Shown here: one piece after another, positions 1 to 32,000 of the stretch
Layout: each line of letters starts with the position of its first letter
Position numbering within the stretch: the first letter of the stretch is position 1
NCBI GenBank assembly: GCA_000175855.1
Contig: ACYB01000004.1
Location: forward strand, 111,801 to 143,800
Origin: Raphidiopsis brookii D9
GTDB lineage: Bacteria > Cyanobacteriota > Cyanobacteriia > Cyanobacteriales > Nostocaceae
DNA length: 32,000 bases
Direction of reading: 5' to 3'
Translations under genes and position numbers: made by a program
Notes under the pieces: model-generated
What the model was told of the DNA's origin: nothing
Database searches by the model: none
What the model saw: the letters and a program-made list of their open reading frames with translations, nothing else

Positions 1-234
1 TTCATCGCCTTGTCCAATACCACAGGCTTGTAGTCCTAAATGAAGTGCAGCAGTTCCGTTAACCACACAGGCAACTTGTCTTCCTAAAAAAGCAGTTAAT
101 TCTTCTTCAAAGAGCTTAACTTCTTCCCCCATGCCCAAGAATTCACGGTCTAGAACTGACATAACTGCCTGCTTTTCAGCGTCACTCAGGCAAGACTTCG
201 AAAGTCTAATTAATGATGGCTTGGTTGATATCAT
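1..234 (-). CDS. DegT/DnrJ/EryC1/StrS-family PLP sugar aminotransferase, N-terminal 78 codons only (gene runs off the left edge)
   Basis: Own minus-strand translation from ATG at 234: MISTKPSLIRLSKSCLSDAEKQAVMSVLDREFLGMGEEVKLFEEELTAFLGRQVACVVNGTAALHLGLQACGIGQGDE. The NGTAALHL..L...GIG.GDE block is the family signature. The start lies 2 nt after the stop of the rfbF-like gene. It is absent from the ORF track because the window edge truncates it. Confidence 0.75.
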   Translation of the reverse strand, partial: MISTKPSLIRLSKSCLSDAEKQAVMSVLDREFLGMGEEVKLFEEELTAFLGRQVACVVNGTAALHLGLQACGIGQGDE

Positions 235-236
235 CT

Positions 237-1019
237 CTATTCTTTTATCCAGGGAGGCTTACCACTTTTCCAAAGACTTTCCAGTAGATCCAAATCGCGT
301 TTTGTGTCCATACACTGCCAAAAACCGTCATGTTGATAGGCCATTAGTTCGCCCAAAGCGGTTGCTTTTTCTAAGGGTTCAGCTTCTAGCACTGTGTCAT
401 CACCAGCTATTAAATCAAAAAAACTAGGTTCGATTACAAAAAACCCCCCGTTGATCCACCCCTGGCGAAGTTGGGGTTTTTCCTCAAAAGAAATCACTTG
501 ACCGTCACAAATTTCCAGTTCCCCAAATCTGGCGGAGGGTCTCACCGCCGTAATTGTGACCATGCGACCATGATTATAATGGTAGGATAGGAGGTCATCT
601 AGGTTGATGTTTGCTAAACCATCACCATAAGTTAGAAAACAGGTTTCATTACCAATCAGGGATTGTAATCTTTTAACTCTCCCCCCTGTCATGCTTTTAA
701 GTCCAGTTTGTATTAACGTAACCTGCCAATCAATTTCTTTCTTCTTGACAGTTTGTACCTGTCCTGTGGCGAGGTCAATCGTAAAATCGGCATTGAGGGT
801 AGGGTAGTTGAGAAAATACTGTTTAATGACTTCTGCTTTGTAGCCACAAGCAATGTAAAAGTTTTTATGCCCGTAGTTATCAAATAGTTGCATGATATGT
901 AATAGAACAGGCAAACCGCCGACGGAAACCATGGGTTTAGGTATAATATCAGTATATTCAGCTAATCTAGTGCCAAAACCCCCGGCTAAAATAATAACTT
1001 TCAAGGTTTTAGACTCCAA
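237..1019 (-). CDS. rfbF: glucose-1-phosphate cytidylyltransferase (CDP-glucose pyrophosphorylase)
   Basis: 260-aa ORF with the nucleotidyltransferase signature VIILAGGFGTRLAEYTDIIPKPMV. It is collinear over its full length with enterobacterial RfbF/DdhA as I recall it (MTGGR.KR, TYGDG.A, INGGFFV, GFWQCMDT.RD, C-terminal PW). It is paired with an rfbG-like gene. Confidence 0.9.
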   Translation of the reverse strand: MESKTLKVIILAGGFGTRLAEYTDIIPKPMVSVGGLPVLLHIMQLFDNYGHKNFYIACGYKAEVIKQYFLNYPTLNADFTIDLATGQVQTVKKKEIDWQVTLIQTGLKSMTGGRVKRLQSLIGNETCFLTYGDGLANINLDDLLSYHYNHGRMVTITAVRPSARFGELEICDGQVISFEEKPQLRQGWINGGFFVIEPSFFDLIAGDDTVLEAEPLEKATALGELMAYQHDGFWQCMDTKRDLDLLESLWKSGKPPWIKE

Positions 1020-1447
1020 TCAAATGTGATAAAGTCGATATCAGCTCGGTCAGATTCCTTGGGGTCATGCTCTATGTCAGCAATATTGAGGACAAGATTG
1101 AGATTTTGACTCACCCCCTGAAAAGCCATCCAAATACCCGGGGGAATCGTCAGGCGACGATAATCTTGATCTTCGGGAGAAAGAATGAAAGATTCAACCC
1201 TTCCATAACTTGTTGATTCTGGACGATCATCATACAAAACAAACCGAATACACCCACAGGGAACAACCAGATTAAGGGTCATTTGGTTATGGCGTTTCCA
1301 AGGTTTAATTGTTCCATAGTGAATGGTTGAAAAATAAGCCTCACCAAATTTTACGTAACCTGGATCAGATGCTTTGATTCCATGCAAGACATCACCTGCA
1401 TCCGAAGGAATACGTCGAATAGGGGTTAGAATTACACCGTCTAACAT
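1001..1447 (-). CDS. small RmlC-like cupin sugar-nucleotide epimerase/isomerase (3,5-epimerase-like or WxcM/FdtA-like)
   Basis: The track ORF is 1001..1540. The ATG at 1447 (MLDGVILTPIRR...) overlaps the rfbG stop (ATGTTAG) and gives a 148-aa protein of typical cupin size. The sequence is beta-rich (GDVLHGIKAS, GEAYFSTIHYGTIKPWKRH). The assignment rests on general resemblance and context, not on a strict motif. Confidence 0.55.
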   Translation of the reverse strand: MLDGVILTPIRRIPSDAGDVLHGIKASDPGYVKFGEAYFSTIHYGTIKPWKRHNQMTLNLVVPCGCIRFVLYDDRPESTSYGRVESFILSPEDQDYRRLTIPPGIWMAFQGVSQNLNLVLNIADIEHDPKESDRADIDFITFDWSLKP

Positions 1448-2517
1448 ACTAAACTTCCTTTGATCCGTTCCTCGTAGTGGGCGATTTGTTCCTGGGTAAC
1501 TTGCCACGTGTTGTGGCCTGAATAGTGTTTCTGGTACCATTCCGTGGTTAAGGCAACCGTTTCATCAAAGTTGAGCGTCGGTTTCCAACCAAGACAATGC
1601 ATGGCTTTATCACAACAAAGTTTGAGTAGTCCAGCTTCATACGGAGAAGGTGAGTTAGAACAATCTATCCAGTCCCTGTTTTTCCAGTGCTGTCTCATTG
1701 CGTCTAGCAAATTCCCAACAGTATAGTTTTGGTCAGCAGCAGGTCCAAAGTTAAAGCTTTCACCGTTGAGAAGTGGATTATTTGGTAATTTTACGGCCAG
1801 AGTTAAATAACCGGATAGAGGCTCTAGAACGTGCTGCCAAGGACGGGTAGCATGGGGATTACGGATCAAGACAGGTTGATCAGATGACCAAGCTCTTATG
1901 GTATCTGGGATAATCCGATCGCCTGCCCAATCTCCACCCCCAATGACGTTTCCAGCTCTCCCTACTGCCACTTTTACGAGTGAGTCGTTAGAGCTAAAGT
2001 AAGATTCGGCATAGCTACGAATGACCAATTCAGCCGCTCCTTTAGAACCACTGTAGGGATCTTTACCTCCTAAACGATCGGTTTCTCGATAGCCCCACAC
2101 CTGTTCAACGTTGTCGTAACATTTATCACTGGTAACCAGAATAGCAGTACAGGCATGGGTGGAAAGTCTCAGGGACTCAAGAATATTGAGCGTCCCCACA
2201 ACATTAGTGGTAAATGTGGCGTGGGGTTCTCTATAAGAGAGCCTAACAAGGGGTTGAGCCGCAAGGTGAAAGATAAAATCTGGTTGATATTGTTGAATTA
2301 GTTGTTGGCAGGTTTCTAAGTCTTCAATATTTCCCCAGATGTGGGTAATGCGAGACTCAAGATTGGCAGATTCAAAGTGACTAGGCTGTGATGGAACGTC
2401 TTTAGATACTCCGATTACCTTAGCTCCATGACGGAGCAGCCAAGCAGTAAGCCAAGATCCTTTAAAGCCAGTGTTTCCCGTAATTAGGACAGACTTGTTG
2501 GTGAAAGCTTGTAACAT
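1441..2517 (-). CDS. rfbG: CDP-glucose 4,6-dehydratase
   Basis: 358 aa with VLITGNTGFKGSWLTAWL Rossmann motif, VTSDKCYDN, DPYSGSKGAAE (YxxxK), RAGNVIGGGDW and RPWQHVLEPLSGY. These are collinear with RfbG/DdhB as I recall it. Confidence 0.9.
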   Translation of the reverse strand: MLQAFTNKSVLITGNTGFKGSWLTAWLLRHGAKVIGVSKDVPSQPSHFESANLESRITHIWGNIEDLETCQQLIQQYQPDFIFHLAAQPLVRLSYREPHATFTTNVVGTLNILESLRLSTHACTAILVTSDKCYDNVEQVWGYRETDRLGGKDPYSGSKGAAELVIRSYAESYFSSNDSLVKVAVGRAGNVIGGGDWAGDRIIPDTIRAWSSDQPVLIRNPHATRPWQHVLEPLSGYLTLAVKLPNNPLLNGESFNFGPAADQNYTVGNLLDAMRQHWKNRDWIDCSNSPSPYEAGLLKLCCDKAMHCLGWKPTLNFDETVALTTEWYQKHYSGHNTWQVTQEQIAHYEERIKGSLVC

Positions 2518-2540
2518 ACAGGTTTAAAAGTAAATGGCAT

Positions 2541-3425
2541 TTATGTTTTACGAGCTACTGCTAAAATATACCTTCCACCATCAGGAACCTCAGAAGCTAA
2601 GTTTAGTTCCAACTTCATCAGAGCTTCTCTTTCTGAATCGTCCAACAAAGAAGGTTGAACAATGCCATCATGGGGGTCATGCCCCTTCATGCCTGATAAA
2701 ACCCCAATTCCTACAAGATCAAGTAAAACCAGGCCGAACTTCGATAAAATCTCACGAATTTCTGTTGAAGTTTGCCAAGTAAACTCTACTGGAGACCCTA
2801 CACCAATCCTACCTTGGGTCTGAGTTATTAGCATGTCAACATTATCCCAGAATCGGTGGCGGGCAATTGTTAAAGCATAGAAATACTTCGTCTTAAAAGA
2901 CATTACTACGACTCCTCCAGGCTTGAGCACTTCCACAATTTTAGGTAAATCAAGCTTCCATTTTGGATAAAAAAAGGTAACCTCAGTCATGAAAACTATG
3001 TCACAAGTACCAGCCTTAAGTGATTTTAAACATTCTGAAATGCTTTGGACTCTATAATCAATGTTGGTAACTAATGCCTCACTGGCATACTTTTTTGCAG
3101 TAGAAATTGCGGTAGCTGAAAAATCGCAGGCAATTACTTGAGTATTAGGAAAAAGACGCGCCAATGGCAGGGTAAAACGACCTTGAGAACAGCCCAACTC
3201 CAGGACCTGATTAGGTTCTAACAGTTTCTCTATGTGTGGGAGTATAAATTTCCAATACTGCTGGAAATAATATGGTTCGTCCGGTGCAGTAACCATATCA
3301 TATTGTGTTGATTTTTGGACTAATTTAGATTGAATGTCTTCAGGTTCAAAATCCTTAGCTAGGTTAAATACGATTCTCGATAGTTTGCCGAAAATCCGAC
3401 CTATCAGTAGAAGAACGTAGTACAT
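2541..3425 (-). CDS. class I SAM-dependent methyltransferase
   Basis: 294 aa with motif I VLELGCSQGRFTLPLA, an acidic residue after strand 2 (VIACDFS), DIVFMTEV and PGGVVVMSF. Confidence 0.75.
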   Translation of the reverse strand: MYYVLLLIGRIFGKLSRIVFNLAKDFEPEDIQSKLVQKSTQYDMVTAPDEPYYFQQYWKFILPHIEKLLEPNQVLELGCSQGRFTLPLARLFPNTQVIACDFSATAISTAKKYASEALVTNIDYRVQSISECLKSLKAGTCDIVFMTEVTFFYPKWKLDLPKIVEVLKPGGVVVMSFKTKYFYALTIARHRFWDNVDMLITQTQGRIGVGSPVEFTWQTSTEIREILSKFGLVLLDLVGIGVLSGMKGHDPHDGIVQPSLLDDSEREALMKLELNLASEVPDGGRYILAVARKT

Positions 3426-3459
3426 AAATTATTTAGTAATTTGGCTATACTAGGCTATT

Positions 3460-5280
3460 CTATAAGAAAACCGACAGGGTTTGATCGGATGTTTGATTTA
3501 ATCCTGCCAGGAATTTCTGGCGAATTTTTCGAAATTCATCGTCATACCACTGGGTATCAGTCAGAAAAACCTCTTCTAAACGCTGACAGAGGTTTTTAGG
3601 GGAGACCGACCTTAGTATAGGAAATTCATTTTCTAGGAAATCTCCATAATTCCAGGACGAGGTTAGTTCGCGTCCCAAAGATATGGCTACGCGGCCTGAC
3701 AGTAAGACATCAATAATAGATGCAGTGGACATTACTAAACAGCAGCGGGAAATTTTTAATAAATCTGTCATTTCACCTTCACACCATTGCCAGTCCTGGG
3801 GTAAATCAGTCCATCCCATGTGAGACAGAAGGATGTTGATTTCTCTGCGGGACATCATGGGATGAGGCTTGAGAATCACAGAAGATTTAAGATAATTACG
3901 AACCCAATCGAAATGAGCATATATTCCATCTAGCATCTCCACTGCGCCCTGCAGATCTAAGGGTAAGGGAATACCCAGACAGTTACCACTGTTTTCAGTT
4001 GCAGTTTGGACAAAGTTCTGTCTTAAACCTGGTCCTGACAAAAGTTTTTTTTCATCAAGTCCCCGGGAAATCAAGACTGAATGACCCAAACCACCATTTG
4101 TAACAATTATATCGGGGAAAAACTTCGACTCTGACTCGCCCAAAGGAATGTGATATCCCAAAAAATCTGAAGCTACCAGACTATGATAATAACCTATGGA
4201 CTTGCTTTTGTTTCCGAGTACAAATCTACAAAAATAGGGTTGAACCCGCTCTGGTTGCATTGATTCAAAATGGGTAATTGAAACCAGTTTTGTCAGATTA
4301 TTTCCCCATCGCCGTAAAGCCGGAAGATACAAAAGAAAACGGGAAACAGAAATCCCGGTGGTTAACTGTCGAAAACGTTCCCTGATGAGTAAGAACTCCA
4401 GATGAAAATTATCTTTATATGGAATAGATTTGCGGATAGTTGAAACTGTTTTAATTCCATCGTAGAAAGCCCTCACGTAATCACGCCATGTTAGCCAATC
4501 TTCTGGAAGAAAACAGGAAGAATCACGGAGTTTTTGATACACCTCTTCTAGTGGTAGGGAAACATTGTAAAGCCAAGGTAGACGATAAACTTGCTTACCC
4601 TGCTTTTCTAGCCATTCTGGTAAAACAGTAAAGTATCTACAGGCAAGCGGCCCATCTTTGTTGAAAGCTTTATCATCCAGACATTGGTTGATTAGATATA
4701 CTTCGCCTTGGGGAGGTTGTAAATTAAAAGGGCGAGAAATTTGAGCAGCCCTATGGTGTTTCCAGAACTGAAGAATTTGCCGGGCAAAATTCACACAGGC
4801 CCTGAGGATGAGATAACTAGTCTCGAATGCCATAGTGATCTGCCATCCAATCTGGCAGCGAAGTTGAACAGTCGATTCTAGATTTGTCTTAGCTGCTGCG
4901 AGGACATAGCTATTTTCACAAACAACTAAAATCTCGTCTGGATAGGAGGCGTTTGTGGTAATCCATGACTTAAGAGCTGAAATGTGGATAACATCATCAA
5001 AAAACCGACAGGACACGTTGTTACGCCCCGCTAAGTCGGTCATCCACCAGTGTATAGAGTCGTTATTAGCCTCCCGTTGACGACGAATCCAGTCAAGAAT
5101 TAATGGACGTTGCCTGATAGACTCGATTTGAATAAATTCCTTCAGGGAAATGCGATTGCCAACCAATTGCTTTTCCCAAGTTTTCATCCTAAGGTAATCT
5201 CGTCCGATGTAAATCCAAGGTCCCTTCCAAGATTTGGAATTAAGGTTTAGAAAATGAGTATGAGTTAGAAAAATACACAT
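3460..5280 (-). CDS. large uncharacterised protein, possible GT-B-like glycosyl/ulosonyl transferase
   Basis: 606-aa ORF; an alternative ATG at 5187 gives 575 aa. I can tie no motif to a named family. The C-terminal third (SSVILKPHPMMS ... LVMSTASIIDVLLSGRVAISLG) resembles the x-HP nucleotide-sugar-binding half of TagF/KpsS/sialyltransferase-type enzymes. The CDS itself is likely real (long ORF, operon context), but the function is speculative. Confidence 0.45.
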   Translation of the reverse strand: MCIFLTHTHFLNLNSKSWKGPWIYIGRDYLRMKTWEKQLVGNRISLKEFIQIESIRQRPLILDWIRRQREANNDSIHWWMTDLAGRNNVSCRFFDDVIHISALKSWITTNASYPDEILVVCENSYVLAAAKTNLESTVQLRCQIGWQITMAFETSYLILRACVNFARQILQFWKHHRAAQISRPFNLQPPQGEVYLINQCLDDKAFNKDGPLACRYFTVLPEWLEKQGKQVYRLPWLYNVSLPLEEVYQKLRDSSCFLPEDWLTWRDYVRAFYDGIKTVSTIRKSIPYKDNFHLEFLLIRERFRQLTTGISVSRFLLYLPALRRWGNNLTKLVSITHFESMQPERVQPYFCRFVLGNKSKSIGYYHSLVASDFLGYHIPLGESESKFFPDIIVTNGGLGHSVLISRGLDEKKLLSGPGLRQNFVQTATENSGNCLGIPLPLDLQGAVEMLDGIYAHFDWVRNYLKSSVILKPHPMMSRREINILLSHMGWTDLPQDWQWCEGEMTDLLKISRCCLVMSTASIIDVLLSGRVAISLGRELTSSWNYGDFLENEFPILRSVSPKNLCQRLEEVFLTDTQWYDDEFRKIRQKFLAGLNQTSDQTLSVFL

Positions 5281-5399
5281 ATTTCCATAAAGATATGGTA
5301 GCTACTTAGGCTTTAGGCGAGATTGGCCATTCCAAGAAACGAGATGAATGAGGGCATCGAAGATATTGATCTCCCGCTTACTAAAGACCAACACCGACC

Positions 5400-6308
5400 T
5401 CAGGAAACAATTGCAATTAGATAATCACACCAACCACTACGCTTTAAATCCTCAGCATAAGCCCTCTCAGTTTCTTGGGAAAATATATGTGAATACTTCC
5501 TAAAACCACCAGGCTTTCCAGTCATAAGCCAATGAATGTGATTAGACAAGTCATATCGCTGCCCAGGAAATATTTCAAATGGACGGTCCAGCCCAGCAAG
5601 AACGTATTTCAGCGATTCTGGTGTGAAATACCAATGATGTGCCCGCCACCAATAAAACTTCTCAAACTCCGGAACTTTGTAAAACGAAATAAGAGGGTCA
5701 TTGCCATTGGGAACCTCAAACATCATTTTACCGCCTGGCTTTAAAAACGGTAAAAGCGACTTTAAAAATGAAAGTGGATCAGTGACATGTTCCAAAACAT
5801 AATAGTGCAACAGAATATCAAAATAACCAGTATGATCTCTGTTCAGTGCATCCATACTAGCCACGGTTTTTACACCTTTACTATTGGCAAAGTCACGATA
5901 CTGATGACTTAACTCCACACCGATCACCTCACAACCACTATCTTGTAGTGGTTTCAACATGAACCCAGATGACGAACCAATTTCTAAAACTCTCGAACCT
6001 GCTGGACATAGTTTGTCAAGCCAGGGTTTGCGCAACGGCATTTCTCGGGATGACAACGACTTAAATTGACTTTCTGGATCGCTCCAACTTTCGTCTCCGG
6101 AACGCTTAGCCATCCATTTATCAAACTCATTTTCGTAGAAAGCCTTGTCGTCTTCTCTAGAAGTAACGGGATAAAGATAAATAGCATTACAATCGTTACA
6201 CTGCCAGAAAGCTTGCTCGGAAACACCACCATAAACATCAGTTGAGCGAATCCTTTGATGGGGCTTACTTGAGTTGCATAGTGGGCATACTTGAGGTTCT
6301 AACTTCAT
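5400..6308 (-). CDS. class I SAM-dependent methyltransferase with N-terminal four-Cys zinc ribbon
   Basis: 302 aa with CPLC ... CNDC near the N-terminus, motif I VLEIGSSSGFMLKPL, EVIGVELS and PGGKMMFEVPN. Confidence 0.75.
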   Translation of the reverse strand: MKLEPQVCPLCNSSKPHQRIRSTDVYGGVSEQAFWQCNDCNAIYLYPVTSREDDKAFYENEFDKWMAKRSGDESWSDPESQFKSLSSREMPLRKPWLDKLCPAGSRVLEIGSSSGFMLKPLQDSGCEVIGVELSHQYRDFANSKGVKTVASMDALNRDHTGYFDILLHYYVLEHVTDPLSFLKSLLPFLKPGGKMMFEVPNGNDPLISFYKVPEFEKFYWWRAHHWYFTPESLKYVLAGLDRPFEIFPGQRYDLSNHIHWLMTGKPGGFRKYSHIFSQETERAYAEDLKRSGWCDYLIAIVS

Positions 6309-6507
6309 AATTATCGTCCTAATTGGCTAAACATTCACATTTCAGCAGCAAAATAGCAACACCCACTGGGATCTTCGAAAAATACAAATCTTATTAGGAA
6401 TGAGAATTAGATCTAAATTGTTTGATCCAAATTGTTTTGGGATTCAGGATTCGAAATAAGGTAACTAACCAAGGCGAGCTATTGCCCTAACAATTTTACA
6501 TATCAAT

Positions 6508-7458
6508 TTAGAGATTTGGTAGCATCTCTGAAGGAAGTGTTCTAACCCAATCAGCCATGACTTTTAAACCCGATTTTAAATCGGTTCTGGGAACCCAGTC
6601 TAAATCACCAACCAAGCTCGAATTATCCCCATAAATGCCAAATTGATCCTTTGGCGTTCCATCCCCAAAGGTAATTGGATATTCATCGGCTTTTTTCCCA
6701 AAAGCGTCTAAAATATAATCGATTAACTCCCATACATACGTCTTTGTTCCAGTTGACACGTTGTATATCTTTCCAGATGCTCTATTATCTAACGACTTCA
6801 CAAAAGCATCTACGACATCATCGACATAAATAAAATCACGAAATCTATCTTTGGAGCCTTTGACATGGATGGGAACATTCTTTGCAACGTAACTCATAAA
6901 TATGCTTACCATGCCCTGCTTCATATTCTTCATGTCTTGAAGAGGACCGTACACATTGAACAAGCGAAGGCATGTAGTATGAATCCCAAATCCCTGATAA
7001 ATCTTACATAGATATTCAGATGCCACTTTACCAACCGAATAAGGGGATGGCGGTTTTATTTCGGAATCTTCACTCACGGGGAGATTCAAAGGATCCCCAT
7101 AGATATTCATTGTGCTAGCAAATATAAACCTTGGGACTCTCTTAGCTAACGCCCACTTGAGTAAAAAAATTGTTGACAGTGCATTGGCCTTGAGGTCATA
7201 TGTCGGATTTTCGAAAGACAACTCTTGACCAACATGTGATGCCAAGTGAAATATCGCATCAACTCCGTTATCCGGGAGAAGAGAAAATGAATCCTCAGTC
7301 GTCAAGTCCATCCAGATAAAGTGAGCTCCTCCAGGTATGTTTCGCTCATGACCGGATGAGAGATTGTCAACCACTATTACATCCCACCCGTCATCAATGA
7401 GCCGCACTACAAGATGGGATCCAATGAAACCGGCTCCCCCAGTAACTATTGCCTTCAT
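6508..7458 (-). CDS. NAD-dependent epimerase/dehydratase (extended SDR, UDP-hexose 4-epimerase-like)
   Basis: 316 aa with VTGGAGFIGSHL, ASTMNIYG and SPYSVGKVASE (YxxxK). An AAGGAGG Shine-Dalgarno sits just upstream, and the start overlaps the upstream stop as ATGA. Confidence 0.85.
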   Translation of the reverse strand: MKAIVTGGAGFIGSHLVVRLIDDGWDVIVVDNLSSGHERNIPGGAHFIWMDLTTEDSFSLLPDNGVDAIFHLASHVGQELSFENPTYDLKANALSTIFLLKWALAKRVPRFIFASTMNIYGDPLNLPVSEDSEIKPPSPYSVGKVASEYLCKIYQGFGIHTTCLRLFNVYGPLQDMKNMKQGMVSIFMSYVAKNVPIHVKGSKDRFRDFIYVDDVVDAFVKSLDNRASGKIYNVSTGTKTYVWELIDYILDAFGKKADEYPITFGDGTPKDQFGIYGDNSSLVGDLDWVPRTDLKSGLKVMADWVRTLPSEMLPNL

Positions 7459-8312
7459 TTTTCCTCCTTCTGTCGTAAGCGTGATTTAACTTCCCACACC
7501 CCGAATCTGGTTTCCAATTGTTGCACTTGCTCCATACCTAGTGAGCTTCGAACCTTTAGCTCATTATTAAAATATGCAATAGACACGTCATCTTGACAGA
7601 TTTTTTGATAATCTCCAGCAAGGGATTTTACCTTGCCCCATCTTTTTTTTAGGAAGTTCTCAGCTTCAATCGAATGTGATTGGCATACATTTCCCTCAAT
7701 AGAGTTGATTGCTTTAAGTCCAAGTTTTTTCCTAGTCAGGTTTATATATGCGGTGTCCGTATGGAGAAATGTATAGTATGCATCGTCAACCGCGACTACA
7801 CTACCATCTTTTAAAAAGGGATCGACCAGATTGAGCTCACCTTCCACATTTTCCCATACATGCTCACTGTCATGCATAGTAAAGTGTACAGTGTCTGTCC
7901 ACTCGGAAGTAATACCAATGCCTAAGTATGGAGATCGACTGTTGTAGCCAATAAGTTTCCAGACAGAATTAATATTGGCACTAAATAGAGTACAAATAGT
8001 TTCAACGCAGGCAGTACGAATTTCTGAACCTTTTTTCGAGTTAAAGTCCCATGTTAAAGCTAACCCATGGTGCTTGATTGCATAGAAAACTATCGCAATC
8101 GAGCTAGCACCAACACCTGTCTCAATCAAACATAGTTTTTCACCTGTTATGGTTGCACGATTACCCAAGTCATGAATTATGGTACAAATTGTAGCGAACT
8201 CAGAATCTGGAATTGAATTTATCCATCGCGGTAACAGCCGTTTTACAGAAATCAGATAATTAATCTCTTCATCTAAGTTTTTAGGACATGATCCTAGGAA
8301 AAAATCGTACAT
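7455..8312 (-). CDS. hypothetical protein, possibly a TylF/CmcI-like methyltransferase fold
   Basis: 285-aa ORF in operon context. LIETGVGASSIAIVFYA looks like a degenerate SAM motif I, and DGSVVAVDDAYY resembles the TylF-type region. The functional evidence is weak. Confidence 0.4.
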   Translation of the reverse strand: MYDFFLGSCPKNLDEEINYLISVKRLLPRWINSIPDSEFATICTIIHDLGNRATITGEKLCLIETGVGASSIAIVFYAIKHHGLALTWDFNSKKGSEIRTACVETICTLFSANINSVWKLIGYNSRSPYLGIGITSEWTDTVHFTMHDSEHVWENVEGELNLVDPFLKDGSVVAVDDAYYTFLHTDTAYINLTRKKLGLKAINSIEGNVCQSHSIEAENFLKKRWGKVKSLAGDYQKICQDDVSIAYFNNELKVRSSLGMEQVQQLETRFGVWEVKSRLRQKEEK

Positions 8313-8475
8313 AGTAGTGACCTACATGAATGGTTATTTTAAGGGTAGCAGCGATAAAAAACTGACCTTGTTCAACAATGGGATGATTTAACCAAATTTT
8401 CAACGACTTTTAAATGGTTTCGCATCTCACTTCATCTTGCAAATATGCAACGCTAAAAAACTAGCCAGTTTAAAC

Positions 8476-9444
8476 CTAAAAGATTTCGGTATAATTTCGA
8501 GCCGGCTTCGCTGAGTCGAGTCCAATTATTGCGGCACGTCCCATTGCTAAAACAGCCTCCCCGGTGCTTCCCCCAATGTGTCCAGTGGCAATCAAATTAG
8601 GTAAATTGAGAAGTTCCAAATCCAGTGGTGGCTCTTCATTAAATACGTCTAATGCGGCTCCCGCCAAGTAGCCATCTTTCAAAAGCTGCTTGAGACCAGA
8701 CTCGTCTACAATCCCACCACGAGCAAAGTTAATGAGACATGCTCCTTTTTTCATTAGTTTTAACCGCTCAAGACTAAACATCTTGCGAGTGGAGATATCC
8801 AGGGGGAGATGAATGGTTACCACATCTGCATCAGAAAGAAGGTCTTCTAACGATACTGGAACAATGTCTTTGGCTATATAGAACTCTGCATAGTTCTTGA
8901 TATCGTGTGCGAGAATACGACAACCAAACCCACTTAACAAAATGGCAACCTCTTTACCAATGTGACCGCAACCGACTATGCCAACTGTCTTTCCAGTTAG
9001 TTGACGACCTTGTAATTGCCGCCATTGACCTGCTCGTACTTCCGCATGACTTTCGGAAGTTCGATGCAATAAGGAAATCGCAGCGGCAATAACCATTTCC
9101 GCCACAGAGCGCCTGTTTACCCCACCTTTCCAACCTAATTGGACTCCGTGACGATCCATAGCTTCAAGATCAATCGTGTCTAGTCCGACTCCATACTTGC
9201 TGATAACTTTCAATTGAGGTAGCTGTGCTAAAAGATTTTCGTCAATTTTCTCAAGCGCAGTGATGGCTTTGTCGTGACCTTGTAGAAACTCTACAAGGTC
9301 ATTTCCTGCCAATACTTGGCCAGATTCGTTAAATGTTACTTGTGCGTAACTGGCAAGAAGTTCTTGACGTAGATCGAAATGACGCGAAAACGAACGGGAT
9401 GTAACGGCAACTCGGCTAGTTGTATTAAGTACTTTATTAGCCAT
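8476..9444 (-). CDS. D-isomer-specific 2-hydroxyacid dehydrogenase (PGDH/GHPR-like)
   Basis: 322 aa with NAD motif GKTVGIVGCGHIGKEVA, NFARGGIVDE and the catalytic His context ATGHIGGST. The start overlaps the upstream stop as ATGGCTAA. Confidence 0.85.
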   Translation of the reverse strand: MANKVLNTTSRVAVTSRSFSRHFDLRQELLASYAQVTFNESGQVLAGNDLVEFLQGHDKAITALEKIDENLLAQLPQLKVISKYGVGLDTIDLEAMDRHGVQLGWKGGVNRRSVAEMVIAAAISLLHRTSESHAEVRAGQWRQLQGRQLTGKTVGIVGCGHIGKEVAILLSGFGCRILAHDIKNYAEFYIAKDIVPVSLEDLLSDADVVTIHLPLDISTRKMFSLERLKLMKKGACLINFARGGIVDESGLKQLLKDGYLAGAALDVFNEEPPLDLELLNLPNLIATGHIGGSTGEAVLAMGRAAIIGLDSAKPARNYTEIF

Positions 9445-10528
9445 AGGGAAGCACGTCTAAAAAATAGTTATTACAGATAGTACAAAACTCCTCAGAATTA
9501 TCGATCAGTGTGCGTTTCGGCAGACCTGCAGCGTCAAGCAAAATCAAGCTTAGTTGAGTACCAATATTCTTTTTATCTTTGCTAAGGGCAGCAAAAAACC
9601 TATCTCGCGGAACCTCAACCGTATGAAATCCTTCAGAATTTTTCATTAATGTGGGATGCATTCGATTAAAGTGATCATCGGAAACATGACCCAATTGCAT
9701 GGCGACGTGATTTGCAAGATCCATCCCTATAGTAACCGCAATTCCATGTGGAACAAAAAAATCAGTTGCAGCTTCTATAGCATGTCCAAAACTGTGACCG
9801 TAATTCATAACGTTGCGCGGACCAGTGTCAAATTCATCTGATTCAATAAAGGTTTTCTTTATTTCAAGCGATCGATTTATAAAATACCGAAGTAGATTAT
9901 GATCAGTTTTTAACTGATCCTGGACTGCGGCAATTTCGTCATAATGACTGGGCCCTGCAATTGCGTGAACTTTCAATATTTCTCCAATTCCCGAGCGAAA
10001 GTCGACTTCCTTAAGAGTTTTCAAGATATCAGGATCGATGGTAATCTGATTCGGTGGGCAATAGGTCCCTAGAATGTTCTTGACAGGTCCCACATTAATT
10101 GAACTTTTTGAGCCTATACAGGAATCAGCCTGGGCCAGGAGAGTTGTAGGATAAAACTCCCACGCCACCCCCCGTAGCAAAGTAGTTGCTAAAAAAGCTG
10201 TGATGTCCTGCGTGATTCCGCCACCAATAGCAATTAGCCGATGATCACGACGCATGGACTGACTGACAAGAGCTTCTACATATCCGGTGAAGCGGTCAAG
10301 AGTCTTTGCTGACTCAGTCGCCTCAATAACCAGTGCCGAACTACCACTAATAATCGGATTAAGAACTTCATGATAAATTGCAACAACGTTAGCATCAATA
10401 ATAAAGTGTCGCTTTTCATGCGATTCCAAAGCTAGAAGATGTAGCGCATTTTGCGCATATCTTACTGTGTAAGAACCACGATGAGACTGAATAACGAGTG
10501 CTTCACACACGAACGAATCCTCCATCAA
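9437..10528 (-). CDS. 3-dehydroquinate-synthase-like enzyme (sugar-phosphate cyclase superfamily)
   Basis: 363 aa with IAIGGGITQDITAFLA, PTTLLAQADSCIGSKSSIN, GIGEILKVHA, NYGHSFGHAIEA and PHGIAVTIGM. These are collinear with AroB nucleotide, substrate and metal (E, H, H) motifs. The genomic context is a glycan locus, not the shikimate pathway. Confidence 0.8.
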   Translation of the reverse strand: MMEDSFVCEALVIQSHRGSYTVRYAQNALHLLALESHEKRHFIIDANVVAIYHEVLNPIISGSSALVIEATESAKTLDRFTGYVEALVSQSMRRDHRLIAIGGGITQDITAFLATTLLRGVAWEFYPTTLLAQADSCIGSKSSINVGPVKNILGTYCPPNQITIDPDILKTLKEVDFRSGIGEILKVHAIAGPSHYDEIAAVQDQLKTDHNLLRYFINRSLEIKKTFIESDEFDTGPRNVMNYGHSFGHAIEAATDFFVPHGIAVTIGMDLANHVAMQLGHVSDDHFNRMHPTLMKNSEGFHTVEVPRDRFFAALSKDKKNIGTQLSLILLDAAGLPKRTLIDNSEEFCTICNNYFLDVLPYG

Positions 10529-11215
10529 TGACTAGCCTCTGACCACTTATGTAAGTGTTTTCTGGACTACACAGCCAGCAAACAAGCGATGCAACTTCCT
10601 CCGCTTGTCCAAGACGACGGGCTGGGATGCGATCTGCTAGGTCGGCTATCCCCTGCGTACCAAGTATACTCCGAGTTAGTTCGGTATCGATGAATCCTGG
10701 TGCCACACAATTAGCCAAAATACCGAACTGAGCAACCTCTGCGGCTAGTGCCGCTGTCATACCGTCTATGGCAAATTTGCTGGTTGAATAGGAGGCCCGA
10801 TGTTCTCTGCTAACAATGCCAAAGATCGAACTTACATTTACTATACGACCCCACCTTTGCTCCAGCATGTATGGAATTACAGCCTGACAAAGCCGAAATG
10901 GTGCACGAACATTAACTAGATGTATCAAGTCAAAGTCTTTAGGTGCTATGTTAGCAAAAGGCGCAACTTTGTTAATACCAGCATTGTTGACAAGAATATC
11001 AAACTTCGATGAACGAATTTTATCAACAAAAGACTCAGTAGCGTGAGTATCAGCAAAGTCCACTGGATAGAAACTCATGCCATCCGGTCTCTTACCACTC
11101 CTGTTTGTTCCTGTTATGGTCACAGAAGCACCTTGAACAAGCAAGCGATCTGCTATTGCAGCACCAATTCCGCGGGTTCCCCCGTCACCAAAGCCTTTCG
11201 ACCACTAAGGTTCAT
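10503..11215 (-). pseudogene. classical SDR oxidoreductase interrupted by a 1-nt frameshift in a C5 (G5 on the coding strand) homopolymer
   Basis: The ATG at 11215 reads MNLSGRKALVTGEPAELVLQ and stops at 11153-11155. Shifting one base after the five-C run (plus strand 11179-11183) reads GTRGIGAAIADRLLVQGASVTITG and runs into track ORF 10503..11144, whose listed M is an internal TTG. One extra G would restore the SDR motif ALVTGGTRGIG. Downstream are LVNNAGI and YSTSK (YxxxK). Confidence 0.7.
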
Positions 11216-11224
11216 ATAAATTAA

Positions 11225-12295
11225 TTATTTATTAGCACTTTTGTCTGGCTGATCTGTAAAGTTCTCGGGGTGCATTATAAATCGTGCATTCCACTCCTTA
11301 TCGGCATGATAAATTTGCTCGACAAGTTCCATTGTTTTGTAAGCATCCCAGGAGGAACCACTTGCAACCGGTTTCTGCTCGACAATGCAATCAACAAAAG
11401 AAGATATTTCGTCTGGCCAGGAATGGTCAATATTAAATCTAGTCATCTGTTCCCTGGGATCCCCACCATCGTTCTCATCTGCATAAACTACGGTGATCGT
11501 TTCTGCACCATAACTACGACTATTTGTGAGGATGCCGGATAGCATGATTGCTCCTCGTCCCAAGGTGATATCAAGCTGAAATCGGTGACGCCACTGTGTG
11601 GCAGATGAGTGAAGCATGGCGACTATTCCGGAATAAGTTCGCATAAGTACGTAGGCATTATCTTCGACATCATGATGCCAGAAATCATTCTTGACGAAGC
11701 TGTAAACATCAGAGAACTCTCCAGCAAATAGTCGCATCATATCTACCATGTGGATGCCCTGGTCAAGAAGGATTCCACCCCCGGCTTTGTCTCTCTGAGT
11801 GCGCCATTCGTTGGTGTCAAAGCGGATAATTTTTGACTTGCCATAGACACCGCGTAAGTCCAGCACCTTCCCCAATTCTCCACTTTGAATAATACGCAGT
11901 GCCTCCTGAACTGAATCGTGGTAACGATGATTGAAACCATACATAAGCCGTTGATCAGGATGGCGTTTTTCACATTCAATTACAGCACGGATGTCATCGA
12001 CATTTCTTCCAGGCGGCTTCTCGCAAAAAACGTGTAGTCCCCGCTCAAGACCAGCTATTGTAACGGTAGGTGCCAGGTAATTTGGTAGACAGACAAATAG
12101 GATGTCTATGGATTCTTTAATCAGACTATCAAAATCAGGGTAAAAACGGACACCATCATCAAACTTGCCTGCTTCCGCAAAGCTCCTGTCACAAACAGCA
12201 ACAACCTCAAGTTTGGGATGAAGGTTGGAATACTTATGGCGAACTTTTCCAATGATCCCATAACCCGCAATACCGACCTTTAACTTACCGCCCAT
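11225..12295 (-). CDS. Gfo/Idh/MocA-family NAD(P)-dependent sugar oxidoreductase
   Basis: 356 aa with N-terminal Rossmann KVGIAGYGIIGK and the family EKP motif (VFCEKPPG). It lies 3 nt downstream of the preceding stop. Confidence 0.85.
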   Translation of the reverse strand: MGGKLKVGIAGYGIIGKVRHKYSNLHPKLEVVAVCDRSFAEAGKFDDGVRFYPDFDSLIKESIDILFVCLPNYLAPTVTIAGLERGLHVFCEKPPGRNVDDIRAVIECEKRHPDQRLMYGFNHRYHDSVQEALRIIQSGELGKVLDLRGVYGKSKIIRFDTNEWRTQRDKAGGGILLDQGIHMVDMMRLFAGEFSDVYSFVKNDFWHHDVEDNAYVLMRTYSGIVAMLHSSATQWRHRFQLDITLGRGAIMLSGILTNSRSYGAETITVVYADENDGGDPREQMTRFNIDHSWPDEISSFVDCIVEQKPVASGSSWDAYKTMELVEQIYHADKEWNARFIMHPENFTDQPDKSANK

Positions 12296-12298
12296 ATC

Positions 12299-13846
12299 TC
12301 AGCACCTTTTTTTCGAAAGTTCTTGATACCAGCCTACAGCCGATTCCAATCCGTCCCGTAATATAGCACAATCAACTCTATAGGAAACAAACCGAAACCC
12401 AGCATCAAGTAGCAGTTCTATATATTTGGGGTCACGCGCAACCGATCCAGCGGCTAAACCGCAGTCTTCAATCAGCTTTACATAGTCGCGCATGATTCGA
12501 AGGACCTTAGTATTTGTAAGGTCACCCGGTACGCCACAGGACTGAGACAGATCATAGACTCCAAGATAGATCATGTCCAAACCCGGGACTTTAGCAATTT
12601 CTGGAATATTGCTAACCCCCTCTACACCCTCAACAAGTATGCCAACAAGCATTTGTTCATTCGCATATTGGAGCTTTTGCGGCAAGTTTTGATCAGAATA
12701 GCCATGGTTTCTTGTAAAGGGTGACAGCCCCCGATCGCCGTCGGGGAAATACTTACATGACTTAACAATGCGCTCGGCTTGGCTCGCTGTTGACACTTGG
12801 GAGACAAGTATAGACTGGGCACCAATTTCCAAAGCATGAAGGATATGAGGCGCGTGATCTTCAGCAAGCCGAATAATCGGTTCAATGCCACCAGACTCCG
12901 CAGCATAAAGTTGGTTCTCAGCCGTCTCGAAACTGGTAGGTCCGTGTTCCAAATCAACAATCACGAAGTCGAGACCAGTTGTTGCTATTACGTTTAGCAC
13001 TGCTGGGGAAGACAGCATAGACCAGGTCCCAAAAACTCGCCCTCCGGATTTTAGGGTCTCTTTAACCTTATTAATTTTCTCACGTGTTTGCTTTCCTGAA
13101 TAGGATGGGTAAAAAGGGTCACTACGCATCGCATTCTCCGCTTCTAATCGATCCGGTTCAGTATCAACTGATACACTTTGGAAGCTAGAATGAATTGCCC
13201 GAACCTTGATGCCATGTTCGACGGCGCGAAGAAGCTCGATAGACTCGACTTTTTCGTAAGGCATCATTTCCATTGATTCAAAGTCAACCAGAAACTTCTT
13301 GCGGAAAGGCATAATCGCTACCTGTTTGAGACGAGGACCAATCTGGCTTCGTGTATTTGAAGGGACAGGACTGCGAGTCATGAATAGTATGTTATCAAAT
13401 TTGTCGACAAGTACCTTGACTTCGTTTGAATCGAGCCACTCGTTTTCATTTGCTTCTGCAACAAGGGTTCCAAGCTGGATATGGGGATCCTTTAATAGGG
13501 GTTCAACTGCGAGGTTGATCATGTCTGGATGAACAAGCGGTTCATCTCCTTGAACCACCACTACAATATCGTCGTCTGCAAGGTTGAGTTGTTTGCATGC
13601 CTCGGCAACACGGAGACCAGGTCTGGAAATATCTGGATGAGTCATCAGAGCCTGAGCTCCAAATTTTTCAACAGTGTCTTTAAGAATTTTGTCGCAGCAT
13701 GCGATGAAAATAGAATCTATGTTCTTGGCTAATAAACAACGCCTGTATACGTGCTCAATCATGGGCATACCTAGTATGTCGCAAAGAGGTTTGCCCGGAA
13801 ATCTAGATGCCCCCATTCGGGCTGGGATACCGACAACTACTTTCAT
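12299..13846 (-). CDS. bifunctional fusion: KdsB-like cytidylyltransferase (N) plus HpcH/HpaI class II pyruvate aldolase (C)
   Basis: 515 aa. Residues ~1-245 are collinear with KdsB along its whole length (GIPARMGASRFPGKPL, VVVVQGDEPLV, ESIELLRAVEHGIKV, SVDTEPD). Residues ~265-515 are collinear with HpaI/HpcH (VIVDLEHGP, conserved Arg in IIRL, metal ligands in ILVEG and LGVYDLS). Confidence 0.8.
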   Translation of the reverse strand: MKVVVGIPARMGASRFPGKPLCDILGMPMIEHVYRRCLLAKNIDSIFIACCDKILKDTVEKFGAQALMTHPDISRPGLRVAEACKQLNLADDDIVVVVQGDEPLVHPDMINLAVEPLLKDPHIQLGTLVAEANENEWLDSNEVKVLVDKFDNILFMTRSPVPSNTRSQIGPRLKQVAIMPFRKKFLVDFESMEMMPYEKVESIELLRAVEHGIKVRAIHSSFQSVSVDTEPDRLEAENAMRSDPFYPSYSGKQTREKINKVKETLKSGGRVFGTWSMLSSPAVLNVIATTGLDFVIVDLEHGPTSFETAENQLYAAESGGIEPIIRLAEDHAPHILHALEIGAQSILVSQVSTASQAERIVKSCKYFPDGDRGLSPFTRNHGYSDQNLPQKLQYANEQMLVGILVEGVEGVSNIPEIAKVPGLDMIYLGVYDLSQSCGVPGDLTNTKVLRIMRDYVKLIEDCGLAAGSVARDPKYIELLLDAGFRFVSYRVDCAILRDGLESAVGWYQELSKKRC

Positions 13847-13848
13847 CT

Positions 13849-14643
13849 TTAGAAACTCCTTCGAATCGGCAATGTCCGTACAAATCGATTGGTCAACTCT
13901 CCTAGCCCGGAAACGCGGGCTGTGTAAATATCGTCATCACCAAGAAAACGCATACCCACGGTATCAGGAGGATTGCCAGTCAGCACTAAGTCCCAAGGAT
14001 TAAGGGTCATCCAGGTCGACAACCAGGAGATAATACGCTGCCACTGCCAGAACTGATCACTTGAACGACCTCTGCGGATTACCTCACCGTTCTGTATTGC
14101 TTCAATCACACAATCGGATGCGTCAAATTCGGTGTCAATCCAGGGACCTACTGCGCAAAATTTATCTGCACACTTGGATCGTGCTAAGTGATGGTCACGG
14201 TGATCAACGTTTTCCACCGTAGTATCATTAGCAATAGTGAAGCCAAGAATGCCTTCGCGAGCTTCGCAGTCGGAAATGTTACGCAGCCTTTTGCCAATTA
14301 CAACTGCTAGTTCGGCTTCGCCCCACCAAGAAAGCCCAGGAAAAGGATTCTCTACTGTATCCCCTGGACCGCAAATGCACGAAGGTGGCTTGACAAATAC
14401 CAAGGGTTCGGACATGGTGGGTGAAAAATGAAGGATGCCAGGAAAGTTGATTGCGACACAAATAATCTTAGCAGGCTGGCACGGAGAGACCAGTCGCAAG
14501 TCCTCAATGCTACCTACCATTTTTCCAGCGTGGGTATTTCCAGATAGAATATCTCCCTCCAACTCAAATACATTACCGTCTTTGACTACACCATTGTGTA
14601 CGCCCCCTGGGGGGTTATGAGTAACGTAACGAACAATTTTCAT
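13849..14643 (-). CDS. fumarylacetoacetate hydrolase (FAH) family protein
   Basis: 264 aa with PLVFVKPPS, GEAELAVVIGK (E-x-E metal pair), IANDTT, AVGPW and LNPWDLVLTGNP. A TAGGAG Shine-Dalgarno sits upstream of the ATG. Confidence 0.8.
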   Translation of the reverse strand: MKIVRYVTHNPPGGVHNGVVKDGNVFELEGDILSGNTHAGKMVGSIEDLRLVSPCQPAKIICVAINFPGILHFSPTMSEPLVFVKPPSCICGPGDTVENPFPGLSWWGEAELAVVIGKRLRNISDCEAREGILGFTIANDTTVENVDHRDHHLARSKCADKFCAVGPWIDTEFDASDCVIEAIQNGEVIRRGRSSDQFWQWQRIISWLSTWMTLNPWDLVLTGNPPDTVGMRFLGDDDIYTARVSGLGELTNRFVRTLPIRRSF

Positions 14644-14691
14644 GTAAAACTCCTATCTATAAAGATTTAGATCAACCGGCAACCAAACGCC

Positions 14692-15297
14692 TCAAGCAAT
14701 TAACCTAGCCTTGGGAATAGGTTTAACCTCTAAATCTTTACCTAAGACCTCACATAACCACTGCATACAGATATGTCCCACAATCAACTGTAAGTCCTCG
14801 GCAATTTGCATATCATTCACCGGAAAGTGAATAGGAATTTGGGCCAAGTCCTTACACCTTCCCCCAGAAAATCCTAAAATAGCACAGGTCACCATACCTA
14901 AATTATTACCTACCTCCAATGCCTTAACTACATTAGGAGAATTACCACTGCCAGATAAAACAATTAGCACGTCACCTATTTCTGCTTTAACTCGTAGTTG
15001 CTGAGCATAAATTTGCTCATAGCCCAAGTCATTAGCCAAACAGGTCAGAATGGCCGAGTTAGCTGCTAATGCCTCTACACGAAGACCTAAACCAGCCTGC
15101 ATCCCTGCACCATAAATCAAGTCATTGGCTAAATGAACCGCATTACCTGCACTTCCTCCGTTACCACAAAGGTAAACGACTTTTCCTTGAAGCCAGGCAT
15201 TTCTTAATGCTTCTCCCAGATTCGGGATCAACTGCATTGCTTGTTGATCCAGTGCATACTTGAGGCTATCAGCATAACTTTGAATATAGTTGTACAT
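14692..15297 (-). CDS. SIS-domain sugar-phosphate isomerase, GmhA (sedoheptulose-7-P isomerase)-like
   Basis: 201 aa, collinear with GmhA-type SIS proteins: LCGNGGSAGNAVHLANDL, VLIVLSGSGNSPNV, AILGFSGG, IAEDLQLIVGH. It is the first gene of operon B. Confidence 0.8.
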   Translation of the reverse strand: MYNYIQSYADSLKYALDQQAMQLIPNLGEALRNAWLQGKVVYLCGNGGSAGNAVHLANDLIYGAGMQAGLGLRVEALAANSAILTCLANDLGYEQIYAQQLRVKAEIGDVLIVLSGSGNSPNVVKALEVGNNLGMVTCAILGFSGGRCKDLAQIPIHFPVNDMQIAEDLQLIVGHICMQWLCEVLGKDLEVKPIPKARLIA

Positions 15298-15532
15298 CTA
15301 TATTGGCAATCCTTATAACAGTCTAATAGTCCTAATCAATCCTAATAGTCTTTTTGAACTTTGTGCCTTATCGTCGATTATGGAATCGGAAAAAGGCGAG
15401 CGCCGTTTTCCACCATTTACTTGTTAATAGAATAACATTGGTTACTTGATTATGTGGGACTAGAATTTTATGTGAGTCAAATTTGTTTTCTAAGCTTGTT
15501 AACACTGTATATACAGGAATAATCTTTGCGCA

Positions 15533-15611
15533 GCTCAACTACTGGGTAGCGAGTTGGGGGGAAGGAACCGAGATCCACTAGACCATCAAAGCTCAGCTTC
15601 TCAATATAAAA
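15533..15611. repeat. conserved upstream element, module A, copy 1
   Basis: gctcaactactgggtagcgagttggggggaaggaaccgagatccactagaccatcaaagctcagcttctcaatataaaa matches copy 2 (26944-27022) at 72 of 79 positions, counted by hand. It lies 236 nt upstream of the SIS gene start. Confidence 0.85.
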
Positions 15612-15686
15612 TGAGTTATTATTTTATTATTCAGTTTTTTGATTTGCCAAACCCAATGTTATTTTATGGATTATTACATCTTCTAA

Positions 15687-15768
15687 CATGAAACCAGGTG
15701 AGATGCAACACTTAATTTACAATAAAATTTCTAGTCCTTTTTTTTACAAGTTTATACAAGCATGGATG
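15687..15768. repeat. conserved upstream element, module B, copy 1
   Basis: catgaaacc...gatgcaacacttaatt...tttttttac..tttata is shared with 29107-29189 and, in shorter form, with 27100-27140. The atgcaacac core lies 91 nt after the end of module A. Confidence 0.7.
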
Positions 15769-15802
15769 TAACATCCAGGTCATCGCCTTTAGGTAGTGAG
15801 GT

Positions 15803-15842
15803 AAAAAGGCGATCTCGCGAGTGCGAGTACTTCGCGATCGCC
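15803..15842 (-). terminator. rho-independent terminator closing operon A
   Basis: The minus strand reads GGCGATCGCGAAGTACTCGCACTCGCGAGATCGCC followed by TTTTTA. The outer stem is GGCGATC/GATCGCC, with further inner pairs. It starts 61 nt after the stop of the 400-aa gene at 15903. Confidence 0.65.
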
Positions 15843-15902
15843 TGTCGAAAAACCTTTTGCCTCAAATAAAGGTTCTAATTATTGTGTCAGATGCTTGATG
15901 GT

Positions 15903-17105
15903 CTACTTTAAAGACCTTGCATAATCCGCAAATATATCCCAGCAAGTTTTTTCAGGAGCTAGGGGACTTTTAATATAAGAATCAAGGTATAGTTTATATG
16001 CTTGTTGATTTACTTCCAATTCAGCTTGCCAGTCAATATTCCCAGGGTCGTCGAGATTAATTTGCCCTTTGCCAAGACTATGAGCTATGGCATTATATTG
16101 TTGCTTTAAGGGGTATTGAGCGTAATTTTCAATACAGTTCAGAGTAATAAATAGTATTGGCTTACGGTAAATAACTGCAAAGCTAACGGATGTACTTCCA
16201 TGAGTGATCACACATTTTGAATTTTTCACAAGATCTTGTGTCGCACCGCGTACAACCCTCCTGCCATCAAAATAGTCGGGGTGGCTTTCATAGTGAGATC
16301 TGGGATGGGCTGCTATTACAACCCTACTGTCAAAGACATTCTCCAATTTTTCAAAAAACTCGACTAATTTCGGGTAATATTGTTGGTGATCACATGGTGC
16401 AGTAACCCCCATATGCAAATAGTCTGAATGGAAAGGAAGATATTCATCTAGAAAGACAATATTACCTTTGTATTGACTGTCAATATTGGAGTCTCCCTGT
16501 TCATTTTGAAGATACAAGTCATAGTCAAATGTACAACCGTGAATCACATTAGTGATTTTGCCAATTGGCTTTCTTCCTCCTGACTTCTCCCCTGCTAGAA
16601 TTAGGAAATTCATTGGTTTAATACCCAATAGTTTTGCGGGAAGCTTACTAAAAATACCTCTAGTTAAAGACGAGGGATCTCTAAAAAGTTTTAACACAAT
16701 CCTTGATATCAGATAGTCAAGTTTTCTTTTCGTGTGTTCCAAACCAAATGCAGAGGGTAAAGTCCCCGATGCAATAGAACCGTACACTAGATTCCTGGAT
16801 GAGATGGCCTTATAAATTTCCCAAGTTCTAATTTGGTAAGACACAAAAGTAACTATCAATGTTTTTTGGTAGTTTAGCTTTTCTATAGACTCTATCAGAG
16901 AATTTTTGCTGTAGAAAAGTCTCAACCCATCAAAAGTAAAACTATCGGGAGGAATGTACTTCTCTGAAACAATTGGATTTAGAAAGGGGGTAAGATCCCA
17001 AAACTCAACATCGAAACCACTTTTAATTAAAGTCTCACTTCCAAACCTTTTGTAATCCCTTTTATTAAATGGAGATTCTATTAAAAAAATAATGTTTTTG
17101 ATCAT
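15903..17105 (-). CDS. uncharacterised 400-aa protein, candidate nonulosonic-acid/glycosyl transferase
   Basis: Last gene of operon A, directly after the CMP-transferase gene. It has no named-family motif. The C-terminal half (RVVIAAHPRSHY ... CVITHGSTSVSFAVIYRKPILFI) has the x-HP plus G-S/T pattern of GT-B-type nucleotide-sugar binding domains. Confidence 0.45.
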   Translation of the reverse strand: MIKNIIFLIESPFNKRDYKRFGSETLIKSGFDVEFWDLTPFLNPIVSEKYIPPDSFTFDGLRLFYSKNSLIESIEKLNYQKTLIVTFVSYQIRTWEIYKAISSRNLVYGSIASGTLPSAFGLEHTKRKLDYLISRIVLKLFRDPSSLTRGIFSKLPAKLLGIKPMNFLILAGEKSGGRKPIGKITNVIHGCTFDYDLYLQNEQGDSNIDSQYKGNIVFLDEYLPFHSDYLHMGVTAPCDHQQYYPKLVEFFEKLENVFDSRVVIAAHPRSHYESHPDYFDGRRVVRGATQDLVKNSKCVITHGSTSVSFAVIYRKPILFITLNCIENYAQYPLKQQYNAIAHSLGKGQINLDDPGNIDWQAELEVNQQAYKLYLDSYIKSPLAPEKTCWDIFADYARSLK

Positions 17106-17156
17106 AACAAAGTTATAAAATACAAAGTTATAAAATCTCGGAAATAATCGGCGATT

Positions 17157-17870
17157 TCATGCTTTCCGGAGCAAAAATTCTGCCCAATATAAGTCCGGTA
17201 ACTCATCAATTTCCAGTCCCTGTTCCGCATCTATCTCATACATGAATGTTGAACTGTTCACAAAACTCCTATTTTCTTCTATGAAATCTAAGGATGCAAT
17301 ATAGATTGACCCATTAATATAGTAAAATGACTCTTTATAGTCCTGTCTTCTATTTGAAGATCGGGTGTAATCTGTGAGGTAAGACCATTTTTGTCCAATA
17401 CCTCTTATACAATCGTATGGATGTTCTCTCATCTTATGAACACTTGTGAGACTTTGTAGTTGATTCGATAAGTAAAAATTGACTGCCAAATCTATATCTT
17501 CTGCTGTCCTTAAAGGACTTGTAGGTTGAAGGAGTACTATAGTTTTAGGAATGAAACTATCATGCAGTTCAATCCATTGTAATAAGTCAATTACAGATTC
17601 TATAACTTCAGACTCATCCGTAGCCAGTTTTGCTGGGCGTTTATAGGAAGAGTATAAACCTAGAGATCTACCTAAGCTAATAATGTCTTCGTCATCAGAT
17701 GAAAGCATAACTTTACTAATTGATTTAGCTGCCTTAGCCGCTTCTATTGTGTAAGCTAGAAGCGGTTTACCATTAAGCTCAATTAGGTTCTTTTTAGGAA
17801 TTCCCTTTGACCCTCCTCTAGCAGGTATAATAGCTAATACAGGTTGTGCATTCAACGACATATCTTTCAT
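17157..17870 (-). CDS. legF: acylneuraminate (nonulosonate) cytidylyltransferase, NeuA/LegF-like
   Basis: 237 aa with AIIPARGGSKGIPKKNL and VLLQPTSPLR, the CMP-NeuAc synthetase signatures. The start overlaps the upstream stop as ATGA. Confidence 0.85.
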   Translation of the reverse strand: MKDMSLNAQPVLAIIPARGGSKGIPKKNLIELNGKPLLAYTIEAAKAAKSISKVMLSSDDEDIISLGRSLGLYSSYKRPAKLATDESEVIESVIDLLQWIELHDSFIPKTIVLLQPTSPLRTAEDIDLAVNFYLSNQLQSLTSVHKMREHPYDCIRGIGQKWSYLTDYTRSSNRRQDYKESFYYINGSIYIASLDFIEENRSFVNSSTFMYEIDAEQGLEIDELPDLYWAEFLLRKA

Positions 17871-18514
17871 ATCCTTTCAAGTTTCATTAATAGGACTTTT
17901 TCGTGGGAATTATGGCTAGTGAGTATATTCGAAACAACTCTAAAGGGTAAATCAGTTTGCAGTTCATCAAGAAAGGTTTCAAAACCTTGAAACCCATCAA
18001 TTACTTGTTTCCCAATTTTCTGATCTTTAGGAAAATACTGCTTAATTGCTAATTTTCCACCGGGATTTAATGACCGCAAAACTTTTTGGAATACACCATT
18101 AATATCATCAAGAATATACCAAATTACCTCTGAAAGCAGAATTAGGTCAAAGCATGATTCTATTTCATCGTACATAATATTTTTGTTTTGAAATTTAATG
18201 GAAGGGTATTTCTGTGTAGCTTTTTGAATTGCTGTCAAAGACACATCGATACCTATCATCTCGATTAAATTCCCCCCCATACTGAGAATTGAAAATACCT
18301 GGTATGTAGCATCACCTGTCCCACAGCCAATGTCTAAAACTTTCTTAGGACTATTAAAGCTTATTTTATTAAAGTTTTCTATAAGCATTAGTCGGAAAAT
18401 TTGATTGTCAAGCGAGTTACAGTGAGCAGCACAACCCCAGGGATCATCAATGTCTTGATACATCTCTTCGAACTGATTATTGATCCAGTATTCCATTGGA
18501 TTTTGATACTTCAT
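17867..18514 (-). CDS. class I SAM-dependent methyltransferase (NodS-like)
   Basis: The track ORF starts at a GTG at 18529. The ATG at 18514 (MKYQNPMEYW) has a GGAGAG Shine-Dalgarno 7 nt upstream. Motif I is VLDIGCGTGDATYQ, followed by IGIDVS and PGGKLAIKQY. Confidence 0.8.
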   Translation of the reverse strand: MKYQNPMEYWINNQFEEMYQDIDDPWGCAAHCNSLDNQIFRLMLIENFNKISFNSPKKVLDIGCGTGDATYQVFSILSMGGNLIEMIGIDVSLTAIQKATQKYPSIKFQNKNIMYDEIESCFDLILLSEVIWYILDDINGVFQKVLRSLNPGGKLAIKQYFPKDQKIGKQVIDGFQGFETFLDELQTDLPFRVVSNILTSHNSHEKVLLMKLERI

Positions 18515-18578
18515 TGCATAGCTCTCCACATTGTACTAGTTGTTAATGGAAAATGTTACGGGAATCTAATTGCTATTT

Positions 18579-19706
18579 TTAGCAGGCTGCCAGTTCTGTT
18601 GCTAACTGATCGTAAAACTTAACATCTTTCTTTAAGAGGATAGGAATGGCTACATATTTGCTAAGAGCAGCCTGAGTGTTATAAGACCTACTAAGATTCG
18701 TGTTATCCAGAACATGGTTCCAGTAATAAGAACAGTGCCACTTCATTGAATCAGGAATATTTTTGGTTCCCAAGCCTCTTTTTTTGAGAATATTAATACA
18801 ATTTTCAATTCGTTCGGAAGATCCTGGTTGAAACATTAATGTATCGTAGGTTGGCACTGATTCCGGCTGTGATAGTCTTATGCTGAAGGATCGAGAGAGT
18901 CGGGAATAAATGGTTTCGTAGCGAAGCTTGTTTTGATTTAGCATAAAAGTAAGTTTGCTCAGCTGTACTTTACCTACGGCAGCTTGTAACTCTGTCATCC
19001 GATAGTTAAAACCTGGCATAATGGCATTATCTGATCCCCTTGGAACACCATCTAACAGTGCATGTCCGTGATCTGAGTAGCTAGAAACATATTTGTGATG
19101 TTCTACCTGACGAGTTAAAACACAGCCTCCTTCTCCAGTTGCAATCATCTTTCCGTGATCAAAGCTAAAAACACCTATATCACCTATTGTGCCAAGATAT
19201 TTACCTTTATAACTGGCCCCTACGGACTCGCAATTATCCTCAAGAACTGGAATGTTATGGCTATGTGCAATCTCTAAAATTTTGGAAACATCTCCACACA
19301 TACCCAACATGTGTACTGGAATGATAGCAGCTGTCTTGCTTGTGATCAAAGATGCGACAGAATCGGGGCAAATATGCAGATTATTATTAACATCTGCGAT
19401 TATTGGAACCGCGCCACAATCAGCAATAGCTTCTACAGTTGCAATAAAGTTGAAAGATTGGGTAATGACTTCGTCACCCGCAGAGACACCAAGTGCCTTT
19501 AAAGCACATTTGATTGCGGCCGTCCCACTAGAAACAGCATTTGTGTATGGAGAACCAAAATACTGCGATAGTAAATCTTCAAATTCTCTAACATGATATC
19601 GTTTACGTAATGAATCAAAACCATGAGCAAACAGGATACCGCCTTCCGAAAAGACCTCTTGTACTGCGTCAGACTCATGGTGATCGTATAGCTCAAATCC
19701 AGGCAT
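18579..19706 (-). CDS. second DegT/DnrJ/EryC1/StrS-family PLP aminotransferase
   Basis: 375 aa with SSGTAAIKCALKALGVSAGDEVI, PLP-lysine context FSFDHGKMIATGEGG and NYRMTELQAAVG. The N-terminal region (FAHGFDSLRKRYHVREFE) differs from that of the LegC-like paralogue at 24555-25742. Confidence 0.8.
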   Translation of the reverse strand: MPGFELYDHHESDAVQEVFSEGGILFAHGFDSLRKRYHVREFEDLLSQYFGSPYTNAVSSGTAAIKCALKALGVSAGDEVITQSFNFIATVEAIADCGAVPIIADVNNNLHICPDSVASLITSKTAAIIPVHMLGMCGDVSKILEIAHSHNIPVLEDNCESVGASYKGKYLGTIGDIGVFSFDHGKMIATGEGGCVLTRQVEHHKYVSSYSDHGHALLDGVPRGSDNAIMPGFNYRMTELQAAVGKVQLSKLTFMLNQNKLRYETIYSRLSRSFSIRLSQPESVPTYDTLMFQPGSSERIENCINILKKRGLGTKNIPDSMKWHCSYYWNHVLDNTNLSRSYNTQAALSKYVAIPILLKKDVKFYDQLATELAAC

Positions 19707-19751
19707 AATTCTTTTCGACTTGCTTTACAAAAATTCTTTCTTTCGGTAGAA

Positions 19752-20510
19752 CTACAATGTGATGTTTAAATCTCGATTCAGCCGGATCATATTTTGATAC
19801 CACTCATGATGGCCCTCAGAAACCTTATCGGATAAAGAGTACAGAGAAAACCGTACAACCCAAGCTCGGGTCGCAGACAAGGGTGTCAATTCAGCATAAT
19901 GTCTGCTATAAGGATTATGTATACTACAATCGCCAGGGTAATAAACAAAGTCTCTGAGACAGGATTCAGTCCAATTGATGCTGGTTTTTATAGTCAGAGA
20001 AAAACCTGATGCATTAGATAGCTGATGTTCATACGACTGTCCATGTGGAGTGGAAATATACCTAAGACCACCTTCTGAAGGATATTGAGGATTGATGGGG
20101 ATATAAAATGTAAGTGCGCTTCCCCTTTCGAGTCCGTAATAGGCATTATCCTGATGCAATGGTATAATTTCAGATCCAGGGAATCTGCTATGTATTTCCA
20201 TGCTTCTTAGAAAGACTGACTCACCAAGTAAAAACTCAGCTGCACTGAATAGTTGAGAGGTAACAAATTTACCAAATAAATCAGTGTTTACGGCTAATGG
20301 ATATTCAAAATATTTAATAGCAGGCTTTGAATTAAAAGTGTTACACGAAAGCCCTCGTTTATCAGATTGATATTTTTTAATAATATCAAGTTCGTTAGCT
20401 TCTAACCACGTGTAGGCATCAGCACATAAGTTTTTGTTGGCAAAAGAAGGAATAAAAGTGACGGAGTCTTTTTTAATTTGGTTGAGGTGATTTTCCGTAA
20501 GTGTAGTCAT
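19752..20510 (-). CDS. PhyH-like Fe(II)/2-oxoglutarate-dependent oxygenase
   Basis: 252 aa with the H-x-D iron motif in IPLHQDNAYYG and distal His candidates in CSIHNPYSRHYA. Size and pattern fit the phytanoyl-CoA dioxygenase family. Confidence 0.65.
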   Translation of the reverse strand: MTTLTENHLNQIKKDSVTFIPSFANKNLCADAYTWLEANELDIIKKYQSDKRGLSCNTFNSKPAIKYFEYPLAVNTDLFGKFVTSQLFSAAEFLLGESVFLRSMEIHSRFPGSEIIPLHQDNAYYGLERGSALTFYIPINPQYPSEGGLRYISTPHGQSYEHQLSNASGFSLTIKTSINWTESCLRDFVYYPGDCSIHNPYSRHYAELTPLSATRAWVVRFSLYSLSDKVSEGHHEWYQNMIRLNRDLNITL

Positions 20511-20586
20511 AGCGATGTGAAGTTTTGAGGTAATGTGATTAAAGTCTGCAATCTTGCACTAGTTGTACATATTAAGTAATAGGATC

Positions 20587-21636
20587 TTAAAAGGATCTTA
20601 ACTCTTCATTAGCTCTTTCCAAATCGCTCATTCTGCCAATATCTAACCAATATTCCCGCAAGGGATAAGCAGCAGTTGTACGGGTATCTACTACAAGTTG
20701 CTGAAACAGACTTGGCATGTCAAAGAAGGTTCCACTAGGTACATAATCCAACACACCTGGAGATAGAGCATAAATACCAGAGTTAACAAAAAAATGCTGT
20801 ACAGGCTTCTCTTCTATAGACTTAATCTTTGTTCCATCCACACGCACAACACCATAAGGAACTTGCAAATCGTACTCACGAACCGCCATAGTCGCTAAAA
20901 CACCTTGGAGTTCATGAAACTGGAGCAAATTATCGAAACGTGTACGGGTCAAAATGTCTCCATTCATCACAATTATGGGTAAATTGGGCTTCTTCGGTAA
21001 AAGGGATAAGGCTCCAGCAGTTCCTAAACGTTCTTTTTCGCGTAAGTAGGATATTTCCACACCCCATTGATCGCCATTTTTAAAATAGTCTTCTATCATC
21101 TCAGCTTTGTAGTTAACAGAGAGAAATATCTGTTTAAACCCCTGTTCAGCAAAGTTCTCAATGATAATTTCTAAAATCGGTTTACCCCCAACTGTCAGTA
21201 GCGGTTTAGGACGGTCTTTTGTCAAAGGATATAATCTGGTTCCTAAACCTCCCGCCATGATCACCACCCAATTGGGTCGCTCTAATATACCAATTAAATC
21301 ATCTAGGGTTGCTAAATCCACTACTTGATGTTCTGCATTAACTAGCGGTAAGTGATGGATCACCTTACGGCGCATTAGTGCCAACATTTCACTACGGGGC
21401 ACTGATTCTAGAACAGTAGTAGGTTGGGAATTCATGACCTCACAAACGGGAACATCTAGGTCTTTTCCTGACAAGATGAAACGACGAATGTCACCGTCGG
21501 TAACAAGACCCCCTAATGTATTATCAGGATTTAAAACCAGTGCAACCTGGAGAGCAGACTTATCTATCTTGGCGATCGCCTCTCTTAGGGGAGTTTCTCG
21601 AAAAACAACAACATCTTGCCATTTTGTTTTAGCCAT
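20587..21636 (-). CDS. ptmE: CBS-pair plus nucleotidyltransferase, PtmE-like sugar-1-phosphate guanylyl/nucleotidyl transferase
   Basis: The track ORF starts at 21669. The ATG at 21636 (MAKTKWQD) overlaps the upstream stop as ATGGCTAA. Two CBS-like repeats (LVTDGDIRRFIL, HHLPLVN) are followed by IMAGGLGTRLYPLTKDRPKPLL. Confidence 0.8.
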   Translation of the reverse strand: MAKTKWQDVVVFRETPLREAIAKIDKSALQVALVLNPDNTLGGLVTDGDIRRFILSGKDLDVPVCEVMNSQPTTVLESVPRSEMLALMRRKVIHHLPLVNAEHQVVDLATLDDLIGILERPNWVVIMAGGLGTRLYPLTKDRPKPLLTVGGKPILEIIIENFAEQGFKQIFLSVNYKAEMIEDYFKNGDQWGVEISYLREKERLGTAGALSLLPKKPNLPIIVMNGDILTRTRFDNLLQFHELQGVLATMAVREYDLQVPYGVVRVDGTKIKSIEEKPVQHFFVNSGIYALSPGVLDYVPSGTFFDMPSLFQQLVVDTRTTAAYPLREYWLDIGRMSDLERANEELRSF

Positions 21637-22270
21637 GATTAACTCCAGTCTTGACTGCAGGATTACCAACTACAATACAACCATCAGGTATGGATTTCGT
21701 TACTATAGATCCCGCTCCAACAATAGTGTTTTCACCAATAGAAACACCAGGAAGCACCACCGCACCTGCACCGATAAAAGCACTGTTAGAAATTCTGATA
21801 TCACCACAAAGGGTTACCCCTGGTCCAATAAAAGCATGGGATCCAATTAAACAGTCATGATCAACCTTACATCCAGTGTTAATAACCACATTTTCCCCTA
21901 AAATAACCCCCGGTTGTAAAATCCCACCTGCCATGATTTGGCAACCTTCGCCCAGTTTCGCCGCACTACTGATGATAGCTGACGGGTGTTGTACACGGTT
22001 AAAGGTGAAAAACCGAGATTTCATAATTTCAAATATCTTTTGTCGTCTAAATATGTAGGGATTAGCGCCCAATCCATTTACTAAAGAAATTTCGGTGGTG
22101 GGTAAATTGTTTAAATATTCATCACCTCCTAAAACGGGAACTCCCAGGACTGCTGTAGTTTGGGGTTGAGGATCTAAAACTCCCATAACTTCAACACCGT
22201 TCGCAAGGAGTATGTCTAAGACAACTTTTCCATGACCTCCTGCACCTAGAATATATATCGGTTTAGTCAT
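21629..22270 (-). CDS. legH: NeuD/PglD/LegH-type sugar N-acetyltransferase (left-handed beta-helix)
   Basis: 213 aa with N-terminal IYILGAGGHGKVVLD and C-terminal hexapeptide repeats (IGENVVINTGCKVDHDCLIGSHAFIGPGVTLCGDIRISNSAFIGAGAVVLPGVSIGENTIVGAGSIV). Confidence 0.85.
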   Translation of the reverse strand: MTKPIYILGAGGHGKVVLDILLANGVEVMGVLDPQPQTTAVLGVPVLGGDEYLNNLPTTEISLVNGLGANPYIFRRQKIFEIMKSRFFTFNRVQHPSAIISSAAKLGEGCQIMAGGILQPGVILGENVVINTGCKVDHDCLIGSHAFIGPGVTLCGDIRISNSAFIGAGAVVLPGVSIGENTIVGAGSIVTKSIPDGCIVVGNPAVKTGVNHG

Positions 22271-23354
22271 TTAAAACTTCGTCAACACTATAGTCCTCTA
22301 TAGCGATTTTGTTTAGCATTTGCCAGTAATGAAAGGGCGATACACCTGTACCAGGTCGCTTACAAGTCAGGTTCTCATCTGTAAAGACCTCACCCTGGAC
22401 AATTGCCCTAGCTGCTACCAAACTTTTGCGGGCAACCTCTCTATTTTTCCACTCTGAGGGTGTGGGTCGTTTAATCCCATCTCCTAATGCTTGCTCAATC
22501 TCGCGAGTTTGTTGTACTAGCTGATTTAATTCCTGGGGTTCCAAGGATGCTTGATGGTCCGGACCAGGAAGATTACGACTAGTGGTAAAATGTTTCTCAA
22601 TGATTCTCGCCCCCCGTGCCACAGCAGCCAGGGAAATATGAATCCCTGGGGTGTGGTCGGAATAACCTACTGGTAAATTAAATGCTCCACACAGTGTATC
22701 TATACTCCGTAAATTTACTTCGCCAAATGGGGCAGGATATTCAGTGGTACAGTGTAAGAGGGCAACTCTGTGTTGTAACTGTTTTTGTCCTGCTGCTGAA
22801 GCAAAAGCCTGTTCAAAGTCTATTAATTTAGGTGTTATTGTCGGTGCAGTTGTGAAACCAAAAGCTAACACGCCCAAAGCTGCTTCTACTTCTGCTAAAG
22901 TACTCATACCAGTAGATAGAATAATATTTTGAGCGCTACGAGCGATCGCCAACAGAAAGGGGGCGTTAGTAATTTCACCGGATGGGATTTTTATAGTTTT
23001 TAAGCCAAGATCCTGGGTGAGGAGGTGCAAACTGGGAATATCAAAGGGAGTAGATAGAAAGGAAATTCCTCGTGTTTGGGCATGGTTAATTAACACTTCA
23101 TGGTCAGACCTACTCAATTCCAGCTTCCGGATCATGTCTAATTGACTTTCTGTGCGATCCGTCGTTTGAGTTTGATACTGGGCTTTAGGAGCATGACGAC
23201 TTACTACTCTTTCCGCTTGGAAGGTTTGGAATTTAACTGCGTCCGCTCCTGCGTCAGCAGCAATATCAATTAGCTTTTGAGCTAATTTAATGTCACCGTT
23301 GTGATTAACTCCCGCTTCGGCGATGATAAATACAGGGATCTTTTGGGTACTCAT
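22263..23354 (-). CDS. legI: NeuB-type nonulosonic acid synthase (legionaminic acid synthase-like)
   Basis: IIAEAGVNHNGD, KFQTF, HCTTEYPAP, GYSDHT and IEKHFT...GPDHQAS, plus a C-terminal SAF-like domain. I prefer the ATG at 23354 (MSTQKIPVFIIAEAG) because it gives the usual N-terminal length. The alternative is a GTG at 23405 that overlaps the upstream stop. Confidence 0.9.
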   Translation of the reverse strand: MSTQKIPVFIIAEAGVNHNGDIKLAQKLIDIAADAGADAVKFQTFQAERVVSRHAPKAQYQTQTTDRTESQLDMIRKLELSRSDHEVLINHAQTRGISFLSTPFDIPSLHLLTQDLGLKTIKIPSGEITNAPFLLAIARSAQNIILSTGMSTLAEVEAALGVLAFGFTTAPTITPKLIDFEQAFASAAGQKQLQHRVALLHCTTEYPAPFGEVNLRSIDTLCGAFNLPVGYSDHTPGIHISLAAVARGARIIEKHFTTSRNLPGPDHQASLEPQELNQLVQQTREIEQALGDGIKRPTPSEWKNREVARKSLVAARAIVQGEVFTDENLTCKRPGTGVSPFHYWQMLNKIAIEDYSVDEVLND

Positions 23355-23401
23355 GTAGTTATTGAATTGGAAAGTATTTTCCCCAAAATATACTATTTCC
23401 G

Positions 23402-24562
23402 TCACAAAGCATGACCAATGTCAAAGAAAGATTTTCGGGTTTGTAGTGTCACATCTTTCAGTGTTTCCTTAATTTTGTGACTTACATTTCCCGATCCATA
23501 CCATGATTTTACTGACGGTAATAGGGATTGAAATTCAGGACATAAGGCTTTGTGAATACCAGCAATAATACTAGTACTCACTTCTAATACATCAATTACA
23601 GATGAGGCTTTTAATCTACCTTTTTGGCGATCGCCAATGTTGACAGTTGGTTTTTTGAGGGCGGGAGCTTCTGTAATTCCACTGGAGGTATTACCCACAA
23701 TGACGTCTACCTCACGCATCAGGCTCAAATAGCGTTGCTGACCAAGGGAAACAAAGGCCTTGGCTCGATGTTTGTTGTTCTCCACCCACCGATCAATCTG
23801 ATCAATTAAAATCCTCCCCCCTGTATCAGCATTGGGATAGGTTAAAATCACTGTTGCTTGAGAAAAAGCATCAAGTGCAGTCAATAACTCTTGCATGGCA
23901 ATAGCTGGTGACTGTTGATCCAGGGTAACAGGATGATAGGTAACCAGAAAAATGGGGTACAGTAACTTTATTCCTAATGACTGTTCCAACATTGGGCGAT
24001 CGCACCATTGCAAATAGTCTAAATGATCTAATCCCGGCGCACCTAGGTTAAAAACTCTTTCTGGGGATTCTCCTAATTGGATAACACGCTGACGGTAGGG
24101 TTCAGCAGCTACAAAATGCCATTGAGAGAATTTGGTAATAGCATGGCGAATCTGCTCATCGAAAGCACCTTCAGTTGTTTCCCCCCCATGTATGTGGGCC
24201 ATAGGAATCCGGGCTATCATTGCTGCTTGAGCTGCTGCCAGAACTTCAAAGCGATCGCCTAACACGACCAAAATATCAGGCTTCAGCCGATCTAAAGAAT
24301 CAGCAAAACCAATTACTCCTAAACCAATGGATTTTGCTATACCTACAGGTGTATCAGATGATAACAACATTTCTACCTTAGCATCAATGGTAAAACCATC
24401 CGCCTCAATTTGCTGGTAGGTTAGACCAAATTCAGGAGAGAGATGCATTCCTGTCGCAATGATTTGCAATTGCAAGTCGGGATCATCACCAATCTCCTTC
24501 ATTAACCAGTAGAGTAAACCATATTCAGCCCTGGTTCCTGTAACAATACAAATCTTACGCAT
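23402..24562 (-). CDS. legG: hydrolysing NDP-N-acetylhexosamine 2-epimerase, NeuC/LegG-like
   Basis: The ATG at 24562 (MRKICIVTGTRAEYGLL) is preferred over the track start at 24607. Motifs LGDRFE and HIHGGE are present. It contains three HIP1 sites. Confidence 0.9.
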   Translation of the reverse strand: MRKICIVTGTRAEYGLLYWLMKEIGDDPDLQLQIIATGMHLSPEFGLTYQQIEADGFTIDAKVEMLLSSDTPVGIAKSIGLGVIGFADSLDRLKPDILVVLGDRFEVLAAAQAAMIARIPMAHIHGGETTEGAFDEQIRHAITKFSQWHFVAAEPYRQRVIQLGESPERVFNLGAPGLDHLDYLQWCDRPMLEQSLGIKLLYPIFLVTYHPVTLDQQSPAIAMQELLTALDAFSQATVILTYPNADTGGRILIDQIDRWVENNKHRAKAFVSLGQQRYLSLMREVDVIVGNTSSGITEAPALKKPTVNIGDRQKGRLKASSVIDVLEVSTSIIAGIHKALCPEFQSLLPSVKSWYGSGNVSHKIKETLKDVTLQTRKSFFDIGHAL

Positions 24563-25742
24563 TGAGTTTATAGCAATCACGTACAAGCATGGCACTACTT
24601 GGTACATTGATCAAACTTGCTTCTAACTGCTCAGCTACAGGCAACGGAGACCGAGGACAATCAGTATACATGGGCAACTTGTTCAACAATGTCCAAGTAG
24701 GACGACATTGATAACCAGCATTATTGGCCACCGCCAAAACTAAATCCCGCAATTGTGAACTTGGCTCCTTCAACCTCAAGGTATTCAACCAATAATTACT
24801 TTGACTATTGGCGGGTTCAGCCACAAATTCAACACCACTAATCTCCTCAAATACTTCTTGATACCTGTGTGCTAAACACCTCTTGAGGCGCAAAAACTCA
24901 GGTAAGCACTCCATTTGTGCGCATCCCAGGGAGGCATTTAAATTTGGTAACCGATAATTCCAAGCCACTTCATCATGAAAAAACTCCCACCGGTGAGGCT
25001 TTTTAGCCGTAGTTGTTAAATGCTTAGCTTGTCGGGCCAATTTTTCATCATTAGTTAAAATTGCACCTCCTCCCCCGGTCGTAATTACTTTGTTCCCATT
25101 AAAACTTAAAGTCCCTAATACTCCAAAAGTACCCGTATGTTCTCCTTTATAAGTACTACCTAACGACTCTGCTGCATCTTCTACCAAGGGTAAATTATAG
25201 GCATTAGCTAAATCCAGAAGTGACGACATATCCACGGGATGTCCGTAGGTATGCATTGGCACAATAGCTGCAATTCTCCTCCCCGTCAATCGGTTAATTA
25301 ACTTCCCATCTTTAGGTTGGGAGCACTGCTCCAGATAGTTAGCAAGACGAGTAACATCTAATCCCAATGTTGACCATTCACTATCAACAAAGTGGGGAAT
25401 CCCACCACAATGAACCACTGCATTAGCAGTAGCTACAAAAGATAGAGCTGGGATTAACACCTCATCACCCGCTCTTACTCCTGCTAATAATAGTGAGATC
25501 TGTAAAGCAGCAGTCCCGTTGACTACTGCTACTGCATACTTTGCTCCCGTATATTCAGCTAGTAGAAACTCGAAGTGATCAACATACTTACCAACAGAGG
25601 AAACAAAAGTAGAGTCTAGGCAATCTTTCACTAACTTCCACTCATTACCGCCAAACTCTGGCTCATGAAGTGGAGTAAATCCCCTTTTATCGCCCAAAAC
25701 TTCCTTTAGCCCTCTGAGAAAATCCTGCTCTAAACTAGTCAC
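24555..25742 (-). CDS. legC: LegC-like PLP aminotransferase (DegT family)
   Basis: 395 aa with a GTG start. Motifs are HEPEFGGNEWKLVKDCLDSTFVSSVG, VNGTAALQISL, GDEVLIPALSF and PLP Lys in LSFNGNKVITTGGGG. Confidence 0.85.
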   Translation of the reverse strand: MTSLEQDFLRGLKEVLGDKRGFTPLHEPEFGGNEWKLVKDCLDSTFVSSVGKYVDHFEFLLAEYTGAKYAVAVVNGTAALQISLLLAGVRAGDEVLIPALSFVATANAVVHCGGIPHFVDSEWSTLGLDVTRLANYLEQCSQPKDGKLINRLTGRRIAAIVPMHTYGHPVDMSSLLDLANAYNLPLVEDAAESLGSTYKGEHTGTFGVLGTLSFNGNKVITTGGGGAILTNDEKLARQAKHLTTTAKKPHRWEFFHDEVAWNYRLPNLNASLGCAQMECLPEFLRLKRCLAHRYQEVFEEISGVEFVAEPANSQSNYWLNTLRLKEPSSQLRDLVLAVANNAGYQCRPTWTLLNKLPMYTDCPRSPLPVAEQLEASLINVPSSAMLVRDCYKLNA

Positions 25743-25768
25743 TACTGGAATACCTATATATTTAATTA

Positions 25769-26767
25769 TTATATATTATACTTATCACTCTTATACATTT
25801 CCAGATTAGTAGAATTAGTAAACCAGGCAGCTGTTTCTATCAAACCTTGTTTAAACCCTTCCCTTCCAGCATATAGTGGCTCCCAGTTTATAACTCGTTT
25901 AGCCTTACTGTTGTCTGCCCATAACCTATTAACTTCACTTTTTTCTGGACGTAAGCGAACATCATCAGTTACTATTTCCACCTCAACGCCCATAGATTCA
26001 GCAATCAATTCCACCGTGTCACCAATAGAAATTTCAAAGTTACTCCCGATATTAATTACCTCCCCCACAGAACTTTGGGATTTTGCAATGGCAATAAAGC
26101 CTCGTACCGTGTCCTTAATGTAATTAAAATCTCTAGTGGGATGAAGAGATCCTAACTTTATTTGACGTTTTCCGCTAGCGATTTGGGTAATTACCGTAGG
26201 AATTACCGCCCTAGCAGACTGCCTAGGTCCGTAGGTATTAAAAGGACGAATAATAGCAACAGGTGTACCAAAAGAGTAGTAAAAAGACATAGCCATTTGG
26301 TCAGCGCCAATCTTAGTAGCTGAATAAGGGGATTGACCTTGTAAAGGATGCTCCTCGGTAATCGGCACAAATTTTGCTGTTCCATATACCTCACTAGTAG
26401 AAGTATGAACTACCTTTTCCACTCCCACAGACCTGGCCGCCTGTAGAACATTTAAAGTTCCCGTAATATTTGTCTCCACATAAGTTGCGGGAGAATGGTA
26501 GGAATAGGGAATAGCAATTAAAGCTGCCAAATGTAGGACAACATCACACCCATTCATAGCGGATTTAACATTATATGGATCGCGAATATCACCGGAGAAG
26601 ATCTCCAAATTGTCAATGACCTCTCTTGGGGAATGATCCAACCAACCCCAGGAATTAAAAGAGTTGTAAAGAACAAAGGCCCGAACTTGATAACCTTCCC
26701 TAACTAGGGCTTCTGTAAGATGGGATCCAATAAAGCCATCTGCACCCGTGACGAGTATTTTTTTCAT
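25769..26767 (-). CDS. legB: LegB-like NAD-dependent NDP-GlcNAc 4,6-dehydratase (extended SDR)
   Basis: 332 aa with ILVTGADGFIGSHLTE, TSTSEVYG and SPYSATKIGAD (YxxxK). It is the first gene of operon A. Confidence 0.85.
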   Translation of the reverse strand: MKKILVTGADGFIGSHLTEALVREGYQVRAFVLYNSFNSWGWLDHSPREVIDNLEIFSGDIRDPYNVKSAMNGCDVVLHLAALIAIPYSYHSPATYVETNITGTLNVLQAARSVGVEKVVHTSTSEVYGTAKFVPITEEHPLQGQSPYSATKIGADQMAMSFYYSFGTPVAIIRPFNTYGPRQSARAVIPTVITQIASGKRQIKLGSLHPTRDFNYIKDTVRGFIAIAKSQSSVGEVINIGSNFEISIGDTVELIAESMGVEVEIVTDDVRLRPEKSEVNRLWADNSKAKRVINWEPLYAGREGFKQGLIETAAWFTNSTNLEMYKSDKYNI

Positions 26768-26890
26768 GAGTCAGTAAAGTGTTTTGGCATGTGTCAAGGT
26801 GCGGTTTAGTTTTTACAGGGTATATGGTTTTAATTAAGCACTTTGGGAAGTTTAGAAAAGAGAAGGGCGATCGCGTAGGTTTAGATTAAG

Positions 26891-26920
26891 AATATAAGTA
26901 GTTTTAGATAAAAATGTAAA
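26891..26920 (-). promoter_or_regulatory. predicted sigma70-type promoter facing legB, carried inside the conserved element
   Basis: The minus strand reads TTTACA (26920-26915), an 18-nt spacer, then TATATT (26896-26891). The predicted leader to the legB ATG is ~115 nt. The identical sequence occurs at 28906-28935 upstream of the lhgO stub. This is a sequence-only prediction. Confidence 0.35.
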
Positions 26921-27022
26921 TAGACACAGTTATCCCCTGCACGGCTCAACTACTGAGTAGCGAGTTGCGGGGAAGCAACTGAGATCCACTAGACCATCAA
27001 AGCTCAACTTCTGAATCTAAAA
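26892..27022. repeat. conserved upstream element, extended core plus module A, copy 2
   Basis: 26894-27022 matches 28909-29037 at 126 of 129 positions, counted by hand. It is bounded by TTTTAGAT (26902-26909) and ATCTAAAA (27015-27022). An internal direct repeat GCTCAACT(A/T)CTGA starts at 26944 and 27002. Confidence 0.9.
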
Positions 27023-27099
27023 GCAGGTTAGTATTTAGTTTTTGGACTTGAGTGATTATATTGTGCAATTGCACACCCTGACAAATAACACAAAACTTA

Positions 27100-27140
27100 G
27101 CAAAATGCAACACCTAATGCTAAAAATATTTTTAGTGCTA
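27100..27140. repeat. conserved upstream element, module B, copy 2 (shorter, more diverged)
   Basis: aaaatgcaacacctaatgctaaaaatatttttagtgc. The atgcaacac core at 27105-27113 lies 82 nt after module A. It contains the 16-nt palindrome ctaaaaatatttttag. Confidence 0.6.
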
Positions 27141-27201
27141 TCTTTGTTGTTTGAATCCACCCACACCTGGAGACTATCCATGCAAACCCACACAATGGGG
27201 T

Positions 27202-27267
27202 TCAATAATAAATTAGGGTGATCGCCTTCCACCGGGGGGCAAATGCGGAAGAGGTATCTATGACCAT
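27202..27267 (-). pseudogene. truncated PIN-domain (VapC-like) toxin start, copy A
   Basis: ATG at 27267, 14 nt after the RHH gene stop, reads [21 protein letters not shown] then stop. MVIDTS is the usual PIN N-terminus. Only 21 codons remain. Confidence 0.45.
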
Positions 27268-27281
27268 TGTCAAACTTCCCT

Positions 27282-27554
27282 TTAGGTCACAGTCCCATTT
27301 GCATCGTAGCCAACGATTTCGTCAGGACTTCTGGAATCAAGCTGAGGTAGAGTACGACAGCGGCGACTAATGTTCATAATGGCTGCAAATCTATCATCTG
27401 AACTCAGTTCCAGACTATTTTCTGTATTGTCACGACAGTTTTCTAACAAGGAAATTAATTCATCATTGATGGAGTGATGATGTGCCTCGGCTTGTCGTTT
27501 TACCCAGTTATATAAGTCAGTGGAAACACCTTCTAATGTAAAGGTTATCATCAT
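27282..27554 (-). CDS. ribbon-helix-helix (Arc/FitA/VapB-like) antitoxin
   Basis: 90 aa. The N-terminal ITFTLEGVSTDLYNWVKRQAEAHHHSINDELISLLE fits a beta-strand/helix/helix RHH pattern. It sits directly upstream of a PIN-like start. TATACT -10-like hexamer at ~27569-27574 (minus strand), with about 14 nt between it and the ATG at 27554. Confidence 0.6.
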   Translation of the reverse strand: MMITFTLEGVSTDLYNWVKRQAEAHHHSINDELISLLENCRDNTENSLELSSDDRFAAIMNISRRCRTLPQLDSRSPDEIVGYDANGTVT

Positions 27555-27619
27555 TTACATTGCCAAAAAGTATAGTGTGACCTTATTTTACACGTTGATG
27601 ACAGCCTAAGTGAGATTCC

Positions 27620-28060
27620 TTATCCGATGATAATTAATTCATCTCTGATTAGATGTAATTTAAACGCTGGTAAGGGTGACTGATCAAAGTAGTAGGCCTT
27701 AACAGCTTCAATGATGTTCTTCCTAAGTTCCTCCCAGGTGTCACCTTGAGTAAAAATTTCTTCTGTTAAACCTTTAGCAATAAACCCACCATCTTCTTCT
27801 TGTACCACCTCAACAATAAGAGTTTTTGAAGTATCTAGCTTCCCTGTCAATTCTTGACTAGAAGAGTTGATTGAAGAAATGTAATTGCCACTAGATTCCC
27901 CATAATCATACCATATGTTACTCACTTGCTTACCAGACAAGTTACTATCTAATCCTGTCTTTCTGTAGCTTTTCTTCAAGGAAGAAATTAAGCTAACCAC
28001 TTGTTTTTTTGCTTCATCTGGTAGAGATGAAATCTCGCTTAAAATTTCTTGGTTTGTCAT
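27620..28060 (-). CDS. HicB-like (UPF0150-type) antitoxin-fold protein with an N-terminal DUF2281-like extension
   Basis: 146 aa. The C-terminal LIVEVVQEEDGGFIAKGLTEEIFTQGDTWEELRKNIIEAVKAYYFD...KLHLIRDELII matches the small HicB-like family. The N-terminus MTNQEILSEISSLPDEAKKQVVSLISSL resembles DUF2281. A Ser/Asn-rich linker joins them. No HicA-like partner is adjacent. Confidence 0.55.
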   Translation of the reverse strand: MTNQEILSEISSLPDEAKKQVVSLISSLKKSYRKTGLDSNLSGKQVSNIWYDYGESSGNYISSINSSSQELTGKLDTSKTLIVEVVQEEDGGFIAKGLTEEIFTQGDTWEELRKNIIEAVKAYYFDQSPLPAFKLHLIRDELIIIG

Positions 28061-28245
28061 ATATTCCTACCAATTTGGAACCGTAACGGAAACACAAATG
28101 TTCTAGGGTTTGAGATAGCTGATAGAAAGCTCAAGTCCTCACCGCTCCTTTGTTGGTAGGGTTGGGACTAACCTATTATAGTAAATTTGGCGATGGGAGG
28201 GAGGACCCGAAGGAGCGATCGCTTGCCCTAGGCATCAATGAGCAA

Positions 28246-28611
28246 TTAAAACTTGCTGCTATCACTTCGTTCGGGCATTAATTCAAATCCTGAATCAATA
28301 GGTGAGTATTTACAATGACAAATCACTATCATATCGAATCCCGTATCTGTAGCGTCTGGACTATAAGTTTCAACACTCACTACTTCCCAATCACTAGAGC
28401 GATAGTGGGTTTTGGCTTCAGGATATCCAGGATCTACAAACTGTTCTAGCTTGATGAATTCTGGTGGACGATAACCAACTTCAGGTATTTGACTATCAGA
28501 GCAATCATAGTGTTCAGCCAGGGTTTTAGTTAAAGAACCGGTATGGGCATACTTTCTATCTTCCCAACCTGGCTGCTGTTTGTGGACTCTAAATACAATC
28601 CATTTACGCAT
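28246..28611 (-). CDS. hypothetical 121-aa protein
   Basis: ATG at 28611 ([21 protein letters not shown]...) is preceded by the purine-rich AAGGAAGAGAGAA. Track ORF 28246..28881 is a read-through chimera of this gene with upstream remnants. I do not recognise the family. Confidence 0.55.
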
Positions 28612-28649
28612 TTCTCTCTTCCTTTGTGTCGGAATGCGATTGCGGAAAC

Positions 28650-28715
28650 TCAGTAAGAAATTAGGGCGATCGCCTTCCACCGGGGGGCAAATGCGGAAGA
28701 GGTATCTATGACCAT
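28650..28715 (-). pseudogene. truncated PIN-domain (VapC-like) toxin start, copy B
   Basis: ATG at 28715 reads [21 protein letters not shown] then stop. The 58-nt stretch 28658-28715 matches 27210-27267 at 57 of 58 positions, but no antitoxin gene precedes this copy. Confidence 0.45.
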
Positions 28716-28725
28716 ATTTTACACG

Positions 28726-28881
28726 TTGATGACAGGCTAAGTGAGATTCCTTTTCCAGAAATACTAAACGTAATTGAGGACGAGACTGCAATATACGCAG
28801 AGCAGCAGCCAAGCCCACAATACCCCCGCCGACAACTAGTACATCACAGATTGAAGAAGAAGTGGGTAAGGTTGTGGTCAA
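28726..28881 (-). pseudogene. lhgO: N-terminal 52-codon stub of L-2-hydroxyglutarate oxidase/dehydrogenase
   Basis: (M)[51 protein letters not shown] carries the FAD dinucleotide motif and the LEKE..LA.HQ block of LhgO. Homology stops where HQTGHNSGVIH is expected. Confidence 0.7.
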
Positions 28882-28908
28882 GGGCGATCGCTTAGTTTTA
28901 TATAAAAT

Positions 28909-29037
28909 ATAAGTAGTTTTAGATAAAAATGTAAATAGACATAGTTATCCCCTGCACGGCTCAACTACTGAGTAGCGAGTTGCGGGGAAGGAACTGAGAT
29001 CCACTGGACCATCAAAGCTCAACTTCTGAATCTAAAA
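28909..29037. repeat. conserved upstream element, extended core plus module A, copy 3
   Basis: Matches copy 2 at 126 of 129 positions. TTTTAGAT lies at 28917-28924 and ATCTAAAA at 29030-29037. It sits immediately upstream of the lhgO stub. Confidence 0.9.
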
Positions 29038-29106
29038 AAAGATATTAACTTGTGCGAGATTAACTTATCCTAGTCATGTCGTTTTACCGGACAACATAAT
29101 TACTAT

Positions 29107-29189
29107 CATGAAACCCCGCACGATGCAACACTTAATTCCAAAATATTTTTAGGTGACTTTTTTACCCATTTATAAAAGAACCCAGATGT
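29107..29189. repeat. conserved upstream element, module B, copy 3
   Basis: catgaaaccccgcacgatgcaacacttaattccaaaatatttttaggtgacttttttacccatttataaaagaacccagatgt aligns with copy 1 (15687-15768). The atgcaacac core lies 85 nt after module A. Confidence 0.7.
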
Positions 29190-29336
29190 TTCCATTTCAG
29201 AACCATCCTCCGCCTCCCCGACTTAACCTACTAAAAACTAACACGAAGAGCAATTCAAATCACTTGCTGATTTGGAGGGTAAATTCTAAGACTTAATCCC
29301 CTGTTGGGACAAAACAAAAATAGTTCGTAAAACCAT

Positions 29337-29780
29337 TTATTCCCCATACTCCTGCAAGAAAGCTGCAAAATCCCCTAAGGCTGATTGGGTTTGTTCTGTG
29401 GGATTGAGTTGATGTTGTATTTGGAGAACAACCCATCTATTTTGGATTCTAGCTTGGTGAGTCGCTCGTTCTCTTTCCTCAGTTCGCTCATTCTCAACTC
29501 GTGCCGTTTCCTCAATTCTTCGTTGCTCTGCTGCAGCCAGGCGGTCTGTTTCTCGATTTCGACGGTTCCACTCAACGCCGAAATTAACCATTGCCACCAC
29601 GAGGGCCGCCAAGGTGAGTCGGTTGCTCCAGACTCTGGGCTGGGTAATGTATCCGAGGACGCTGAAGTCTTGTTCGTCATAGAATCGTAGAAAGGCAACT
29701 GTAATGGTTAAAAATGTTAAAACTGTCCCCGGTAATAAAGACAGAAAATTTATCCAAGGTTGAGGGCTGAGTAGTTTCAT
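29337..29780 (-). CDS. hypothetical membrane protein with two predicted TM helices and a charged coiled-coil-like tail
   Basis: The internal ATG at 29780 (MKLLSPQPWINFLSLLPGTVLTFLTITVAFLRF ... LTLAALVVAMVNFGVEW ... RRIEETARVENERTEERER) begins the part of track ORF 29337..29879 that is not PIG-L-like. A 107-aa ORF in another minus frame overlaps it (29375-29698), so the frame choice is uncertain. Confidence 0.45.
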   Translation of the reverse strand: MKLLSPQPWINFLSLLPGTVLTFLTITVAFLRFYDEQDFSVLGYITQPRVWSNRLTLAALVVAMVNFGVEWNRRNRETDRLAAAEQRRIEETARVENERTEERERATHQARIQNRWVVLQIQHQLNPTEQTQSALGDFAAFLQEYGE

Positions 29781-29933
29781 TATAAACGAATCTGTAGAGG
29801 AAATGCCATCAGCTAGAAATATAACCCGTACGGGTATACCTTGGGCAGTGTAACAGGCGATCGCACCTCCACAACCCAATACTTCATCATCCGGGTGAGC
29901 AGCTATAACTAGAATAGATTTAATATCTTCTTG
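29781..29933 (-). pseudogene. N-terminal stub of a PIG-L/LmbE-family deacetylase
   Basis: Own translation gives QEDIKSILVIAAHPDDEVLGCGGAIACYTAQGIPVRVIFLADGISS. The AHPDDE..G.GG signature is present. An in-frame TAG lies at 29934-29936 and no start codon precedes it. The frame continues into unrelated sequence. Confidence 0.7.
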
Positions 29934-30115
29934 CTATCCAAAACAAAGTTACCTTATCACTTGGTAAAAAATTTGGTGGACATATATAGGATATTCAGGA
30001 GCATCAGGAGCAATAACCAGAAATTCGCTGAAGCAGACTATTCTTACCGGTGAGAATAACCAAGACGAACTGGAATACCGGCTTGTCTCATCTATTTTGG
30101 ATCCCCCCCAACCCC

Positions 30116-30124
30116 CTTAAAAAG
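30116..30124. repeat. target-site duplication, left copy (CTTAAAAAG)
   Basis: The identical 9-mer recurs at 31776-31784. Both abut the IS inverted repeats. Confidence 0.7.
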
Positions 30125-31775
30125 CTATCCATTATAAACATTTTTCTTAACATGAAATTTGACAAAAAGGAGAAGTTATGCAGGGGGTAGAGAGACAAAA
30201 AATCATCAGTGACTCTAGTTTAGGAGCATGAGAAGAAACAGAGCTTAAAAAAAGTCTGATGTTATAAAATTGATTTCTGCTAAAAAACTGACAGGGGGAG
30301 GCTAATGATTAATTAACGACAAGAGACTGACAGATAAGCCAACCTTGAACAAGATCATGTAGTCTGCTCAATCCACGCCAGAGAACTTTGACACCAGGAG
30401 AACCATCACCTTTTCGACCTAAAAAACCACCCAATCGAGCAATCCAATTGACAACTTCAGCCAGAGTCGGTGGTGATGTGTGAGGATAAAGTTGGTGATG
30501 TATGGTGGCATAGAGAATTTGCCACTCATGAGTTTCTAGAACTTGTTCACAACTAGCATCTGGTGAACAACGAGCTAAATAAGTCAGCCACAACAAACGC
30601 CAAGCCACTATGCTGTAAGTGGCCAAAGCCATCTCTAATCTTTGCGCCGTTTCTAGTTGTAACTTCTCAATCCCACAACCACTTTTTAAGACATAATGAT
30701 AGCGTTCAATTAACCACCGATAACAATACCATTGCACATAGGTCTTCACATCTTCAAGACTGGTAATTTCTAATGTGGTCAGAAGTAACCAACTAATCGG
30801 TTCAACCTCTGTTGGTGGGTCAACTTCTGCGACTAAAATTGCCTGTAATGTAATGGGAGTTAGTTGTTCCTTTTTGGCTCGATTTTGTGGTGGTTGGATA
30901 GTAACTGTCTGATAACGAATCTCAAGTGTTGCTATTCTCGAAGGTCGAGTCGGATTGCGTTTGACCTCCACCGTCATTGTTCCTTGAGATTCCATAGATT
31001 CTAAGGTTGCCCATAAATGCTTCTCACCATCAACCAAACAGCGATTTTGAGTGGCGCGAATCACATAATCTGAGCTTTGACGACGAGGATAAGCAAATAA
31101 GTCATAAAAATCCGCTTCTCTGTCAGCAATTGTCACTACTTGTACTGATGAAGGAATAATTGAATCTGTTTTTTTCAAGCCATCAAGCCATTTTTGACTT
31201 TCTTTTTGTGCGGTTACTTTTTGTTTCCTTTGTTCTCCCTTTCCTAATTCCTCTTCTTTTCTTGACCACACCTGTTGCTCGATAATACCTAGTGGTATTC
31301 CCTGTGTGCTGACTGTTAATACTGAATGAACTTTTAATCCCAAGGCATATTTGTTATCCAAATATCCTATTCCTGATAGGGCTTTATGACTGGTGTAGTT
31401 TATTTCTGTTGTATCTTGTATCGCCAAGACTACCTGATGCTTGGCAATTCTCTCTACTGTTGCATCAAGATGTCCTTGTCTAATCATGGATGGTTTGATG
31501 TAGGGTGAGTCCCAGAAGTCATAAGTAGCCTTGGTTTGCGACCATGTTCCACTTGCTTGCGGTACACTGGCTTCTGGTGATGCACTCAGATTTGACACTA
31601 TTTTGATTAACCTTTTGGTTCTTCTTTTATCCCCTAACTCGGTTCTTTCCAGTTCTTGTGTGATCCACTCTTCCATTGACTGACTCTGATTTGACTCTGG
31701 GTATTTTCATACTCAATACACAATCCCTGGATTTTGTCAAATTTTATGTTAAGAAAGATGTGGGTAATGGATAGC
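30125..31775 (-). mobile_element. intact IS4-family (IS50/Tn5-like) insertion sequence, 1651 bp
   Basis: The terminal inverted repeats match at 38 of 43 positions by hand alignment: ctatccattataaacatttttcttaacatgaaatttgacaaaa against the reverse complement of 31733-31775. The element has a single transposase ORF and 9-bp direct repeats on both flanks. Confidence 0.85.
30309..31676 (-). CDS. IS4-family DDE transposase (Tn5/IS50-like)
   Basis: 455 aa. The N-terminal ELGDKRRTKRLIKIVSNL resembles the Tn5 Tnp DNA-binding region. DDE candidates are AIQDTTEINY, TIADREADFYD and the Y-R-E-K signature YCYRWLIERYHYVLKSG. Confidence 0.9.
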   Translation of the reverse strand: MEEWITQELERTELGDKRRTKRLIKIVSNLSASPEASVPQASGTWSQTKATYDFWDSPYIKPSMIRQGHLDATVERIAKHQVVLAIQDTTEINYTSHKALSGIGYLDNKYALGLKVHSVLTVSTQGIPLGIIEQQVWSRKEEELGKGEQRKQKVTAQKESQKWLDGLKKTDSIIPSSVQVVTIADREADFYDLFAYPRRQSSDYVIRATQNRCLVDGEKHLWATLESMESQGTMTVEVKRNPTRPSRIATLEIRYQTVTIQPPQNRAKKEQLTPITLQAILVAEVDPPTEVEPISWLLLTTLEITSLEDVKTYVQWYCYRWLIERYHYVLKSGCGIEKLQLETAQRLEMALATYSIVAWRLLWLTYLARCSPDASCEQVLETHEWQILYATIHHQLYPHTSPPTLAEVVNWIARLGGFLGRKGDGSPGVKVLWRGLSRLHDLVQGWLICQSLVVN

Positions 31776-31784
31776 TTAAAAAGG
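31776..31784. repeat. target-site duplication, right copy (CTTAAAAAG)
   Basis: Identical to 30116-30124. Confidence 0.7.
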
Positions 31785-31908
31785 GAGGCTAATTCTTTTA
31801 ATTCTGTTTAAAATAGTTAGAGCTGCTCATGTTGTGATGGATGGAGTAAATGCTAGGGAGAAAGAAAAACCCATGGTACAGAACCTATTAAATTTAACGT
31901 GGGTTAAT

Positions 31909-31944
31909 AGGCCATCTCGCAAGTGCGAGTGCTTGGCAATCGCA
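31909..31944. repeat. 36-bp hairpin-containing repeat, second copy of the sequence that forms the terminator at 15807-15842
   Basis: aggccatctcgcaagtgcgagtgcttggcaatcgca matches aggcgatctcgcgagtgcgagtacttcgcgatcgcc at 30 of 36 positions. The inner CTCGC/GCGAG stem is conserved, the HIP1 ends are degenerate and there is no T-tract. Confidence 0.6.
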
Positions 31945-32000
31945 CCCACTGTATTATGCATCAACAGACCTCACAATATAAATTTTACACATGGTGTTTA

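Follow-up and report, generated by a model that had tools for sequence, protein, structure and literature searches.

Results

The window, a stretch of 32,000 nucleotides from Raphidiopsis brookii D9, carries seven minus-strand genes between positions 8476 and 15297. In order of transcription these encode a GmhA-like SIS-domain sugar-phosphate isomerase (201 aa, 14692–15297), an FAH-family protein of HpcE/HpaG type (264 aa, 13849–14643), a KdsB::HpcH fusion (515 aa, 12299–13846), a Gfo/Idh/MocA NAD(P) oxidoreductase (356 aa, 11225–12295), a frameshifted FabG-like SDR (10503–11215), a DHQS-like enzyme of family TIGR04425 (9437–10528) and a D-isomer-specific 2-hydroxyacid dehydrogenase (322 aa, 8476–9444). 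Successive genes are spaced by 48, 2, 3 and 9 nt, followed by overlaps of 26 nt (the SDR 3' end with the DHQS-like start) and 8 nt. The original prediction gave the same coordinates, strand and spacing, and all seven of its domain calls hold in profile searches (Pfam and NCBIfam).

As also predicted, the block has an upstream region of its own. This 605-nt intergenic stretch (15298–15902, minus strand) contains a hairpin (15842–15808) followed by TTTTT (15807–15803), 61 nt past the preceding gene. The hairpin was read by eye, since it is not listed by a consensus terminator scan of the window; together with the T-run it is likely the terminator of the adjoining Leg operon. A promoter-like site (TTGGCA-18-TAAAAT, 10/12 match) follows at 15650–15621. 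The Leg operon itself (15903–26767) encodes LegB, LegC, NeuC, NeuB, NeuD, a PtmE-like gene and a cytidylyltransferase, and contains neither an SIS nor an SDR gene.

The predicted SDR gene is present and has an SDR domain, but it is not intact: a -1 frameshift in a run of five G residues (11183–11179) had been missed. Translation from ATG 11215 gives MNLSGRKALVTGEPAELVLQ followed by a stop, and the longest ORF, from TTG 11144, is only 213 aa. Addition of one G to the run restores a 237-aa protein with a TGGTRGIG motif; orthologues are 237–239 aa long. Dropping one G from a homopolymer is typical of sequencing errors, and the frameshift reflects either such an error or an inactivation of the gene, real or phase-variable. 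The pathway may therefore be inactive in Raphidiopsis brookii D9.

Residues 1–242 of the fusion (13121–13846, minus strand) form a KdsB-like cytidylyltransferase domain (CTP_transf_3, 3.7e-43), which scores 219.9 against NF003952 (cutoff 193). Against the kdsB equivalog TIGR00466 (cutoff 155.2) it scores 136.7, and a second KdsB domain 149.9; both lie only slightly below the cutoff for true KdsB, which suggests that the substrate resembles Kdo and is not exotic. Among solved structures, the capsule-specific CMP-Kdo synthetase KpsU of E. coli (1gq9) is the closest to the domain of the fusion. Motifs GASRFPGKPL, QGDEP and SVDTEPD correspond to KdsB residues K19, D95 and D219 (PMC3149649), and the catalytic residues of the domain are intact. 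Residues 258–507 (12326–13075, minus strand) form an HpcH/HpaI class II pyruvate-aldolase domain (HpcH_HpaI, 2.5e-29). Alignment to YfaU (2vws) and HpaI bears out this prediction, with the catalytic His (DLEH), Arg (PIIRL), Glu (ILVEG) and Asp (GVYDLS) all conserved. The linker SGKQTRE stands where five relatives have a stop codon and an intergenic spacer. KdsB and HpcH are separate genes in 28/28 related loci having both, adjacent in most, and no second fusion occurs among the best matches listed when 1.84 billion representatives were searched exhaustively. By these comparisons the fusion is a one-off of the window.

The DHQS-like protein contains DHQS N- and C-terminal domains and scores 484.5 against TIGR04425 (cutoff 400), compared with 252 against aroB, below its cutoff of 305. 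NCBIfam names TIGR04425 'AroB-related putative sugar phosphate phospholyase (cyclizing)', a hypothetical function. The ORF comprises 363 aa here, and 357 aa in annotation elsewhere. Every DHQS motif is kept, including those of the metal, phosphate and carboxylate sites, where we take the carboxylate and phosphate ligands to be those of A. nidulans DHQS.

Among the remaining products, the SIS protein (SIS_2, 1.8e-22) has phosphoheptose isomerases as its best solved relatives, but its 105 bits with the gmhA equivalog fall far short of the cutoff of 209. The FAH protein (FAA_hydrolase, 2.6e-39) is closest among solved structures to HpcE/HpaG isomerase/decarboxylases. For the Gfo protein, which shares 55–66% identity with its cassette orthologues, inositol 2-dehydrogenase is the best curated family, well under cutoff, and the solved relatives are inositol dehydrogenases and glucose-fructose oxidoreductase. 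The 2-hydroxyacid dehydrogenase (2-Hacid_dh_C, 2.3e-53) is nearest to the curated PGDH and glyoxylate reductase families, both far under cutoff; its solved relatives are type-III PGDH and GRHPR.

Of 185,579 species genomes, 428, spread over many phyla, carry a cassette marked by TIGR04425. Co-occurrence was scored in the 44 loci with full context around the DHQS-like gene. An SDR was present in 44/44 (100%), abutting or overlapping the DHQS-like start in most, and a 2-hydroxyacid dehydrogenase, usually the next gene after the DHQS-like one, in 91%; the order SDR, DHQS-like enzyme, dehydrogenase is kept and tightly packed across loci. Gfo/Idh/MocA oxidoreductases and KdsB- or NeuA-type cytidylyltransferases (CTP_transf_3) each occurred in 91%, the SIS isomerase in 52%, the HpcH aldolase in 36% and the FAH protein in 5%, all FAH occurrences being in window-like variants that adjoin KdsB/HpcH. 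Loci without KdsB have a second, divergent NeuA-like cytidylyltransferase adjoining the module, which ties CMP activation to the DHQS-like module itself. Many aldolase-free loci have an extra second Gfo and a HisC-like aminotransferase. Unbiased clustering of the neighbour genes revealed neither a recurrent phosphatase nor a recurrent PEP-dependent synthase.

The gene-neighbourhood census called for by the original prediction thus shows the genes travelling together in dozens of unrelated genomes, so their grouping is not chance. Judged by gene content and order, the block is one instance of an unstudied cassette widespread among bacteria, anchored by the DHQS-like gene, with SIS as an accessory and FAH as a rare one. 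The block had been described as built around the fusion. The low frequencies of HpcH and FAH, and the fusion's status as a singleton, place the constant core elsewhere: it is made up of the SDR, DHQS-like enzyme, 2-hydroxyacid dehydrogenase, Gfo and cytidylyltransferase.

Nor is the unit limited to seven genes. Co-directional minus-strand genes downstream encode a Methyltransf_24 protein (7455–8312), an NAD epimerase/dehydratase (6508–7458), a methyltransferase (5400–6308), a 606-aa putative HP-motif glycosyltransferase (3460–5280), a second methyltransferase (2541–3425), an NDP-hexose 4,6-dehydratase-like protein (1441–2517), an RmlC-like protein (1001–1540) and a nucleotidyltransferase (237–1019), as assigned by Pfam. 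In the family of the 606-aa protein H473-P474 is invariant; the KpsC-like profile matches it weakly (E about 0.3), and 4/8 members are annotated as DUF6716 'putative glycosyltransferase'. Gene order over 237–8312 is the same on the contig of the closest relative, and the genes recur in three loci (L003, L021 and L023). Glycosyltransferases, Wzy, an ABC exporter, PMT_2 and NDP-sugar genes surround the cassettes.

The Leg operon appears to have another origin. HIP1 occurs in 11 copies from 15834 upward, the one at 15834–15841 lying inside the hairpin, and in none across 1–15833; GC content also differs between the block and the Leg operon. These differences point to different histories and suggest that the block arrived separately. 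A route running in parallel with the neighbouring NeuB pathway had been proposed, but NeuB lies within 10 kb of the DHQS-like gene at only 8/44 loci (18%), and the juxtaposition is an accident of location. A Tn5-type transposase and gene fragments are found near the block.

Discussion

From the domains identified, the preserved catalytic motifs, and the synteny and co-occurrence of the genes, we infer candidate substrates, an order of steps and a product. We give about even chances to the reading that a surface-glycan cluster acquired by horizontal transfer has these seven genes as its upstream part, and that together they specify the synthesis of an acidic, ulosonic-type sugar in CMP-activated form. 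Its conserved engine would be the TIGR04425 DHQS-like enzyme with its coupled SDR, the 2-hydroxyacid dehydrogenase, the Gfo/Idh/MocA oxidoreductase and the KdsB/NeuA-type cytidylyltransferase. The starting compound would be a sugar phosphate with a 2-keto-acid head, resembling DAHP or Kdo-8-P. In the window, the HpcH aldolase could form it by joining pyruvate to an aldose phosphate supplied or interconverted by SIS. HpcH is missing from 64% of loci and so cannot be the general committed step; in this aldolase-free majority the compound might be drawn from housekeeping metabolism or arise when Gfo/2-hydroxyacid dehydrogenase oxidises a heptose phosphate.

The DHQS-like enzyme would then carry out an NAD+-dependent oxidation and expel the terminal phosphate by beta-elimination, a role assigned to it because the cassette encodes no phosphatase. 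Reduction of the reactive keto/enol product by the coupled SDR would yield an omega-deoxy acid, or a carbocycle after ring closure. Cyclisation would destroy the keto-acid head activated by KdsB-type enzymes, so that either none takes place, or a carbocyclic tertiary alcohol is accepted, or the steps follow another order. Gfo and the 2-hydroxyacid dehydrogenase would set oxidation state and stereochemistry, and methyltransferases in the window, or aminotransferases at other loci, may add further tailoring. The role given here to the 2-hydroxyacid dehydrogenase is not convincing. The KdsB domain would finally make the CMP derivative, and the downstream HP-motif transferase would attach the sugar to a glycan.

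An unlikely alternative is that the DHQS-like enzyme forms a dehydroquinate-like cyclitol carboxylate, tailored by the SDR and Gfo (and elsewhere an aminotransferase), whose tertiary alpha-hydroxy acid is cytidylylated by the KdsB-like enzyme to a CMP-'carba-ulosonic acid'. The complete DHQS motifs, the cyclising activity of known relatives, the term '(cyclizing)' chosen by NCBI curators and the inositol 2-dehydrogenase match of Gfo all favour ring formation; the second Gfo and HisC-like aminotransferase of aldolase-free loci follow aminocyclitol-pathway logic, and quinate C1 mimics the Kdo anomeric centre. However, a saturated carbocycle is not transferable by normal glycosyl-transfer chemistry, which sits poorly with a glycan-assembly context, the 2-hydroxyacid dehydrogenase would have no obvious substrate, the KdsB domains look near ordinary KdsB, and we know of no CMP-carbasugar in nature. 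We also think it unlikely that two independent modules are present, with KdsB, HpcH and SIS boosting supply of CMP-Kdo or a close analogue while a separate building block or substituent, not linked to CMP, comes from the SDR, DHQS-like enzyme, 2-hydroxyacid dehydrogenase and Gfo. Cytidylyltransferases accompany the DHQS-like gene too regularly for this, with a dedicated NeuA-like enzyme where KdsB is absent, and the KdsB domains fall under the equivalog cutoff. KdsD and KpsF have a CBS domain, whereas the GmhA-like SIS of the window has none. Such a division would nevertheless fit the capsule-specific KpsU as best solved relative, the weak signal of KpsC, a beta-Kdo transferase, in the 606-aa family and the position of HpcH, usually adjoining KdsB and not the DHQS-like gene; KpsU and KpsF boost CMP-Kdo supply in capsule loci.

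The frameshifted SDR and a read-through fusion could mark a non-functional, recently imported island, and the singleton status of the fusion, the nearby transposase and gene fragments and the lack of HIP1 sites agree with this. We consider it very unlikely, as none of the other six ORFs is truncated and their catalytic motifs are intact, the missing G is of the kind expected from sequencing, and the two domains of the fusion are complete and joined in frame by a short linker. Least probable is the original fallback that SIS and SDR are PtmF/PtmA equivalents feeding GlcN-6-P to the legionaminic-acid pathway. It would account for the absence of both genes from the Leg operon, and an extra SDR and SIS do stand beside PtmE at loci L058 and L065. 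It fails for the SDR, which accompanies the DHQS-like gene at every locus, NeuB being nearby at few, and is weak for SIS, which occurs in cassettes without any Leg genes (L010, L024 and L049, for example); HIP1 and GC content again separate the two operons.

A CMP-activated acidic sugar, the output originally predicted, is probably the most sensible reading, given a cytidylyltransferase at 91% of the 44 loci; such a sugar would probably be a new one, destined for the cell surface. No publication on the cassette was found in a full-text literature search, and its composition appears, as first suggested, to match no characterised pathway. The characterised enzymes of the DHQS family are, to our knowledge, all cyclases. 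The DHQS substrate DAHP is, as the prediction pointed out, a 3-deoxy-2-ulosonate phosphate, and the DHQS-like protein retains the motifs that bind such a compound in DHQS. In comparison with solved structures it matches DHQS (139 bits) better than the glucose-6-P cyclase DOIS (95) or the sedoheptulose-7-P cyclase EEVS ValA (92).

Organization of the seven-gene block

Seven co-directional ORFs on the minus strand were found within 8476–15297, with intergenic spacings of +48, +2, +3 and +9 nt followed by overlaps of 26 and 8 nt. Pfam and NCBIfam searches confirmed the predicted domains of all seven proteins. These are a GmhA-like SIS protein, an FAH-family protein, a 515-aa fusion of a KdsB-type cytidylyltransferase (aa 1–242) with an HpcH/HpaI aldolase (aa 258–507), a Gfo/Idh/MocA oxidoreductase (Gfo), a FabG-like SDR, a DHQS-like protein and a D-2-hydroxyacid dehydrogenase (2-HADH). 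The original prediction was correct on these ORFs and domains but overlooked a defect in the SDR gene, whose reading frame is broken by a -1 frameshift within a G5 run (11183..11179). Addition of one G to the run yields a 237-aa SDR with the TGGTRGIG cofactor motif. The missing G may be a sequencing error, or the gene may be truly inactivated, perhaps by phase variation.

In the 605-nt region upstream of the block, a hairpin with a trailing T-run lies 61 nt past the preceding gene, and there is also a promoter-like site. No terminator-like site between 8313 and 8475 was listed by the scan, and co-directional syntenic genes run on past the block, down to 237. The closest related metagenomic contig continues past its own cassette with genes for a 283-aa protein, an epimerase, a methyltransferase, a 638-aa protein, a dehydratase, a 145-aa protein and a nucleotidyltransferase. 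This order matches that of the window from 8312 down to 237, indicating that the functional unit is larger than the seven genes first delimited, real as these are. The last stretch of this synteny includes an NDP-6-deoxyhexose module (237..2517; nucleotidyltransferase, RmlC-like and 4,6-dehydratase-like genes), which also lies beside the cassette in roughly one in four related loci.

A conserved five-enzyme core

Relatives of the cassette were detected in 428 genomes by a pattern scan using one genome per species. The 80 best loci came from Alpha-, Gamma- and Zetaproteobacteria, Desulfobacterota, Acidobacteriota, Verrucomicrobiota, Actinomycetota, Nitrospirota, Nitrospinota, Planctomycetota, Elusimicrobiota and a CPR lineage, and were searched with the window proteins by tblastn and iterated HMMs. 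Co-occurrence was scored in the 44 loci whose flanks extend 8 kb or more in each direction, a gene being counted if it lay within 8 kb of the DHQS-like gene. SDR was present in every locus (44/44), and 2-HADH, Gfo and a CTP_transf_3 cytidylyltransferase were each present in 91%. Shares were lower for SIS (52%), HpcH (36%), NeuB (18%, 8/44) and FAH (5%). The gene order SDR, DHQS-like, HADH is conserved, and the SDR match abuts or overlaps the start of the DHQS-like gene in most loci. Loci that lack KdsB have a second, divergent NeuA-like cytidylyltransferase beside the module, in addition to a LegF-like one. These shares, together with the NeuA-like stand-in, define a constant core of five enzymes (SDR, DHQS-like, HADH, Gfo and cytidylyltransferase), with the aldolase, SIS and FAH as accessories. 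In these 44 loci the core genes travel together, and HpcH and FAH accompany them in only a minority.

KdsA, KdsC and an SIS+CBS arabinose-5-P isomerase are absent from the seven genes, and none recurs in the 44 related loci. Nor does a phosphatase or a PEP-dependent (KdsA- or NeuB-like) synthase recur in these 44, including those devoid of the aldolase. No publication on the cassette was found in full-text searches of a collection that covers a minority of subscription papers. Within that scope, the result agrees with the original statement that the block belongs to no described pathway.

The DHQS-like enzyme

The DHQS-like protein scored 484.5 bits against NCBIfam TIGR04425, above the curated whole-protein cutoff of 400. 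This model, of the type 'hypothetical equivalog', is titled 'AroB-related putative sugar phosphate phospholyase (cyclizing)', and NCBI names orthologues of the protein identically. The score against the aroB equivalog TIGR01357 (252.1 bits) was below the cutoff of 305. Homologues number in the thousands at 50–77% identity. The protein matches PF01761 and PF24621, not PF00465, and comparison with solved relatives placed it closer to DHQS than to the glucose-6-P or sedoheptulose-7-P cyclases.

Across 18 family members, the motifs DSCIGSK..N, KN, GEILK and K..DE..G.R...N.GH..GH and residue H261 are invariant. So are all three residues of the D318-K319-K320 motif, and K317 is at least 90% conserved. 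The conserved motifs align to the DHQS structures 6lk2 and 3okf. We take the aligned positions to be the DHQS Zn ligands, together with the Lys/Asn/Asn/His/Lys and Lys/Arg positions that bind the phosphate and carboxylate of DAHP.

The KdsB::HpcH fusion

A word-indexed search of 5.8 billion clusters gave no other full-length match to the fusion protein, which matches a Raphidiopsis brookii D9 protein at 100% identity and is the sole member of its cluster. Exhaustive HMMER searching of 1.84 billion representatives returned single-domain matches only, among the matches listed. Two-stretch matches of 513–527 aa were considered as further fusions and ruled out, being tandem HpcH-HpcH proteins. Such tandem HpcH/HpaI proteins of ~520 aa (P0263, P0309 and P0320) have no relation to the KdsB fusion. 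Of the related loci, 28 encode both KdsB and HpcH, and every one encodes them as separate genes. The two genes are neighbours in most of the 28, in either order, and lie on opposite strands in two. Five window-like loci have a stop codon and 10–30 nt exactly where the window protein has the linker SGKQTRE. Judged from these loci, two neighbouring genes became fused recently and in one lineage. The fusion is a sign that KdsB and HpcH work together, but not the organising principle of the family. The emphasis originally placed on a block built around the fusion was therefore misplaced, the fusion being singular and HpcH occurring in just over a third of the 44 loci.

Both halves of the fusion look active from their motifs. 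The KdsB domain passed the subfamily model NF003952 (219.9 bits; cutoff 193) and failed the kdsB equivalog TIGR00466 (136.7 bits; cutoff 155.2). Its motifs GASRFPGKPL, QGDEP and SVDTEPD correspond, in a mapping at motif level only, to the catalytic Lys and the two Mg-A aspartates defined for KdsB (PMC3149649). The HpcH_HpaI domain scored 102.6 bits (Pfam gathering cutoff 25). Alignment of the aldolase half to YfaU/HpaI showed retention of the catalytic His and Arg and of the metal-binding carboxylates Glu and Asp. The domain fell far under every cutoff of the equivalog models HpaI, RhmA and GarL.

Cassette variants and glycan setting

Window-like loci (L003, L015, L021, L023, L069 and the closest metagenomic contig) carry FAH, KdsB, HpcH, Gfo, SIS, SDR, DHQS-like and HADH genes, with 55–74% identity to the window proteins. 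Most alphaproteobacterial loci instead read (HpcH, 26–30% identity), KdsB (~37%), Gfo, methyltransferase, SDR, DHQS-like, HADH. HpcH and a pair formed by a second Gfo and a HisC-like aminotransferase are almost mutually exclusive (Fisher p = 4e-4), with HpcH only in 15 loci, the second Gfo in 17, both in 1 and neither in 11. A Zn-ribbon SAM methyltransferase is almost confined to HpcH loci (12/13).

In Magnetospirillum moscoviense BB-1 (locus L050, 213..17649), the genes flanking the cassette encode an ABC exporter, three methyltransferases and two PMT_2 GT-C glycosyltransferases. The same locus additionally encodes an APH-like kinase and a HisC/CobD-like aminotransferase, and this company hints at a lipid-linked or periplasmic attachment step. 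Other related loci contain GT2 enzymes, Wzy, Polysacc_synt and NDP-sugar genes. The setting of the cassette is glycan assembly.

Downstream of the block, the window encodes a 606-aa protein (3460..5280) without a Pfam match, whose family often follows HADH in related loci. The family has an invariant His-Pro motif and weak KpsC-like and DUF6716 'putative glycosyltransferase' signals. A profile search of solved structures gave no more than a weak match to KpsC (E ~0.3), and a single-sequence AlphaFold model was too low in confidence for use (pLDDT 34.6). The protein is a weak candidate for the transferase.

Acquisition history

The window contains 11 copies of the cyanobacterial HIP1 octamer GCGATCGC, compared with a chance expectation of 0.07. 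All 11 sites lie at 15834..29864, in the Leg (legionaminic-acid) operon and beyond, and none in 1..15833. GC content is 0.45 over most of the block (10–15 kb), versus 0.34–0.44 in the Leg operon. Within 27620..31676, a Tn5-type transposase gene (30309..31676) is preceded by apparent gene fragments, namely an FAD-oxidoreductase N-terminus (28246..28881) and a PIG-L-like fragment (29337..29879). From the HIP1 sites, GC content, transposase and fragments, the block and all the genes downstream of it appear to have been imported more recently than the Leg operon, and the HIP1 and GC differences point to separate acquisition histories. No tRNA that could serve as an integration site is present in the window.

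The original prediction linked the block to its Leg neighbour. That emphasis was also misplaced, since NeuB lies near only 18% of related loci and the two regions differ in HIP1 and GC content. A fallback, in which SIS and SDR act as PtmF/PtmA equivalents supplying GlcN-6-P to the Leg pathway, fared no better: SDR accompanies the DHQS-like gene in 44/44 loci with NeuB near 8/44, and SIS occurs in Leg-free cassettes. The Leg operon itself has extra genes (15903..20510) encoding a PhyH-like dioxygenase (19752..20510; weak match), a second DegT-type aminotransferase (18579..19706), a methyltransferase (17867..18529) and a 400-aa orphan without a family match (15903..17105). These suggest a modified Leg derivative and a transferase.

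Proposed chemistry and product

We propose that the substrate of the core would be a 2-ulosonate omega-phosphate. The DHQS-like enzyme would remove the phosphate by transient oxidation and beta-elimination, and the coupled SDR would capture the reactive product. Gfo and 2-HADH would adjust the redox state, and the cytidylyltransferase would activate the result. For the window, the aldolase would be the obvious supplier of this phosphate, acting on pyruvate and an aldose phosphate, with SIS as the isomerase. Elsewhere, housekeeping DAHP or Kdo-8-P could be the supply. An alternative might be a path that starts at sedoheptulose-7-P and runs through SIS, Gfo (oxidation at C1) and 2-HADH (oxidation at C2). 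The chemistry first put forward for the block was a reasonable partial guess.

The product could be a non-cyclised omega-deoxy ulosonic acid. A Kdo-8-P-like substrate would need closure of a seven-membered ring, making cyclisation unlikely, and the near-KdsB scores of the cytidylyltransferase fit a non-cyclised acid. Cyclisation is the default of the DHQS enzyme family, and on that ground a CMP-activated carbocyclic ulosonic-acid mimic, a dehydroquinate- or quinate-like 'carba-sugar' acid, was weighed as the other outcome. The inositol-dehydrogenase-like Gfo and the aminotransferase variants would fit a dehydroquinate-like carbocycle. However, a carbocycle makes CMP activation and transfer chemically odd, and we consider this outcome unlikely. 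To our knowledge, a CMP-activated carba-sugar acid is of a kind not known in nature; if real, hundreds of bacterial species would be producing such a nucleotide-activated building block or transferase inhibitor.

Significance

The cassette is real, conserved and without a description that we could find, and it is probably a nucleotide-sugar biosynthetic cassette. We know of no CMP-activated sugars other than Kdo and the nonulosonic acids (sialic, legionaminic, pseudaminic and relatives), all made via PEP-dependent synthases. The combination of KdsB/NeuA-type activation with the proposed DHQS-like phosphate elimination, joined in a third of loci by a pyruvate aldolase, predicts a further class of acidic surface sugar, with the cassette carried by at least 428 species from many phyla. 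Once the product is identified, five widespread enzyme subfamilies of 'hypothetical function' would gain assigned roles, and bacterial glycan chemistry would gain a building block. For the cyanobacterium R. brookii, the cassette marks what looks like a recently imported surface-glycan island.

Knowing the product would also help to interpret the unassigned CMP-linked species that untargeted nucleotide-sugar surveys now report, among them the SugarBase preprint (bioRxiv 10.64898/2026.04.20.719630). In Magnetospirillum gryphiswaldense, that survey reported unassigned CMP-linked species including C10 alpha-keto acids, as well as low-mass CMP species unreactive towards DMB (bioRxiv 10.64898/2026.04.20.719630). 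DMB-negative CMP species are what a carbocyclic product would be expected to look like. Carriers of the cassette include M. moscoviense, Paramagnetospirillum caucaseum, Magnetospirillum sp. LM-5 and Ca. Terasakiella, and no M. gryphiswaldense protein is among the named matches. The CMP species of M. gryphiswaldense are only a lead in relation to the cassette.

Comparison with known systems

The CMP-Kdo pathway (KdsD, KdsA, KdsC and KdsB; capsule paralogues KpsF/KpsU) resembles the block in having an SIS-type sugar-phosphate isomerase, a KdsB-family cytidylyltransferase and, as proposed here, a C3-adding condensation that would give a 3-deoxy-2-ulosonate. KpsU is the best solved match of the KdsB domain. 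However, the block has a pyruvate-dependent class II aldolase (HpcH) in place of PEP-dependent KdsA, a GmhA-like isomerase without CBS domains, no KdsC phosphatase, four extra redox/lyase enzymes and a cytidylyltransferase under the KdsB equivalog cutoff. A canonical Kdo pathway was rejected, the outline being alike and the defining features (KdsA, KdsC and the SIS+CBS isomerase) missing.

The Leg/Pse/Neu nonulosonic-acid pathways share the proposed end point, a CMP-activated alpha-keto-acid sugar for surface glycans, and some cassette variants have a NeuA-like enzyme and lie next to NeuB genes. Those pathways combine a NeuB-type synthase with a NeuA-type synthetase, whereas the block lacks NeuB and the NDP-HexNAc dehydratase, aminotransferase or acetyltransferase logic. 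This assignment was likewise rejected, with NeuB missing from the block and nearby in few loci. The best solved relatives of FAH and the aldolase belong to homoprotocatechuate and 2-keto-3-deoxy sugar-acid catabolism (HpcE/HpaG, HpcH/HpaI, YfaU/RhmA and LRA5/LRA6). In contrast to those routes, the block lacks a dioxygenase, hydratase and semialdehyde dehydrogenase, and the neighbouring glycan genes and the cytidylyltransferase fusion give it a biosynthetic context. A homoprotocatechuate catabolic set was dismissed, as every equivalog cutoff was missed widely and the catabolic partner enzymes are missing.

In Shewanella Kdo8N biosynthesis (KdnB oxidase, KdnA aminotransferase and KdsB), an enzyme of the DHQS/Fe-ADH superfamily likewise modifies the sugar, at the tail of an octulosonic acid, ahead of CMP activation, and an aminotransferase is present in many aldolase-free cassettes. 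Within the DHQ-FeADH superfamily, KdnB is a member of the Fe-ADH family (FeADH3, cd08184), and its substrate is dephosphorylated Kdo (PMC5125639). Identity with KdnB was ruled out, since the protein here is of the DHQS family (PF01761/PF24621) with the full phosphate-binding motif set. With AroB and the other sugar-phosphate cyclases (DOIS, EEVS and DDGS), the DHQS-like protein shares the same Pfam domains and keeps the DHQS metal, phosphate and carboxylate motifs. Unlike theirs, its gene is found in glycan clusters beside a cytidylyltransferase, rather than in aromatic amino-acid or secondary-metabolite contexts.

Follow-up and report, generated by a model that had tools for sequence, protein, structure and literature searches.

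The fused reading frame and its surroundings

The window, a stretch of 32,000 nt from the genome of Raphidiopsis brookii D9, contains a deposited reading frame that joins a KdsB-like cytidylyltransferase to an HpcH-like aldolase within a surface-glycan module. The frame, its two parts and the neighboring genes are:

12299..13846, minus strand: deposited 515-aa ORF with the KdsB-like and HpcH-like parts in a single frame (GenBank EFA74432.1, Raphidiopsis brookii D9)
13091..13846, minus strand: KdsB-like cytidylyltransferase part, aa 1-252 (Pfam/NCBIfam); the homologous C-terminal tail ...DPFYPSYSGK stops here
12299..13074, minus strand: HpcH/HpaI-type class II aldolase part, aa 258-515 plus stop (Pfam/NCBIfam; alignment to solved aldolases)
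13849..14643, minus strand: FAA-hydrolase-family gene, its stop abutting the start of the fused ORF; conserved module member
14692..15297, minus strand: GmhA-like SIS sugar-phosphate isomerase; module member
11225..12295, minus strand: GFO/IDH/MocA oxidoreductase, 3 nt downstream of the fused ORF; follows HpcH in relatives too
9437..10528, minus strand: AroB-related putative sugar-phosphate phospholyase (TIGR04425, 484.5 bits against a cutoff of 400); module member
8476..9444, minus strand: PGDH-like D-2-hydroxyacid dehydrogenase, the commonest partner of the KdsB-like clade (22 of 29 loci)
3460..5280, minus strand: 606-aa conserved protein with a predicted GT-B fold; homologs carry Pfam PF27859 (LIC12162 family)
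237..2517, minus strand: CDP-glucose block (RfbF 237-1019, cupin 1001-1540, RfbG 1441-2517), conserved at the module end
17157..26767, minus strand: separate canonical legionaminic-acid block (LegB, LegC, NeuC-type epimerase, NeuB-type synthase, NeuD-type acetyltransferase, PtmE-like gene and its own CMP-synthetase)

The NeuB gene at 22263-23405 is part of the legionaminic-acid (Leg) block, and this block includes a CTP_transf_3 gene of its own. The SIS, GFO and SDR genes may belong to the Leg pathway as PtmF (GFO-type oxidoreductase) and PtmA (SDR); however, these genes accompany the KdsB-like module even where Leg genes are absent.

Two full-length domains in the deposited frame

A Pfam search with the 515-aa ORF placed CTP_transf_3 at aa 7-214 (E = 3.7e-43) and HpcH_HpaI (PF03328) at aa 273-494 (E = 2.5e-29, 102.6 bits). 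The NCBIfam models of the KdsB subfamily span aa 1-242 and those of HpaI, RhmA and GarL aa 258-507, and both halves are therefore full length. The KdsB half contains IPARMGASRFPGKPL (aa 7-21), QGDEP (99-103), ESIELLR (201-207) and VDTEPD (227-232). Of these, IPARMGASRFPGKPL, QGDEP and VDT align to the CTP motif and Mg-binding Asp of KpsU, placing this half in the CTP_transf_3 fold. The motifs of the aldolase half are DLEH (298-301), IIRL (324-327), LVEGVEG (404-410) and GVYDLS (429-434). Here DLEH, IIRL, the VEG at about 405-407 and the YDL at about 431-433 align with the catalytic and metal-binding His, Arg, Glu and Asp columns of 7v8t and other solved HpaI-type aldolases.

The preliminary description had read this region as one uninterrupted 515-aa ORF fusing a full-length KdsB-like to a full-length HpcH/HpaI domain, which is true of the deposited sequence on the minus strand and is borne out by the Pfam and NCBIfam coverage. 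The HpaI landmarks that it listed (D.EH, the Arg, and the Glu and Asp metal ligands) are present and match the solved enzymes. All of its KdsB landmarks were found in order as well, although it had spaced the N-terminal motif wrongly by one residue, and the linker, given as about 20 aa, is actually about 10 residues long (aa ~250-259).

The junction differs from close relatives at two sites

We aligned the DNA of the junction to that of the closest relatives (designated L021, L022 and L023). Three positions matter:

13088..13090, minus strand: codon 253, CAA (Gln), at the exact site of the KdsB-like TAA stop in L021, L022 and L023
13081..13083, minus strand: GTG, the HpcH start in L021 and L022 (ATG in L023); out of frame in D9 as deposited
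13075..13078, minus strand: A4 run (A5 in L021, A7 in L023, AAAG in L022)

Relatives at 81-86% identity read ...TCA GGA AGG TAA, four nucleotides, then GTG AGA AAA ATC, and D9 reads ...TCA GGA AAG CAA ACAC GTG AG- AAA ATT. Two differences set D9 apart from its closest relatives at the junction, namely the TAA that has become CAA and the A5 run that is one base short. This 1-nt deficit brings the HpcH frame into register with the KdsB frame, and it shifts the ancestral GTG out of the reading frame. An SD-like AGGAAAG is located 8-14 nt upstream of this GTG in D9. In the deposited frame ATG, GTG and TTG are all absent from aa 240 to 277, and the peptide across the join is ...YSGKQTREKINK..., following a KdsB-like tail that aligns to ...DPFYSRYSGR* of L021. 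The preliminary description had named a missed stop or frameshift near 13080-13120 as the mark of two genes joined by assembly, and comparison with the relatives essentially finds this: an A-run deficit at 13078-13075 and CAA for TAA at 13090-13088, in a 454/GS20 assembly.

When one A is put back, the region splits into a KdsB-like protein of 258 aa (...REKN*) and an HpcH of 261 aa. The restored HpcH begins M-RKINKVKETLKSGG, matching V-RKINKIKQTLKSGG of L021, and its start lies 16 residues ahead of the VFGTW strand, as it does in L003 and L004. Exact look-up of the two hypothetical split proteins gave no match in the searched collections, and a junction DNA pattern allowing A4 or A5 revealed no other copy there. 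The T5 run at aa 244 was discarded as a candidate error site, as the deposited-frame DPFYPSY matches DPFYLQY of L014.

The D9 genome was sequenced with 454/GS20 to 27x coverage, supplemented by fewer than 1000 Sanger reads, and its authors mention “454/Roche technology intrinsic errors”. As a local control of indel quality we used the SDR gene 2 kb from the junction:

10503..11215, minus strand: SDR gene, frameshifted within the TGxxxGIG Rossmann motif
11179..11183, minus strand: G5 run within the SDR gene, where relatives have ACG GGN GGN ACC

A -1 shift in this G run splits VTGGTRGIG between frames, and one extra G yields an intact 237-aa SDR. Every other gene of the module is full length and in a single frame in the alignment, with 49-86% identity to relatives.

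The pair is conserved but unfused in related loci

KdsB-like and HpcH-like genes occur together, but unfused, in 22 of 22 related loci from several unrelated phyla, among them the relatives at 81-86% identity and one finished cyanobacterial genome. In 20 loci the genes are adjacent, 11 in the order KdsB to HpcH and nine in the order HpcH to KdsB, usually with a spacing of 15-95 nt; in the remaining two the pair is 1.8 kb apart (L063) or on opposite strands (L016). Both alternative cassettes found at the same cyanobacterial locus carry the pair. That the two enzymes are functionally linked has good support: the pair is adjacent in both orders, it is present in both alternative cassettes, and the catalytic motifs of both halves are intact. 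The pair was seen in cyanobacteria, Omnitrophota, Syntrophorhabdaceae, Gammaproteobacteria and many metagenomic lineages, and across phyla it is embedded with methyltransferases, CDP-glucose genes and the GT-B protein. One candidate from these neighborhoods, a 384-aa protein of L045 considered as an inositol-phosphate synthase, is a NanM-type O-methyltransferase.

Searches of 5.8 billion clusters and of 1.84 billion representatives found no second KdsB-HpcH fused protein. The D9 protein was the only two-domain match in the protein search, and its 90% cluster has a single member. All of the best 150 matches of an exhaustive search have one domain only; any relative with both would have gained from the two scores combined and come out on top. 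A database search for the same domain order, the check proposed in the preliminary description, thus returned only the D9 protein as fused.

Several candidates were rejected on inspection. P0028, P0074 and P0085 (513-527 aa), which match in two stretches and could have been fusions in reverse order, are tandem HpcH duplications. P0002 lies on a contig full of frameshifts (L001, coverage 0.18), and its KdsB frame stops at ...FQLYRRG* ahead of HpcH. P0004, an apparent HpcH-GFO fusion, is a read-through on a nanopore/pilon contig with a further GFO frameshift; it illustrates how indels create pseudo-fusions in a compact operon. The genomic context of P0011 is unrelated.

Origin of the fused frame

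We consider the fused ORF to be probably a homopolymer undercall artefact; a recent event specific to the strain is less likely. In the artefact case, D9 would carry the KdsB-like and HpcH-like genes as two tightly packed, translationally coupled genes, as all relatives do. The KdsB stop probably did change from TAA to CAA, harmlessly, and the A missing from the A5 run just past the HpcH GTG was most likely lost to a homopolymer undercall of 454/GS20 sequencing. Once this A is restored, the KdsB-like protein would run 7 codons further to a TAA and overlap the 261-aa HpcH by 14 nt, and HpcH would keep its own GTG start and Shine-Dalgarno-like motif. We infer the sequencing error at the D9 junction and do not see it directly; by a rough estimate, a sequencing error would be anywhere from equally likely to about four times as likely as a natural slip. 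A natural slip in the same A run would look identical to an undercall. Against an artefact, substitution of a stop codon is unusual as a 454 error, and A4/A5 is short for a consensus undercall at 27x. The stop substitution is also the precondition for a real -1 deletion to give a viable in-frame fusion.

Such a real fusion, in which the stop changed to CAA and a natural 1-nt slip in the A5 run then produced a recent, strain-specific bifunctional cytidylyltransferase-aldolase, appears rather unlikely to us. It would account for a deposited ORF that is intact with complete catalytic motifs, for a stop loss and a frame change that jointly yield an in-frame product, and for an AF2 model in which both domains are folded confidently (mean pLDDT 90.2) and joined by a short flexible linker (253-255, pLDDT < 50). 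The enzymes are moreover pathway partners, so that a fusion should be tolerated. However, none of the 22 relatives is fused and the fused protein was not found elsewhere in the searches, the event sits in a homopolymer of a GS20 assembly, an equivalent -1 disrupts the neighboring SDR gene, and D9 retains both the ancestral GTG start and the SD-like motif. The pTM of 0.56 likewise gives no sign of a defined inter-domain arrangement. We regard it as more improbable still that the cassette is decaying, with the junction and SDR frameshifts both real in the reduced genome of D9 and the fused ORF a by-product in a non-functional pathway. Two -1 events lie less than 2 kb apart, a Tn5-family transposase and a truncated oxidoreductase adjoin the locus, and the cassette varies between strains; yet the other module genes are all intact, stop codons or larger deletions are absent, and both events are of a kind that pyrosequencing errors would produce.

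Whether artefact or real, the fusion is not a conserved architecture and hence gives no evidence for channelling. The preliminary description had suggested channelling from synthesis to activation: the functional linkage of the enzymes stands, as described for the 22 loci and the two cassettes, and the fusion as an evolved channelling feature does not. As a fusion, the D9 protein deserves little weight, being probably a pyrosequencing artefact and at best an accident of one strain, and EFA74432.1 should neither serve as “Rosetta-stone” evidence for channelling nor be propagated as a bifunctional annotation. The lasting result is the consistent pairing of a KdsB-type cytidylyltransferase with a class II aldolase in a conserved, uncharacterised glycan module, which lies in a cassette-swapping surface-sugar locus of bloom-forming cyanobacteria.

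A candidate pathway to a second CMP-activated acidic sugar

The N-terminal half resembles KdsB and KpsU (E. coli K-CKS, 1gq9; A. aeolicus KdsB, PMC3149649) in fold, length, the Lys equivalent to K19 and both Mg-binding Asp, residues whose roles, including that of Lys19 in the CTP motif, are described for KdsB (PMC3149649). It scored 132 bits against E. coli KpsU 1gq9. Unlike these enzymes, it stays below the cutoffs of both CMP-Kdo synthetase equivalogs (kdsB TIGR00466, 136.7 < 155.2; NF003948, 145.9 < 281) and lies in an accessory glycan island, not with kdsA, kdsC and waaA. Only the subfamily model NF003952 was passed (219.9 > 193); NF009905 was narrowly missed (248 < 255). In the alignment, LKHVGIYAY and ESLEQLR of KpsU correspond to LKQVAIMPF and ESIELLR in D9. 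We take these positions to contact Kdo, and the substitutions are a weak lead toward a different substrate.

The aldolase half shares the PF03328 TIM barrel and the His/Arg/Glu/Asp columns with HpaI/HpcH, YfaU (RhmA) and GarL (7v8t, 2vws, 2v5j, 1dxe). It scored 111-124 bits against solved HpaI/YfaU aldolases (solved enzymes overall, 87-124 bits). While HpaI, RhmA and GarL are catabolic, the D9 aldolase is found in a biosynthetic glycan context and falls far short of the HpaI/RhmA/GarL equivalog cutoffs (HpaI, 150.6 < 368.8; the others 121.2 < 441, 115 < 393 and 111.5 < 406.75).

That the halves are merely unrelated housekeeping or catabolic neighbors, one a genuine CMP-Kdo synthetase serving LPS and the other an HpaI that degrades aromatics, is highly improbable. 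NF003952 would indeed name the N-terminal half KdsB, and the combination of FAH and HpcH recalls the hpa catabolic pathway. Every equivalog cutoff (kdsB, NF003948, HpaI) was missed, however, and the pair is embedded in the glycan module across phyla; kdsA, kdsC, kdsD and waaA are absent from the window and the surveyed related loci, and hpa genes are absent as well.

The pair sits in a conserved glycan module beside the legionaminic-acid pathway, and this module most likely makes a second CMP-activated acidic sugar. The HpcH-like enzyme would act as a divalent-metal class II aldolase: from a sugar-derived aldehyde and pyruvate, or a 2-oxo acid like it, it would form a 4-hydroxy-2-oxo acid of the ulosonic type, and the KdsB-like enzyme, using CTP and Mg2+, would place CMP on the C2 hydroxyl of that acid to give a donor for glycan assembly. 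This system would be distinct from the legionaminic NeuB/CMP-synthetase pair encoded upstream. The two-step logic, in which a 2-oxo acid sugar is made and then CMP-activated, is common to NeuB plus NeuA and LegI plus LegF. There the C-C bond former is a PEP-dependent NeuB, whereas the partner here is HpcH and not a NeuB-family enzyme, so that the D9 pair would rely on a class II aldolase that depends on pyruvate. Should this aldolase prove to be the synthase, the pathway would add a third route to CMP-activated acidic sugars to those of the KdsA and NeuB types, and it would point to a new cell-surface sugar.

A more specific proposal is possible, though doubtful: the pair, fused or not, may form the core of a widespread pathway to a new CMP-activated, probably O-methylated ulosonic-type acid sugar, in which a class II pyruvate aldolase replaces the PEP-dependent NeuB/KdsA and, in the D9-type cassette, an AroB-like eliminating (possibly carbocycle-forming) enzyme rather than a phosphatase removes the phosphate. 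Our literature search returned no relevant paper on the HpcH+KdsB pair, on TIGR04425 or on AroB-like genes in O-antigen loci. Among the larger loci of the KdsB-like clade, 14 of 29 have neither HpcH nor NeuB and carry GFO-SIS-2Hacid_dh, so the activated acid may be made by sugar oxidation and not by the aldolase. The variant locus L017 has a short NeuB and a GT29-family gene next to the KdsB-like gene and lacks HpcH, an arrangement that may hint at displacement.

Other fusions of cytidylyltransferase domains

Cytidylyltransferases joined to a barrel that handles 2-oxo acids have a precedent in the phosphonate fusions Fom1 and Ppm, in which a CTP-dependent nucleotidyltransferase is linked to a PEP-mutase-type TIM barrel. 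These proteins belong to other families (MobA/LicC-type transferase; PEP mutase) with other chemistry. They are conserved across many genomes, whereas the D9 fusion is not. Other KdsB-like domains were found joined to a HAD phosphatase (P0138, HAD phosphatase + CTP_transf_3), to a hexapeptide domain (P0149, hexapeptide + CTP_transf_3) and to a 400-aa C-terminal extension (P0006). As in the deposited D9 frame, a partner is fused to the KdsB-like domain in these proteins, but unlike in that frame the partner is HpcH in none of them. Pathway neighbors do at times fuse to the KdsB-like domain.

Domain architecture of the deposited reading frame

Every gene in the window is encoded on the minus strand, including the frame under study and its surrounding glycan module.

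12299..13846, minus strand: deposited ORF, 515 aa, uninterrupted in the sequence
237-15297, minus strand: second module, with the KdsB-like/HpcH pair; order kept in related loci L002, L004, L014/L025, L021-L023 and others

The preliminary description had reported one ORF carrying the motifs of a KdsB-like cytidylyltransferase and of an HpcH/HpaI-type class II aldolase (HpcH), which is true of the deposited sequence. Pfam recognized CTP_transf_3 (aa 7-214, E 3.7e-43) and HpcH_HpaI (aa 273-494, E 2.5e-29), while NCBIfam KdsB subfamily models spanned aa 1-242 and HpaI/RhmA/GarL models aa 258-507. The N-half motifs line up with the catalytic columns of solved KpsU (1gq9, 132 bits) and those of the C-half with the HpaI-type aldolases 7v8t, 2vws and 2v5j (111-124 bits). 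The proposed domain layout stood, the linker measured about 10 residues rather than about 20 aa, and the strand had to be corrected to minus. The protein is identical to GenBank EFA74432.1 from Raphidiopsis brookii D9, the only member of its 90% cluster. AF2 folded both halves confidently from a 16-sequence alignment (mean pLDDT 90.2), with pLDDT under 50 only where residues 253-255 coincide with the codon read through and the former spacer. Since pTM was 0.56 for the 515-aa protein, the relative domain orientation is undefined, and the model speaks neither for nor against active sites that face each other. KdsB enzymes are dimers and HpcH enzymes hexamers.

Two differences at the junction create the single frame

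The three closest relatives are L021 and L022 (86% identity) and L023 (81%). All three read ...TAT TCA GGA AGG TAA, 4 nt, GTG AGA AAA ATC..., so that KdsB terminates and, after a short spacer, HpcH begins in the +1 frame. The D9 junction reads ...TAT TCA GGA AAG CAA ACAC GTG AG- AAA ATT..., with CAA at 13090-13088 where the relatives have the TAA stop, and with their A5 run short by one base (13078-13075). The shortened run brings HpcH into register with KdsB and puts the ancestral GTG (13083-13081) in another frame; the two differences combined produce the single ORF. The deposited frame contains no ATG, GTG or TTG between aa 240 and 277.

Restoring one A yields a 258-aa KdsB-like protein ending in REKN and a 261-aa HpcH starting M-RKINKVKETLKSGG, nearly identical to V-RKINKIKQTLKSGG of L021. 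Sixteen residues separate this start from the first barrel strand, the same spacing as in L003 and L004; 8-14 nt upstream of the start is an AGGAAAG motif. The stop substitution alone would lengthen KdsB by 7 codons and give a 14-nt overlap, similar to the overlaps in L014 and L004. Stop-codon substitutions are not an error of the 454 type, and the TAA to CAA change is probably real in D9.

The fusion was found only in the D9 record

Among matches from 5.8 billion clusters, the D9 protein alone carried both domains. An exhaustive phmmer search of 1.84 billion representatives returned 23,234 matches, and each of the best 150 was a protein of about 250 aa with a single domain; a two-domain relative would head this list, because both domain scores would pool. 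A few two-stretch matches of 513-527 aa were rejected as fusions, being tandem HpcH duplications. Scanning of species-representative genomes and JGI metagenomes gave 57 loci, and none of the 22 fetched loci carrying both genes had a stop-free frame across them. Across these collections the fusion is not conserved. The genes were adjacent in the order KdsB-HpcH in 11 of the 22 and HpcH-KdsB in 9; they were separated by 1.8 kb in L063, a finished 3.86-Mb NCBI genome, and lay on opposite strands in L016. The taxa include Omnitrophota, Syntrophorhabdaceae, a Gammaproteobacteria MAG and cyanobacteria. Adjacency in both orders across loci is good evidence of cooperation between the two enzymes.

Other multi-domain proteins were noted in the representative library: five with two or three tandem HpcH/HpaI domains (P0028, P0074, P0085, P0063 and P0131; 513-1019 aa) and one HpcH + HMGL-like fusion (P0161). 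In L002 (10001-11613, a nanopore/pilon metagenome contig) HpcH runs into a GFO gene that is also frameshifted; this read-through is another indel-made pseudo-fusion in the same compact operon.

Sequencing artefact or recent event

The D9 assembly combined 27x coverage in 454/GS20 reads with Sanger data (188 small-insert, 491 fosmid and 253 finishing reads). The error typical of 454 chemistry is a miscalled homopolymer length. The SDR gene (10503-11215), 2 kb downstream of the fused ORF, serves as a local control. It is broken inside its TGxxxGIG NAD-binding (Rossmann) motif, where a G5 run (11183-11179) leaves MNLSGRKALVTG and GTRGIGAAIA... in different frames. The sequence at this site is ACG GGN GGN ACC in five relatives, and one added G gives an intact 237-aa SDR matching relatives. 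Read against these sequences, the SDR frameshift probably reflects another homopolymer undercall by 454 sequencing in the D9 record. We estimate the balance between a GS20 consensus error and a tolerated natural slip at roughly one to one up to four to one, and on the sequence comparison we favor, with some reserve, a sequencing artefact as the origin of the single ORF.

A real, functional and very recent fusion in D9 is less likely, though the CAA substitution would be the precondition making a natural -1 slip viable. Look-ups by protein, DNA pattern and contig index found no independent copy of the junction. Real frameshifts forming part of cassette decay in D9 are more improbable still. All other module genes align with relatives in one frame, and the module contains 80 runs of at least five identical bases. 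Whichever explanation holds, the two-domain protein does not represent an evolved, conserved architecture. The fusion itself is of low interest, most likely being no real feature and, at best, an accident of one strain; the gene pair and module are of moderate interest in their own right.

Genomic setting

17157-26767, minus strand: complete canonical legionaminic-acid (Leg) block, curated cutoffs passed by the five genes listed next
Leg block, minus strand: LegB, score 541 (cutoff 475)
Leg block, minus strand: LegC, 542 (420)
Leg block, minus strand: NeuC-type epimerase, 482 (236)
Leg block, minus strand: NeuB-type synthase, 487 (400)
Leg block, minus strand: NeuD-type acetyltransferase, 225 (161)
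9437-10528, minus strand: AroB-related 'sugar phosphate phospholyase', TIGR04425 (hypothetical equivalog), 484.5 (400)
3460-5280, minus strand: ~600-aa conserved protein (606 aa), homologs labelled PF27859 (LIC12162 family)

The Leg block also holds a PtmE-like CBS-nucleotidyltransferase and its own CTP_transf_3 gene (PseF/LegF-like CMP-synthetase). An extra DegT aminotransferase, a methyltransferase and a weak PhyH-like dioxygenase are interleaved. The second module runs FAH, methyltransferase, GalE-like epimerase, KdsB-like, HpcH, GFO, GmhA-like SIS, SDR, AroB-related 'phospholyase', PGDH-like 2-hydroxyacid dehydrogenase, ~600-aa protein, methyltransferase, aminotransferase, RfbF, RfbG and cupin. 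The 606-aa protein had no match in the Pfam release searched; its predicted structure (pLDDT 91, pTM 0.90) has a GT-B glycosyltransferase-like fold with large insertions, best matched by GT1 glycosyltransferases and UDP-GlcNAc 2-epimerases, with WaaA and TarL further down. Cyanobacterial homologs occur in Phormidium and Cylindrospermopsis. These are surface-polysaccharide loci, since L016 additionally carries Wzy_C and GT2 genes and L063 GT1 and GT2 genes.

GC content at 15000-19000 drops to 0.34-0.38, lower than the 0.41-0.46 of the flanking module. The dip takes in a 400-aa protein without family match (15903-17105) and a ~600-nt gap ahead of the SIS gene, and is possibly the seam between Leg block and second module. 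The island's high-coordinate edge (26800-31676) holds ORFs of 90 and 146 aa (possibly toxin-antitoxin-like candidates), a 211-aa ORF with nothing left of a DAO-type oxidoreductase but its N-terminal FAD-binding motif, and an intact Tn5-family transposase (30309-31676).

A putative pathway for the gene pair

Both enzymes are intact in D9 and consistently co-located in glycan loci. In the proposed pathway, a divalent metal bound by the HpcH-like enzyme would enolize pyruvate (or hydroxypyruvate) and add it to a sugar-derived aldehyde. Phosphate would be lost, neighboring enzymes would tailor the product by reduction, epimerization and O-methylation, and the resulting ulosonic-type acid would cyclize. 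The KdsB-like enzyme would then place CMP on the C2-OH by a two-Mg mechanism like that of KdsB (PMC3149649). Finally, a transferase would add the sugar to a glycan in which legionaminic acid and a CDP-glucose-derived 6-deoxy sugar would also occur. That the aldolase performs the skeleton-forming step in D9-type loci is a tentative assignment, held slightly short of even confidence.

The logic parallels NeuB plus NeuA, in agreement with the preliminary description. The N-half is predicted to work like KdsB/KpsU but falls below both equivalog cutoffs and lacks Kdo-pathway neighbors; the C-half shares the class II aldolase type with HpaI, RhmA and GarL but is none of the three by curated cutoffs. 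No paper in the literature searched describes the HpcH/KdsB-like pair, TIGR04425 or the module; pair and module are real, conserved and uncharacterized.

Cassette exchange and loci lacking HpcH

We compared window positions 5400-15297 with L063 (GCA_018139025.1, CP073250.1 1747399-1769204). The common flanks are 75-93% identical (LegF-like 93%, 400-aa protein 84%, RfbG 80%, RfbF 83%), whereas the central cassette of L063 differs, with a 2Hacid_dh (33%), epimerase, methyltransferases, HAD phosphatase, HpcH (29%), KdsB-like (41%) and an IS element. By sequence comparison, this is a serotype-like cassette exchange. Because both alternative cassettes at this one locus contain HpcH, KdsB-like and 2-hydroxyacid dehydrogenase genes, the comparison points to this triad as the functional core.

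In the 29 loci of 9 kb or more that carry this KdsB-like clade, the partners were 2Hacid_dh (22), GFO (18), SDR (15), HpcH (14), SIS (14) and AroB-like (13); HpcH and NeuB were both absent from 14 of the 29, which limits the model in which the aldolase forms the acid that the KdsB-like enzyme activates. Candidates for phosphate removal are AroB-like plus SDR in D9-type loci, an IMPase-family phosphatase in L045 (2812-3588) and a HAD phosphatase in L063 (4492-5136). Since this gene type varies among loci, a phosphorylated intermediate is suggested, from which TIGR04425 plus SDR, IMPase-family or HAD phosphatase would interchangeably remove phosphate.

L045 and L046 carry GFO-SIS-2Hacid_dh, a HisC-like aminotransferase and a second GFO, and neither KdsA nor NeuB was seen when they were scanned gene by gene. 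In the HpcH-less clade the activated acid may arise by sugar oxidation (aldose to aldonate to 2-oxo acid), and the module may yield an amino-substituted acidic sugar by this oxidative route. A related HpcH-less module was seen in L045, L046, L047, L051, L052, L037 and L012 (Pelagibacteraceae), consisting of GFO, GmhA-like SIS, SDR plus AroB-like or a phosphatase, PGDH-like dehydrogenase, HisC-like aminotransferase, second GFO, KdsB-like, methyltransferase and a ~630-aa protein.

L017 has a short NeuB and a GT29-family gene beside a FAH-MT-KdsB-like block without HpcH, which is compatible with, though not proof of, replacement of one synthase type by another. Its contig (SRR3715733, 1-9896) comprises GFO-SDR, the short NeuB (233 aa), the GT29 sialyltransferase-family gene, a B12-radical SAM gene, a sulfotransferase-like gene, epimerase, FAH, MT24 and a terminal 631-aa KdsB-like protein, whose C-terminal extension bears an SGGKDS (PP-loop-like) motif. 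A GT29-family gene adjoining a KdsB-like gene is unusual in a bacterium.
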